Under the pieces are notes generated by a model that had not been told where the DNA came from, ran no database searches, and saw nothing but the letters and a program-made list of their open reading frames with translations. A program made the translations under genes and the position numbers. DNA of 64,000 nt, taken from the NCBI GenBank assembly GCA_030704615.1, contig CM060733.1, positions 42,222,001 through 42,286,000 of the forward strand, in the 5' to 3' direction. Positions 1 through 64,000 of the stretch are shown here, piece after piece (position 1 is the first letter of the stretch; each line of letters begins with the position of its first letter). Source of the stretch: Takakia lepidozioides (lineage: Eukaryota > Plantae > Bryophyta).

Positions 1-2852
1 TTGCAACACATTGGAGGAAGGGTGTATGGTGTGCAAAGTGCCAGAATGAAGGCCATACCCCACAGAATGCCACATGAAGGAGAAACACTGTACTATCTGT
101 AAAATGGATAACCATTCTACTGAGAATTGTTACTACAACAGAAGGACAGCTGCAAGAGAACCTAGGCAAGTAAGGGTGCATCAGGTGCAGCCCCAGCCAA
201 GAAGAAACAATGATCAGGACCACTATGGTAGGTCTGGTGGTTATAACAATGGCATGGAAGGGAGAGGTAATTCAAGAGGAAATTACCAAGGAAAATTCCA
301 GAGGCAACTATCAGGGTAATCCAAGGGGGAATTACCAGCCCGGGAATCAGGATTACAGAAATAATCCAAGAACAGACTAAGGGCGAGGACCCAATGGTGA
401 AGAACTATGTTAATATTGTAATCAGCCAGGACATCGCAAGGCAACCTGTTCATTCTGGATTAGACACAGAATGAGATGAGAGCTCCTGTGAATGAGGGCC
501 CAGTGTGTGGCAGCTCACATGGTTAGGCCATGTGTTGTACCAGAAGTAAGTACAATGATAGTAACAGAAGCAAAGCCAAACTAATACCTCCAGTAGTTGA
601 GGAAGAGGATGATAATGAAGGTGGCAGTGATATGCCTGAAGATGATGAGGCTTGGAGAGATGAGAAGGAACTGCACAAGGAAGTGGCATATACCATAAGG
701 GAAATGCAGAAGAGTACTGATATTCTGTGGCAGATTCCTCTGATTCTGATGGAGAAGAAGAAGTGAGTGAGGATGAAAGGAAGAAAGAAGAAGAAGAGAC
801 ATGCAAAATAATGAAGGGACTTTGGCTGAAGTAATATGCCAGACCAAACCAGAGATTACCATTGGAGCTATTGGCTGTGGCACCTTATTGTAGACACAGG
901 CTGTATCAACCAATCAATCGAATTGCCCAGAGACAGGAAACACAGACCTGAACAGCAATGTGACCAGTTATAATGTGAAACCGGAAGGGCGAGAAACAGT
1001 CATGGACTTTGATGATTCTATGCCAGTAATCCAATTGAGAATTGGAAGCATAGAACTAACTGATGTACTGATAGATGGAGGCTCAGGAGTAAATATCATG
1101 ACAAACCAATTAAGAAAGAAGCTTGGCCTAAGTAATATGAAACCAGCCCCATTTACAGTTAAATGGCAGATCAAAGAAGTGTACAGCCATTGGGATTAAT
1201 AAGAGGAGTTAAGATACAGATATAGAAGATGATCTTTATGATCACAGTAATTGTTGAAGATGGATGAAGTAATGGAGGCTTACTCCTTATTATTGGGACG
1301 TCCGTGGCTGAAACAGGCCAGGGTATTCCATGACTGGAATTCTCAGTTACTAACCGTGCATAATGGGATACACGAGATACAAATTACCACAAAGAAATCT
1401 AGTAGATTACCTGCTACGAGAAGACCTCGAGGAGTCGGAGAGTATGATTGGAGAGGAGGACGGGATGAGGAACATGAAGCTACCCTATTTGCTGCACACC
1501 CAGAGTGGGAGCAGGTTGCAGAGATGCGGCTGGAAGGCCTAAGTTGTTTAAGGGTATCTGCTGTGGTGTAGTGTCAACAACACCGATTGAAGAGGAAACC
1601 AGCAGTTACCCATCACATTTCTATGAAGAAAAAGAAGGAGAAATGGAAATCCTAGAGGAACCAGCCACTGTGAGTTTACAGGATGAAGTGGTGACTGGTT
1701 GGACAATCACAGCTGATGAGCAAGTGAGGGAAGTGAATGTGGGAACTAAAGAGGAACCGAGGATGATGAAGGTAGGAGCTGATTTGGAGCCAAAATTCTT
1801 TGAAGAAGCTAAGAGTTTGTTCATCAAATACAGAGATGTATTTGGTTGGAGCTATGAGGATTTAAAAGGGATACCACCTGAAATCTGTCAGCATAAGATT
1901 GAACTGGAAGGGTCAGTACCAATCAAGCAGGCAAGGTACAGAATGAATCCCAACTACGCACAGAAGGTTGGAGAAGAGATCAAGAAGTTGGCTGAGGCTA
2001 AGTTTATATACCCAATAGAGTATACAACTTGGTTGTCACCCATTGTGATAGTTCCCAAGAAGAATGGTAAACTAAGAGTTTGTGTGAACTACAAGAAGCT
2101 GAATGCTTGTACAAGAAAGATCCTTTCCCTTTGCCATTCACAGAAGCAGTATTAGACACTGTGGCAGGCCATGAGATGTACTCATTCATGGATGGCTTCA
2201 ATGGGTATAATCAAGTGCAAGTGGCAGAAGGAGACCAAGGAAAAACAGCTTTCATCACAGACTGGGGTGCTTATGCATACAAAGTCATGCCCTTTGGACT
2301 TTGTAATGCACCAGCGACCTTTCAGAGAGTGATAAGTGAATCTTTTCATGAGTATCTGGATGATTTCATGCAGGTGTTCTTGGATGATTTAGTGTGAACA
2401 ACTCTAAGAATGAGCACTTGCATAAATTGGAGTTATGTCTGGCCAGATGCAGGATGAGAGGTCTGGGCCTGAATCCAGAGAAGTGTACTTTCTGTGTGAA
2501 CTCAGGGGTGCTTCTGGGACACATTGTGTGTAAGAGGGGACTTCTTGTGGATCCCAGGAAAACAGAGGCCATTAAAGCCTCTCCACCACCAGTGAATGTT
2601 AAGAGTCTAAGGAGATTCCTTGGACAAACAAGCTATTACAGAAGATTTGTCAGACGGTACGCACAGATAGCAACACCATTGAGCAAACTTCTGAAGAAAG
2701 ATGCAGTGTTTGCATGGACACCTGAATGTCAACAAGCTTTTGAGGAACTTACATTGTCAGTAACAACTACACTGTGCTGATTAGTCCTCACTGGCAGGAA
2801 ATATTTCATGTTCACTGTGATGCTTCTGGAGAAGCACTAGGAGCAGTGTTAG
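1..2852 (+). mobile_element. Ty3/Gypsy LTR retrotransposon copy A, segment 1: gag zinc knuckles, aspartic protease, RT and start of RNase H, frameshifted. Non-chromoviral (Phygy/Athila/Tat-like).
   Basis: Zinc knuckle CTICKMDNHSTENC; protease VLIDGGSG and LLGRPWL; RT motifs FMDGFNGYNQV, MPFGLCNAPATFQR and FLDD; RNase H start HVHCDAS. The sequence breaks after GCAGTGTTAG (2843-2852) and resumes at 38508. Confidence 0.95.
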
Positions 2853-3075
2853 AGGTTTGCTATTTCATGAGCATGAGCGGCATGAGTGGAGTAGTAAGAC
2901 AATCGGTTTTCATGAGCAGAAGTACAAATTCCAAAAAAAAAAAAACAATAATTTAATGCAATGTGTCAGGAAAAACAAATATATTATTCGGCCCCTTGAA
3001 GGGAAAATTGCAGTTTTGACAGTTGTGCTCATGATATTTCGTCTTCCGCTCATGCCAATTCCCTGCGACATGTGC

Positions 3076-3515
3076 AAATATGGCGCCGAATTTCGCGGTA
3101 ATAGGGTCCGTAACCTGAAAAAACGGCGACGTATTTCGCGGTAATAGGTCTCTCTGGCGAAAAATGGTGCCGAATTCCGCGGCTATAGGTCCCCTCATGA
3201 CAGGTAATTCGGCGCCATTTTTCCAGTGCATGTTCGGACTTAGCCAGTTTTCGGCGCAAAATAGGGAAATTCGGCGCCATTTTTCCAGACACTGTACCAG
3301 TGCATGTTGGGACTTAGCCAGTTTTCGGCCCAAAAAAGAGAAATTCGGCGCCATTTTTCCAAACACGGTACCAGTGCATGTTGGGACTTAGCCAGTTTTC
3401 GGCCCAAAAAGAGAAATTCGGCGCCATTTTCCCAGACACAGGTACCAGTGCATGTTGGGACTTAGCCAGTTTTCGGCCCCAAAAAGAGAAACAACGCCAT
3501 TTTTCCATAAATGGC
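3076..3515. repeat. Subterminal tandem repeats (~75-bp unit) containing AAATTCGGCGCCATTTTT and GGACTTAGCC motifs
   Basis: About 4 tandem copies of ccagtgcatgttgggacttagccagttttcggcccaaaaaagagaaattcggcgccattttt. Mirrored at 44810-45240. Confidence 0.85.
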
Positions 3516-3663
3516 CCCACAACTGCTTCTGTTGGATCTCAGTTTGAATGGAATATTGCCTCATTCCAGGAGTTTTGGGGTGCATTTCATTACACTGCAA
3601 AAAAAAGTCTGATACAGCAAAATGCAATTGAAAATATCCATATGGAGGATTCCCTTTGCCCCA

Positions 3664-6115
3664 TCAATGATTTCTGGAATCCCTAAGGAGGAGTTTGTGC
3701 AGCTCGTTCACGCTCAACGCCGGTGCATGAATAAAGTCATCAATAGTCACGTTCATCCTCAACCTCTTCAGGTAAATGTAATACAGATGCTTGCACGGAT
3801 AATACTTCGAACCCTTCTTGCTTCCATCAACGAGAAGTCTGTACAATTGCAAGTCGGCTCCACTCCAATCGTAATTGTGTATACATCGTCGCGTACAGCC
3901 GAGCCGGCCGTTGCCATCCGATACACACGCCCAAGGCCGGGTGGGGGTACGTCCACGGAGCTTTGAATAGTGCAAGCCATCCCAAGAGCATTGGCAATCC
4001 GAGTCTCATTCAACTTGTTGGGAGGGTGTCGTCTCTTCACTCTTCCGAATCGCATTGTGGGATGTGCAGAATTGTCCAATCCGTCTCTACTGGACCGAGC
4101 AGTCTGCAATGGCTGGGTCTGAGGAACCGGAAAATGCGTGGGCCGGGATGTCTGTGCGTTGCACCATTCGAAATCCTGCTGCAGATAGAGCATCCGCCTC
4201 ATTATGAGAGAGGCTGCAACCCGGTGCAACAGGCCAGACGCTCGGAGGCTCCGGCAGTCCCTGAATCCCGTACTTGGGCTTGCCAAATACACAGGTCATT
4301 ATGTCGTGCCTACAGAACCAAAATGTCTGCGTTGTGGCGTGAGCAAATGTGGGAGTCAAAAATCTGCCGCTGAAACAAGGTGCAGGTACAGCACCGTGTG
4401 GGTTCCTCCGAATCATCTCACCACAGCGTGCTCTCGTATCCACCCGGATGGCGCAGCACTTCCCTCGAAATGCCGGCAATGTCCTCGCAATTCTCCACTG
4501 TGACTCCGACACTCTTGTCTCCACAATGGGAATGTTGTACTGCTTTATTACAGATGGCTCGTTATGTTGCCGGGGCACGCGCCCTGTGCTCAAAGGAGAT
4601 GGCGATCTTGAACGTGCAGGACTTGAGGTGCTCGACGAGACCTCCTCGGGCAACATCACCGGACCACAAGGGAGCGTGCAAATATTCTTGTCAGCTCGCC
4701 ATGAATCCTCTTCTCCGCCAGGTGCCTCGTCAAGTCTTCGTCTCACTGGACGGGTATGAACATCTCCTTCCAAATGTTGGCCTCTTCGCAGCAATGGCGT
4801 GTCCCGAAGGCCCTCTCGCAAGGCCGCCGCCCACTTCCGAGGATTCTTCGATCTAGAGGCAGTCCGCATCAGCATTTCCTGCCTGTCCGGCCCTAAGCCC
4901 CATTGTTTCCCTTTCAAGAACTCGTTGTACCTGCATTGCTGCATAATTGACCTCACAATGTCCTCCGTTGTGGCAGTGAGGATGTCCACCAGATGCGCCG
5001 CAGAGGAGGCACGCCAGGAAGAGTGCACTGACTCGGCCATGTTTGTCGTGGGCATGTCGGTGTCGGAGTCGAGACACATTTCCTGCACAAGCACATGTTG
5101 AGGTTACAAACAAGTTACAAATATGGCCAAGAATAATATTCAACGGGACGCAAATTCGTGCAACTCACCTCCCGCATATAGTCGCCAAACTGGAGGAAAC
5201 GATAATGCCACCATGCTAGCCAACTGACCATTGCTCCCTCGTCTGATTTCCTTACAGCACCTGACGATGTCCACCAAGCCCGTATACATGCAAACTGTGT
5301 CTCTGCATCATCCAAGGGTGGGAGCGCGCTTCCACGCAAGGCACATGGAACGGTGCTCCTCTCTGAAATATGGCGCCACGAGCCTGGTTGTGTACTGCGA
5401 AAGGCTCTGCAGAAAATGGAACCCACAAGATCTCTCCTTGCCTTCCATGGGAACATTGGGGTCTTGCCCGTACACCCTTCGGATGGCAGCCCAATTTGCT
5501 GGTGCGTTGTCCGCCATGAAACCACGGAAATTCGGAGGGGGCAATCCCGCCTTGGCCATCTGTTCATTTATTCCCTGCCAAAGAAGCATCTCCGATTGTG
5601 TGTCCTCTCCTTTCATCTCACAAATAGCAATTGTCATTAGCATCCTGCAGTGGGTGTCGTAGACATGTGCACCCATTGTCACCCACTGGTGATTTGTAAT
5701 TTGCTTGATATGGTCGAACATGACCCAACTGTTTGACAAGTCCCCACTCGTCATCCTGTCGACCAGTTCGACGCCGCTGCCAGGTCCACACGTGGACATT
5801 TTGAATACGAAACAACGATCTGCCTCAGTCCCTTGTCCTGGAAACCTACTTCCATGAATGTAGTCATATCCACATCGTCGCTTCACCTCCAGAATGGAGT
5901 GCATATCCGAGCCACGCCCAATTTTTTGTTTGCATGAGACAATGTGGTTTCGGACATTCGGTGAACATACGTGGGACACCGACTCCAGCAATGCCTCCAT
6001 TTCCTTCTCATTGAGAGGAACTCTATCGGAGCCGTCTTTCGACATAATTCTGGCCAATGCCATCTTATGGGCGGCTTGGAGCTGTATCTGTTTGGGTTTG
6101 GCACCCGGTCTCAAC
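3664..6115 (-). pseudogene. MULE-type DDE transposase, central and C-terminal part (catalytic core plus SWIM zinc finger)
   Basis: Motifs WVMFDHIK (D1), GFMADNAPANW (D2), CGFH (CxxH), TTNMAESVH (E) and SWIM CNCTDF...CKHLY. GT-AG intron at 5168-5083. Frameshifts present. Confidence 0.85.
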
Positions 6116-6120
6116 TTAAC

Positions 6121-7094
6121 TGTTAGAGGACTGTCTAGGACTTAGACACTTATACGGGATCTGTGGGGTACCCTTAATTTTTGCACAGACTGAGACCAAC
6201 ATGAGCCTTAGGGGTGACAGCAGCGCACTTTAGGGGGGGGGTGACACAGCCCGTCACAGCCAACACAGCCCGTCACAGCCAGACACAGTCAACACAGCTC
6301 GTCACAGCCGACACAGCCCATCACAGCCAACACAGCCCGTCATAGCCCGTCACAGTTTCACACAGCCAGTCACAGCTTGACACAGCTGTCACGACCATAG
6401 GGAACGGATAGCCGGACAGGGAACGACTGTGGGGAACAATACCTGCGAATGGAACATGTTAGTTCACGGACGACGGTTAGTGAGGGAAACGGTTAGAACA
6501 ACGGGTAGGAAGATAAAGCTAGAAGCAAGGACTGAAAGGGGGATCATTCTTGGAGCACTTCGGGGGGGGGGGGGGGGAATCACTGCAGGAAGGAGTGGGA
6601 AGGAGCACTTCTTGGAGAGACTTCGGACATCACTGGGGGAAAGGAGGAGAGAGTGTATCTCTGAGCAGAAAGATGGAGAGCACGGAGTAGGAGGAGGATC
6701 TGTTGATGCTTAATGAATGCAGGCAGTAGAATTGTAATGTAGAGCAGATTAGAGACTCCATGGCTTCAGCCTGATACTTGATAGATATTAATCTGATACA
6801 CACCTCATACTCACACTGTGTAGAGAGATCTGAGTGAAGCTGTGGAATGAACTGATGAGTTGATGGAATCCGATAAATTGATGAAGCAAACTGATACTTA
6901 ATTACCAGCAGTAAGGTAAACTAGCTAACATGAATGCGGGAAGGAAAACAAATAGGAAACACCCCATGATACACTAGCTGTAGGTCATGACTGATTGTTC
7001 TGAGCGGGCTGAGTACTTAGAGATTTCCAACTCTTCTATCTTGGAGTTTCCGCCTCGGATAGCGAAGGGATGGATGAGTAAAAGCCGCGCGACA
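6121..7094 (+). repeat. 5' LTR of Gypsy B
   Basis: TGTTAGAGGACTG...GCCGCGCGACA, nearly identical to 16835-17801 apart from repeat-length indels. Confidence 0.95.
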
Positions 7095-7116
7095 TTTGGC
7101 GACCATACTGGGGATC
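7095..7116 (+). promoter_or_regulatory. Primer-binding site of Gypsy B (tRNA 3' end complement, probably tRNA-Arg)
   Basis: TTTGGCGACCATACTGGGGATC directly follows the LTR. TGG is the complement of CCA, and the pattern resembles the TGGCGAC...CTGGGGA PBSs of plant non-chromoviral Gypsy elements. Confidence 0.8.
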
Positions 7117-7952
7117 TGGGTCATGAACAACCAGATGTGACAGGCATCTGGTGGGATCATGGTGGATGGAGAATTAAAGAATTTGATGTGAATCAAATTC
7201 CTTGTGAAACTGAGAAGGAAAGATTGTCCAAACGATTCTTCCAGAGGTTTTTGGAATTGCCAGACGGTTGTAAGGAAAACATTCTTAAGAGAGTGCATGA
7301 TGCTGACCCGGAGTGGGGTCTGGAGAAATGAGTGATAAAGATTTATCAGGTGGCCTGTAGAGGAAGAGCACGTTGGTTACCAACATTGGTTTATGTGATA
7401 GCGTTGCTATCCATTAAGCGAGTAGAGTTTGAAGGCTGGGAGGGAGGAAAGAAAGGTGAATGTTTATACTCATATGCATGAAGAGCTTGTACTGGTAAAG
7501 AATTGGATTCCAAAGGATATTTTGTGGATCAAACTCACACAAAGAACAGTTTTTCAGACTTGTTTGCCATATGGTTATATGGTAACGGAGACTTCAAGTA
7601 TAGCCAAGGGTGCATTGAAGCTTGAAAGAAACCCAGGCATATACGAGAGATATTACAGAAGAGAGTTTTGGTTATTGCCACATTAAAAAGAAATGAAAGA
7701 CATGGGACATGAGTTATGAAAGAGAAGCTAGACGCCAGAGATATTCAGCAAAAAGAGAAAGCTATCTGAAAGCTAATTATCCATATCTTTGGGAGAGATG
7801 AATAGACATAGGGGAATCATCTGGACCTCTCACACCATTAAGATCAAAGAGTACATCACCCATACCGGAAGAACTAGAGTTGGATGCCACTCCTTCTGTT
7901 TCTTTGCAAGAAAGATTAAGGGAATTGGTACGGGAAGAAGATCAATCATGAG

Positions 7953-10900
7953 GTGAAAGATCCTACTGAGAATTGTTACTACAACAGAAGGACAGTTGCA
8001 AGAGAACCTAGGCAAGTAAGGGGGCATCAGGTGCAGCCCCAGCCAAGAAGAAACAATGATCAGGACCACTATGGTAGGTCTGGTGGTTATAACAATGGCA
8101 TGGAAGGGAGAGGTAATTCAAGAGGGAATTACCAAGGAAATTCCAGAGGCAACTATCAGGGTAATCCAAGGGGGAATTACCAGCCCGGGAATCAGGATTA
8201 CAGAAATAATCCAAGAGCAGACCAAGGGCGAGGACCCAATGGTGAAGAACTATGTTACTATTGTAATCAGCCAGGACATCGCAAGGCAGCCTGTTCATTC
8301 TGGATTAGACACCAGAATGAGATGAGAGCTCCTGTGAATGAGGGCCCAGTGGTGGCAGCTCACATGGTTAGGCCATGTGTTGTACCAGAAGTAAGTACAA
8401 TGATAGTAACAAGAAGTAAAGCCAAACTAATACCTCCAGTAGTAGAGGAAGAAGATGATAATGAAGGTGGCAGTGATATGCCGGAAGATGATGAGGCTTG
8501 GAGAGATGAGAAGGAACTGCACAAGGAAGTGGCAGATACCATAAGGGAAATGCAGAAGTACTGATATTCCTGTGGCAGATTCCTCTGATTCTGATGGAGA
8601 AGAAGAAGAAGTGAGTGAGGATGAAAGGAAGAAAGAAGATGCAGACATGCAAAGTAATGAAGAGACTTTGGCTGAAGTAATATGCCAGACCAAAGCAGAG
8701 ATTACCATTGGACAGCTATTGGCTGTGGCACCTTATTGTAGGCACAGGCTGTATCAAGCAATCAATCGAATTGCCCAGGAGACAGGAACACAGACCTGAA
8801 CAGCAAGGTGACCAGTTATAATGTGAAGCCGGAAGGGCGAGAAACAGTCATGGACTTTGATGATTCTATGCCAGTAATCCAATTGAGAATTGGAAGCACA
8901 GAACTAACTGATGTACTGATAGATGGAGGTTCTGGAGTAGTAAATATCATGACAGACCAATTAAGAAAGAAGCTTGGTCTAAGTAACATGAAACCAGCCC
9001 CATTTACAGTAACAATGGCAGATCAAAGAAGTGTACAGCCATTGGGATTAATAAGAGGAGTTAAGATACAGATACAGAAGATGATCTTTATGATCACAGT
9101 AACTGTGTTGAAGAGATGATGAAGTCATGGAGGCTTACTCTTATTATTGGGACGTCCGTGGCTGAAACAGGCCAGGGTATTCCATGACTGGAATTCTCAG
9201 TTACTAACCGTGCATAATGGGATACACGAGATACAAATTACCACAAAGAAATCTAGTAGATTACCTGCTACGAGAAGACCTCGAGGAGTCAGAGAGTATG
9301 ACTGGAGAGGAGGACTGGATGAGGAGCAGGAAGCTACCCTGTTTGCTGCACACCCAGAGTGGGAGCAGGTTGCAGAGATGCGGCTGGAAGGCCTAAGTTG
9401 TTTAAGGGGTATCTGCTGTGGTGTAGTGTCAACAACACCGATTGAAGAGGAAACCAGCAGTTACCCATCACATTTCTATGAAGAAAAAGAAGGAGAAATG
9501 GAAATCCTAGAGGAACCAGCCACTGTGAGTTTACAGGATGAAGTGGTGACTGGTTGGACAATCACAGCTGATGAGCAAGTGAGGGAAGTGAATGTGGGAA
9601 CTAAAGAGGAACCGAGGATGGTGAAGGTAGGAGCTGATTTGGAGCCAAATTCTTTGAAGAAGCTAAGAGTTTGTTCATCAAATACAGAGATGTATTTGCT
9701 TGGAGCTATGAGGATTTAAAAGGGATACCACCTGAAATCTGTCAGCATAAGATTGAACTGGAACCAGGGTCAGTACCAATCAAGCAGGCAAGGTACAGAA
9801 TGAATCCCAACTACGCACAGAAGGTTGGAGAAGAGATCAAGAAGTTGGCTGAGGCTAAGTTTATATACCCAATAGAGTATACAACTTGGTTGTCACCCAT
9901 TGTGATAGTTCCCAAGAAGAATGGTAAACTAAGAGTTTGTGTGAACTACAAGAAGCTGAATGCTTGTACGAAGAAAGATCCTTTCCCTTTGCCATTCACA
10001 GAAGCAGTATTAGACACTGTGGCAGGCCATGAGATGTACTCATTCATGGATGGCTTCAGTGGTTATAATCAAGTGCAAGTGGCAGAAGGAGACCAAGGAA
10101 GGAAAAACAGCTTTCATCACAGACTGGGGTGCTTATGCATACAAAGTCATGCCCTTTGGACTTTGTAATGCACCAGCGACCTTTCAGAGAGTGATAAGTG
10201 AATCTTTTCATGAGTATCTGGATGATTTCATGCAGGTGTTCTTGGATGATTTCAGTGTGTACAGCTCTAAGAATGAGCACTTGCATAAATTGGAGTTATG
10301 TCTGGCCAGATGCAGGATGAGAGGTCTGGGCCTGAATCCAGAGAAGTGTACTTTCTGTGTGAACTCAGGGGTGCTTCTGGGACACATTGTGTGTAAGAGG
10401 GGACTTCTTGTGGATCCCAGGAAACAGAGGCCATTAAAGCCTCTCCACCACCAGTGAATGTTAAGAGTCTAAGGAGATTCCTTGGACAAACCAGCTATTA
10501 CAGAAGATTTGTCAGACGGTATGCACAGATAGCAGCACCATTGAGCAAACTTCTGAAGAAAGATGCAGTGTTTGCATGGACACCTGAATGTCAACAGGCT
10601 TTTGAGGAACTTACATTGTCAGTAACAACTACACTGTGCTGATTAGTCCTCACTGGCAGAAATATTTCATGTTCACTGTGATGCTTCTGGAGAAGCACTA
10701 GGAGCGTGTGTTAGCCCAAATGTACAGGAAGGATAGATTCACCTGTGTACTATGCTAGCCGATTGATGAACAATGCCGAAAGAAATTATAGCACAACGGA
10801 AAGAGAAGCATTGGCAATGATCTATGCAGTGAAGAAATTCAGGCATTACCTGTTGGGCAAGAAGTTTATGTTCTATGTGGATCACCAGGCTCTGATATAC

Positions 10901-12370
10901 CTGGTAAACAAACCTCTGATAAGCGGAAGAATAGCAAGATGGTTAATAATCTTGCACGAGTTTGAGTTCGAGGTTGTTTACAAGCCTGGGAGACTGCATC
11001 TTGTGGCGGATCACTTGTCAAGGTTATCAACAGGAGACCAGCCACGGGAGTAGATGATCAATTACCAGATGCGAGTCTATTTACAGTGGAGGTGCAGGGA
11101 AGTGCAGATGACTGGTTAGATTGGCAGTGGCCAATCAGATACTACCTTGCTCATGGTCAGTGCCCACCAAGTTATGGAAAGGAGCAGAGAAAGAGAATTG
11201 CTATCAAGGCTCTACCTTACACTATGGTAGGGCAGAATGTATAAGCTAGGACCAGATGGAGTGCTGAAGCGATGCTTATACCACCATGAAGTTAAAGTTT
11301 TGGAGGAAGTTCATAAAGGAGTGGCAGGAGGTCATTTTGGAGAAGAGACTACCAGCAGGAAAATACTACATGCAGGTTACTGGTGGCCTACTTTGTTCAA
11401 AGATGTACACAAGTATTGTCAGAGTTGTGATGAATGTCAGAGGCTAGGACCTTTGCAGAGATCTGGGAAAATGTCTTTGCATCCTACAATGCCTACGGAC
11501 TTTGTTGGACCAATTAACCCACCAGCCAAGAATACACAGAACAGGTACATAATTACAGCCACTGATTATACTACAAAGTGGGTGGAAGCTAAAGCTTTGA
11601 GGGACAACACAGCCAAGTCCAGCAAGGTTTCTGTATGAGAACATACTTACACGATTTGGCTGTCCCTTGGAATTTATCAGTGATCAAGGAAGTCACTTCA
11701 TTAATGAGACCATTGAATTGTTGACTAAAGAGTTCATGATTGTGCATAGGGAGTACAACATATTACCCACAGGGTAATGGGCAGGCGCTACCAACAAAAT
11801 ACTATGTACTATCTTGGCTAAGATAGTCAATGCAAACAGAACGGATTGGGATACAAAGCTGCTGACAGCTTTGTGGTCATACAGGACTTCATATAAAGTC
11901 ACCACTAAGTATACACCATTCCAATTAGTTTATGGTATGGAAGCCTTACTTCCAGTGGAATTCCTGTTACCTACCATGAGAACGGAATGGGGAAAGAGAA
12001 TGGAATTGCAAGATTCCATTAAAGTCAGGAAACATGAATTATACCATGTGGAAGAAGTACGTGCTGATGCAGCTGATAATATGACCAGAATTCAGATGAA
12101 GAGGAAAGGAACAGTTTGATGAAGGCAAAGTTAAAGACTTTTAAGACGGGAGATTTGGTTCTATGGTTGCAGAAGAAGGGAAAGATTAAAGCTTCTAAGC
12201 TTAAATCACCATGGAAAGGACCTTATGTCATACAAAGATGTATGATAACAACACCGCCATGTTACAAACCATTAACAAAGAGATGCTGGGAAGAGTCAAT
12301 GCAATAAGTTGAAGGGGTACAGTGGTATCCATGACAAACCATTGCAGCATGATTTGCATGTTGAAACGCA
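7953..12370 (+). pseudogene. gag (C-terminal part only)-pol of Gypsy B: zinc knuckle, PR, RT, RNase H, integrase
   Basis: CYYCNQPGHRKAAC; VLIDGGSG; FLDDFSVY; YSTTEREALA; integrase GHFG...[24 protein letters not shown] and a GPY motif. Many frameshifts. Confidence 0.93.
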
Positions 12371-12464
12371 AAAGCAGTCACGGGCTGCGCCAGTGTTACC
12401 AACGGAGTATGGAGTTGTCGCTAGGCCGAGCATATATATGACCAGGGCGGGCAGAACAAGGACA

Positions 12465-12640
12465 CAGCCTATCACAGCCCATCACGACACAACATATCAC
12501 AGCCCAGCACGGCGCAACACAGCCTATCACACCTACACAGCGTGTCACAAACCTATCTACCAGCCTTACCACAGTGTACACAGCCTATCACCATACCACA
12601 GTATGACACAGTATCACAGCTTAACACAGCCTACTAGGGT
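12465..12640. repeat. Degenerate (AT)CACAGCC tandem repeats between pol and the extra ORF
   Basis: Repeated atcacagcc/acacagcct units. The equivalent tract in copy A (46285-46512) differs in length. Confidence 0.7.
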
Positions 12641-13126
12641 TACACAATCCATAGAATCAGTGACAGGTGGACGCATGATAACTTCAGGAAATGGCCGGCG
12701 GCGGAAGAAAGGACGGAAGCCAGTTTACAAAGGGACACGTGGAAGTCAAGGCGCAACACACAGCTGAGAAGGAAGTGCAAGAACGGATGTCATCAAGAAA
12801 GGGACAAGAATGGCCGTCAAAATACCTAATCGCGTCAAATTGGATGAATGGCGGGCCCATTAATGAATACAGAAAAAGGGCAACAGAACAAACGGCAAGT
12901 ACAGAAAAGCGAAATTCTTGTCACATGTGTTATCCTAGTGGACAGTCCAGCAGGGAAAGTCCACTAAAGAAAATTAAATCTAAAATCCAGTCACAGCGGT
13001 TACAGCCAATAGAAAGCCAGAGAAGGGATCAAGAAATTGGAGGGAAATTAAGCGCAAGAGTCGGCGTCGTTCTGAGTAACGGGCGTCTCGACGGGACAAA
13101 CCATCAATGCTATAGCTTTGAAGCTA

Positions 13127-16100
13127 TGGAGGAACTAACAGACTATACGCTCGCAATATTACTTACGCAGTGGCATAGGGACGAAACAACAGAGCGGATC
13201 TTTTCTCTTGAGCGATGCTTGCAAGCCCCGCAGGCTTACAAAAATTACCCATAGCTTTTGTGGCAACCATACGTTTATGCTTTGTGCACTACAGGCATTT
13301 CTTCAATTGTTACAGCCAAAACATTCTGTGGGTCTAGAATGAAGAGAGTGAGAGGAATGGAGGAAATCAGGGTGAAGAGCACCACAATTCTGCAGAAACA
13401 AACGATTGCTACCCACAGGCGATACAGATACTGAAGGAGCTGAGATTGCAAGGATTGCAAAGCAAAGATTGGACATTGCATAGACAGTACATGTTACAAT
13501 TCTTGCAGAACTTTGAGCCAAGGACAGGAGCAACAACGGTGAAGGGAGTTGAATTAGTAATTACTCCCCTATACCTCCAGCAATTGTTTCGATTGCCAGC
13601 AGGCCAGGTGCATGTGGAGGAGCACAGGGCAAGACTGCAAATAGGGGACTTATTCCAAGAAGGGAGTTTCTTTAAAACTCAGGGTTATGCTTGTACCAAG
13701 GCCGTGTACCCAGGGCTAAAGGAGGTAGGCCAGGTATTGAACGTTCTGTTTGCCATGAAACAGAACCAACAGTATTTGAGCAGATCCTTCACAGAGGAAA
13801 TACTCAAAGCCCTGAGAGGAGAAGAGGTAGAATGGGCGGACATAATGTACAACGCACTGGTAGAGGAGATGAAAAGATTACAGGGTACTGCCGCAAAGTC
13901 TCCTATCATAGTGTCTGGCCCAATCATTGCTCAAATAATTCTTGATTCTGGCATACTTGATGCGCGAGAAGAAAAAGGAGATGGGAGTGTTTGAGCCAGA
14001 AACCACTGCAATGGAAGAGCAAGGCTCTTCACACAGTGAGGGTGGACTGGCAGGGCAACCCGAGACTAAGAGACAGAGGCGGGGAAAGACTGTAGTGGCG
14101 GATCCTGGCTTCACGGAATCCGCATGATAATGTTTCCCAAGCTTTTGTGCAGGAAGGGGCACAGCAGCACAGAGAACTGCTATTACTGGAAGCAGGACCT
14201 TCAGAGAGGGAAGAGGAAGTTACTTCAGTATCACAGCCATCACAGCCAGAGGATCGGCTTGTCACAAGTTACCACAAGTTGTCCATGCAGTTCAACCAGA
14301 AATAATTGATTTAGAAAAAGAAGGGTTAGATATTCCCACTACAGAACAAGTGGTGGCAGAAATGAGAAGGGGGACCTTCTCTATGAATATTCTGGTATGG
14401 TCAAGGACACAGTGATTCCGGAGGTGCAACGTTGTCCAAGGGAAACCCTGCGGCGCATATAATACACACACCTGTGACGGAGGTACCACAGGTAGAATGC
14501 CAAGACACTGCAGCAGCACCAGTGACGGATGAAGTGGTTCAGGAAGAAAATCTGGTGGGGCAATGGCCTGAATGGTTCGTAAGGCATCACACTGTTGAGG
14601 ATCAGGGAGAAACAGCAGCAAGCTCACCATGATGACCCTCAACAGGCTATGCTTATGAGTTCCATAAGCAGGACACTGAATTTGTTGGGTACTTATGTCA
14701 AATCCCATGTTCCACTACTCAATTGGCAGCTTTGAGGGAGGAACTCAGGAAGAGTTTGAGGCTCGACTTGCCACAGAGTGTGCAAACAAGGTCGATGAAG
14801 AGGTCACTCTCAAAATGCAGCAAAACTTGGAGAGTACAGAAGCGGCTTTGCAATTGGCCAAGGAACAATTGATTGAGGCAGGCCTCGCACAAGAACACTT
14901 GCACGAAGCACATAAGCAACAGCTATACCAAATGCAGGTGAAGCATGAAAGCAAGTTGCAAGAAGTGAATGCACTACATATGGAGTTGCAGACAGTGCAT
15001 GACAGGATGGCCATACAATGTGCTACACTCACAACTATGCTTGACCAATCTACAAAGAAATAAACAGTCAAGCGGAAAAATGTACGAAGGAAGAAGAGAA
15101 TGTGAGCAAATGAAACTCATTGTCGATATGAAGAATACAATCTGTCGCAATGAGGATACTTTCAAGCAATAGGCAGGTTGAAGCTGACCAAGAGAGCACA
15201 TCCTGGAGTTGCAACAAACGGTCATGGCCAATAGAAATGAAATCTCGGTCACTAACAAGGCTTGGAAGGAAGCCAATAATCTGCTTGCTGCTTATGCGAA
15301 TTTGGTTGAACCTCATGCGAAGCGCATGGAGGCTTTACAACAGCAGTTAGAGATGTACAAACTCAGAGAGGAGCACACTCAGAGGAACCACAAGCAACTT
15401 GGTGGATAACCACCTTATGCAGGTCTGGTTAGCACAAGGGCCAGTGGAGGGCAAAGCACCACGAAAGCTCACCCAAAGCGAGATGAATGAGCTCAGACTG
15501 CAAGTGCAGAACATTGCCACAACTACTATAGACAATGTCTATAGTAGGATAGCGGAGTTACAGGAGGATGTAGACGGACTGCAGACTCAAGTGGAGGACC
15601 TCACTTCAATATCGACAAAAAGTCTATATACCTGAGGAACAGCTAATGGCTTCTTATTTACAAGCCAGAACTTTGGCTTTTCAATCTTCTTCACAGAGGT
15701 GCAGGAGATGCCAATGATACAAGAGCCAGTGCCACCAACACCACAACAAGTCTGTGCCAGTAGCTGACCCTGTTGTTACTACAGCCACCCACAGCCACCA
15801 CAGCCTGAGGTATGGGGCAATGCTGCTTTTAACCCACCTAAAACTCCAGCTGCAAGGGAGTACAGTAGGGCTATGATTATGCCCTTCAACCAAATTCCCA
15901 TTGTGTTGGATTTGGTTGGAAAGAATTTAGTCCTCCGCAGTCATTGGCACATTACTATCAAATCATGCGCATTGGCTGCCAGTGGCAACTAGGACTAAAG
16001 TTCTTCCGAACAATCCAATTGAGGATCATCACTTTGCACAGTACTGGCATGAGGCAGGTACCATGTTGAAGGAATTAATTTTTCCAAGTTGTACATGGAT

Positions 16101-16804
16101 TCATTTATACCAAGACCAAGGAGGTAGCAAGTATTGATGCAATCACGCTTTCTGAGTTATTCCAGTGGGGATCATTGGGTCTTACCTTCAGTGCCACCTC
16201 ATATGTACCTATATGAGGCAAAAGTTATGATACAAAAGGATTCTCAAATTCGTTCATGGTTTCATGCGGCCTGGAACAATTTGTCAACACAGAAATTTGG
16301 CATTGATGATATTTTCTATAAGGGACATGTGGCATGGAAATACTTGCACAATTCACAAGTCATTGGTACCCCACTCACCTGGACAGAAAAGGAGCTCAGG
16401 TCTTCACCAATTTTGCCATTCAGCGTTTACAACAAGTTTTAAAATATAAACTTCCAGACATGGTAGGACAACATTGTATGCCCCAGAGGATTCCATAAAA
16501 AGTTCGACAATTAAAACACCTGAGAGGCGATGAGGATTCTGATACAACTGTTTCTTCAGCGGACTCTTTTGACATGGGAGAGACTATGCAATTCAGATGC
16601 AGAAGAAGCGACGGGGGTCTCCTATGCCTGAAAGGTTACCTCGATATCAGCCTCCAGAGGGCCTCACATATCCAGGTAGTGTTCAATCATCTCCGTCAAC
16701 CAGTGACAGACCTCGGGCTCGTACACACAGTCCGCCACGAAACTCTCAACGTCAGAAAGGTGCTCGCTCACAAAGGTTTGCTAATCCCAATCAGTAAACC
16801 GTGA
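13127..16804 (+). pseudogene. Long extra ORF region 3' of pol in Gypsy B: Athila/Tat-style accessory protein with a predicted coiled coil, function unknown
   Basis: Chain of frameshifted ORFs (13446-13994, 14695-15063, 15209-15635 and others). The first part is conserved in copy A (47236-47976). Heptad-like E/Q/L-rich stretch at ~14750-15620. Confidence 0.65.
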
Positions 16805-16817
16805 GGACACGCTTTTT

Positions 16818-16831
16818 GAGAGGGGAAGGGG
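16818..16831 (+). promoter_or_regulatory. Polypurine tract of Gypsy B
   Basis: GAGAGGGGAAGGGG, 3 nt upstream of the 3' LTR. Confidence 0.9.
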
Positions 16832-16834
16832 TAA

Positions 16835-17801
16835 TGTTAGAGGACTGTCTGGGACTTAGACACTTATACGGGATCTGTGGGGTACCCTTAATTTTTGCAC
16901 AGACTGAGACCAACAGGAGCCTTAGGGGTGACAGCAGCGCACTTTAGGGGGGTGACACACACAGCCAACACACACAGCCAACACAGTCCACAGGTCACAG
17001 CCAACACAACCGACACAGCCTCGTCACAGCCAACACAGCCGACACAGCCGACACAGCCGACACAGCCCATCACAGCCAACACAGCCCGTCACAGCCAGTC
17101 ACAGCTTGACACAGCTGTCACGACCATAGGGAACGGATAGCCGGACAGGGAACGACTGGGGGAACAACACCTGCGAATGGAACATGTTAGTTCACGGACG
17201 ACGGTTAGTGAGGGAAACGGTTTAGAACAACGGGTAGGAAGATAAAGCTAGAAGCAAGGACTGAAAGGGGGATCATTCTTTTGGGGATCACTGCTGGAAG
17301 GAGTGGGAAGGAGCACTTCTTGGGAGACTTCGGACATCACTGGGGGAAAGGAGGAGAGAGCGTATCTCTGAGCAGAAAGGGAGAGCACGGAGAGTAGGAG
17401 GAGGATCTGTTGATGCTTAATGAATGCAGGCAGTAGAATTGTAATGTAGAGCAGATTAGAGACTCCATGGCTTCAGCCTGATACTTGATAGATATTAATC
17501 TGATACACACCTCATACTCACACTGTGTAGAGAGATCTGAGTGAAGCTGTGGAATGAATTGATGAGTTGATGGAATCTGATAAATTGATGAAGCAAACTG
17601 ATACTTAATTACCAGCAGTAAGGTAACTAGCTAACATGAATGCGGGAAGGAAAACAAATAGGAAACACCCCCATGATACACTAGCTGTAGGTCATGACTG
17701 ATTGTTCTGAGCGGGCTGAGTACTTAGAGATTTCCAACTCTTCTATCTTGGAGTTTCCGCCTCGGATAGCGAAGGGATGGGTGAGTAAAAGCCGCACGAC
17801 A
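16835..17801 (+). repeat. 3' LTR of Gypsy B
   Basis: Direct repeat of 6121-7094, followed by TSD TTAAC. Confidence 0.95.
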
Positions 17802-17806
17802 TTAAC

Positions 17807-18950
17807 CTCCTCCTGAACGAGCTGCTCTGCCTCGTGGGCAGCCTCCCGCGAGTTCCCCCTCGCCAATTTGTGACAATGGGAACCAACGTGTATGCAAGCT
17901 CGGGTGAGGTCAGGGAAACGGTGCAACACATAGAACTGCTTGGCATTACAAACAGACGTGCAGTGTGGTGGTTCTTTGCAATGCGCACACTTAAATGTGG
18001 ATTTCGGAACCTTCTCCTGAGCTCGAAATGGTTGATGAGCTGTGCCTGTCCAATCGGTCTCGTTCCTGTGACCTCTGGATTTAAAGTGGAAGCAAGTTGG
18101 GGAGAAAACACCGCAACGCGCCCGCACAACAACGTAGCGCACCGCACACCATCGAGCATCTTCATGCTGGTGGTTTTGGTAACGCACCAAGGATGACCGT
18201 CATGTTTTCTATCCATATCTGTCAACATTCCGGACGCCCTCGAGTAGTCCGCCCGAGGGGGAACTCAAAGAAGATATTACACTCGACGTCGGTGGGAAGG
18301 CATGTAACCGATTTAATTGCGAACTTGCTGTAGTCCAGCCCGGCCAGCTCCGACCGGTGTTCCTCCAGGTGAAGCCCTCGCAGAATTTCAAGAATAGATC
18401 GAACTGCGGTGCTCGTGCTGGGAATGACTCCCTCCTCCACTGACGTCCATTGAGGACTTGCCTGATCTCCAGGACGACCTCGGAACAACCCGGTTCTCGC
18501 TCGTCTTCATGGATGGGTTCGGCTCTGGATTTACTTCGTTGCGGACTTCTCTCTTTGAGGTAGCCACTCTCTGATTCGCGGATTGTTTCGTGGAAGGCGC
18601 CAGGATAGAAGGTGCATTTGGCGGGCAAATGAAGTCCCCAACAGCCCTGTATATGACGTTGTCCGATGGTGGAACTCGCCATTCCCTGCCATCGCCCGAA
18701 ATCATCGTGGAGCACAACAATACTCTCGACAACAAGGCCGTTCGAGTCCTTCCTTTCCTCCTCCAAAAAAAACCGACCCCGGTTTCAGGTGGTATCGAAC
18801 GCACAGATATTTCTCCATCACCCGGCAGATGTCCCCTTTGCACGGAAATGAAGCTCTATGCTCGTGAGGAGGGCAGTACACTGTAGCGCTCGGGTTTTCC
18901 GCCATGGGAGATGTGCACACAAGACTGCCAGGATGGCGTGCGGGGAAGCT
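17807..18950 (-). pseudogene. MULE-type transposase, N-terminal part (Cys/His-rich, GCM/WRKY-like DNA-binding region); start uncertain
   Basis: DMDRKHDGHPWC, CAHCKEPPHCTSVCNA and ACIHVGSHCH. Homologous to the N-terminus of the second transposase (58600-58960). Confidence 0.75.
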
Positions 18951-19139
18951 CCCTGGTAGAAGGGGGATGCAGCGATGGGAAGGAATGCGGTGCCGATTTG
19001 TCCGAGCGACGTAGCCTGATCCAAATCCAAGGAGCCAACTATCTCAAAAATCCACAGTCAGAGTGTTAATGAACCTTGTCTCCGGAATGCGGCCCCTGGT
19101 CTTTGCGCAATAACTGCCAACGGTATGCAGTTAGAAAGG

Positions 19140-20760
19140 GGGGGCCGTCCGGATGATGACGGCTGAAGGGGAGAAGCCGGCACCGTGCCGTCACATTACT
19201 ACCCCCGAATGGAAATTCGGCACCCAATATCCAACAGGGGCCCACGGATGAAGTCGTCTGGGCAGAGATCGGCACCTGTCCGACAGAGAACATCCCCCGG
19301 ACGGAAATTCAGCGCCGAATTTCCATTCGGATCCCCCCAAAGGAAGTCCTGTCGGGGGGTCAGGCCGAAAACTGGCGGACATAAAAACCTACGCGGATGG
19401 AAAAACGGCCGAATTTCCATCCGAGGCCTTTCGGATGCAGTCGGCTCGGGGGAAAGGCCGCCATCTGGCCCTCACATTACAACCCCCGGACGGAAATTCG
19501 GCACCGAATATACAACAAAAGGAAGCCCGGATGAAGTCGCCTCGGGCGCAGAGGCCGGCGCGTGTGTGACAGAGAATATCCCCTGGATGGAGATTCGGCG
19601 CCGAATTTCCATCCGGGCCCCCCAAAGGAAGTCGTGTCGGGGGGTCAGGCCGAAAACTGGCCGGCATAAAAACATCCCCAGATGGAAAAACGGCGCCGAA
19701 TTTGCATCCGGGGCGGTTCGGATGCAGTCGGGGAGGGGGACGTGGCCGTCACATTTCAACCCCCGGACGGAAATTCGGCACCGAATATCCAACAGGGGAC
19801 GCCCGGATGAAGTCGCCTCGGGCGCAGAGGCCGGCGGCGCGTGTGCGACAGAGAACATCCCTTGGATGGAGATTCGGCGCCGAATTTCCATCCGGGCCCC
19901 CCCAAAGGAAGTCGTGTCGGGGGGTCAGACCGAAAACTGGTCGACATAAAAACCTCCCAGATGGAAAAATGGCCGCCGAAGTTCAATCCGGGGCCATTCC
20001 TATGCAGTCGGGAGGGGGGGAGGGGGGAGAGGCCGGCACCTGGCGTCATATTTCAACCCCGGACGGAAATTCGGCACCGAATATCCAACAGAGCGGCGGA
20101 GAGGCCGGCACCTCTCCGACAGAGACCATCCCCCGGATGGAAATTTGGCGCCGAATTTCCGTCCGAGGCTGTTCCGATTTGCCGGAAGCAGTGAAGGATT
20201 CCAAGAAAAATCCGAAAAATCAATCGGACACGCTCAGAATTACCTGCAGGAAGGTAATTCAGCGTTTCAAAATTCCTGGCGAATGGAAATTCGGCGCCGA
20301 ATATCCATACGCCAGCGATCCGACTTACCTGCTGGATGGAAATTCGGCGCCAGATCTCCATCCATCCGCTCTCCGCCCAACCTTGCGGATGGAAATCCGG
20401 CGCCGGATTTCCATCCATCGCCTCCGAATTACCTGCTTGAGGGAAATTTCGCACGCCGCCCTACCTGCGCGGATGGAAATGAGGCGGATTTCATCCATCC
20501 GTCGAATTACCTGCGTCAGGGAAATTTGGCGCGCCGCCCTACCTGCGCGGATGGAAATCCGGCGCCGGATTTGCATCCATCCGCTTCCGAATTACCTGCG
20601 TGAGGGAATTTCGTGCGCCGCCCTACCTTGCAGGATGGAAATTCAGCGCTGAATTTCCATCCTGCTGCGCTCCGAATTACCTGCAGGATGGAAATCCGGC
20701 GCCGGATTTCCATCTTGCAGCGCTCTGAATTACCTCTTCGTTGGAAATTCCGGGCGAGTT
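19140..20760. repeat. Central GC-rich array between the two divergent MULE genes: ~280-bp and ~60-bp units built around the palindrome GGAAATTCGGCGCCGAATTTCC
   Basis: Many copies or variants of the palindrome (e.g. 19592-19611, 20141-20160, 20390-20413, 20690-20712), plus GAATTACCTGC repeats. Confidence 0.9.
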
Positions 20761-22229
20761 CCGTCGATTTTTCATCCGACATGGAGGGCTTCATCCGACA
20801 TTTAATTGCGCAGTTGGGCAATAAATGTCCACCGCCGTCGGTTTTCATTCGGGCTGGCGACACATGGCTTTTGGATACGTACCCTAAATCTCATGCTAAT
20901 CTGGCTTAACATGCTATTCGAGGCATGTACCCAAAAACGGAGATCTTTTTCCATTTTGGCTGGGACTTATGCCGCAGGGCGTGGCTCTCCTGAGAGAGAC
21001 CTCACATCCAGACCGCGGCGGAAGTTGAAAGCTCTGTACTACGGACGACGGCCAATCTCTCGCATGGCCAAACTGAAGCTCCAGCAGGAGATTCCAGTGT
21101 CTTGCTCACAACCCGCGCCAACTAAAGCCGAGTACTCTCAGGCAAGCCACTTCTGCTTTCGCTTTGTTCGATTTCTTTTGCTTTCGCTTTGTTGCCTCGC
21201 TTTGTTTTGCATCTTCATCCTGGCTTCGCTGGATGAGTGAAACTTTAGATAGTTGAGTGAACCTTACATTGTTTACAATGCGTGTGCAAATCCGGCAGCT
21301 GTGGAGAAGGCTGCTTGTGCATGTATTCTCAGGCAATGGTTGCATTTGTTTTCATTGTTGTTGCATGGCTCTCCATACTTCCTAAACTTGTTATGTTTTC
21401 ATTTTTGTTACACAATTGTGCTATGGTGGTTGCGCTGCTCGTTGCGATGCTGGTTTTTGCACCGATGTTGGTTTTCACGATTTTTGGGAATGACAGAGTG
21501 ACGACGAGCCCGGCACGCTGGTGGTATCATCGACAGCTCCAACTCATCGCATGTTTGAATCGCCCAACTTGGGGGCGAGAGGGCAAACTTCAACCTTTTG
21601 TTGGTGGACGGAAGGACTTGCAACGAGAGTACGACAGAATAGGCATTGGGGAGGTGGTGCAGGCGGCATGGCAGGTGAAAAGGGCGTGAGGACATGAGGA
21701 CAGCAGATCCGGCAATGGAGGTTGTTCATGCACATGCAGTAGGGCCCGCCCACGCAAAGAAAAAGAAGAAAGCTAAGCACATGCAATCCCGGCGGAGAGA
21801 GAGCCGTCACGGGCTGCGGAGGGGGGAGAGTGAGCAGTGCGTGCGAGGGAGGGTCAGTTCGCCTCAATCAAAGGTGGTCGTCCTGGAGGGCTCCCTGCTG
21901 CTAGCCCTAGTAAAAACAGAAAGCCCGTGAGAGGGAAAAAAAAGAGAAGGCAAAAGAAACAAACGAAGACAGAATGCTAGCCAGGAGGAAAGAGAAAGGC
22001 CACTGAAGAGGCCAGGGGTGCCCAAATGACAGATGCCAATGTAAGCGAGGGACGCACAGAGACGGTGGATCCCTCCAAGACACCACAAAGAGGCAGTAAC
22101 ACACCGGTTAGACCATCGCGGGCAAGAGCAGCCCCCGCAATTACCCATACGGTGGAGAGTGGAGGAGGAGGAAAGAACACCAGAAAGAGCACGGATTGTG
22201 CAAGTTCGAGGTGAAGCCAGGGAGAGGGC

Positions 22230-22553
22230 TGTCAAGTTATTTTACCACTAGTGTGAAACTAGCTAGGAAATAGCTAGCTTTACATATTGATATTTGGGAT
22301 TGGCCCAAGTGTCAATCCAGGGGTCAAGGCAGATTTAGGCCCTGGAGTGGTTATCTTCACGGCAAGCGCGGGAGGCTCATCTTTCTCGAGTTGAGCTCAC
22401 CGCGCCTAGCTATGGCGCCGTAGTGTGGATTCCCCATGGCGTGGGGTGCACTTGGCTTGACTTGTATTTGAGTGATGAGGTTATATATGCATGAGTTTAT
22501 GTTTCAGCTTTGTGAGCTCGCATGAGCTTGTGCTTGTATTCTTTTCTTTATCA
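22230..22553 (+). repeat. Repeat A1 of element C
   Basis: Near-identical to 32747-33073. Confidence 0.95.
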
Positions 22554-22565
22554 CTCGAGAAAGAT
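22554..22565 (+). promoter_or_regulatory. Putative self-priming PBS of element C
   Basis: CTCGAGAAAGAT directly after A1 is the exact reverse complement of ATCTTTCTCGAG inside A (22379-22390). There is no TGG tRNA-type PBS. Confidence 0.7.
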
Positions 22566-24019
22566 CAGCTCGTATCTATGAGTGCTAGATACGAGTTAGT
22601 TGTAGCACTTGTGGTTTTTGCTTGAGAATGAGAGAAACCAGGTTGTTATGCAAGGAGCACCGTGGAGCTCTTGGTTGTTAGAAGCGGAGGCGATGTGGGT
22701 TACGAGGTGGTAGACCTTGGCATTCGATCTTCAGCTTCAGAGATGAAAGCACCATGCTGCAGGTAATTCCAGAGCACCTTGATGGTTCAGATGTGTACAT
22801 GCATGAGCAAGCACGATTGGGAAGAGGACCAGTCAAGAGCAGGTTATAGTGGCTTTGGTGGCAAAGCTGAGAACTGGACTTGGGAATGCGAGCTTTCATT
22901 GTGTGAAGGATTGCAAGACCAAGCGAAAGGGCTGATTTGGCTTGGGGCAAATCAATGCACTTTGTGGAGTGTGGTGAGATTGGGTTTCAATCTCGAGCTT
23001 CAGCATTGAGAGGGCTCTTGTCATGGCAAGAGCAGGGCTGGAACAGGAGCTAAGAGGTGCGGCAAGGCCATGGAATGTGCACCTAGGGTTTCAGAGCTTG
23101 GAAGAAGAGCTCTTGCACCACAAAGAAAGTGTCTTGTGGCTGGAAATGTAAGCCTTAGGGTTTCAGGAGCTTGGCAAAGGCCGTGGAGTGCTTAGTCTTG
23201 TCTTAGAGAGCATCAAGGAGCCAAGGAGCCAAGATAGGGGGCTGATATCTCTTGTGTGAAGAGGTTGCATGTGTGGAGCATGTATTCAGCTCATTGAAGC
23301 TTCCATCTTCAAGCTTGGAGGGCAAGCAGGAAGAGGGAAGGGCTGACTTCCCTTATGTGAGGGCAATGCATGTGTGGAGAGCATGCTATCAGCTGATGAA
23401 GGCTTGCACTTTCAGGTTTGTGGGTGCAAGAAATGAAGCAAAGGAGCTGATTCTCTTATGGTGAGAGTGGGGCATGTGTGGAGCATGCCTTCAGCCCATT
23501 GAGGCTCTTGTTTTCAAGCTTTAGAGAGCTAGAACGGAAGGTCTAGGGCTGGTTTCCACTTGGAGTGAAAGAAAAGCACTTGTAGGGCCTATGTGAGTTG
23601 GGGTTTCAACTTCAAGCTTGAAGGGAGCGCAACTCTTGAAGCAACAGGTGTAGGGGCTGGAATAGGCTCTAAGACAGATGCTATGGCCAATGAGAGTGCT
23701 TGAATGAGTGCTCACAAAGGGCTGGGAACCAGCAGGGCTTGGTTGTTTGCCATTGAGTTTAGTGGCGTGTTTGGGGAGGCTAAGTGAGAAAGAAGGCTTG
23801 GTTTGTGGCAACCACCTCATGGCTTAGGGCTACTATGGTGGTGTGTGGAGCCGAAAGAGCAAGGATACCTTGCTGATTTCCTCACAGTCACCATAGCTCG
23901 GTGGAAAGAAGCCTAGAGTCCAAGAGACACAAACCTAGCTTGGCGTGGCTAAACCCCTTGGAGAAATGGCTAAACTGCCAGAGCGGTCCATTAACGGCTG
24001 TTGAATGGCCTGTTGAGAC

Positions 24020-24420
24020 GCCGGCTGTAGTGGCTGTTGTGACCCCGGCTGTGTGTGGGGCTGTGGGCTGTGTGAGAATGGGCTGTGGGCCCTGTGTGCC
24101 CATGTGAGGCGGGCTGTGACCCTGCCTTTGAGGCGGGCTGTTGGGCCTGAAGGCGGCCCCATGGCCTTTGGGGCTGTGAAGGGCTGTGACAGTGGGCTGT
24201 GACTGTGGGCTGTATGTTGTGAGGGGCTGTGAGTGGGCCCGGCCCGTGTGAGGGGTGACGGCTGTGGGTGCCTGAGGCCTTTGAGGTGAGTGAGGGGCTG
24301 TGAAAGTGGGGACTGTGCCCAGTGGCCTGTGGGCTGTGACGGCTGTGACCAGTGGTGTGGGCCTGTGCTGGTCTGTGGTGGCCCGTGTTGACCTGTGGAC
24401 GGCCTGTGCTGACTCGTGGA
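24020..24420. repeat. Degenerate GGCTGTG(A) repeat tract in the long 5' leader of element C
   Basis: More than 10 copies of ggctgtg or close variants. Confidence 0.75.
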
Positions 24421-25078
24421 GGCACTGGTGGACTGCCTAAGGACTGGCATGTGGTCTGGAAGGCCGAATTTTGAAGCTCGTGGAGGGCGGTTTGAGGAGT
24501 ATCTTCATGATATTCCCATGGTCATGCAAGTGAGGGAAGAGAGGAGAGGAAGAGAGTTGGGATGAGGGCATGCTGGGGTTAGGCATTGCTTTAGCTTCTC
24601 TTCCTCGTAGTTTCCACCCTCTCATTAGGCCAAGACCTTTCCGTAGGTGGAGGCAAGAGTCAGTCCGGGTTGGGCTGGGGTGTCCTTGCAGGAGCAACAC
24701 CGTGGAGTTGTTTTTGGTGTGGGGGAGTTGTGTCTGATTTCTTGTGTTTGGATCCCCTCCATACCTGCATGCTTGACTGTGCGCCATGCTAGTTTTGTGT
24801 GGGCGCTTGTTTTTATAGGTGATTGGTCCGGATTTGATCACCGGCCAGTCCTAGAGCATGCTGTCGATGGTGAGGCTGGGGTGATGACCAGCCAGACCAT
24901 CATTGTTTCTCCTGTGGTGAGGTTGGAGTGATGACCAGCCAACCATAGGAGTGCTTGCGGTGGATGCAGGTACAGGTGTAGGCTATGTTAGGAACTTAGT
25001 ATTCCAAACCATAAGCCGCAACAGGTTCTCTACCCGGTTACCTTGTGGAGAGGGGGTTAGGGACATGTTCATGACCGG

Positions 25079-26990
25079 TTGAGTGTCAACACGGAGGTGC
25101 CACTAGTTGCTGGGGACAGTGCCGGTTCGAGCACTAGCGATACTAGTGGGTACACGAGACGAGGTGTGCGGTTTAGGCCACCTTCACCTCCTGTGTCTTC
25201 TACGGAAGGTTCTGATTCGGATTGTGAATCAGGAGGACTCATACCGGCGGTGCAAGTTGTTTCTTTGCCATTGTTGTGGGACACAATGGAGGAGATGTAT
25301 GGAGCTACCAAGGGGCCACGAAGGTACTCTGGGGCGGTGGGCACCATCGAGTTGGATGATTTTATCCAAGAGTTTGATAGTTGGTGTGATTTGCAGCAAA
25401 TGCGCAATCCACAACTATTTACGCCTTTCATGGCATGGAAGGGGCTGTTTCAGCACCTTGAGGGGCCGCCTATGGATGATTACCATGAGTTCAGGCGGGG
25501 CATGAGGTTGAGATCGAGGAGTGGAGGATGTACTGGTCACCCGACTATGTCTCCATCACTAGGGGCACTAGAGCCACGAGGGCAGTGGCTACACCTGCCG
25601 CTGCACCGGCAGCTTCAGCAAGTAGCAGTGGGACTGGTGGTACAGTAGCTACGACGTCCACCCAAGCCACTACCGCACCAGCACTAGCACCCGTGCCTGC
25701 CTTCAACCCTGTTGTGGAGTTCTTCGAAGAGTTGAGAGGGAACTACCAAGGGGTGAGGACAGAGAAGTTGCGGAGCTTGCAAGAGTTCCAACGGAAGCCG
25801 ACCGAGAGCTTGAGGGAGGCTTTCACTCGCATGAGGCGCTTGATAAATGTAACCCAAGGGGTTACGGAAGCTCAGGCAGTCCAATTCTGGTATGGGATAT
25901 TGGACAAGGAGCTGAGGAGAAGGTGCGGGATGCAACTCTCCTACAAGCGGCCCAACCCACCTTAGCAAATGTGTTTTTGCTGGCAGAGCGGATAGAGCTC
26001 AACATGGTGGAGGAACGAGTGGTCATGGTGGGATTTGCTAAGGAGACACCACGGGGTAGTGGTGCTCCTAGCCAACCACTACCTCAACGTGCTCAAGGCA
26101 ACAAGGGGGCTCAGGTGAAGCTCAGGGAAGGGCAGAGAGGACCTCAGATGCAGGGGTCTCTCCCTTCATTTGCTGGCCAACAACGGGGCGGATGTGGTGT
26201 GCTGGACATGTGGAGGACCCCATGTCAAGAAGGATTGCCCAGAGGGAGGCAAAGGGGGGGCACATGCACAGCCTGCACAGTTGCAGTGTGGGCATTGTGG
26301 CAAGCACGGGCATGGAGAGGCCCAGTGTTATGGTTTGCATCCTGAGTTGCGCCCAGGCCAGTTCCAAGGGAACAATGGTGGCCGGGGGCGAGGTGGAGCA
26401 GCCCAGAGAGGACGAGGTGGCCAGCCACGAGGCCAAGGGCAAGCTCAACGTGGCCAAGGACGCGGAGGTCAGGGTGTTGACCAAGGCATGGCCAACCGGC
26501 TTCAGCAGCTAGAGCAGAGGCTCGCTGCCATGGCTACAGCTCAGGTGGTACCGGCTCTAAGGCCGGATGGTCCACCTCCTGCTCCTGAGGGAGGAGATAT
26601 GGGAGGCATGGGATTCATGTGTGGAGCAGCACTACCACTAGTGCAGGTGGAGTCTGCTGCAGCCGTGACTCGAGGAGCAGCACGAGTTCCTGAGCCACGA
26701 GGTGCAGAGGTGGAGTTGGATCCACAGCGTGGGGAGGCAAGCCGTCAGGCTAGGCTTCCTCAGTCATTCACATTGGCGGAGACAGTGTCGACGCCATCCA
26801 TGGCACCTAGTTCTCGCCCGACTGTTACCGAGGCGGAGGTTACTATGCCATTGGGGAGAGCTACACGGGTAGCACCACTACCTAGTGTTGCCAAGGCTAC
26901 GGCAGCTAGTGTGCTGCTAGGAGCGGCCACATCTGTGCCAGGCTCCATTGTTCTCGGCTACCATGATTGCGACGCCGGGGGTAAGACCAG
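25079..26990 (+). pseudogene. gag of element C (frameshifted)
   Basis: Capsid-like region LDDFIQEFDSWC...FQRKPTESLREAFTRM; zinc knuckles CWTCGGPHVKKDC and CGHCGKHGHGEAQC; RGG-rich tail. Confidence 0.85.
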
Positions 26991-27199
26991 CTGAGGTGTT
27001 CAGGCTGGCAGCTACACTCTGTGAGAGTGGGGAGGTTACTTCATCTTCTGCGGAGATAGTGGGAGGTGTAGTGCCGGAGGGATCCTCGGATTTGAGGGTC
27101 AAGACTGCCACGGCGGCGCCATGGCAAGCTGCAGCTGCCAGGTTGATGGAGCTGCCAGCTAGGCCAGCCATTGAGCGCGCCATGGTGACACCTGGAGTT

Positions 27200-27640
27200 G
27201 TCATGTTAGACAACCAGGATGGCATTTTCTGTTTGAGTGGACCGGCAGGCAAGAGGTACCGGCCACTGCGGGTCTTGTTGGACTCGGGAGCTCAGCCATT
27301 GATGCTGGGCAGAGCTGCTATTGCAGGCTTGGGCCTCACGGAGGCGGATATGGAGCCTTGTCCTTTCCAGATACAGACGTCTCTGGGAGGATCGGAGCAG
27401 GCTCGGGCATGACACGGCGTGAGTTGGCTATCAGACTACGGCCGGATCACCCTACAGATGGCTCAGTGATGCGAGCCAAGGCCATTGTGACAGACGCAGT
27501 CTCATACGATGTCCTGGTTGGTGGGGCAGTGTTGTACCCCATGGGCTTCACCCTGGATTTTTGGGAGGAGTCAGCTTCCTATAGGCCTGCATGGCAGTCA
27601 GGGGAGGGCCGGCGTGTGCAGCTCCCTGTGACGTTCATAG
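27200..27640 (+). pseudogene. Aspartic protease of element C
   Basis: RVLLDSGAQP and YDVLVGG motifs. Confidence 0.85.
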
Positions 27641-27979
27641 GAGGAGTTGCGGTTGCCCAGCGAGGCAAGATGCCGACACTAGCAGCATTCACAGCGGCAG
27701 TGAGTTGGCCTAGAGAGTTGCTTGAGGGCAATGCTCATTCAGAGGATGTACACCTCCGGGAGAGCAGGATGACATGTATGGTATGGCGGAGTTGCCTACC
27801 ATGGTTGCTCAGACTCCATTGTGGGGCACGAGCAAGGATTTGCAGCGGGATGCTGATCGACGGGTGCAACAAGCCTGGGTGGAGGCTTTTGTACCGTCAG
27901 GAGAGGAGGAGAGTGTGGGGATTGCACCAGGACCACCTCAATTGTCTCCATTGGACACCACACCTATTGTGTGGCAGTA

Positions 27980-28900
27980 TCCGGATGAAGGCATTTGTCT
28001 TCTGGACTTGTTTGGCGGGATCAGCACCGGATTGGCTGCTGTGTTACAGGCAGGTGTACGAGTTCGGCGTTACCTGTATGTGGAGAGGGATGAGACTGCA
28101 CGACGCGTTTCACTTCGCCATGTTGCTCAGTTGGTGCAGCGGTACCCTGAGTTGTTGTCGGTGTCTGCAATTCGTGGATATCAGCAGGCCTTGCCAGCAG
28201 ACATTTCGTTGCTGGGGGCGCAGGATTTGGAGCGGGTTGGCTCCATTGATCTGGTAGTGGCAGGTTGGCCCTGCCAAGGGCATTCATCAGCCGGGCATGG
28301 CAATGGATTGCGAGACTCGAGGTCGGGTCTGTTTTGGGAGATGGTGCGGGTTTTGCGCCACTTGCAGCTTCATCAAGCTGTATCTCCAGCATACATCTTG
28401 GAGAATGTGCCACTGATGGGCGATTCTCGGGCCAGGGTGATGGCCAGTGTGCATCAAGTCCGGTCGTGGCTTGGGTCAGCAGTGTTGCTAGATGCAGCTA
28501 CAGTGGGGTCACGGGCTCATCGTCCACGGCTATGGTGGACTAACTTGATGCCACCCGCACTGCTCAAGCGTGCATTTGATGGGGTGCAGCGGCCAGCATC
28601 TCACAGTGGATAACATTCTGGACACAGGGAGGCAGTCTCACGTGTGAGACACAGAGCGGTCAACCCAGCATTACCTACACTGCTCAGCTTCCCAGGATCG
28701 CATGCTTTCCGGGATAGTGGACCTGGCCTCTGTGGGATGCTCAGTTGCAGCAGTTAGTGGAGCCTAATGCTGACGAGCGTGAGCGGGCAATGGGTTTTAC
28801 CACTGGTACCACGGCGTCTTTCTGAGGCATCACGTCGTCAAGTGTTGGGGCAAGCAATGGATCTCAATTGCTTGACCTGGATTATCAGCTTGGCTCTGGC
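27980..28900 (+). pseudogene. C5-cytosine DNA methyltransferase domain (DNMT3/DRM-like) within pol of element C
   Basis: Motif I LLDLFGGI; motif II YVERD; motif IV AGWPCQ (28263-28277); motif VI ILENV (28401-28409); motif VIII AHRPRLWWTNL; motif IX EPNADERERAMGF; motif X RRQVLGQAMD. Frameshifts after 28600. Confidence 0.92.
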
Positions 28901-29349
28901 TGAGCAACGCAGAGTGCGGAATACACTTCCCTCAATGGTCTCTCTGCCTACCGAGACGGTACAGGCAGTGAGTGGGGGCGAGCATATGAGGACCACGGGG
29001 TGCATGCATCCATGGCACACGTGGGAGGTGCTCGAGGTTCAGAGGGAGTTGGCAGCCAAGGCGGCTGTGATGGATGAGGTTGGGGATTCTTCTCGGGTTG
29101 AGGAGGTCCTCAAGGATGAGATGATGGGGCAGGATGAGGCCTTGTCATTGACTGAGCAGGTAGGGAGTACTGCTCAAGAGGTTGCAGCATAGCAACCACG
29201 GGACGCGTCCTCTACCTCTAAGCCCACTGGACTTAAGGTTGTAGTTACGGAGGACAATTGGGAGCCTGACATTGGACCCATTGTCACCGGAGGAGAGAGA
29301 CGACGTATACGGCGGTTCCTGAGGGCTTACAGGAATTGCTTTGCCTTCA

Positions 29350-32307
29350 GTTTGAAGGACTTGGGAGCACTGAAGGGTCAAGAGATCCGTATTGAGTTGG
29401 CCACTGACACGCCAATCTTTCGGAGACCCTATAGATACAGTGACATGGAGAGGTCTTTGATTCAGATGAGGACTCAAGATCTCTGGGAGGCAGGTTTGGT
29501 GGAGCTCTGGAGAGTATGCTTCAGCCACAGTGATGCCAGCCAAGAAGGATGTCTATGGCAATTGGACGGAGACGTATGTGCGGTGATTACCGGCCTGTAA
29601 ATCGTCAGACCAAGTCCGATAAGTATGCCATGCCAACACCAGAGGAGATCTTTGATGCCATCGGGCATGCTAAGGCCTTTAGCACTTTGGATTTACGATC
29701 CGGATATCACCAGTTGCCAATCAAGGAGGCGGACAAGCAGAAGACGGCATTCTGGGGGATCAATGAGCACGGCAAGGATTGCCTATATCAGTGGCGGTTC
29801 TTACCATTTGGGCTTAAGAATGCTCCTGCAGAGTTTCAGAGAGTCATGGATAGGATTCTAGCAGGGGTGGACTTTGCTCGGTGCTACATAGATGACATCA
29901 TCATCTTTAGTGTTACGATGGAGGAGCATGAGAGACACCTTCAGGTGGTATTGGAGCGCTTGAGAGCGCACGGATTGAAGTTGCATCCGGGGAAGTGCAA
30001 GTTTTTCCACAACCAGATTGAGTATCTGGGTCACATGATATATCCTGGAGGATTGGGGGTACAGCAGACTAAGGTAGAGGCCATTGCACAAATTCCACGC
30101 CCCACGGATGTGAGCCGAGTTCGAGCTTTCATGGGGTTGGCAAACTATTATAGACGGTTTGTCAAGGGATTTAGTACCATTGCAAAGGCTCTAACCAAGC
30201 TGACCAAGGTGGACCAGGAGTGGCAGTGGGAAGATGAGCAGGAACGAGCTTTTCAAGAGCTCAAGGCGAGGTTGACCTCGGCGCCTATCTTGAGACGACC
30301 TATCAGGGGGCGTCCCTTTCAGCTGCATACGGATTGGAGCATGCTGGGGCTTGGAGCGGTGCTCACACAGGTGGATGATGAGGGAAGAGAGTTCGTAGTG
30401 GCTTACGCTAGCCGCTCGAACAACGCTGCAGAGGCTAAGTACAGCTCATATGAGGGAGAGTGCTTAGCTGCAGTGTGGGCCGTGGCACACTTCAGGTGCT
30501 ATCTATACGGCAATCTTTTCACCCTTGTCACGGATCACCAGCCACTCAAGTGGTTGATGGAGTCAGACAAGCTTACGGGGAAGCTTGCACGGTGGGCACT
30601 TATACTCCAGGAGTATGACTTTCAGGTTGTGCATCGACCGGGTTTGGTCAATCGGGATGCGGATGGATTGAGTCGCAATCCATGCATGAGCCAGCAGGAT
30701 GACACTGGAGCTCGGTGGCATGGTGAGACGGACGAGGAGATGGTGCCGGGATGGCACGCATCTGCATTTTTGTGTATCTTGGCATCGGGAGGTCAGATTG
30801 GACCTACAACAGGGATGACTGTAGACGGAGTGTCTGAGGACCCTGAGGCTAGTGATGAGCTAGGTGGTGCCAGAGATATACATGAGGATTCGGCTGTGTT
30901 GGACTACCTCCGCACGGGAGACACGGCAGCCATTGTGACTGCCAGGGATCCTGCAACGAGCCAAGAGGTTCAAGTGGGAGGGGATACACCTACTTCGAGT
31001 GTGGGAGGATGGTCGGGTGAGGATTGTGCCTCACCCCACACAGCGTGCACGGTTAGTGCGGCATGCCCATGAGGAGTTGGGGCATTTTGGAGTGCGACGC
31101 ACTCACAGTTTACTGCAGGGGCAGTATTGGTGGCGTGGTATGCATACAGAGGTGCAACAGTTGTGGCTAGGTGCATGGTGTGTGACAGGGTGCGTGCTTC
31201 ATTCAACGCCCCTACACCACAGTTGCATCCTTTACCAATCATGGGATTGGGCTACAGGTGGAGTCTTGACTTCGCAGGACCGTTGCCACTGACTATGCGC
31301 CACCACAGATATGTGTTGGTGATGGTGGAGCACTTCTCCAAGTGGATTGAGTTGGTTCCATTGCCTGACAAGGCTAGTGAGGGGGCTGCGTATGCATTCT
31401 TGGATCGTGTGCTTAGCCGATTTGGTGCCAGCTGAGGTACTCACGGACCAAGGGAGAGAGTTCTTGGGGGAGTTTCAGGCTTTGTGTGATAAAGCCTTGA
31501 TAGACCACCGCACCACTTCTCGGGATCATCCTGAGGCCGATGGCTTAGCAGAGAGAGTTGTTCAGACGGTGAAGAGGGGTTTGCGCAAGTATGGCTTGCA
31601 GAAGGGACACCTAGGAGATTGGGATCTTCAGGTTCCTTGGTTAGCCATGGGCTACAGGTTCAGCAAACAAGCATCACTTGCCTCCTTCTCACCATATTTC
31701 CTTCTCTTTGGCCGAGAGCCGGATTTGCCTGCAGCCATTCGTAGGGACACTGCTCAAGTCCTTAACCTTGACGATCCGGACGTGTGGGTACGTGCATGTG
31801 ATCAGCGTGCAGAGTTGTTCAAGAAAAGTCATGCCCATGGCTTTTGAGAACCTTGCCATTGCACAGCACCGTGATACGTTGAGGTATGCCACTATACGTG
31901 GTGGAGGATATCGTCCTGGGGTTCGGAGGTTTAGCCCTGGTGACTATGTTTATTTGCAGCAGACTGCTCCTACGACTCTGGATGTTACTGCAGGGCGTGT
32001 TATTCTGAGGGTTCGAGAGGTGTTGCCCTCAGGGGTCCTGATCTTGGAGGGTCGGGATGGCATGACTTGGAAGGACCATGTGCGTAATTGTGCGCCATGT
32101 CACCTTCCCAATGTCGATGGCAGAGTTGACCCAAACTTGGCAGTGGTACCTGCAGGTTTGAGGTGCATGCTCTGTGGGTCTGCCAAAGGGGCAGCCACCA
32201 TGCTGGTGTGTGATCGATGCTCAAGGGGTTGGCATATGGGATGCTTGACACCACCTCTTGAGAAGGTTCCTGACGGAGATTGGTTGTGTCCACACTGCTT
32301 GGGATAG
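29350..32307 (+). pseudogene. RT, RNase H, DDE integrase and C-terminal PHD finger of element C
   Basis: RT: LDLRSGYHQ, PFGLKNAP, YIDDII. RNase H: HTDWS, YEGECLA, TDHQPL. Integrase: HEELGHFG...CMVC, WSLDFAG, TDQGREF, DGLAER. PHD at 32164-32298. Confidence 0.93.
32164..32298 (+). other. PHD finger (C4HC3) at the integrase C-terminus
   Basis: CMLC-x11-CDRC-x4-H-x2-C-LTPPLEKVPDGDWLCPHC, a canonical PHD spacing with the P..G.W.C..C signature. Confidence 0.92.
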
Positions 32308-32557
32308 TGGCAGTGGACATGACTGGAGGCAGCTAACAAGACATGGGAGGCCAAGCTCATAGGAGTCAATACATGAGATCCCAAGCTCAAGTTCACAGGT
32401 TGCAAGACGGCGACTAACGATGGGGGCAACTCTTGCACCCGGCCTCTTGATCTATCGAGTTTGAGTGTAGTAGGGATAGTGGTGGAGGACTTAGTGAGGC
32501 TATGGTCACTATCACATCTTGTGGCTACCTGGACTTAGAGGGACCTAAGCACCAGCT

Positions 32558-32568
32558 AGGGGGGCGAT
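32558..32568 (+). promoter_or_regulatory. Short G-rich PPT of element C
   Basis: AGGGGGGCGAT immediately before TGTGTGG, the start of B1. Confidence 0.65.
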
Positions 32569-33250
32569 TGTGTGGACTAGTGACTGCCATAGTGGGCAGC
32601 GTAGTGGCAGCCTAGTGACTGACTAGTTGTAGCCTAGTGGTTGGACTAGTGGTAGACTAGTGGTATACTAGTGTGTGGTGTGCACATGTGTTGTGTGGTT
32701 TTGGACAGCGATGTAGTTGTGTAGCGATATGTATGCGCACGACAGCTGTCAAGTTATTTTACCACTAGTGTGAAACTAGCTAGGAAATAGCTAGCTTTTA
32801 CATATTGACATTTGGGATTGGCCCAAGTGTCAATCCAGGGGTCAAGGCAGATTTAGGCCCTGGAGTGGTTATCTTCACGGCAAGCGCGGGAGGCTCATCT
32901 TTCTCGAGTTGAGCCTCACCGCGCCTAGCTATGGCGCCGTAGTGTGGATTCCCCATGGCGTGGGGTGCACTTGGCTTGACTTGTATTTGAGTGATGAGGT
33001 TATATATGCATGAGTTTATGCTTCAGCTTTGTGAGCTCGCATGAGCTTGTGCTTGTATTCTTCTTCTTTATCATTGTGTGGACTAGTGACTGCCATAGTG
33101 GCAGCCTAGTGACTGACTAGTTGTAGCCTAGTGGTTGGACTAGTGGCTGGACTAGTGGTAGACTAGTGGTATACTAGTGTGTGGTGTGCACATGTGTTGT
33201 GTGGTTTTGGACAGCGATGTAGTTGTGTAGCGATATGTATGCGCACGACA
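32569..33250 (+). repeat. 3' terminal repeats of element C: B1 (32569-32744), GC, A2 (32747-33073), T, B2 (33075-33250)
   Basis: B1 and B2 are near-identical 176-bp ACTAGT-rich repeats. A2 matches A1. Confidence 0.95.
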
Positions 33251-35254
33251 GGGCAGTAGAGACGGGGAGAGTGCTGGAGGTGGTTTCGCAGGTGGCTGAC
33301 CCTGTTGAGGAGGACGACAGGGAGCTTTCTGACCAGGATGACATCCTCCTGGACATCCCCAGGCCCCAAACCCGGAGCATACAGGCTGGATTTGGCGGTC
33401 CTGGTGGGCTGCCGGAAAACCCCTCTGCAGCAGACGTCATGTCTGAGGCGGATATGAAGTTGGCCGCTACCAAGATGTTGGAGGCAACCCACAACAACAT
33501 TGGCAGGGTGCTGGGGGGCATGGTGTACCCGGCCAAGCTTTGAATTCCCCTTTGCCGCTTGGTGTCATTGCAGGTGGTGAGACCTGCCCTCCCAGGCGAT
33601 ATCGACAAGCTGAAATTCTCTTTCCGGGATGGATATCGAATGGGGTCTGCCGTGTTTTACGTTTCCATTGAGAACGACCACGGAGCTTCCCGTGCCCACA
33701 CTTCCGATGAGGTGGACAAATGGGGTCCCCATTGGCAAACGCGAAATGAGGAGTTCGAGAGATCGATTGCTAGTGATCCTCTTTTCCAGCACTTGTCCGA
33801 TAAGATGTTCTACGTGTGGGACGGCAATCATCGCCTCCTGGCATGGATGGAGCACATTGCCCAAGCCCACCCCAACGACCTCGATTGGCATTTCGCCGTG
33901 GATTGTGTTGTGCTGAAGGTTGCAGGGCCCAAAGATCGCAGTCTTCTCAAAGCTGCAATGGCCGACATCAACTCGTAAGCTACAACCCCTCTCGCTTTTG
34001 GACTTTGAATTTGGAAGTCATTTCATTGCGAATCCTCATATATGATGAAAATTCCCATTTCAGTATTGTTTGATGGAAATGTGGCACTGCAGGGTGACTG
34101 AGAATGCCTTCATTGCCACCAACTTGTCCCATATGCTCTTCCGAGTGAAGGATGTTGGGAAGCAGGGGGTGCAAGAGTTTGCCAATTCCCTCAGTGCCGA
34201 CCTCTTGCGCAAGTTGGAGGCAAAGGCAGACAGAACCTGGTATAGGCTGAGCGTCGACGCCATGGTGGACTACATATTTCGGGTAAAGCTCCTGACAGTT
34301 TTGTTGAGCTAATCTGTCTCTCCTCCCCCAATAGAAGAAATTGTGTTGAGCAGGATCTCTAATCTTATGTGCGCATTCTTGACAGACGAAAATACAGCAG
34401 GATTTGGCACATGCGCGGAGGTTCTACATGGAGTCAGAGGAGAAGAATCCAACCCTCCCGGAACTCGAATCGTATGTCAAAGCTGCGGAGGTGAGGGCCC
34501 GCATAAAGTACAAGTCGCGGATGGTAAAGTACGTGGCCATAGCTGATCCCGCCCTTGATGCCGACTCTCTGGTGGAGGTGGGGAAGCACTACTCTCGCGC
34601 TCTGAAGCCCACGATGACATTGGAGAAGCTCCATCATCTAGCCACATCCTGTGTGGATGCAACAGAAAAGGTGATACATTCTTAACCAAATTGTGGTGGC
34701 AACAACTCCTTTTTGTGGTGTTTGCGCTTACGAATATGCTGGGTGGTTGGACAGACCCGGTGGCTCCAAATCTGGAATGGTTCCCAAAGTACCAGGGACA
34801 TGTGGAGCTTCCCCAAACCGGACAAACTCTCTGACCCCACATTCGACATGTGGATGAAAACCATGACATGGTGGTTTCAGGTACTTCCCCACGCTTCGTT
34901 TGGGGCTTCTACTCTAGTAGGGGGTGGATTCATTGTATTTTTTCAGGAAACCGATCTGATGGAGAATCTCCACAGGTGACGACGAATGCGCAAGAGCAGC
35001 TGGACACACAAGCACATCAGTTCAAGATGGAGATATCTCCTGCAGCAGAGAGCCTACGTGACTATGTGACGAGGTACTTTCTGCTCTACAAAACCAACCT
35101 ATTCTTTCGGGAGATAGCAGATGCTCGCCGGAGCCACGAGTTCACCGACCAGCCGAACGCGGACAAAGCAGCAATGCGCCTTCTACAGGTACATACGCGC
35201 TGCCTTTCTTTCAAGTCCTTGCATTTCAGGATGTTAGAGGCCTCATGTGGTGTT

Positions 35255-35900
35255 AGGGAAAATGGCGCCGAATTTCCAGTCAGGGCTCCGAAAATGGCTA
35301 AGTCCCTAGACTGGCTGGCCCGGAACTGGAAATTCGGTGCCAATTTCCAGTTCCAGGCCCTATTGCCGTTCAGGGACTTGGCCATTTTCGGGCTAAGTCC
35401 CTAGACTGGCTGGCCCGGAACTGGAAATTCGGCGCCATTTTCCAGTTCCAGGCCCTATTGCCGTTCAGGGACTTGGCCATTTTTCCCTAGACTGGCTGGC
35501 CCCTGGAAATTCGGCGCCATTTCCAGTTCAGGCCCTATTGCCGTTCAGGGTTGGCCATTTTCGGGCTAAGTCCCTAGGGTGGCTGGCCCGGAACTGGAAA
35601 TTCGGCGCCATTTTTCCAGTTCCAGGCCCTATTGCCGTTCAGGGACTTGGCCATTTTCGGGCTAAGTCCCTAGGGTGGCTGGCCCGAACTGGAAATTCGG
35701 CGCCATTTTCCCAGGCCCTTTTGCGGTCTGGGACTTAGCCATCTTCGGGCCAAACCGGTGGCGCCGAATTTCCAGTTCAAGGCTCCCAAGATGGCTAAGT
35801 CCCTAGGGTGGCAGTCACCGAAAACCGAAATTCGGCGCCATTTTTCCATTTCTAGGCCCACTCACATCCGTCCCAACCTGGGAAAATGGTGCCGAATATG
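35255..35900. repeat. Intronic tandem array (~85-bp units) with GGAAATTCGGCGCC and GGCTAAGTCCC motifs inside the ParB-MTase gene
   Basis: About 6 tandem units of ctaagtccctagactggctggcccggaactggaaattcggcgccattttccagttccaggccctattgccgttcagggac, within intron 35189-35936. Confidence 0.85.
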
Positions 35901-38507
35901 CATTTCAGGGACCTCATTGTGTTTTCATGAATGCAGGTACTGCAAGTTCTCCCTTTTGGAGAAAGGTCATCTGTCTTTCGAGCCACCATTCTTCCTGGCA
36001 TGGAGGAACCCTGGGGCTGACTCCATGTACACTGACGATATTGTGAAGGAGTGGCATCTGGAACATTTGCGTGATTGCCCTTGGTATGTGGACCTTCCGC
36101 CCGGCTCGCTCGACCCATCCGAGTTTCAATTAAAGATGGATGCTGAATTCCGACGAAACCGGGCTCCGCTGCCTCCGTTGGGTGCAAAAGAGGCAAAAGC
36201 GCTTGCGAACTCCAGGAAAGCGGCAGAGCTTGCTCGGGCAGGAATTCAGGAGAAATTGCATGAGAAGAGTAAAGGCCAAAGGAAAAGGACAAGGAAACAG
36301 GTGAGTGCAGTAACACCCAAAAGAAGAAAACCATCGGGGCATCGGAGGAGGCGCAGGAGGGGACCCAAGAGAGTGACTCGGACGACGACTTTGTTCAAGG
36401 TCCTGTGACTGCTGTTGCTCCTACCCAGTCACCGGTCGTCCGGGTTCCCAAGTCAGTTCGGAGTGGGACTGGCTCTGCCAAGAAGTTGGCATTTGAGGGC
36501 GAGCCTACACGGTGGTATTCGGCGGTGACGTTTACGCACAGGCCAAAGCTAGAACCTCCAACCATCATCCAATGCGTCAATGAGAGCTTCCTTGAGGCTC
36601 TGCTGCCAGGGCGAAGAAGGTGGCACACAACAAGTCTCTGGCGGAGCAGAAGGGGAAAGCCAAGAAGAGGGCTGGCGGTACAGAGCCTAAAGACACCCCT
36701 GGTTTTGAAGCCACGATGGAATTCTTCACGGCTGTGAGCATGAATTGCAAGAGCACTCGGGGGGGGGGTTGAGGTGGAGAGAGCTTGCGACATGATTCTC
36801 CTCGACATTCTAGATGGGGAGCTGCTGGAGGGCCTGGATGGTGTGCCCACCTGGAATAGGTTTACTAAGGACTACTGGAAAGCCGGGTTTTGGCTGGCGG
36901 GGATGCTTCTGGATGACGGTGGATGTGTGGTTGTCCTTGCCACGAGAGGGAAGACCACAGAGAATGCGGTGGCAAGGTGGACACCGAAAAGTGTCACCCG
37001 GTCCTCCTCATAAAATGGTTCTGCATCAGTACACAGGGGTTGCGAACAGAGGGCCAAAGTGTAAGTTATCAATCTATTGCATTCACTTCATATTGTGGTG
37101 TATGTTAAGTAGACCCTCGAGTTGATCCCTTCTTTGTTGGATGTGCAGACATTGGTGTTTGAGGCATATTGCTTTGTGAAGAGAGGGTCTACGTTCAAAT
37201 TCTACAACGATGGTCGTCTTGTTGATGCCGCTGTGGACCCTGTAACCTACGATGTCCTCTACAACTATGTGCCCCACTCCAGTATGCCGAAGGACACAAA
37301 GACAGGCAAACCGTGGCGGTACAGCCGGACCCGGAGCCCTGCTTTCATCCAAACCCTCATGGAGACGTGCTCGGATGTCCAAGGGCGGATTCTGGAATTC
37401 ACATGCGGCACGGGTAAGCCTTCACGTGCTCAGTTTGTCCCCTGGCCCGATTGCAATTGCATGCCGCAAGCTATTAACCGCCCGCTTTGTTCCTCAGGTG
37501 CTTCAATGTGGGCAGGGACGTTGTCTGACAGGCATGTGTTTGCCTTCGAGCCAGATACTGCCCTCCACAACTCGGAACTTGCAGCGGCTGAACGTCTGCC
37601 GAAAGAGGAAGAGGCATCCTCGGAGGATGAGGAAAAATCCGAGAAGGAGCAGGGGGAGGAAGTTGGGATCGAGGCCGAGGAGCCCCCGGTTTACGAGTGA
37701 GTGGTGGCATTGTAAGTTGCCTCCAGATTTCGTGAGGCACCTCCCTCCGCTCTCTTATTTCATTGAAAACCCTTTCTGGTTGTGCTGGTATGACATTCTT
37801 GAAGTGGATTTGTTCTTACTGTAGGATGCCAAGTACTGCCGGAGGGACGTCTACACCAGAGTTCATGGGCAGGAGGAACGTGCTTTTTTTTGCCAGGGGG
37901 GATTTCATGCCTAGTCTAGAAAGGGAGTACATCCTTCCTACTTATGTTGCCCGGCTTGCTTCGGTGTCCATTAGGAGGTGTTCCAAACGTAGTCGTGTAC
38001 AGCAGATTTTAGACGAGGCAAGCCTCAAAAAATGAAGATGAGGGAGGAGGCAGCAGCTATTAGAGCCCGTCGGGCTCGTAGATTTGTCTTGGATTCTGCT
38101 GAGGAAAGTGGGGGAGAAGACGCAGAAGATTCCCAGGAGGTGAGGTGGACAGTCCCCCAAGGAGAGGACGGGATTTTTGAGAGGCATAGTGGAACTGATG
38201 CATCACAGAGCTCGGAGGATGAGGGGGATGAGGGGGATGAAGAAGAAGGTGGGGCAAGTTCCTCGGAGGGTGTAGGAGAGTAGTGCCCATTCCGGCTATG
38301 ACAGTTAGAACACACTTGTATAGACGTGGCTTGCCACAAAATTTGCAATAAAATGTTGCATTTCAAGTCCACTGGTGTCACATTCCAACTTCACATGACC
38401 CTATTTCCGTGCCTCCTAACCCTATTTCCGTGGACTCACAATGGTCTGCTCATGTTTTTTTTTTTTTCCGCTCATGCTCATGCCGCTCATCAAAAATAGC
38501 AGCCCCC

Positions 38508-39503
38508 GCAGTGTTAGCCCAAAATGTAACAGGAAGGATAGATTCACCTGTGTACTATGCTAGCCGATTGATGAACAATGCCGAAAGAAAGAAATTATAG
38601 CACAAACGGAAAGAGAAGCATTGGCAATGATCTATGCAGTGAAGAAATTCAGGCATTACTGTTGGGCAAGAAGTTTATGTTCTATGTGGATCACCAGGCT
38701 CTGATATACCTGGTAAACAAACCTCTAATAAGCGGAAGAATAGCAAGATGGTTGATAATCTTGCACGAGTTTGAGTTCGAGGTTGTTTACAAGCCTGGCA
38801 GACTGCATCTTGTGGCGGATCACTTGTCACGGTTATCAACAGGAGAACCAGCCACAGGAGTAGATGATCAATTACCAGATGCGAGTCTATTTGCAGTGGA
38901 GGTGCAGGGAAGTGCAGATGACTGGTTAGATTGGCAGTGGCCAATCAGATACTACCTTGCTCATGGTCAGTGCCCACCAAGTTATGGAAAGGAGCAGAGA
39001 AAGAGAATTGCTATCAAGGCTCTACCTTACACTATGGTAGGGAGCAGAATGTATAAGCTAGGACCAGATGGAGTGCTGAAGCGATGCTTATACCACCATG
39101 AAGTTAATAAAGTTTTGGAGGAAGTTCATAAAGGAGTGGCAGGAGGTCATTTTGGAGAAGAGACTACCAGCAGGAAAATACTACATGCAGGTTACTGGTG
39201 GCCTACTTTGTTCAAAGATGTACACAAGTATTGTCAGAGTTGTGATGAATGTCAGAGGCTAGGACCTTTGCAGAGATCTGGGAAAATGGCTTTGCATCCT
39301 ACAATGCCTACGGAACCATTTCAGAAATGGGGACTAGACCTTGTTGGACCAATTAATCCACCAGCCAAGAATACACAGAACAGGTACATAATTACAGCCA
39401 CTGATTATACTACGAAGTGGGTGGAAGCTAAAGCTTTGAGGGACAACACAGCCAAGTCCACAGCAAGGTTTCTGTATGAGAACATACTTACACGATTCGG
39501 CTG
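38508..39503 (+). mobile_element. Gypsy copy A, segment 2 (RNase H to integrase N-half)
   Basis: Continues directly from 2852 (AVLAQNVTGRIDSPVYYASR); contains GHFG, CDECQR and PFQKWGLD. Confidence 0.95.
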
Positions 39504-39905
39504 GGGGGCTGCTATTTCATGAGCGGCATGAGCATGAGCGGGAAAAAAAAAAGCATGAGCAGACCATTGTGAGTCCACGGAAATAGGGTTAGGAGGCACG
39601 GAAATAGGGTCATGTGAAGTTGGAATGTGACACCAGTGGACTTGAAATGCAACATTTTATTGCAAATTTTGTGGCAAGCCACGTCTATACAAGTGTGTTC
39701 TAACTGTCATAGCCGGAATGGGCACTACTCTCTTACACCCTCCGAGGCACTTGCCCCACCTTCTTCCTCATCCCCCTCATCCCCCTCATCCTCCGAGCTT
39801 TGTGATGCATCAGTTCCACTATGCCTCTCAAAAATCCCGTCCTCTTGGGGGGCTGTCCACCTCACCTCCTGGGAATCTTCTGCATCTTCTCCCCCATCTT
39901 CTCCC

Positions 39906-40214
39906 CCAAATTTTGTGCGCCGACCTACCTGGCGGATGGAAATCCGGCGCCGGATTTTCATCCATCCGCTCTTCGAATTACCTGCATGACTGGAAAAATG
40001 GCGCCGAATTTCCGATTTTGGTGCCAGCCATCCTAGGGACTTACCCATTTTCGGCCCCGAAAATGGCTAAGTCCCAGATCTGATAGGGTGCGGAACTGGA
40101 AAAATGGTGTCGAATTTCCAGTTGCGGTTCTAGCCATCGTAGGGACTTAGCCATTTTCGGGGCCGAAAATGGCTAAGTCCTAGATCTGACTCAGCCCCAA
40201 ACTGGAAAAATAAC

Positions 40215-40260
<46 letters not shown>

Positions 40261-43160
40261 CCGGCGCCATTTTTCGGGGCCGAAAATGGCTAAGTCCCAG
40301 ATCTGACTGGGCCCAGAACTGGAAAAATGGCGCCGAATTTCCGATTTTGGGTGCTAGTCAGATCTGGGACTTAGCCGTTTTCGGCCTCGAACTGGAAAAA
40401 TGGAGTTTTTTTTTTTTTTTTTTCTTTTGGTTTTGTTTTCGGCGCCATTTTTCCAGTTCAAGGCCGAAAATGGCCTGACTGGCACCAAAATCGGAAATTC
40501 GGCGCCATTTTTCCAGTCATGCAGGTAATTCGAAGAGCGGATGGATGGAAATCCGGCGCCGGATTTCCATCCGCCAGGTAGGTCGGCGCGCAAAATTTCC
40601 ATCATGCAGGTAATTCGGAGCGAGGATGGATGGAAATCCGGCACCGGATTTCCATCCATCCGCTCTTCGAATTACCTCCATGACTGGAAAAATGGCGCCG
40701 AATTTCCGATTTTGGTGCCAGTCAGATCTGGGACTTCGCCGTTTTGGCCCCGAACTAAAAAATCAGGTTTTTTCTTTTCTCTTTTTTTCTTTTTTTTTCT
40801 TCGCCATTTTTCCAGTTCGGTGCCAAAAATGGCTAAGTCCCAGATGTGACTGGCACCAAAATCGGAAATTCGGCGCCATCTTTCCAGTCATGCAGGTAAT
40901 TCGAAGAGCGGATGGATGGAAATCCGGCGCCGGATTTCTATCCGCCAGGTAGGTCGGCGCGCAAAATTTCCATCATGCAGGTAATTCGGAGCGCGGATGG
41001 ATGGAAGTCCGGCGCCGGATTTCCATCCATCGCTCTTCGAATTACCTCCATGACTAGAAAAATGGCGCCGAATTTCCGATTTTGGTGCCAGTCAGATCTG
41101 GGACTTAGCCGTTTTCGGCCCCAAAAATGGCGTTTTTTTTTTTTTTTTTTTTTCCAGTTCGGGGCCAAAAATGGCTAAGTCCCAGATCTGACTGGCACCA
41201 AAATCGGAAATTCGGCGCGCATTTTTCCAGTCATGCAGGTAATTCGAAGAGCGGATGGATGGAAATCCGGCGCCGGATTTCCATCCCTGGTAGGTCGGCG
41301 CGCAAAATTTCCATCATGCAGGTAATTCGGAGCGAGGATAGATGGAAATCCGGCGCGGGATTTCCATCCATCCGATCTTCGAATTACCATGACTGGAAAA
41401 ATGGCGCCGAATTTCCGATTTTGGTGCCAGTCAGATCTGGGACTTAGCCGTTTTCGGCCCAGAACAGGAAAAATGGCGGTTTTTTTTTTTTTTTTTTTTT
41501 TTGGGCGCCATTTTTCTAGTTCGGGGCCGAAAATGGCTAAGTCCCAGATGTGACTGGCACCAAAATCGGAAATTCGGCGCCATTTTTCCAGTCATGCAGG
41601 TAATTCGAAGAGCGGATGGATGGAAATCCCGCGCCGGATTTCCATCCGCCAGGTAAAATTTCCATCATGCAGGTAATTCGGAGCGCGGATGGATGGAAAT
41701 CCGGCGCCGGATTTCCATCCTCCAGGTAAGTCGGTGCTGCAAATTCGGTAGGGCGGCGCGCCAAATTTCCCTCACGCAGGTAATTCGGAAGCGGATGGAT
41801 AGAAATCCGGCGCCGGATTTCCATCTGCGCAGGTAGGGCGGCGCGCGAAATTTCCCTCACGCAGGTAATTCCGAAGCGGATGGATTGAAATCCGGCGCCG
41901 AATTTCCATCCAGCAGGTAAGTGGAATCCCGGATGGATGGAAATCCGGCGCTGCATTTCCATCCAGCAGGTAAGTGGAATCCCGGATGGATGGAGATCCG
42001 GCGCCGCATTTCCATCCTGCAGGTAATTCAAATCCCGTATGGATGGAAATTCGTCGCCGAATTTCCATTCACCAGGTATTTCATCTCTCAGAATTACCTT
42101 CCTGCAGGTAATTCTGATCGATGGATTACCTTCCTGCAGGTAATTCTGAGCGAGGAATTACCTTCCTACCTTCATCGATCAGAATTACCTGCAGGAAGGT
42201 AATTCTCCGATCAGAATTACCTGCAGGAAGGTAATTCTGAGCGATGAAATACCTGGTGAATGGAAATTCGGCGCCGAATTTCCATCCATCCGTGATTCGA
42301 ATTACCTGCAGGATGGAAATTCGGCGCCGGATTTCCATCCATCGGGGATTCGAATTACCTGCAGGATGGAAATGCGGCGCCGGATTTCCATCCATCCGGG
42401 ATTCCACTTACCTGCTGGATGGAAATTCGGCGCCGGGGTTCCATCCATCCGGGATTGCACTTACCTGCTGGATGGAAATTCGGCGCCGAATTTCCATCCG
42501 GGGGATGGTCTCTGTCGGAGAGGTGCCGGCCTCTCCGCCGCTCTGTTGGATATTCGTGCCGAATTTCCGTCCGGGGTTGAAATATGACGGCCAGTGCCGA
42601 CCTCTGCCCCTCCCCGACTGCATTGGAACGGCCCCGGATTGAAATTCGGCGCCGTTTTCCCATCTGGGGAGGTTTTTATGTCGGCCAGTTTTCGGTCTGA
42701 CCCCCCGACACGACTTCCTTTGGGAGGGCCCGGATGGAAATTCGGCGCCGAATCTCCATCCAGGGGATGCTCTCTGTCGAACACGTGCCGACCTCTACGC
42801 CCGAGGCGACTTCATCCGGGCGTCCCCTGTTCGATATTCGGTGCCGAATTTCCGTCCGGGGGTTGAAATGTGACTGCCAAGTACCGGCCTCTCCCCCCCC
42901 CCGAGTGCATCCGAACCGCCCCGGATGAAATTCGGCGCCGTTTTTTCCATCTGGGGATGTTTTTTATGCGGCCAGTTCTCGGCCTGACCCCCCGACACAC
43001 GACTTCCTTTGGGGGGGCCCGGAGGAAATTCGGCGCCAATCTCCATCCAGGGGATGTTCTCTGTCGCACACGCGCCGGCCTCTGCGCCCGAGGCAACTTC
43101 ATCCGGGCTTCCCCTGTTGGATATTGGGTGCCGAATTTCCATTTGGGGGTAGTAATGTGA
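39906..43160. repeat. Expanded palindrome-motif array with poly-T tracts
   Basis: Dozens of GGAAAT(T/C)CGGCGCCG(A/G)ATTTCC variants; a perfect 30-bp palindrome at 42470-42499; a 45-nt T run at 40216-40260. Confidence 0.9.
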
Positions 43161-43260
43161 CGGCACGGTGCCGGCTTCTCCCCTTCAGCCGTCATCATCC
43201 GGACGGCCCCCACTTTCTGACTGCATACCGTTGGCAGTTATTGCGCAAAGACCAGGGGCC

Positions 43261-44650
43261 CACGACAAACATGGCCGAATCAGTGCACTCTTCTTGGCGT
43301 GCCTCCTCTGCAGCGCATCTGGTGGACATCCTCACTGCCACAACGGAGGACATTGTGAGGTCAATTATGCAGCAATGCAGGTACAACGAGTTCTTGAAAG
43401 GGAAACAGTGGGGCTTGGGGCCGGACAGGTAGGAAATGCTGATGCGGACTGCCTGTAGATCGAAGAATCCTCGGAAGTGGGCGGCGGCCTTGCGAGAGGG
43501 CCTTCGGGACACGCCATTGCTGCGAAGAGGCCAACATCTGGAAAGAGATGTTCATACCCGTCCAGTGAGATGAAGACTTGACGAGGCACTGGCGGAGAAG
43601 AGGATTCATGGCGAGCTGACAAGAATATTCGCACGCTCCCTCGTGGTCCGGGTTGTGATGTTCGGAGGAGGTCTCGTCGAGCACCGCAAGTCCTGCACGT
43701 TCAAGATCGCCATCTCCTTTGAGCACAGGGCGCGTGCCCCGGCAACATAACGAGCCATCTGTAGTAAAGCAGTACAACATTCCCATTGTGGAGACAAGAG
43801 TGTCGGAGTCACAATGGAGAATTGCGATGACATTGCCGGCATTTCGAGGGAAGTGCTGCGCCATCCGGTGGATACGAGAGCACGCTGTGGTGAGATGATT
43901 TGGAGGAACCCACACGGTGCTGTACCTGCACCTTGTTTCAGCGGCAGATTTTTGACTCCCACATTTGCTCACGCCACAACGCAGACATTTTGGTTCTATA
44001 GGCACGATATAATGACCTGTGTATTTGGCAAGCCCAAGTACGGGATTCAGGGAATGCCGGAGCCTCCGGGCGTCTGGCCTGTTGCACCGGGTTGCAGCCT
44101 CTCTCAGAATGAGGCGGATGCTCTATCTGCAGCAGGATTTCGAATGGTGCAACGCACAGACATCCCGGCCCACGCATTTTCGGTTCCTCAGACCCAGCCA
44201 TTGCAGACTGCTCGGTCCAGTAGAGACGGATTGGACAATTCTGCACATCCCACAATGCGATTCGGAAGAGTGAAGAGACGACACCCTCCCAACAAGTTGA
44301 ATGAGACTCGGATTGCCAATGCTCTTGGGATGGCTTGCACTATTCAGAGCTCCGTGGACGTACCCCCACCCGGCCTTGGGCGTGTGTATCGGATGGCAAC
44401 GGCCGGCTCGGCTGTACGCGACGATGTATACACAATTACGATTGGAGTGGAGCCGACTTGCAATTGTACGAACTTCTTGTTGATGGAAGCAAAGAATGGT
44501 TCCAAGTATTATCCGTGCAAGCATCTGTATTACATTTACCTGAAAAGATTGAGGATGAACGTGACTATTGATGACTTTATTCATGCACCGGCGTTGAGCG
44601 TGAAACGAGCTGCACAAACTCCTCCTTAGGGATTCCAGAAATCATTGATG
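43261..44650 (+). pseudogene. 3' remnant of the MULE family 1 transposase (catalytic E region to SWIM)
   Basis: TTNMAESVHSSW...CNCTNF...CKHLY; in-frame stops and frameshifts. Confidence 0.88.
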
Positions 44651-45472
44651 GGGCAAAGGGAATCCTCCATATGGATATTTTCAATTGCATTTTGCTGTAT
44701 CAGACTTTTTTTTTGCAGTGTAATGAAATGCACCCCAAAAACTCCTGAAATGAGGCAATATTCCATTCAAACTGAGATCCAACAGAAGCAGTTGTGGGGC
44801 CATTTCTGGAAAATAGCGCCGAATTTCTTTTTTTGGGCCGAAAACTGCTAAGTCCCACATGCATTGGTACCTGTGTCTGGGAAAATGGCGCCGAATTTCT
44901 CTTTTTTGGGCCGAAAACTGGCTAACTCCCAACATGCACTGGTACCGTGTCTGGAAAAATGGCGCCGAATTTCTCTTTTTTGGGCCGAAAACTGGCTAAG
45001 TCCAACATGCACTGGTACAGTGTCTGAAAAATGTCGCCGAATTTCCTATTTTGCGCCGAAAAACTGGCTAAGTCCGAAACATGCACTGGAAAAATGGCGC
45101 CGAATTACCTGTCATGAGGGGACCTATAGCCGCGGAATTCGGCACCATTTTTCGCCAGAGAGACCTATTACCGCGAAATACGTCGCCGTTTTTTCAGGTT
45201 ACGGACCCTATTACCACGAAATTCGGCGCCATATTTGCACATGTCGCTGGGAATTGGCATGAGCGGAAGACGAAATATCATGAGCACAACTGTCAAAACT
45301 GCAATTTCCCTTCAAGGGCCGAATAATATATTTGTTTTTCCTGACACATTGCATTAAATTATTGTTTTTTTTGTTTTTATTTTCGAAATTGTACTTCTGC
45401 TCATGAAAACCGATTGTCTTACTACTCTGCTCATGCCGCTCATGCCGCTCATGCTCATGAAATAACAAACCT

Positions 45473-47976
45473 TATTTGGCTGTCCCTTGGAATTTATCAG
45501 TGATCAGGGAAGTCACTTCATTAATGAGACCATTGAATTATTGACTAAAGAGTTCATGATTGTGCATAGAAAGAGTACAACATATTACCCACAGGGTAAT
45601 GGGCAGGCAGAGGCTACCAACAAAATACTATGTACTATCTTGACTAAGATAGTCAATGCAAACAGAACAGATTGGGATACAAAGCTGCTGACAGCTTTGT
45701 GGTCATACAGGACTTCATATAAAGTCACCACTAAGTATACACCATTCCAATTAGTTTATGGTATGGAAGCTTTACTTCCAGTGGAATTCCTGTTACCTAC
45801 CATGAGAACGGAATGGGGAAAGAGAATGGAATTGCAAGATTCCATTAAGGTCAGGAAACATGAATTATACCATATGGAAGAAGTACGTGCTGATGCAGCT
45901 GATAATATGACCAGAATTCATGAAGAGAGAAAGGAACAGTTTGAAGGCAAGATAAAGACTTTTAAGACGGAGAGATTGGTTCTATGGTTGCAGAAGAAGG
46001 GGAAAGATTAAAGCTTCTAAGCTTAAATCACCATGGAAAGGACCTTATGTCATACAAAGATGTATGATAACAACACCGCCATGTTACAACCATTAACAAA
46101 GAAATGCTGGGAAGAGTCAATGCCAATAAGTTGAAGGGGTACAGTGGTATCCATGACCAACCATTACAGCATGATTTGCATGTTGAAACGCAAAGGCCGT
46201 CACGGGCTGCGCCAGTGTTACCAACGGAATATGGACACTTGTCGCTAGGCCGAGCATATATGACCGGGGGGCAGAACAAGCGCGACACAGCCTATCACAG
46301 CCATCAAGCGCGAAACAGCCTATCACAGCCCATCAAGGCACGACAAAGCCTATCACCATCAAGGCGCGACACAGATATCACAACCGACCACAGCGTGTCA
46401 CGCCTATCACAGCTTACCATGTATCCCAAGCCTATCACGGCTTACCACAGTGTATCACAGCCTATCACGGCATACCCCAGTATGACACAGCCTGTCACAG
46501 CTTAACACAGCCTACTAGGGTTACACAATCCATAGAATCAGTGACAGGTGGACGCAGGATAACTTCAAGGAAATGGCCGGCGGAAGAAAGGACGAAAGTC
46601 AGTTTAGAAAGGGACACGTGGAAGTCAGGGCGCAATACAAAGCTGAGAAGGAAGTGCAAGAACAGATCTCATCAAGAAAGAGGACAAGAATGGCCGTCAA
46701 AATACCTAATCAGCGCGTCAATTTGGATGAATGGCGGGCCCATTAATGAATACAGAAAAGGGGCAACAGAACAAACGGCAAGTATAGAAAAACGAAATTC
46801 TTGTCACATGTGCTATCCCAGTGGACAGTCCAGCAGGGAAAGTCCACTAAAGAAAAATTAAATCTAAAATCCAGTCACAGCGGTTACAGCCAATCGAAAG
46901 CCAGAGAAGGGATCAAGAAATTGGAGGGAATAAAAGCGCAAGAGTCGGTGTCGTTCTAAGTAACGGGCGTCGCGACGGGACAAACCATCAATGCGATAGC
47001 TTTGAAGCTATGGAGGAACTAACAGACTATACGCTCGCAATATTACTTACGCAGTGGCATAGGGACGAAAGAACATAACGGATCGTTTCTCTTGATCGAT
47101 GTTTGCAAGCCCCGCAGGCTTACAAGAAATTACCCATAGCTTTTTGTGACAACCATACGTTTATGCTTTGTGCACTACAGGCATTTCTTCAATTGTTACA
47201 GCCAAAACATTTCTGTGGGTCTAGAATGAGAGAGAGTGAGAGGAATGGAAGAAATCAGGGTGAAGAGCACACAATCCTGCCAGAAACAAACGATTGCTAC
47301 TCCACAGGCGGTGAAGTTACTGAAAGAGCTGCGATTGGAAGGATTGCAAAGCAAAGATTGGACATTGCACCATAGACAGTGCATGTTACAATTCTTGCAG
47401 AACTTTGAGCCAAGGACAGGAGCAACAACGGTGAAGGGAGTTGAATTACTAATTACTCCCCTATACCTACAGCAATTGTTTCGATTGCCAGCAAGCCAGG
47501 TGCATGTGGAGGAGCACAGGGCAAGACTGCAAATAGGGGACTTATTCCAAGAAGGGAGTTTCTTTAAAACTCAGGGTTATGCTTGTACCAAGGCCGTGTA
47601 CCTAGGGCTAAGAGAGGTAGGCCAGGTATTGAACGTTCTGTTTGCCATGAAACAGAACCAACAGTATTTGAGCAGATCCTTCACAGAAGAAATACTCAAA
47701 GCCCTGAGAGGAGAAGAGGTAGAATGGGCGGACATAATGTACAACGTACTGGTAGAGGAGATGAAAAGATTACAGGGTACTGCCGCAAAGTCTCCTATCA
47801 TAGTGTCTGGCCCAATTATTGCTCAAATAATTCTTGATTCTGGCATACTTGATGCGCGAGAAAGAAAGGAGATGGGAGTGTTTGAGCCAGAAACCACTGC
47901 AATGGAAGAGCAAGGCTCTTCACACAGTGAGGGTGGACTGGCAGGGCAACCCGAGACTAAGAGACAGAGACGGGGA
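45473..47976 (+). mobile_element. Gypsy copy A, segment 3 (integrase C-half, spacer, 5' part of the extra ORF); truncated, no 3' LTR
   Basis: ISDQGSHF...YPQGNGQAE. Colinear with B 11660-14085, then an abrupt switch to the tandem array. Confidence 0.92.
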
Positions 47977-50900
47977 CAGCTCAAACAGTGTAGTTGACGC
48001 ACACTGTTTGAGCTACTAGTGAGGGATTCTTTCATCCTCAGAAACGTGCCCTAAATGCCGAATTTCAATTTGAAAAAACACTTACATTTTCAGCTCAAAC
48101 AGTGTGCGCCAACGCACACTGTTTGAGCTGCAACTGAATGGTTATTTCATCATCATAAACCTGCCCTCGAAGTCTGAATTTAACTCGGAAAAAACACTTA
48201 CATGTTCAGCTCAAATAGTGTGCGCCAACGCACACTAATTGAGCTGCCACTGAATAATAATTTCATCATCAAAAACCTGCCCTGGAAGTCCAAATGTAAC
48301 AAAAAAAAAAACAGTGACATGTACAGCTCAAACATCGTGCATTGACGCACACTGTTTCAGCTGCAAGTGAGGGATTCTTTCATCCTCAGAAACGTGCCCT
48401 AGATGCCAAATTTCAATCTGAAAAAACACTTTCATGTTCATCTCAAACACTGTGCGCCAACGCACACTGTTTGAGCTGCCACTGAATGATTATTTCATTA
48501 TCAAAAACCTGCCCTGGAAGTCCGAATTTAACACCAAAAAAACAGTGACATATACAGCTCAAACAGTGTGCGTTGACGCACACTGTTTGAGCTGCCAGTG
48601 AGGGATTTTTTCATCCTCAGAAACGTGCCCTAAATGCCGAATTTCAATCGGAAAAACACTTACATGTTTAGCTCAAACAGTGTGCGCCAACGCACACTGT
48701 TTGAGCTGCCACTGAATGGTTATTTCATCATCATAAACCTGCCCTGGAAGTCCAAATTTAACTCGGGAAAAACACTTACATGTTCAGCTCAAACAGTATG
48801 CGCCAACGCACACTGTTTGAGCTGCCACTGAATGGTTATTTCATCATCATAAACCTGCCCTGGAAGTCCGAATTTAACACCAAAAAAAAATAGTGACATG
48901 TACAGCTCAAACAGTTTGCGTTGACGCACACTGTTTGAGCTGCCAGTGAGGGTTCTTTCATCCTCATAAACGTGCCGTAAATGCCGAATTTCAATATAAA
49001 AAAACACTTACATGTTCAGCTCAAACAGTGTGCGCCAACGCACACTGTTTGAGCTGCCACTGGATGGTTATTTCATCATCAAAAACCTGCCCTGGAAGTC
49101 TGAATTTAACTCGAAAAAAACACTTACATGTTCAGCTCAAACAGTGTGCGCCAACGCACACTGTTTGATCTTCCACTGAATGGTTATTTCAGCATCAAAA
49201 ACCCTCCCTGGAAGTCCGAATTTAACACCAAAAAAACAGTGACATGTACAGCTCAAACAGTGTGCGTTGACGCACACTGTTTGAGCTGCCAGTGAGGGAT
49301 TCTTTCATCCTCAGAAACGTACCCTAAATGCCGAATTTCAATCGGAAAAACACTTACACGTTTAGCTCAAACAGTGTGCGCCAACGCACACTGTTTGAGC
49401 TGCCACTGGATGGTTATTTCATCAAAAAAACCTGCCCTGGAAGTCTTAATTTAACTCGGAAAAAACACTTACATGTTCAGCTCAAATAGTGTGCGCCAAC
49501 GCACACTGTTTGATATTCCACTGAATGGTTATTTCATCATCAAAAACCCTCCCTAGAAGTCCAAATTTAACACCAAAAAAACAGTGACATGTACAGCTCA
49601 AACAGTGTGCGTTGACGCACACTGTTTGAGCTGCCAGTGAGGGATTCTTTCATCCTCATAAACGTGCCCTAAATGCCGAATTTCAATTGGAAAAAACACT
49701 TACATGTTCAGCTCAAACACTGTGCGCCAACGCACACTGTTTGAGCTGCCACTGAATGATTATTTCATCATCAAAAAAGCTGCCCTGGAAGTCCGAATTT
49801 AACACCAAAAAAACAGTGACATGTACAGCTCAAACAGTGTGCGTTGACGCACACTGTTTGAGCTGCCAGTGAGGGATTCTTTCATCCTTAGAAACGTGCC
49901 CTAAATGCCGAATTTCAATCGGAAAACCACTTACATGTTTAGCTCAAACAGTGTGCGCCAACGCACACTGTTTGAGGTGCCACTGAATGGTTAATTCATC
50001 ATCAAAAACCTGCCCTGGAAGTCCAAATTTAACTCGGAAATAAAATTTCATGTTCAGCTCAAACAGTGTGCGCCAACGCACACTAATTGAGCTGCCACTG
50101 AATGATTATTTCATCATCAAAAACCTGCCCTGGAAGTCCGAATTTAACCAAAAAAACAGTGACATGTATAGCTCAAACAGTGTGCGTTGACGCACACTGT
50201 TTGAGCTGCCAGTGAGGATTTTCATCCTCAGAAACGTGCCCTAAATGCCGAATTTCAATCGGAAAAACACTTACATGTTTAGCTCAAACAGTGTGCGCCA
50301 ACGCACACTGTTTGAGCTGCCACTGAATGGTTATTTCATCATCATAAACATGCTCTCGAAGACTGAATTTAACTCGGAAAAACCACTTACATGTTCAGCT
50401 TAAAGAGTGTGCGCCAACGCACACTGTTTGAGCTGCCACTGAATGGTTATTTCATCATCAAAAACCTACCCTGGAAGTCCGAATTTAACACCAAAAAAAT
50501 AGTGACATGTACAGCTCAAACAGTTTGCGTTGACGCACACTCTTTGAGCTGCAAATGAGGGATTCTTTCATCCTCATAAACGTGCCCTAAATGCCGAATT
50601 TCAATCCGAAAAAACACTTACATGTTCAGCTCAAACACTGTGCGCCAACGCACACTGTTTGAGCTGCCACTGAATGATTATTTCATCATCAAAAACCTGC
50701 CCTGGAAGACCGAATTTAACACCAAATAAACAGTGACATGTACAGCTCAAACAGTGTGCGTTGACGCACATTGTTTGAGCTGCCAGTGAGGGATTCTTTC
50801 ATCCTTAGAAACGTGCCCTAAATGCCAAATTTCAATCGGAAAACCGCTTACATGTTTAGCTCAAACAGTGTGCGCCAACGCACACTGTTTGAGCTGCCAC

Positions 50901-53900
50901 TGAATGGTTATTTCATCATCATAAACCTGCCCTGGAAGACGGAATTTAACACCAAAAAAACAGTGACATGTACAGCTCAAACAGTGTGCGTTGACGCACA
51001 CTGTTTGAGCTGCCAGTGAGGGATTCTTTCATCCTCAGAAACGTGCCCTAAATGCCGAATTTCAATTTGAAAAAACACTTACATTTTCAGCTCAAACAGT
51101 GTGCGCCAACGCACACTATTTGAGCTGCAACTGAATGGTTATTTCATCATCAAAAACCCTCCCTGGAAGTCCGAATTTAACACCAAAAAAACAGTGACAT
51201 GTACAGCTCAAACATAAACCTGCCCGCGAAGTCTGAATTTAACTCGGAAAAAACACTTTCATGTTCAGCTCAAATAGTGTGCGCCAACGCACACTGTTTG
51301 AGCTGCCACTGAATGGTTATTTCATCATCAAAAACCTGCCCTGGAAGTCCGAATTTAACTCGGAAAAAACACTTAGATGTTCAGCTCAAACAGTGTGCGC
51401 CAACGCACACTGTTTGATCTTCCACTGAATGGTTATTTCATCATCAAAAAACCCTCCCTGGAAGTCCGAAAATTTAACACCAAAAAAACAGTGACATGTA
51501 CAGCTCAAACAGTGTGCGTTGACGCACACTGTTTGAGCTGCCAGTGAGGGATTCTTTCATCCTCAGAAACGTGCCCTAAATGCCGAATTTCAATTTGAAA
51601 AAACACTTACATTTTCAGCTCAAACAGTGTGCGCCAACGCACACTGTTTGAGCTGCAACTGAATGGTTATTTCATCATCATAAACCTGCCCGCGAAGTCT
51701 GAATTTAACTCGGAAAAACACTTACATGTTCAGCTCAAATAGTGTGCGCCAACGCACACTGTTTGAGCTGCCACTGAATGGTTATTTCATCATCAAAAAC
51801 CTGCCCTGGAAGTCCGAATGTAACACCAAAAAAAACAGTTATGTACAGCTCAAACGGTGTGCGTTGACGCACACTGTTTGAGCTGCCAGTGAGGGATTTC
51901 TTTCATCCTCAGAAACGTGCCCTAAATGCTGAATTTCAATTTGAAGAAACACTTATATTTTCAACTCAAACAGTGTGCGCGAACGCACACTGTTTGAGTT
52001 GCAACTGAATGGTTATTTCATTATCATAAACCTGCCCTCGAAGTGTGAATTTAACTCGGAAAAAAAACATACATGTTCAACTCAAATAGTGTGCGCCAAC
52101 GCAAACTGTTTGAGCTGCCACTGAATAATAATTTCATCATCAAAAATCTGCCCTGGAAGTCCAAATGTAACACAAAAAAAAACAGTGACATGTACAGCTC
52201 AAATAGTGTGCATTGACGCACACTGTTTGAGCTGCCAGTGAGCGATTCTTTCATCCTCAGAAACGTGCCCTAAATGCCGAATTTGAATCTGAAAAAAACA
52301 CTTACATGTTCAGCTCAAACAGTGTGGCGCAACGCATACTGTTTGAGCTGCAACTGAATGGTTATTTCATCATCAAAAACCTGCCCTGGAAGTCGAAATT
52401 TAACTAGGAAAAAACACTTACATGTTCAGCTCAAACAGTATGCGCCAACCCACACTGTTTGAGCTGCCACTGAATGGTTATTTCATCATCAAAAACCTGC
52501 CCTGAAAGTCCGAATTTAACACCAAAAAAAAAATGACATGTACAGCTCAAACAGTGTGCGTTGACGCACACTGTTTGAGCTGCCAGTGAGGGATTCTTTC
52601 ATCCTCATAAACGAGCCCTAAATGCCGAATTTCAATATGAAAAAACACTTACATGTTAAGCTCAAACAGTATGAGCAAACGCACACTGTTTGATCTGCCA
52701 CTGAATGGTTATTTCATCATCAAAAACCTGCCATGGAAGTCCGAATTTAACACCAAAAAAACAGTGACATGTACAGCTCAAACAATGTGCATTGACGCAC
52801 ACTGTTTGAGCTGCAAGTGAGGGATTCTTTCATCCTCAGAAACGAGCCCTAAATGCCGAATTTCAATATGAAAAAACACTTACATGTTAGCTCAAACAAT
52901 GTGCGCCAACGCACACTGTTTGAGCTGCCACTGAATGATTATTTCATCATCAAAAACCTGCCCTGGAAGTCCGAATTTAACACCAAAAAAACAGTGACAT
53001 GTACAGCTCAAACAGTGTGCGTTGACGCACACTATTTGAGCTGCCAGTGAGGGATTCTTTCATCCTCAGAAACGTGCCCTAAATGCCAAATTTCAATCGG
53101 AAAAACACTTACATGTTTAGCTCAAACAGTGTGCGCCAACGCACACTGTTTGAGCAGCCACTGAATGGTTATTTCATCATCATAAACCTGCCCTGGAAGT
53201 CCGAATTTAACTCGGAAAAAACACTTATATGTATTCAGCTCAAACAGTGTGCGCCAACGCACACTGTTTGAGCTGCCACTGAATGATTATTTCATCATCA
53301 AAAACCTGCCCTGGAAGTCCGAATTTAACACCAAAAAAACAATGACATGTACAGCTCAAACAGTGTGCCTTGACGCACACTATTTGAGCTGCCAGTGAGG
53401 GATTCTTTCATCCTCAGAAACGTGCCCTAAATGCCAAATTTCAATCGGAAAAACACTTACATGTTTAGCTCAAACAGTGTGCGCCAACGCACACTGTTTG
53501 AGCTGCCACTGAATGGTTATTTCATCATCAAAAACCTGCCCTGGAAGACCGAATTTAACTCGGAAAAAACACTTATATGTTCAGCTCAAACAGTGTGCGC
53601 CAACGCACACTGTTTGAGCTTCCACTGAATGGTTATTTCATCATCAAAAACCTGCCCTGGAAGTCCAAATTTAACTCGGAAAAAACACTTACATGTTCAG
53701 CTCAAACAGTGTGCGCCAACGCACACTGTTTGAGCTGCCACTTAATGGTTATTTCATCATCAAAAACCTGCCCTGGAAGTCCGAATGTAACACCAAAAAA
53801 AACAGTGACATGTACAGCTCAAACAGTTTGCGTTGACGCACAATGTTTGAGCTACCAGTGAGGGATTCTTTCATCCTCAGAAACGTGCCCTAAATGCCGA

Positions 53901-56590
53901 ATTTCAATTTGAAAAAACACTTACATTCTCAGCTCAAACAGTGTGCGCCAACGCACACTGTTTGAGCTGCAACTGAATGGTTATTTCATCATCATAAACC
54001 TGCCCTCGAAGTCTGAATTTAACTCGGAAAAAACACTTACATGTTCAGCTCAAACAGTGTGCGCCAACGCACACTGTTTGAGCTGCCACTGAATAATAAT
54101 TTCATGATCAAAAACCTTCCCTTAAAGTCCAAATGTAACAAAAAAAAAAACAGTGACATGTACAGCTCAAACAGTGTGCATTGACGCACACTGTTTGAGC
54201 TGCAAGTGAGGGATTCTTTCATCCTCAGAAACGTGCCCTAAATGCCGAATTTCAATTTGAAAAAACACTTACATTTTCAGCTCAAACACTATGCGCCAAC
54301 GCACACTGTTTGAGCTGCCACTGAATGATTATTTCATCATCAAAAACCTGCCCTGGAAGTCCGAATTTAACACCAAAAAAACAACATGTACAGCTCAAAC
54401 AGTGTGCGTTGACGCACACTGTTTGAGCTTCCAGTGAGGATTCTTTCATCCTCAGAAACGTGCCCTAAATGCCGATTTCAATCGGAAAACACACTTACAT
54501 GTTTAGCTCAAACAGTGTGCGCGAACGCACACTGTTTGAGCTGCCACTGAATGGTTATTTCATCATCATAAACCTGCCCTGGAAGTCCAAATTTAAGTCG
54601 GAAAAAACACTTACATGTTCAGCTCAAACAGTATGCGCCAAGGCACACTGTTTGAGCTGCCACTGAATGGTTATTTTCATCATCATAAACCTGCTCTGGA
54701 AGTCCGAATTTAACACAAAAAAATAGTGACATGTACAGCTCAAACATTGTGCGTTGACGCACACTGTTTGAGCTGCCAGTGAGGGATTCTTTCATCCTCA
54801 TAAACGTGCCTTAAATGCCGAATTTCATATGAAAAACACTTACATGTTCAGCTCAAACAGTGTGCGCCAACGCACACTGTTGAGCTGCCACTGGATGGTT
54901 ATTTCATCATCAAAAACCTGCCCTGGAAGTCTGAATTAACTCGGTACTTACATGTTCAGCTCAAACAGTGTGCGCCAACGCACACTGTTTGATCTTCCAC
55001 TGAATGGTTATTTCAGCATCAAAAACCCTCCCTGGAAGTCCGAATTTAACACCAAAAAAACAGTGACATGTACAGCTCAAACAGTGTGCGTCGACGCAAC
55101 ACTGTTGACTGCCAGTGAGGGATTCTTTCATCCTCAGAAACGTGCCCTAAATGCGAATTTCAATTTGAAAAAACACTTACATTTTCAGCTCAAACAGTGT
55201 GCGCCAACGCACACTGTTTGAGCTGCAACTGAATGGGTATTTCATCATCATAAACCTGCTCTCGAAGTCTGAATTTAACTCGGAAAAAACATTACATGTT
55301 CAGCTCAAATAGTGTGCGCCAACGCACACTGTTTGAGCTGCCACTGAATGGTTATTTCATCATCAAGAACCTGCCCTAGAAGTCCTAATTTAACACCAAA
55401 AAAATAGTGACATGTACAGCTCAAACAGTTTGCGTTGACGCACACTGTTTGAGCTGCTAGTGAGGGATTCTTTCATCCTCAAAAACGTGCCCTAAATGCC
55501 GAATTTCAATTTGAAAAAAAACACTTACATGTTCAGCTCAAACAGTGTGCGCCAAACGCACATGTTTGAGCTGCCACAATGGTTATTTTCATCAAAAAAA
55601 CCTGCCCTGGAAGTCCGAATTTAACTCAAACACCATGTTCAGCTCAAACAGTGTGTGCAACGCACACTGTTTGAGCTTCCACTGAATGGTTATTCTCATC
55701 AAAAACTGCCCTGAAGTCCAAATTTAACTCGGAAAAAAACACTTACATGTTCAGCTCAAACAGTGTGCGCCAACGCACATGTTTGAGCTGCCACTGAATG
55801 TTTATTTCATCATCAAAAAACCTGCCCTGAAGTCCCAAATTTAACTTGGAAAAAACACTTACATGTTCAGCTTCAAACTGTGTGCGCCAACGCACACTGT
55901 TTGAGCTGCCACTGAATGGTTATTTCATCATCAAAAATCTCCCCTGGAAGTCCGAATTTACACCAAAAAAAAAAACAGTGACATGTACAGCTCAAAGTGT
56001 GCTGACGCACACTGTTTGAGCTGCAGTGAGGGATTCTTAATCCTCATAAAACGTGCCCTAAATGCCGAATTTCAATATGAAAAAATACTTACATGTTCAG
56101 CTCAAATAGTGTGCGCCAACGCACATTGTTTGAGCTGCCACTGAATGGTTATTTCATCATCATAAACCTGCCCTGGAAGTCCGCATTTAACTCGGAAAAA
56201 AACACTTACATGTTCAGCTCAATAGTGTGCGCCAACGCACACTGTTTGAGCTGCCACTGAATGGTTATTTCATCATCATAAACGTGCCCTAAAAGGCGAA
56301 TTCAACACGGAGAAAACCGTGACATGTAGAGCTCAAACAGTGTGCGCCAACGCACACTGTTTGAGCTGCCTCTGAAGGGTTCTCTCGTCCTAACATACAT
56401 ATCCTGGAAAACCGATATCCAGACGGAAACAGCAGTGAAATGTTCAGCTCAACTCACACTGATTGAGCTTGCAATTTGGGTTGTATTGAACCTGCTGTAG
56501 TGCCCAAGTTTGGGCGTTTCGCACCTGAACAATCAAGCAAATTGGTAGGCCCAAACAGTGTGCGTTGCCGCACACTGTTTGGGCTTCCAG
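47977..56590. repeat. Tandem array of ~115-bp monomers (~70+ copies), each containing CAGCTCAAACAGTGTGCG-NNNN-CGCACACTGTTTGAGCTG
   Basis: Successive monomers start at 47977, 48091, 48207, 48324 and so on. Two monomer classes have loop TTGA or CCAA, with typically one TTGA monomer followed by 1-3 CCAA monomers. Degenerate copies occur at 56330-56590. Confidence 0.97.
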
Positions 56591-56679
56591 TTTGCGGTGC
56601 TTTCAGCCTGGTGCAGATGTCCTGTGTGGGCTATATTCATATCAGCAACGAAACACAAATGTGGGTCTTAAAGATTTCA

Positions 56680-57090
56680 CCTTTTTCTTGGCTGCTCCAG
56701 AAGACTCCCAATTGCCGGGGACCCTTTGCGCTTCGGGGCTGCTCTCTGCGCCGAGCGTGTACGTGAGCCTCTCCCCCTTCCTCTTTCCCGCAGGCAGACT
56801 CCTCGTGAGGCCACCTTCAACATCCTCTTCCATCTCGTCTGTCTCTCCCTCAGATGCGGTGTCCTCTTCATCTGTCCTTGGAACTATGGCGGGCTGCTGT
56901 TCTTCTGCTGATTCCTACTCCTCCATCGCCACACTTTCCTCTACTCCCTCTTCTACCTCCTTTTCCTCTTCGTCCACTCTTTCCATCCTCATTCTATCTC
57001 TGGCTCTATTCCTGTTTCTAGAGCTCGTGAAGTATAGTGACTTCCTTCTCTTCCTCCTCGCTGGAAACAAGGGCTCCCCACGATGCCTCT
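56680..57090 (-). pseudogene. Acidic/basic low-complexity exon, possibly the first exon of the divergent cargo gene of MULE family 2
   Basis: Minus-strand E/D/R-rich frame with one stop, ending at a possible donor (AAAAAG|GTGAAAT). Its position is analogous to 21694-22229 in family 1. Confidence 0.35.
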
Positions 57091-58094
57091 AGAGCTCTCC
57101 AGTTTGACGTTTGTAACAAGTGCTGCTATGGCATGTAACCAAAATCGAAATTGGACGTTGTCAACCATATTTGGATGCGGGTGTGTTATTGTGTGCGAAC
57201 GGAATTCATCCATTCCGTCGTCTCCGTATTATCCAAGCAATAAACGCTAGAAAAAAAGTACATCCGTTGCATGCACTAGCGATATATGTCAGATGTACTG
57301 CGCCCCTGCCAATACACCGCGGCCTTCTTGCTTTCTTTCAAATTCGGATGTGCCGTAGAAATCTAATGCTAGTTTTCATTTTCGAGCAGTTCTTGCAGAT
57401 CCGCAATAATTGTTATGCTTCACATATGCATCCACGTGTGTTGTACTGCCTACCCTGTGGTTTGCAGTTTACCGTACCCGTCGCCATGGGGTCATTCGGC
57501 ATAAAGGGTTCTGTCGGATACGACCATGTCTGGCACGCATTCGTGCGAGGTATCTTCTGCAGTGTCAGTGTTTGTGCTGTGCTCTTCTGGCACAGCACAA
57601 CCTCATGACATTTGTGGTCTTCCTGTTTACTGCTCTCCAGGGTTGTTGCCGTCTTTCATAATGGATGGTTTCATGTCGTTTTCAGTGTTGTTGTTTCATC
57701 CATAAACAGCACGGCTTCTTGTAGTATTTGAAAACAGTTTTTCTGGTTAGTGCCTCTTGGCGTTGCTGTTTCCGAAGTGAAGGTGCATCTCATCCCTACA
57801 TCCTTTGCATGCATCACCTGCAACCTTTGGGTTGGAGCTAGCCTTGTTGACCTCGGTTTGCTTGTCTTAATTCCCTTTCGGTAATTGCGGGCTATCAGTT
57901 CGAGGATTCCGCAACTTTCGTTCAGTGAGGGAAAACATGTCGAGGGAGCGAGATACACTTGCTCGATTCCATTCCAATGCAGGTACTCTTCCACTGACTG
58001 CCACTGCAGACGACGATGGGTTTGCAGTTGTTCATGAGGATGAGCTGGTTACAGTGTTCCCGCTGGAGTTGGGTTCTCTCCTTGTTCAAAAAGA

Positions 58095-61000
58095 GTGTAT
58101 GACGAGGATGGGAATTTGGATTCTCGGCACTTGGAGAAACCATTGGTTGGCAAGTGTGGAAGGAAGTGGAGAGTCCTTCCAGGCACATACCGTGTCCTTG
58201 GAAAAGAGAGAGAAGACAATCAGCAGGATCGGTCGTTACCCCTGGCACTGCAGCATCGGTCGTGCAACAGAAGGGCACAGTTCCTGTGAAACAAGATGTG
58301 AGCACATCCACTACCTTCGTGACTCTTTCAGACTCGTCCTCGGAGGATGTTTCTGAGATTCCTCCACCAGTGCAGACTCCGTCATTGGATGATGACGAAT
58401 TGCAAGAGATAACGAGTGTCATTCCAAAATTGAAAGCCCTCGCAGGTGTGCCTGGGTGCAAGAGCGAGCTGCGTTTTGTTGACTGGGAGTCCCTTCCTGT
58501 GCAACGGGTTCAATACGTGCCAGCACAGTTTGATGGGGACATCCTGTTTGAGCTCAACCCTCCCACCTCTTCCACTGGACTGGCTGGGCTTTTACAGGGC
58601 ATGGACAAGAAACATGACGGACATCCTTGGTGCAGGACAAAAACGTCGAACATCCATAACGACATTGGCTTGAAATTTTCGGAGGTCGGTCTGCGTTGGG
58701 CATTGTAAGTGCCAGAATATTTCTTGCCCTCGCTGAGAAACAGCGCTCAACCAAACGAAAGTGAGTGGGAAGGTGTGCCCCTGAATCCTTTCACCCAGGG
58801 CTTGCCCCTCCCAGGACCAATACTTTCGTGTGCAGGTTCTGCAAACTTTGCCCCGTCCTGTGTTTCTGTGTGCCACGCTCGTATGTATCAGGTGGCACAC
58901 CGATGCAAGACAATGACTCGTGCCTGCATTCATATGGGTGCACACGGCATCCTGTGTCCAAAGGAAGTTGCAGGGATAGCGTGGACATCGCTAGAAATCT
59001 GCTGAAGCAGGAGTTCCACAATGCCCCTTGTGCAACACCTTCTGCTATAGCGCTTGCAGCTAGCAAGGCATTCCTGGATAAACACATACTGGGTGAAGGG
59101 GATGCGACACAACTTATGCTGGATGCAGATTTGCTTATGCATGGACCATTTCCCGTGTTGAGCTCTCCCAATATTCGAAACCAGGTGAATGCACTCAGAA
59201 TGGGCACAGGCACTGCTGGATTCATGGACAACATTATGGACCTTGAAACGGAGGAGTCGCTGAATTCATTCAAAACAGTATCTTCCCTGGCCAGGGCTCG
59301 TCCAAGGTGTATTTGTTCAAGATGTCCGCTGTGGGCGAAGCAGTGGTGTGAGCATTGTCCGCCGTATGCAACCAGGAGGAGATTTGGCTAAATGTTGGTT
59401 AATGTTTGATCACTGCAAACGGGTGAAGGGTTGGACAACCATGGCGTGCCATGTGTATGATCCGGCGTACCAGCGTGTGCTCTCCATAGCAATTTGATAT
59501 GCAGTCGGAGGACACTGAATCCCATGCTCATGTGGAATTCGCTCTTGGCCGTCATGCAGCGCAATGGAATACAAAACACAAATTTTGCGGGCTTCATGGC
59601 TGATAGTGCACAGGCAAATTTCAATGCAGTGCGACGCGTGTTTGGTTCAGGGGATCCTAAGGTCCCAATGGAAAATAGGGAGCGCACATGCCTCTTCCAT
59701 TGGACTCAATCTCTGGCACGTCATACAAAGCGCTGCATTCGCCCTGACCTGCAGTTGGAGCACAGAAGGCTTTGTCTCAAGTACAAGAATGCCACCTCAA
59801 TGGGAGAAGCTGAGAGCACTTACCAGGCAATCCGGGCTTGGTGGTTCTCCTCTGGTGCTGCAACAGGTACCCACGTAAAGGAGTTGGAGGACTGGTTGGT
59901 TTTTCTGGCACTTCAGGTACAGACAGTGGGGAGCTTTCATGACGACGGTAAGCCTCTTCAATCCCAAAAACAAAATTTGCATCGTGCCTGTTCATTTGGG
60001 GTTCTTCGATTGTCACTTGAAGAACCTCTACCATTTGTTTTCGTTCCTCACATATCCATGCAATGCCTCCTGCAGGACATGTCCTTGGAGGACTTGGCCG
60101 ACATGCCATCCTGTAATTTGGCGGAGACTGTTCACAACGCCTGGATGCAGCAGTCTACCAAAGCAGGTCGTGACTTGTATGTGGCCACTGTTGATGACAT
60201 GGTGCGTGCACTTACACAACAAACCAGGTACCGCAATTTCTGATGGGACGGGGTGGAGGCAAGGGCCCTGATACGACTTTGTTGATGCTAAGGGCTACGA
60301 GTAGGTCCGGAGTCCCGTCAAAGATGGCCAGAGCTCTAAACAGATGCACTGAAGGGTCCCCTCTACAATCCAGGATCCCCCATTGGAAGGCGAGGAAAGA
60401 TTTGGATCATGCAAAAGGAATTGAACACTCTTCCACAGGTCAGATGGAGATTCCCATCGGCCAGAGGGTCAATTTCTCTGTGCCAAAGGTGTCTCCACTG
60501 CAGACTGAGTCGTGTGCCCGCCCCTTCCCAGGGGGTCTCCTCCCAGTGGAGCAGGTGCAGAACATACAAGCACCAGCGGGGAATCCCATTGGAGGAGGCG
60601 GTGGCCATGGTGCAGGGAATCCGATTGCATTGATAGTGAGTGGCATATAGAACGCACCCCACCAGGATCTAGAGTGGCTTGCATGGCAATTCGGACCCCT
60701 CATTCAAGAAATGCAAATCAAAGATATGCAAAGGCTCCAGGGGACTCCAGCTCCAACATTCACAGGGTTGTTCCGACCTTATCATAGTGGGGAGTCAAAG
60801 GACCACAAATTTTGGTTTCTGCCCAGACGATATGGCACGATGCGTGAAGGGGGAATAGTTCGTCCTTCGGTGATAATGAAACCCCCTCCCCCCGCAATTT
60901 GGCCTGTGCAAATTGGGACGTCGCTGTCATCAACCGAGATAAGCATGCTGGAGGAGGGAGGGTTCTGTCTTGCACGGTCCCGGGTGGTGCCCTCATGCAC

Positions 61001-61500
61001 TGTCGGCACAGATGTGCCACATGCTCCGGCAATGCCGCCACCTGTGCCGACTCCCACCCAACAAAAAGAGATGGAAAAACAGTGCGCCGTTTTCGCTTCG
61101 GTGCAGATCACGAATGCAAGATGGAATCTGCTAGAATTTTGCAGGCTCAGGTGTCTCGTATCACCAAAGTCCCTTCTCGGGGTATGGACGGATTTACACA
61201 GTGCTGTCAATTGGGTCAGTTCTTCATGGCAAAGAATATCAGGTTACCATCGGGAATTTCCCTTCGTGCACTTGTCGGACTTTTGTAATGATGCGTGAGG
61301 GCGCTCTCGGCATGAGAGGGAAGGGGTCCCCTGCAAGCATCAATATTACATATACCTTGTGATTATGTGTTGCGACGGTAAGAGAGACCAATTCATCCAC
61401 CAAGCCACACTAGGCTATGGAGAAGTGAACACCCTTCTACAGCGGGACACCTCGTGGAGCTCCGCCAACTTCTCTTTGAACACATACGAGCCATGCCCCA
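58095..61500 (+). pseudogene. MULE-type DDE transposase with SWIM finger (family 2)
   Basis: GMDKKHDGHPWC, MFDHCK, GFMADSAQANF, CLFH, CNLAETVH and SWIM CTC...CKH at ~61267-61345. Intron 59948-60075 is at the same position as the family-1 intron. Confidence 0.85.
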
Positions 61501-61872
61501 TGCTGGGTTTGCATGCCGTGTGAAGACTTTGCATTTCTGACCAAACATATGGATTTCGTTTACGGAACCAGGGCAAATGCACATGCAATTCATTGTAAGC
61601 GTCTATCTGTGAATTGAAAAATAAACTGTGACAATCATTCTGAGCTCAAATCTGCATGCCATGTTTTCATATTTCTGTTTTTGAGCGGGCATTGCAGACA
61701 TGGTGTGTGTTGGCCCCCTTTGTTTTGTCCACGGTAATAGGCCCTCTTCCTGCAATCCTTGCCTATAGGACCTTCTTCTCCAGCAGGAAATTGTTGCCGC
61801 TCACGCTTTGTACCTTGAACGTGAGCTCAGCTCCCAGGCTCACGGGGCTGGGCTCACGCCGTAGCTACGCTC

Positions 61873-62725
61873 AGTTGAGAGGCACCAGGCCCCTGAAGTT
61901 TTAACTGCACAAAGAAATCCTGCTGCCAAGATGACAGGAGATTGCAACGGGAGTGTCCGAACTGGAGGCCGGCAGCAATACAGGCAGCATTCAGCAGTTT
62001 GCTGCCAAAGTGCAGTTCAACATGATCATGTGGGTTATTGGGCACCATAAACCCATAGTCCAGCAGAAGCATGTCGTTCCTCAATGGGCCGTAGTCCAAC
62101 ACTAGCGCCTCACCTATTTGCAAGTCTTGCTCTGCCACTACCTGTGAACAATCCTCAGTATCGGTATTCATCAATGGGCAATAAGAGAAATAAGTGGTGA
62201 ATCTACTGTAGTCGTGTACCTCAAATCTAAAGAAATATGTTAACATGTAGGGTTCAGGGTTTAACCAGTCTTACAAAAACATGAACCACATGAACCACAC
62301 AAGAACTCCATCAATCTGTCTAACCTAATGGTGGAAGAGATGCAGGGTTATGCATTTCCCTACACCAATAACTGCAGCTGCATATCAAGTAGTGTATGTA
62401 AGACCCCCGTACATGTGTCACATTACCTCCTGAAATGGGGTAAGAGAAGTGGGGGAAGCCTGCTGCACAAGCCGTGCAGTGGGAGTGAAGCTGTGGTTGC
62501 ACATGTCTACCAATGGAAGAAGTGATGCACCTGCCCCTAGTTGGTGCACACGAAAGGCACGGCTGGAAACAGCACCCATGGCCCAGCCCAGTGCCCATGC
62601 ATCCATCTGTTGCCCACCAAACAGATGCTCATCCTCCCCCAGTTTTCCAGCCCCAGTTTTCTAGCCACTGTTGGAATCTCTTTCCTTGCAAACTGCAGTA
62701 AAAAGTGACAGCTCTTCTTCACCTG
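61873..62725 (-). pseudogene. Two-exon fragment of a host SET-domain lysine methyltransferase (Rubisco LSMT-like/SETD3-like family)
   Basis: LGWAMGAVSSRAF...LLPLVDMCNHSF (SET NH motif) and LDYGPLRNDMLLLDYGFMVPNNPHD. Truncated on both sides by transposon sequence. Confidence 0.85.
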
Positions 62726-62744
62726 CAACCCACTGAGACCACTT

Positions 62745-64000
62745 CACATGATTTCACGAAGGCTCAGGGGGATCAGGCGGGCAGCCTGGATTTGGCTCTG
62801 GGGGGACAGGGAGTATGGGAAGTAGTGCAACCAGAGCCGGGAATACTGTGAATATCGTGGGGCCAGTAGCAGGGAGTGCTCAGGGGCCACCACTGGGTGG
62901 AAGATCCACCACAAATACAATAGGTCCTCAAGGACCAGCACCAGCAAGGGGGCCAGCATCTGTCAGTGGGCAGAAGGTAGGGCCACAGATGGCGTTACAA
63001 CCAACATGGGCAAAACCACCTTTTCCAATATATTCAGGAAAAGGGGATCCTGATGTACACATTAGCCAATTTGAGCACATGTGTATTGTGAACAATGAGA
63101 ATGGCGATGATGCCAAGATGAGACTATTTCCTTGTTCACTTATCAAGAAAGCAAGTGAATGGTATGCAAGATTCCCTGATAATCATTCAGAAATAGGTTC
63201 AGGACAAGTAAAATTGAGGATGAAGTGTATGGAAGTTTACAACAGTTAAAGCAAAAGAAGCATGAAACTATTGAGGAGTATATGGAAAAAATGGAATTGA
63301 TGATGAAAAAGCTGGCTGATGTACCAGGTTTACAGAAGACTTGGTTTGTGAGTGGACTAAGACCAGAGTTGCAAAAGAAAGTGGATATGTTACAATACAG
63401 TGGAGGAGGCATTTGAAATAGCGAACATAATTGAGCAATTGGGAATGCTCAGGAGAGAGAAAAGGGATGATGAGGACTCTGAGGATGAGTCGGATGAGGA
63501 AGAAGAGCAAGAGCTGAAAAGGAAGAGTAAGAGAAAGGAGAAGTTGAAGAGGGATAACTATGAGAAAAGATTAGAAGAAATCTTGAAGAAGTATGCCACA
63601 GAGGCTGCAACACATTGGAGGAAGGGTGTTTGGTGTACAAAGTGCCAGAATGAAGGCCATACCACCACTGAATGCCACATGAAGGAGAAACATTGTACTA
63701 TCTGTAAGATGGATAACCATTCTACTGAGAATTGTTACTACAACAGAAGGACAGCTGCAAGAGAACCTAGGCAAGTAAGGGTGCATTAAGTGCAGCCCCA
63801 GCCAAGAAGAAACAGTGATCAGGACCACTATGGTAGGCCCGGTGGTTATAACAATGGTATGGAAGGGAGAGGTAATCCAAGAGGGAATTACCAAGGAAAT
63901 TCCAGGGGCAACTATCAGGGTAATCCAAGGGGGAATTACCAGCCAGGGAATCAAGATTACAGAAATAATCCTAGAGCAGACCAAGGGTGAGGACCCAATG
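62745..64000 (+). mobile_element. Third copy of the Gypsy A/B family: gag (capsid plus zinc knuckles), no LTR visible upstream, runs off the window
   Basis: YSGKGDPDVHISQF...LFPCSL; CTKCQNEGHTTTEC. 63606-64000 matches 1-398. Confidence 0.9.

Follow-up and report, generated by a model that had tools for sequence, protein, structure and literature searches.

A probable land-plant Gypsy-DNMT3 retrotransposon copy with permuted terminal repeats and a conserved stop codon behind its methyltransferase

Why do transposons carry an enzyme that silences them? The question is raised by an element in the stretch of DNA analyzed here (64,000 nucleotides, referred to as the window), in which the initial annotation had recognized a DNMT3-like cytosine methyltransferase (DNMT) between the protease (PR) and the reverse transcriptase (RT) of a gypsy retrotransposon and a PHD finger closing its integrase (IN). 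These had been read as a DNA-methylation writer and a histone reader packaged in one polyprotein, which could methylate the element's own cDNA and choose insertion sites by H3K4 state.

The element is of the Ty3/gypsy type, spans 11 kb of the plus strand (22230-33250), has the order PR-RT-RNase H (RH)-IN with a DDE integrase, and is bounded by TGTC...GACA ends and a 4-bp target duplication, GGGC (22226-22229 and 33251-33254), in agreement with the empty site described below. A long 5' leader (22566-25285), whose open reading frames of at least 100 amino acids gave no Pfam match, is followed by a frame-broken gag with two Cys/His knuckle-like motifs at 26200 and 26287 (25286-27200), a broken aspartic protease (27200-27660), the DNMT (27975-28900), RT and RNase H (29193-30700), and a broken integrase (30939-32140) with an H2C2 finger, D/D/E motifs at 31262, 31437, and 31542, and a C-terminal tail. 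The profile search proposed in the initial annotation recovered DNA_methylase (E = 2.6e-13), RVT_1 (2.4e-33), RT_RNaseH (4.2e-36), Integrase_H2C2 (3e-11), and PHD (2.7e-11, at 32164-32298, thus at the integrase end, as claimed) above the curated cutoffs, while rve (in two pieces), Retrotrans_gag, and Asp_protease_2 stayed below them. The motifs listed earlier were likewise all in place and in unpermuted order from I to X, namely, LLDSGA (27275) in the protease, LDLFGGI (28002), VERDE (28080), GWPCQ (28263), which retains the catalytic cysteine, ILENV (28395), RAHRPRLWWTNL (28512), ERERAMGF (28775), and LGQAMD (28845) in the DNMT, and YIDD (29885) in the RT. Compared with unbroken relatives, this copy shows about 16 frame changes, four of which fall within the DNMT (from about 28597 to about 28825), where the sequence also falls short of relatives by about 40 nt. 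The window element is thus likely a dead, frameshifted copy of a land-plant member of the Gypsy-DNMT3 family.

The label DNMT3-like denotes a ranking among solved structures by sequence, in which DNMT3A/3B came first (E = 4.7e-10), ahead of DRM (1.8e-5) and HhaI (2.6e-4), and by fold, the predicted model (pLDDT 91.9) having DNMT3A as its top Foldseek match (E = 5.8e-12, TM 0.69). As in Gypsy-DNMT3 elements, the domain is intronless, lies unpermuted in pol, and keeps its catalytic motifs. Of the 80 loci fetched, 29 have it at this place between PR and RT and equally spaced, and 42 have it between RNase H and integrase; many loci come from one moss-like family and are not independent. With neither introns nor boundaries of its own, the DNMT is an inherited part of the element rather than a peculiarity of one copy. 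The catalytic motifs are preserved in most relatives, GW.CQ being kept in 111 of 121 proteins; its presence in 59 of 59 loci is uninformative, since that pattern had been used to retrieve them.

The expectation that the DNMT would show a dN/dS below 1 was borne out. Ratios were taken only from pairs with dS between 0.05 and 1.5, which left 17 of 595 distant-branch pairs: nine close pairs gave 0 to 0.10 (NG86), and the other eight, near saturation, 0.18 to 0.50. Against its 19 nearest loci, the window DNMT had a dN of 0.18 to 0.25 and a dS of 1.8 to 2.8 in 17 cases and beyond measure in 2, so that every window pair lies above that range. Among decayed moss-like copies, constraint was weaker on the DNMT (0.59) than on the RT (0.40), and the PHD gave 0.95 (n = 6 pairs). 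These codon comparisons indicate purifying selection on the DNMT, as in Gypsy-DNMT3 elements, relaxed among decayed copies.

The suggestion that a land-plant host would extend the range of DNMT-bearing retrotransposons holds, because named land-plant genomes contain family members. Among 67 relatives, whose named sources are Marchantia polymorpha, Calypogeia fissa, Sphagnum, and Closterium, the nearest are those of Marchantia, Calypogeia, and Sphagnum (60 to 76% identity), with further ones in Closterium and Klebsormidium, and M. polymorpha has annotated, unbroken Gag-PR-DNMT genes of the family. A bryophyte clade was recovered in both the DNMT tree and the RT tree, the latter after removal of 12 rows that were near-duplicates or unrelated. 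In Klebsormidium, protein KFL_009030040 follows the order PR-DNMT-RT-RH-IN and is homologous to the window element in every domain (50% identity over about 130 amino acids of the DNMT, 46% in the RT); in the RT-RH tree it branches at a basal fork that is not resolved, and owing to short coverage it was excluded from the DNMT tree. The family is old, widespread, and abundant in plants. Viral contigs yielded five weak matches, with neither RT nor integrase, and one RNA run of the labelled species yielded two matching reads, too few to speak for or against expression.

The claim of one polyprotein with a continuous PR-DNMT-RT frame fared differently, since a conserved stop separates Gag-PR-DNMT from RT-RH-IN-PHD. 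In the window, this is an in-frame TAG (29190-29192) followed by CAA CCA (to 29198), which fits the stop-CARYYA readthrough consensus (PMC5397192). A stop-CAA-Y-Y was present in 25 of the 29 class-A loci of sufficient length, and in all 19 of those loci that reach the RT, it lies 372 to 393 nt 5' of it; TAG CAA YCA occurs in three lineages, including the window. In unbroken relatives it is the single stop, and RT-RH-IN-PHD lies downstream in the same frame as Gag-PR-DNMT; annotated proteins of the window's clade terminate 70 to 110 amino acids past motif X. On this alignment evidence, the stop is a family feature and not decay. The DNMT therefore closes a Gag-PR-DNMT protein, with RT-IN-PHD likely made by readthrough. 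Bypass by splicing or re-initiation instead is unlikely: the moss-like family does have an off-consensus context, CAA CCC ATG, with a start codon six bases past the stop, and one Marchantia gene model (P0008, a prediction only) joins DNMT to RT beyond the stop region, but the window, L006, and L031/L085 carry stop-CARYYA without an ATG there, the first methionine after the window's stop sits behind conserved sequence, and the single stop with retained frame in unbroken relatives also speaks for readthrough. If the RT part is made by occasional readthrough, the DNMT would be as abundant as Gag in the particle, the integrase with its PHD would be scarce, and only the minor product would hold writer and reader in one chain, in which the protease would probably separate them.

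The PHD finger was found in all 33 loci of sufficient length and is a full C4HC3 in 53 of 55 cases. Two single-ORF relatives, Closterium P0041 and P0111, had no PHD, so that the pairing with the DNMT is not obligatory. In PHDs that read H3K4me3, a cage tryptophan stands two residues before the zinc-binding histidine; at this place, the 53 PHDs have glycine (49) or proline (4) and never tryptophan, and the window's own (32164-32298) also lacks it. The nearest solved PHDs are those of CHD4, KDM5A/B, ATXR5, and PHF21A. The domain is therefore predicted to read unmodified H3 rather than H3K4me3, and of the proposed choice of sites by H3K4 state, only binding of the unmodified H3 tail stands, as a prediction. 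Such binding would direct insertion away from H3K4me3 promoters and into repeats, the kind of site occupied here.

What the DNMT acts on bears directly on the opening question. It could methylate the new cDNA within the particle, which would then land looking like old, methylated repeat DNA, a hypothesis published by de Mendoza in 2018 (PMC5890265). The same text lists self-restraint, and we regard as possible, if rather doubtful, that the enzyme is kept for lowering harm to the host or has another target (the insertion site, the host genome, or RNA). Consistent with this, no methylation of yeast DNA was seen with the Klebsormidium enzyme, an outcome that the authors of that study regard as inconclusive (PMC5890265, main text), and the CG content of the window element (0.48 to 0.52 of expected) is no more depleted than that of a neighboring gypsy element without a DNMT match (0.37), so that CG depletion is no distinguishing mark of this element. 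Against it, the catalytic motifs are kept in most relatives, and the DNMT would be inside the particle with the cDNA, being fused to Gag-PR here or, in 42 of the 80 loci, lying between RNase H and integrase.

The most unusual feature of the element, missed by the initial annotation, is the permutation of its terminal repeats, which read B...A-GC-B-A where a gypsy element has a single complete LTR at each end. B1 (TGTC...CA, 22230-22553) forms the left end and corresponds to the right-hand part of a conventional LTR; A1 (32568-32744), the left-hand part, is immediately preceded by a polypurine tract (32555-32567), located as in relatives, and is followed by B2 (32747-33073) and A2 (33074-33250, ending in GACA). 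B1 and B2 agree at 321 of 323 aligned bases, with two mismatches and three gaps. Such split, DIRS-like repeats are characteristic of Gypsy-DNMT3, and the window element works as a gypsy element, albeit with permuted ends. The insertion is delimited by an empty site, which runs X3 and X5, from two studies, show as a joint that leaves out 11025 nt (a 5-bp target duplication fits it equally well), and 19 loose ends at the A end in X3 have differing flanks. The same plan recurs in L026, with its own 4-bp duplication, AAGG. That the DNMT or the split repeats are an accident of this copy (a nested insertion, a rearrangement, or an assembly error) has a negligible chance of being right: many single-base gaps, even between the B repeats, make local sequence error plausible, but the domain order and spacing shared by 29 loci, L026, the empty site, and the same repeat plan reported in the text on Klebsormidium (PMC5890265) refute it.

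At the A1/B2 joint lies a palindrome, GACA-GC-TGTC (32741-32750), identical to the right and left element ends abutted. It is the sole repeat stretch kept family-wide: 13 of 35 loci have the exact palindrome downstream of the PHD, against an expectation of 0.14, including 9 of the 12 with at least 2.3 kb downstream; none has it upstream (0.41 expected), and it is also present in a branch with the DNMT elsewhere in pol. Its core recurs at 6382 and 17111 of the window, but there within tandem ACAGCC-type repeats of a different LTR pair, and these occurrences were set aside. Insertion therefore likely proceeded from a circular DNA copy by a cut inside the terminal repeat, unlike in retroviruses, which insert by their tips, and the integrase likely cuts the palindrome in a two-LTR circle. 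The RNA would start near 22379 and prime itself, ordinary reverse transcription would yield an (A-GC-B)-inside-(A-GC-B) cDNA whose two ends would then be joined (B to A). In the palindrome, the predicted site, the DDE integrase would cut each strand after CA, leaving two CA-3' ends with two-base overhangs for insertion.

Self-priming is suggested by 13 nt at 22379-22391, the predicted RNA 5' end, which exactly complement bases at the end of B1 and beyond (fold z -7.56); the predicted primer-binding site (22554-22565) thus pairs with the element's own RNA, as in chromoviruses, and is not of the tRNA type, and there was no tRNA gene in the 64-kb window. L026 and L009 pair over 17 nt with different sequences, and six of eight class-A ends pair better than every one of 60 shuffled versions, while pairing stood out in only two of nine distant loci. 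Judged by base pairing, the element likely primes its own reverse transcription.

Permuted ends might also arise without a closed circle, if RT switched templates between linear cDNA ends or if A2 were copied from RNA running through, with the integrase trimming the left LTR at the palindrome; the element itself would then have made the B-A join. We hold this route to be fairly improbable. If a two-LTR circle is cut symmetrically, the mirror form (B-A-GC-B-inside-A) is expected as well, but it was absent among eight different left ends of relatives and the window's, and the B-A join appears uniform in run X3, where no indel of at least 5% was listed, tidier than sloppy end-joining and thus counting against a circle. 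In three loci (L018, L022, and L028), the right end stops at A, as could be the case for mirror forms, for one-LTR circles, or for recombinants; on short contigs, the mirror and observed forms are indistinguishable. Nevertheless, the polypurine tract and the self-priming site delimit a conventional A-GC-B LTR, A2 is not copied from RNA in the standard pathway, and the A1/A2 (94%) and B1/B2 (92%) repeats of L026 are about equally alike, as expected if all were made at once.

We thus favor, by a narrow measure, a dead Gypsy-DNMT3 copy whose DNMT was likely packed with the capsid protein and which was likely self-primed and likely integrated from a two-LTR circle at the LTR-internal palindrome. 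More tentatively, and with somewhat less than even confidence, we propose an ancient green-lineage clade whose attachment site moved from the cDNA tips to the LTR palindrome, so that only the joined two-LTR intermediate is used, which would make its members the first LTR retrotransposons with a DDE integrase to integrate normally through a circle junction; its land-plant branch would also load active DNMT at Gag levels via the leaky stop, making copies premethylated and steered by the PHD to unmarked chromatin. The opening question becomes testable in a workable plant, Marchantia, which has unbroken Gag-PR-DNMT genes; the placement of the stop predicts a high enzyme dose in the particle. A second testable question is whether two-LTR circles, long considered dead ends for LTR elements, are true integration substrates; the ends, target duplication, and palindrome kept in very distant relatives point to natural, obligatory circle integration. 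Standard LTR finders would miss these elements because they require two full terminal repeats, which may be why land-plant members went unremarked, and their genes may be miscounted as host DNMTs.

This kind of element is already published, as KnitGypsy-Dnmt3 of Klebsormidium nitens (2018), with the same domain order but with DNMT and RT in one ORF, where the window family has its conserved stop (PMC5890265). The main text and text supplements of that paper regard it as acquired within the lineage of K. nitens, offer no mechanism for its repeats, and mention neither Marchantia nor a PHD, which Fig. 4c may draw. In the text of a 2026 preprint, such elements are called "streptophytes (Gypsy-DNMT3)", without bryophyte detail. 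A literature search confined to openly accessible article text returned no paper on land-plant or bryophyte Gypsy-DNMT3 or on the internal palindrome.

Chlamydomonas Gypsy-7a_cRei and REM1 also have a PHD in Gag-Pol, which is proposed to steer insertion, Gypsy-7a showing an intergenic bias; they differ in their near-normal LTRs and in having no DNMT in the given domain list (PMC9940879). In Tf1/Tj1 and plant Tcn1, as described in the texts, the primer site pairs with the element's own 5' RNA, as in the window, but these are chromoviruses with ordinary LTRs, in which a chromodomain takes the place of the PHD, and the stop of Tj1 lies at the end of Gag rather than after PR and DNMT (PMC4600332, PMC6317226). 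Troyka, confined to animals, with CG...CG ends and a 3-bp duplication by its description (PMC12440569), is ruled out by the TGTC...GACA ends and the 4-bp duplication. DIRS, PAT, and Ngaro elements share the split plan (A1...B1-A2-B2; PMC5890265 review file) and a stored copy of the end-to-end junction; membership among them was rejected, the 33 ORF pieces scanned giving no Pfam match to a tyrosine or other recombinase, while a DDE integrase (rve, H2C2) and a 4-bp target duplication are present.

At IS3-family circle junctions, the substrate cut by the DDE enzyme is a palindrome formed where two CA ends abut. Retroviral integrases, those of foamy virus and HIV-1, likewise cut a palindromic two-LTR junction (PMC1180852, PMC1905944); that palindrome consists of joined true cDNA ends, whereas the one in the window lies inside the LTR and is apparently the only site used.

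The sequence motifs named in the initial annotation were all found in the window, at the positions and in the order given there. In a Pfam scan of the Ty3/gypsy copy at 22230-33250, DNA_methylase, RVT_1, RNase H, integrase H2C2 and PHD exceeded the cut-offs, with gag, protease and rve pieces falling below them. The first 212 residues of its C5 methyltransferase (DNMT) have a predicted fold with a pLDDT of 91.9, and DNMT3A was the best match both by sequence and by structure; the identity of the element as a Gypsy-DNMT3 member is, in our judgment, close to certain. Relative to unbroken relatives, the window copy carries about 16 frame changes, 4 of them within the DNMT, and is dead or mis-assembled. 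At several break points, many contigs from other sequencing runs (one a separate study) differ from the window copy, and sequencing error may lie behind some of the breaks.

Searching with the DNMT piece retrieved 67 proteins; those with a named source come from Marchantia polymorpha, Calypogeia fissa, Sphagnum and Closterium, and Klebsormidium nitens KFL_009030040 was picked up in addition by a profile search. The liverwort and Sphagnum relatives bear out the suggested extension of DNMT-bearing gypsy elements to land plants. Among the best 80 of 106 confirmed metagenome loci, 29 had the window's order, PR-DNMT-RT-RH-IN (class A), 42 had RT-RH-DNMT-IN (the distant branch) and 9 were unclassed; the DNMT therefore occupies two positions within one PHD-bearing lineage. 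The RT-RH-DNMT-IN-PHD elements (L039-L084) are single frames, the longest of 3329 aa (L045), with the same junction palindrome. PHD followed integrase in all 33 loci of sufficient length and was absent from two single-ORF relatives. In the DNMT tree the window element clustered with those of Marchantia, Calypogeia and Sphagnum (98/99), and in the RT-RH tree its partners were Marchantia and moss-like elements (96). Its place in this clade, taken with the flanking gene described below, makes a bryophyte host likely. Between the window DNMT and its 19 nearest loci, dN was 0.18 to 0.25 and dS 1.8 or more; DNMT dN/dS was 0 to 0.10 in 9 close pairs of the distant branch, and decayed moss-like copies gave 0.59 for DNMT, 0.40 for RT and 0.95 for PHD (the last on 6 pairs). 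The DNMT was neither confined to one copy, nor set off by its own boundaries or introns, nor evolving neutrally. A separate 1417-aa DIRS-like protein, P0055, carries RT, a related C5-DNMT and a Dam-type domain (PF05869), and is thus one element with two methyltransferase kinds.

At window position 29190, TAG CAA CCA shares its frame with the end of the DNMT and the beginning of RT. Of the 29 class-A loci long enough (2 further loci were too short), 25 carry a stop with CAA-Y-Y directly after it, 372 to 393 nt ahead of RT in the 19 loci reaching RT, and in L006, L010 and L031 it is the sole stop within that stretch. Since, in addition, annotated proteins of the window's clade terminate 70 to 110 residues past motif X, ORF1 corresponds to Gag-PR-DNMT. 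The plant readthrough consensus is stop-CARYYA, according to the accessible text of PMC5397192, and we infer from sequence context that the RT part would be made by readthrough of the post-DNMT stop. Against this, the moss-like family, which supplies most entries, has CAA CCC ATG after the stop. The continuous PR-DNMT-RT frame looked for at the outset is interrupted in the window's clade by the conserved stop. The Klebsormidium and Closterium models and members of the distant branch are single frames.

The terminal repeat is split into two parts, A and B. B1 (22230-22553) forms the left end, and A1 (32568-32744), GC, B2 (32747-33073) and A2 (33074-33250) follow one another to the right end, the palindrome GACA-GC-TGTC joining A1 to B2. 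GGGC stands on both sides, and contigs of two studies connect the flanks while skipping exactly 11025 nt, showing that 22230 and 33250 are the true ends. B1 and B2 differ by only 2 substitutions and 3 single-base gaps over about 325 nt, indicating a young copy. A polypurine tract directly precedes A1, and 3' of B1 sit 13 nt that are complementary to an internal stretch of B (fold z -7.56). L026, with a DNMT 67% identical, has the same repeat plan, with AAGG as its own duplication and a 17-nt self-pairing that differs from the window's. Of 35 PHD-bearing loci, 13 hold the exact palindrome (0.14 expected; 10 of 13 distant-branch, some entries being of the same family), and no exact copy occurred upstream in these 35. 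L048, which lacks it, has a possible junction variant, GCACA-TA-TGTC, at 9795-9816.

As set by the predicted primer site and the polypurine tract, the conventional LTR would be A-GC-B, yet copies begin and end at the inner palindrome, so that insertions resemble a two-LTR circle opened there. We propose that such a circle would be opened at the inner palindrome of the LTR and then inserted; foamy and HIV integrases are able to cut such palindromes, as far as the available portions of PMC1180852 and PMC1905944 go. Sequencing run X3 yields 19 loose ends that start exactly where A ends and differ in their flanks. Three right ends in relatives terminate at A. Against a circle cut, the mirror form B-A-GC-B-inside-A, also expected from symmetric cutting, was seen at none of 8 different left ends, and the B-A join is uniform. 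We lean only slightly toward accepting the full mechanism. L013 (13162-13449) and L015 (5531-5818) show a short B-right, primer-site, A order with an inverted B piece close by, an arrangement that is a deleted or rearranged derivative.

A full C4HC3 was found in 53 of the 55 PHD fingers compared, and these 53 all have Gly or Pro two residues before His, where H3K4me3-reading PHDs carry tryptophan. The nearest solved fingers are those of CHD4, KDM5A/B, ATXR5, PHF21A and BAZ2, which read unmodified H3 tails, and the element's PHD is predicted to do likewise.

The insertion target is a multi-copy repeat (33251-37700; left flank 21900-22229) with exons at 33532-36336 that have a match (49% over 147 aa) in Ceratodon purpureus M758_1G295400, this moss being the source of the only named relative of the flanking gene. 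The C-terminal end of the Ceratodon protein holds an N6/N4 DNA methylase domain (PF01555, E 4.9e-07); 37113-37600 resembles this end by eye, with no match in Pfam or PDB. The target is possibly a moss repeat with a bacterial-type amino-methyltransferase. Elsewhere in the window lie a satellite array of two alternating variants of a 116-bp unit (47900-56300), 53-bp and related palindromic repeat arrays (19091-20770, 39900-43260, 35260-35870), inverted copies of 2853-5053 (43258-45472) and ORF pieces that look by eye like a MULE-type DNA transposase (56500-61300). Pieces of a second gypsy family, with no DNMT match, occupy 114-2852, 6121-17803, 38511-39503, 45472-47979 and 63606-64000, with an LTR pair (6121-7096 and 16835-17803) 92% alike.

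The accessible text of de Mendoza 2018 (PMC5890265) describes the Klebsormidium nitens element KnitGypsy-Dnmt3, with purifying selection, DIRS-like repeats and the idea of cDNA methylation, and reports no activity of its enzyme in yeast; later papers, in their available portions, cite this kind as streptophyte. Our literature search (figures and subscription papers lying outside it) turned up no paper dealing with the stop, the palindrome or members of the family in bryophytes. The window element is real and belongs to this published kind, whose range now includes land plants. What would change the model is a Gag-PR-DNMT ending at a presumably leaky stop, a PHD predicted to be for unmodified H3, and an internal palindrome, a putative attachment site, kept across the family. 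PHD fingers are also known from Gypsy elements of Chlamydomonas, as stated in the accessible part of PMC9940879.
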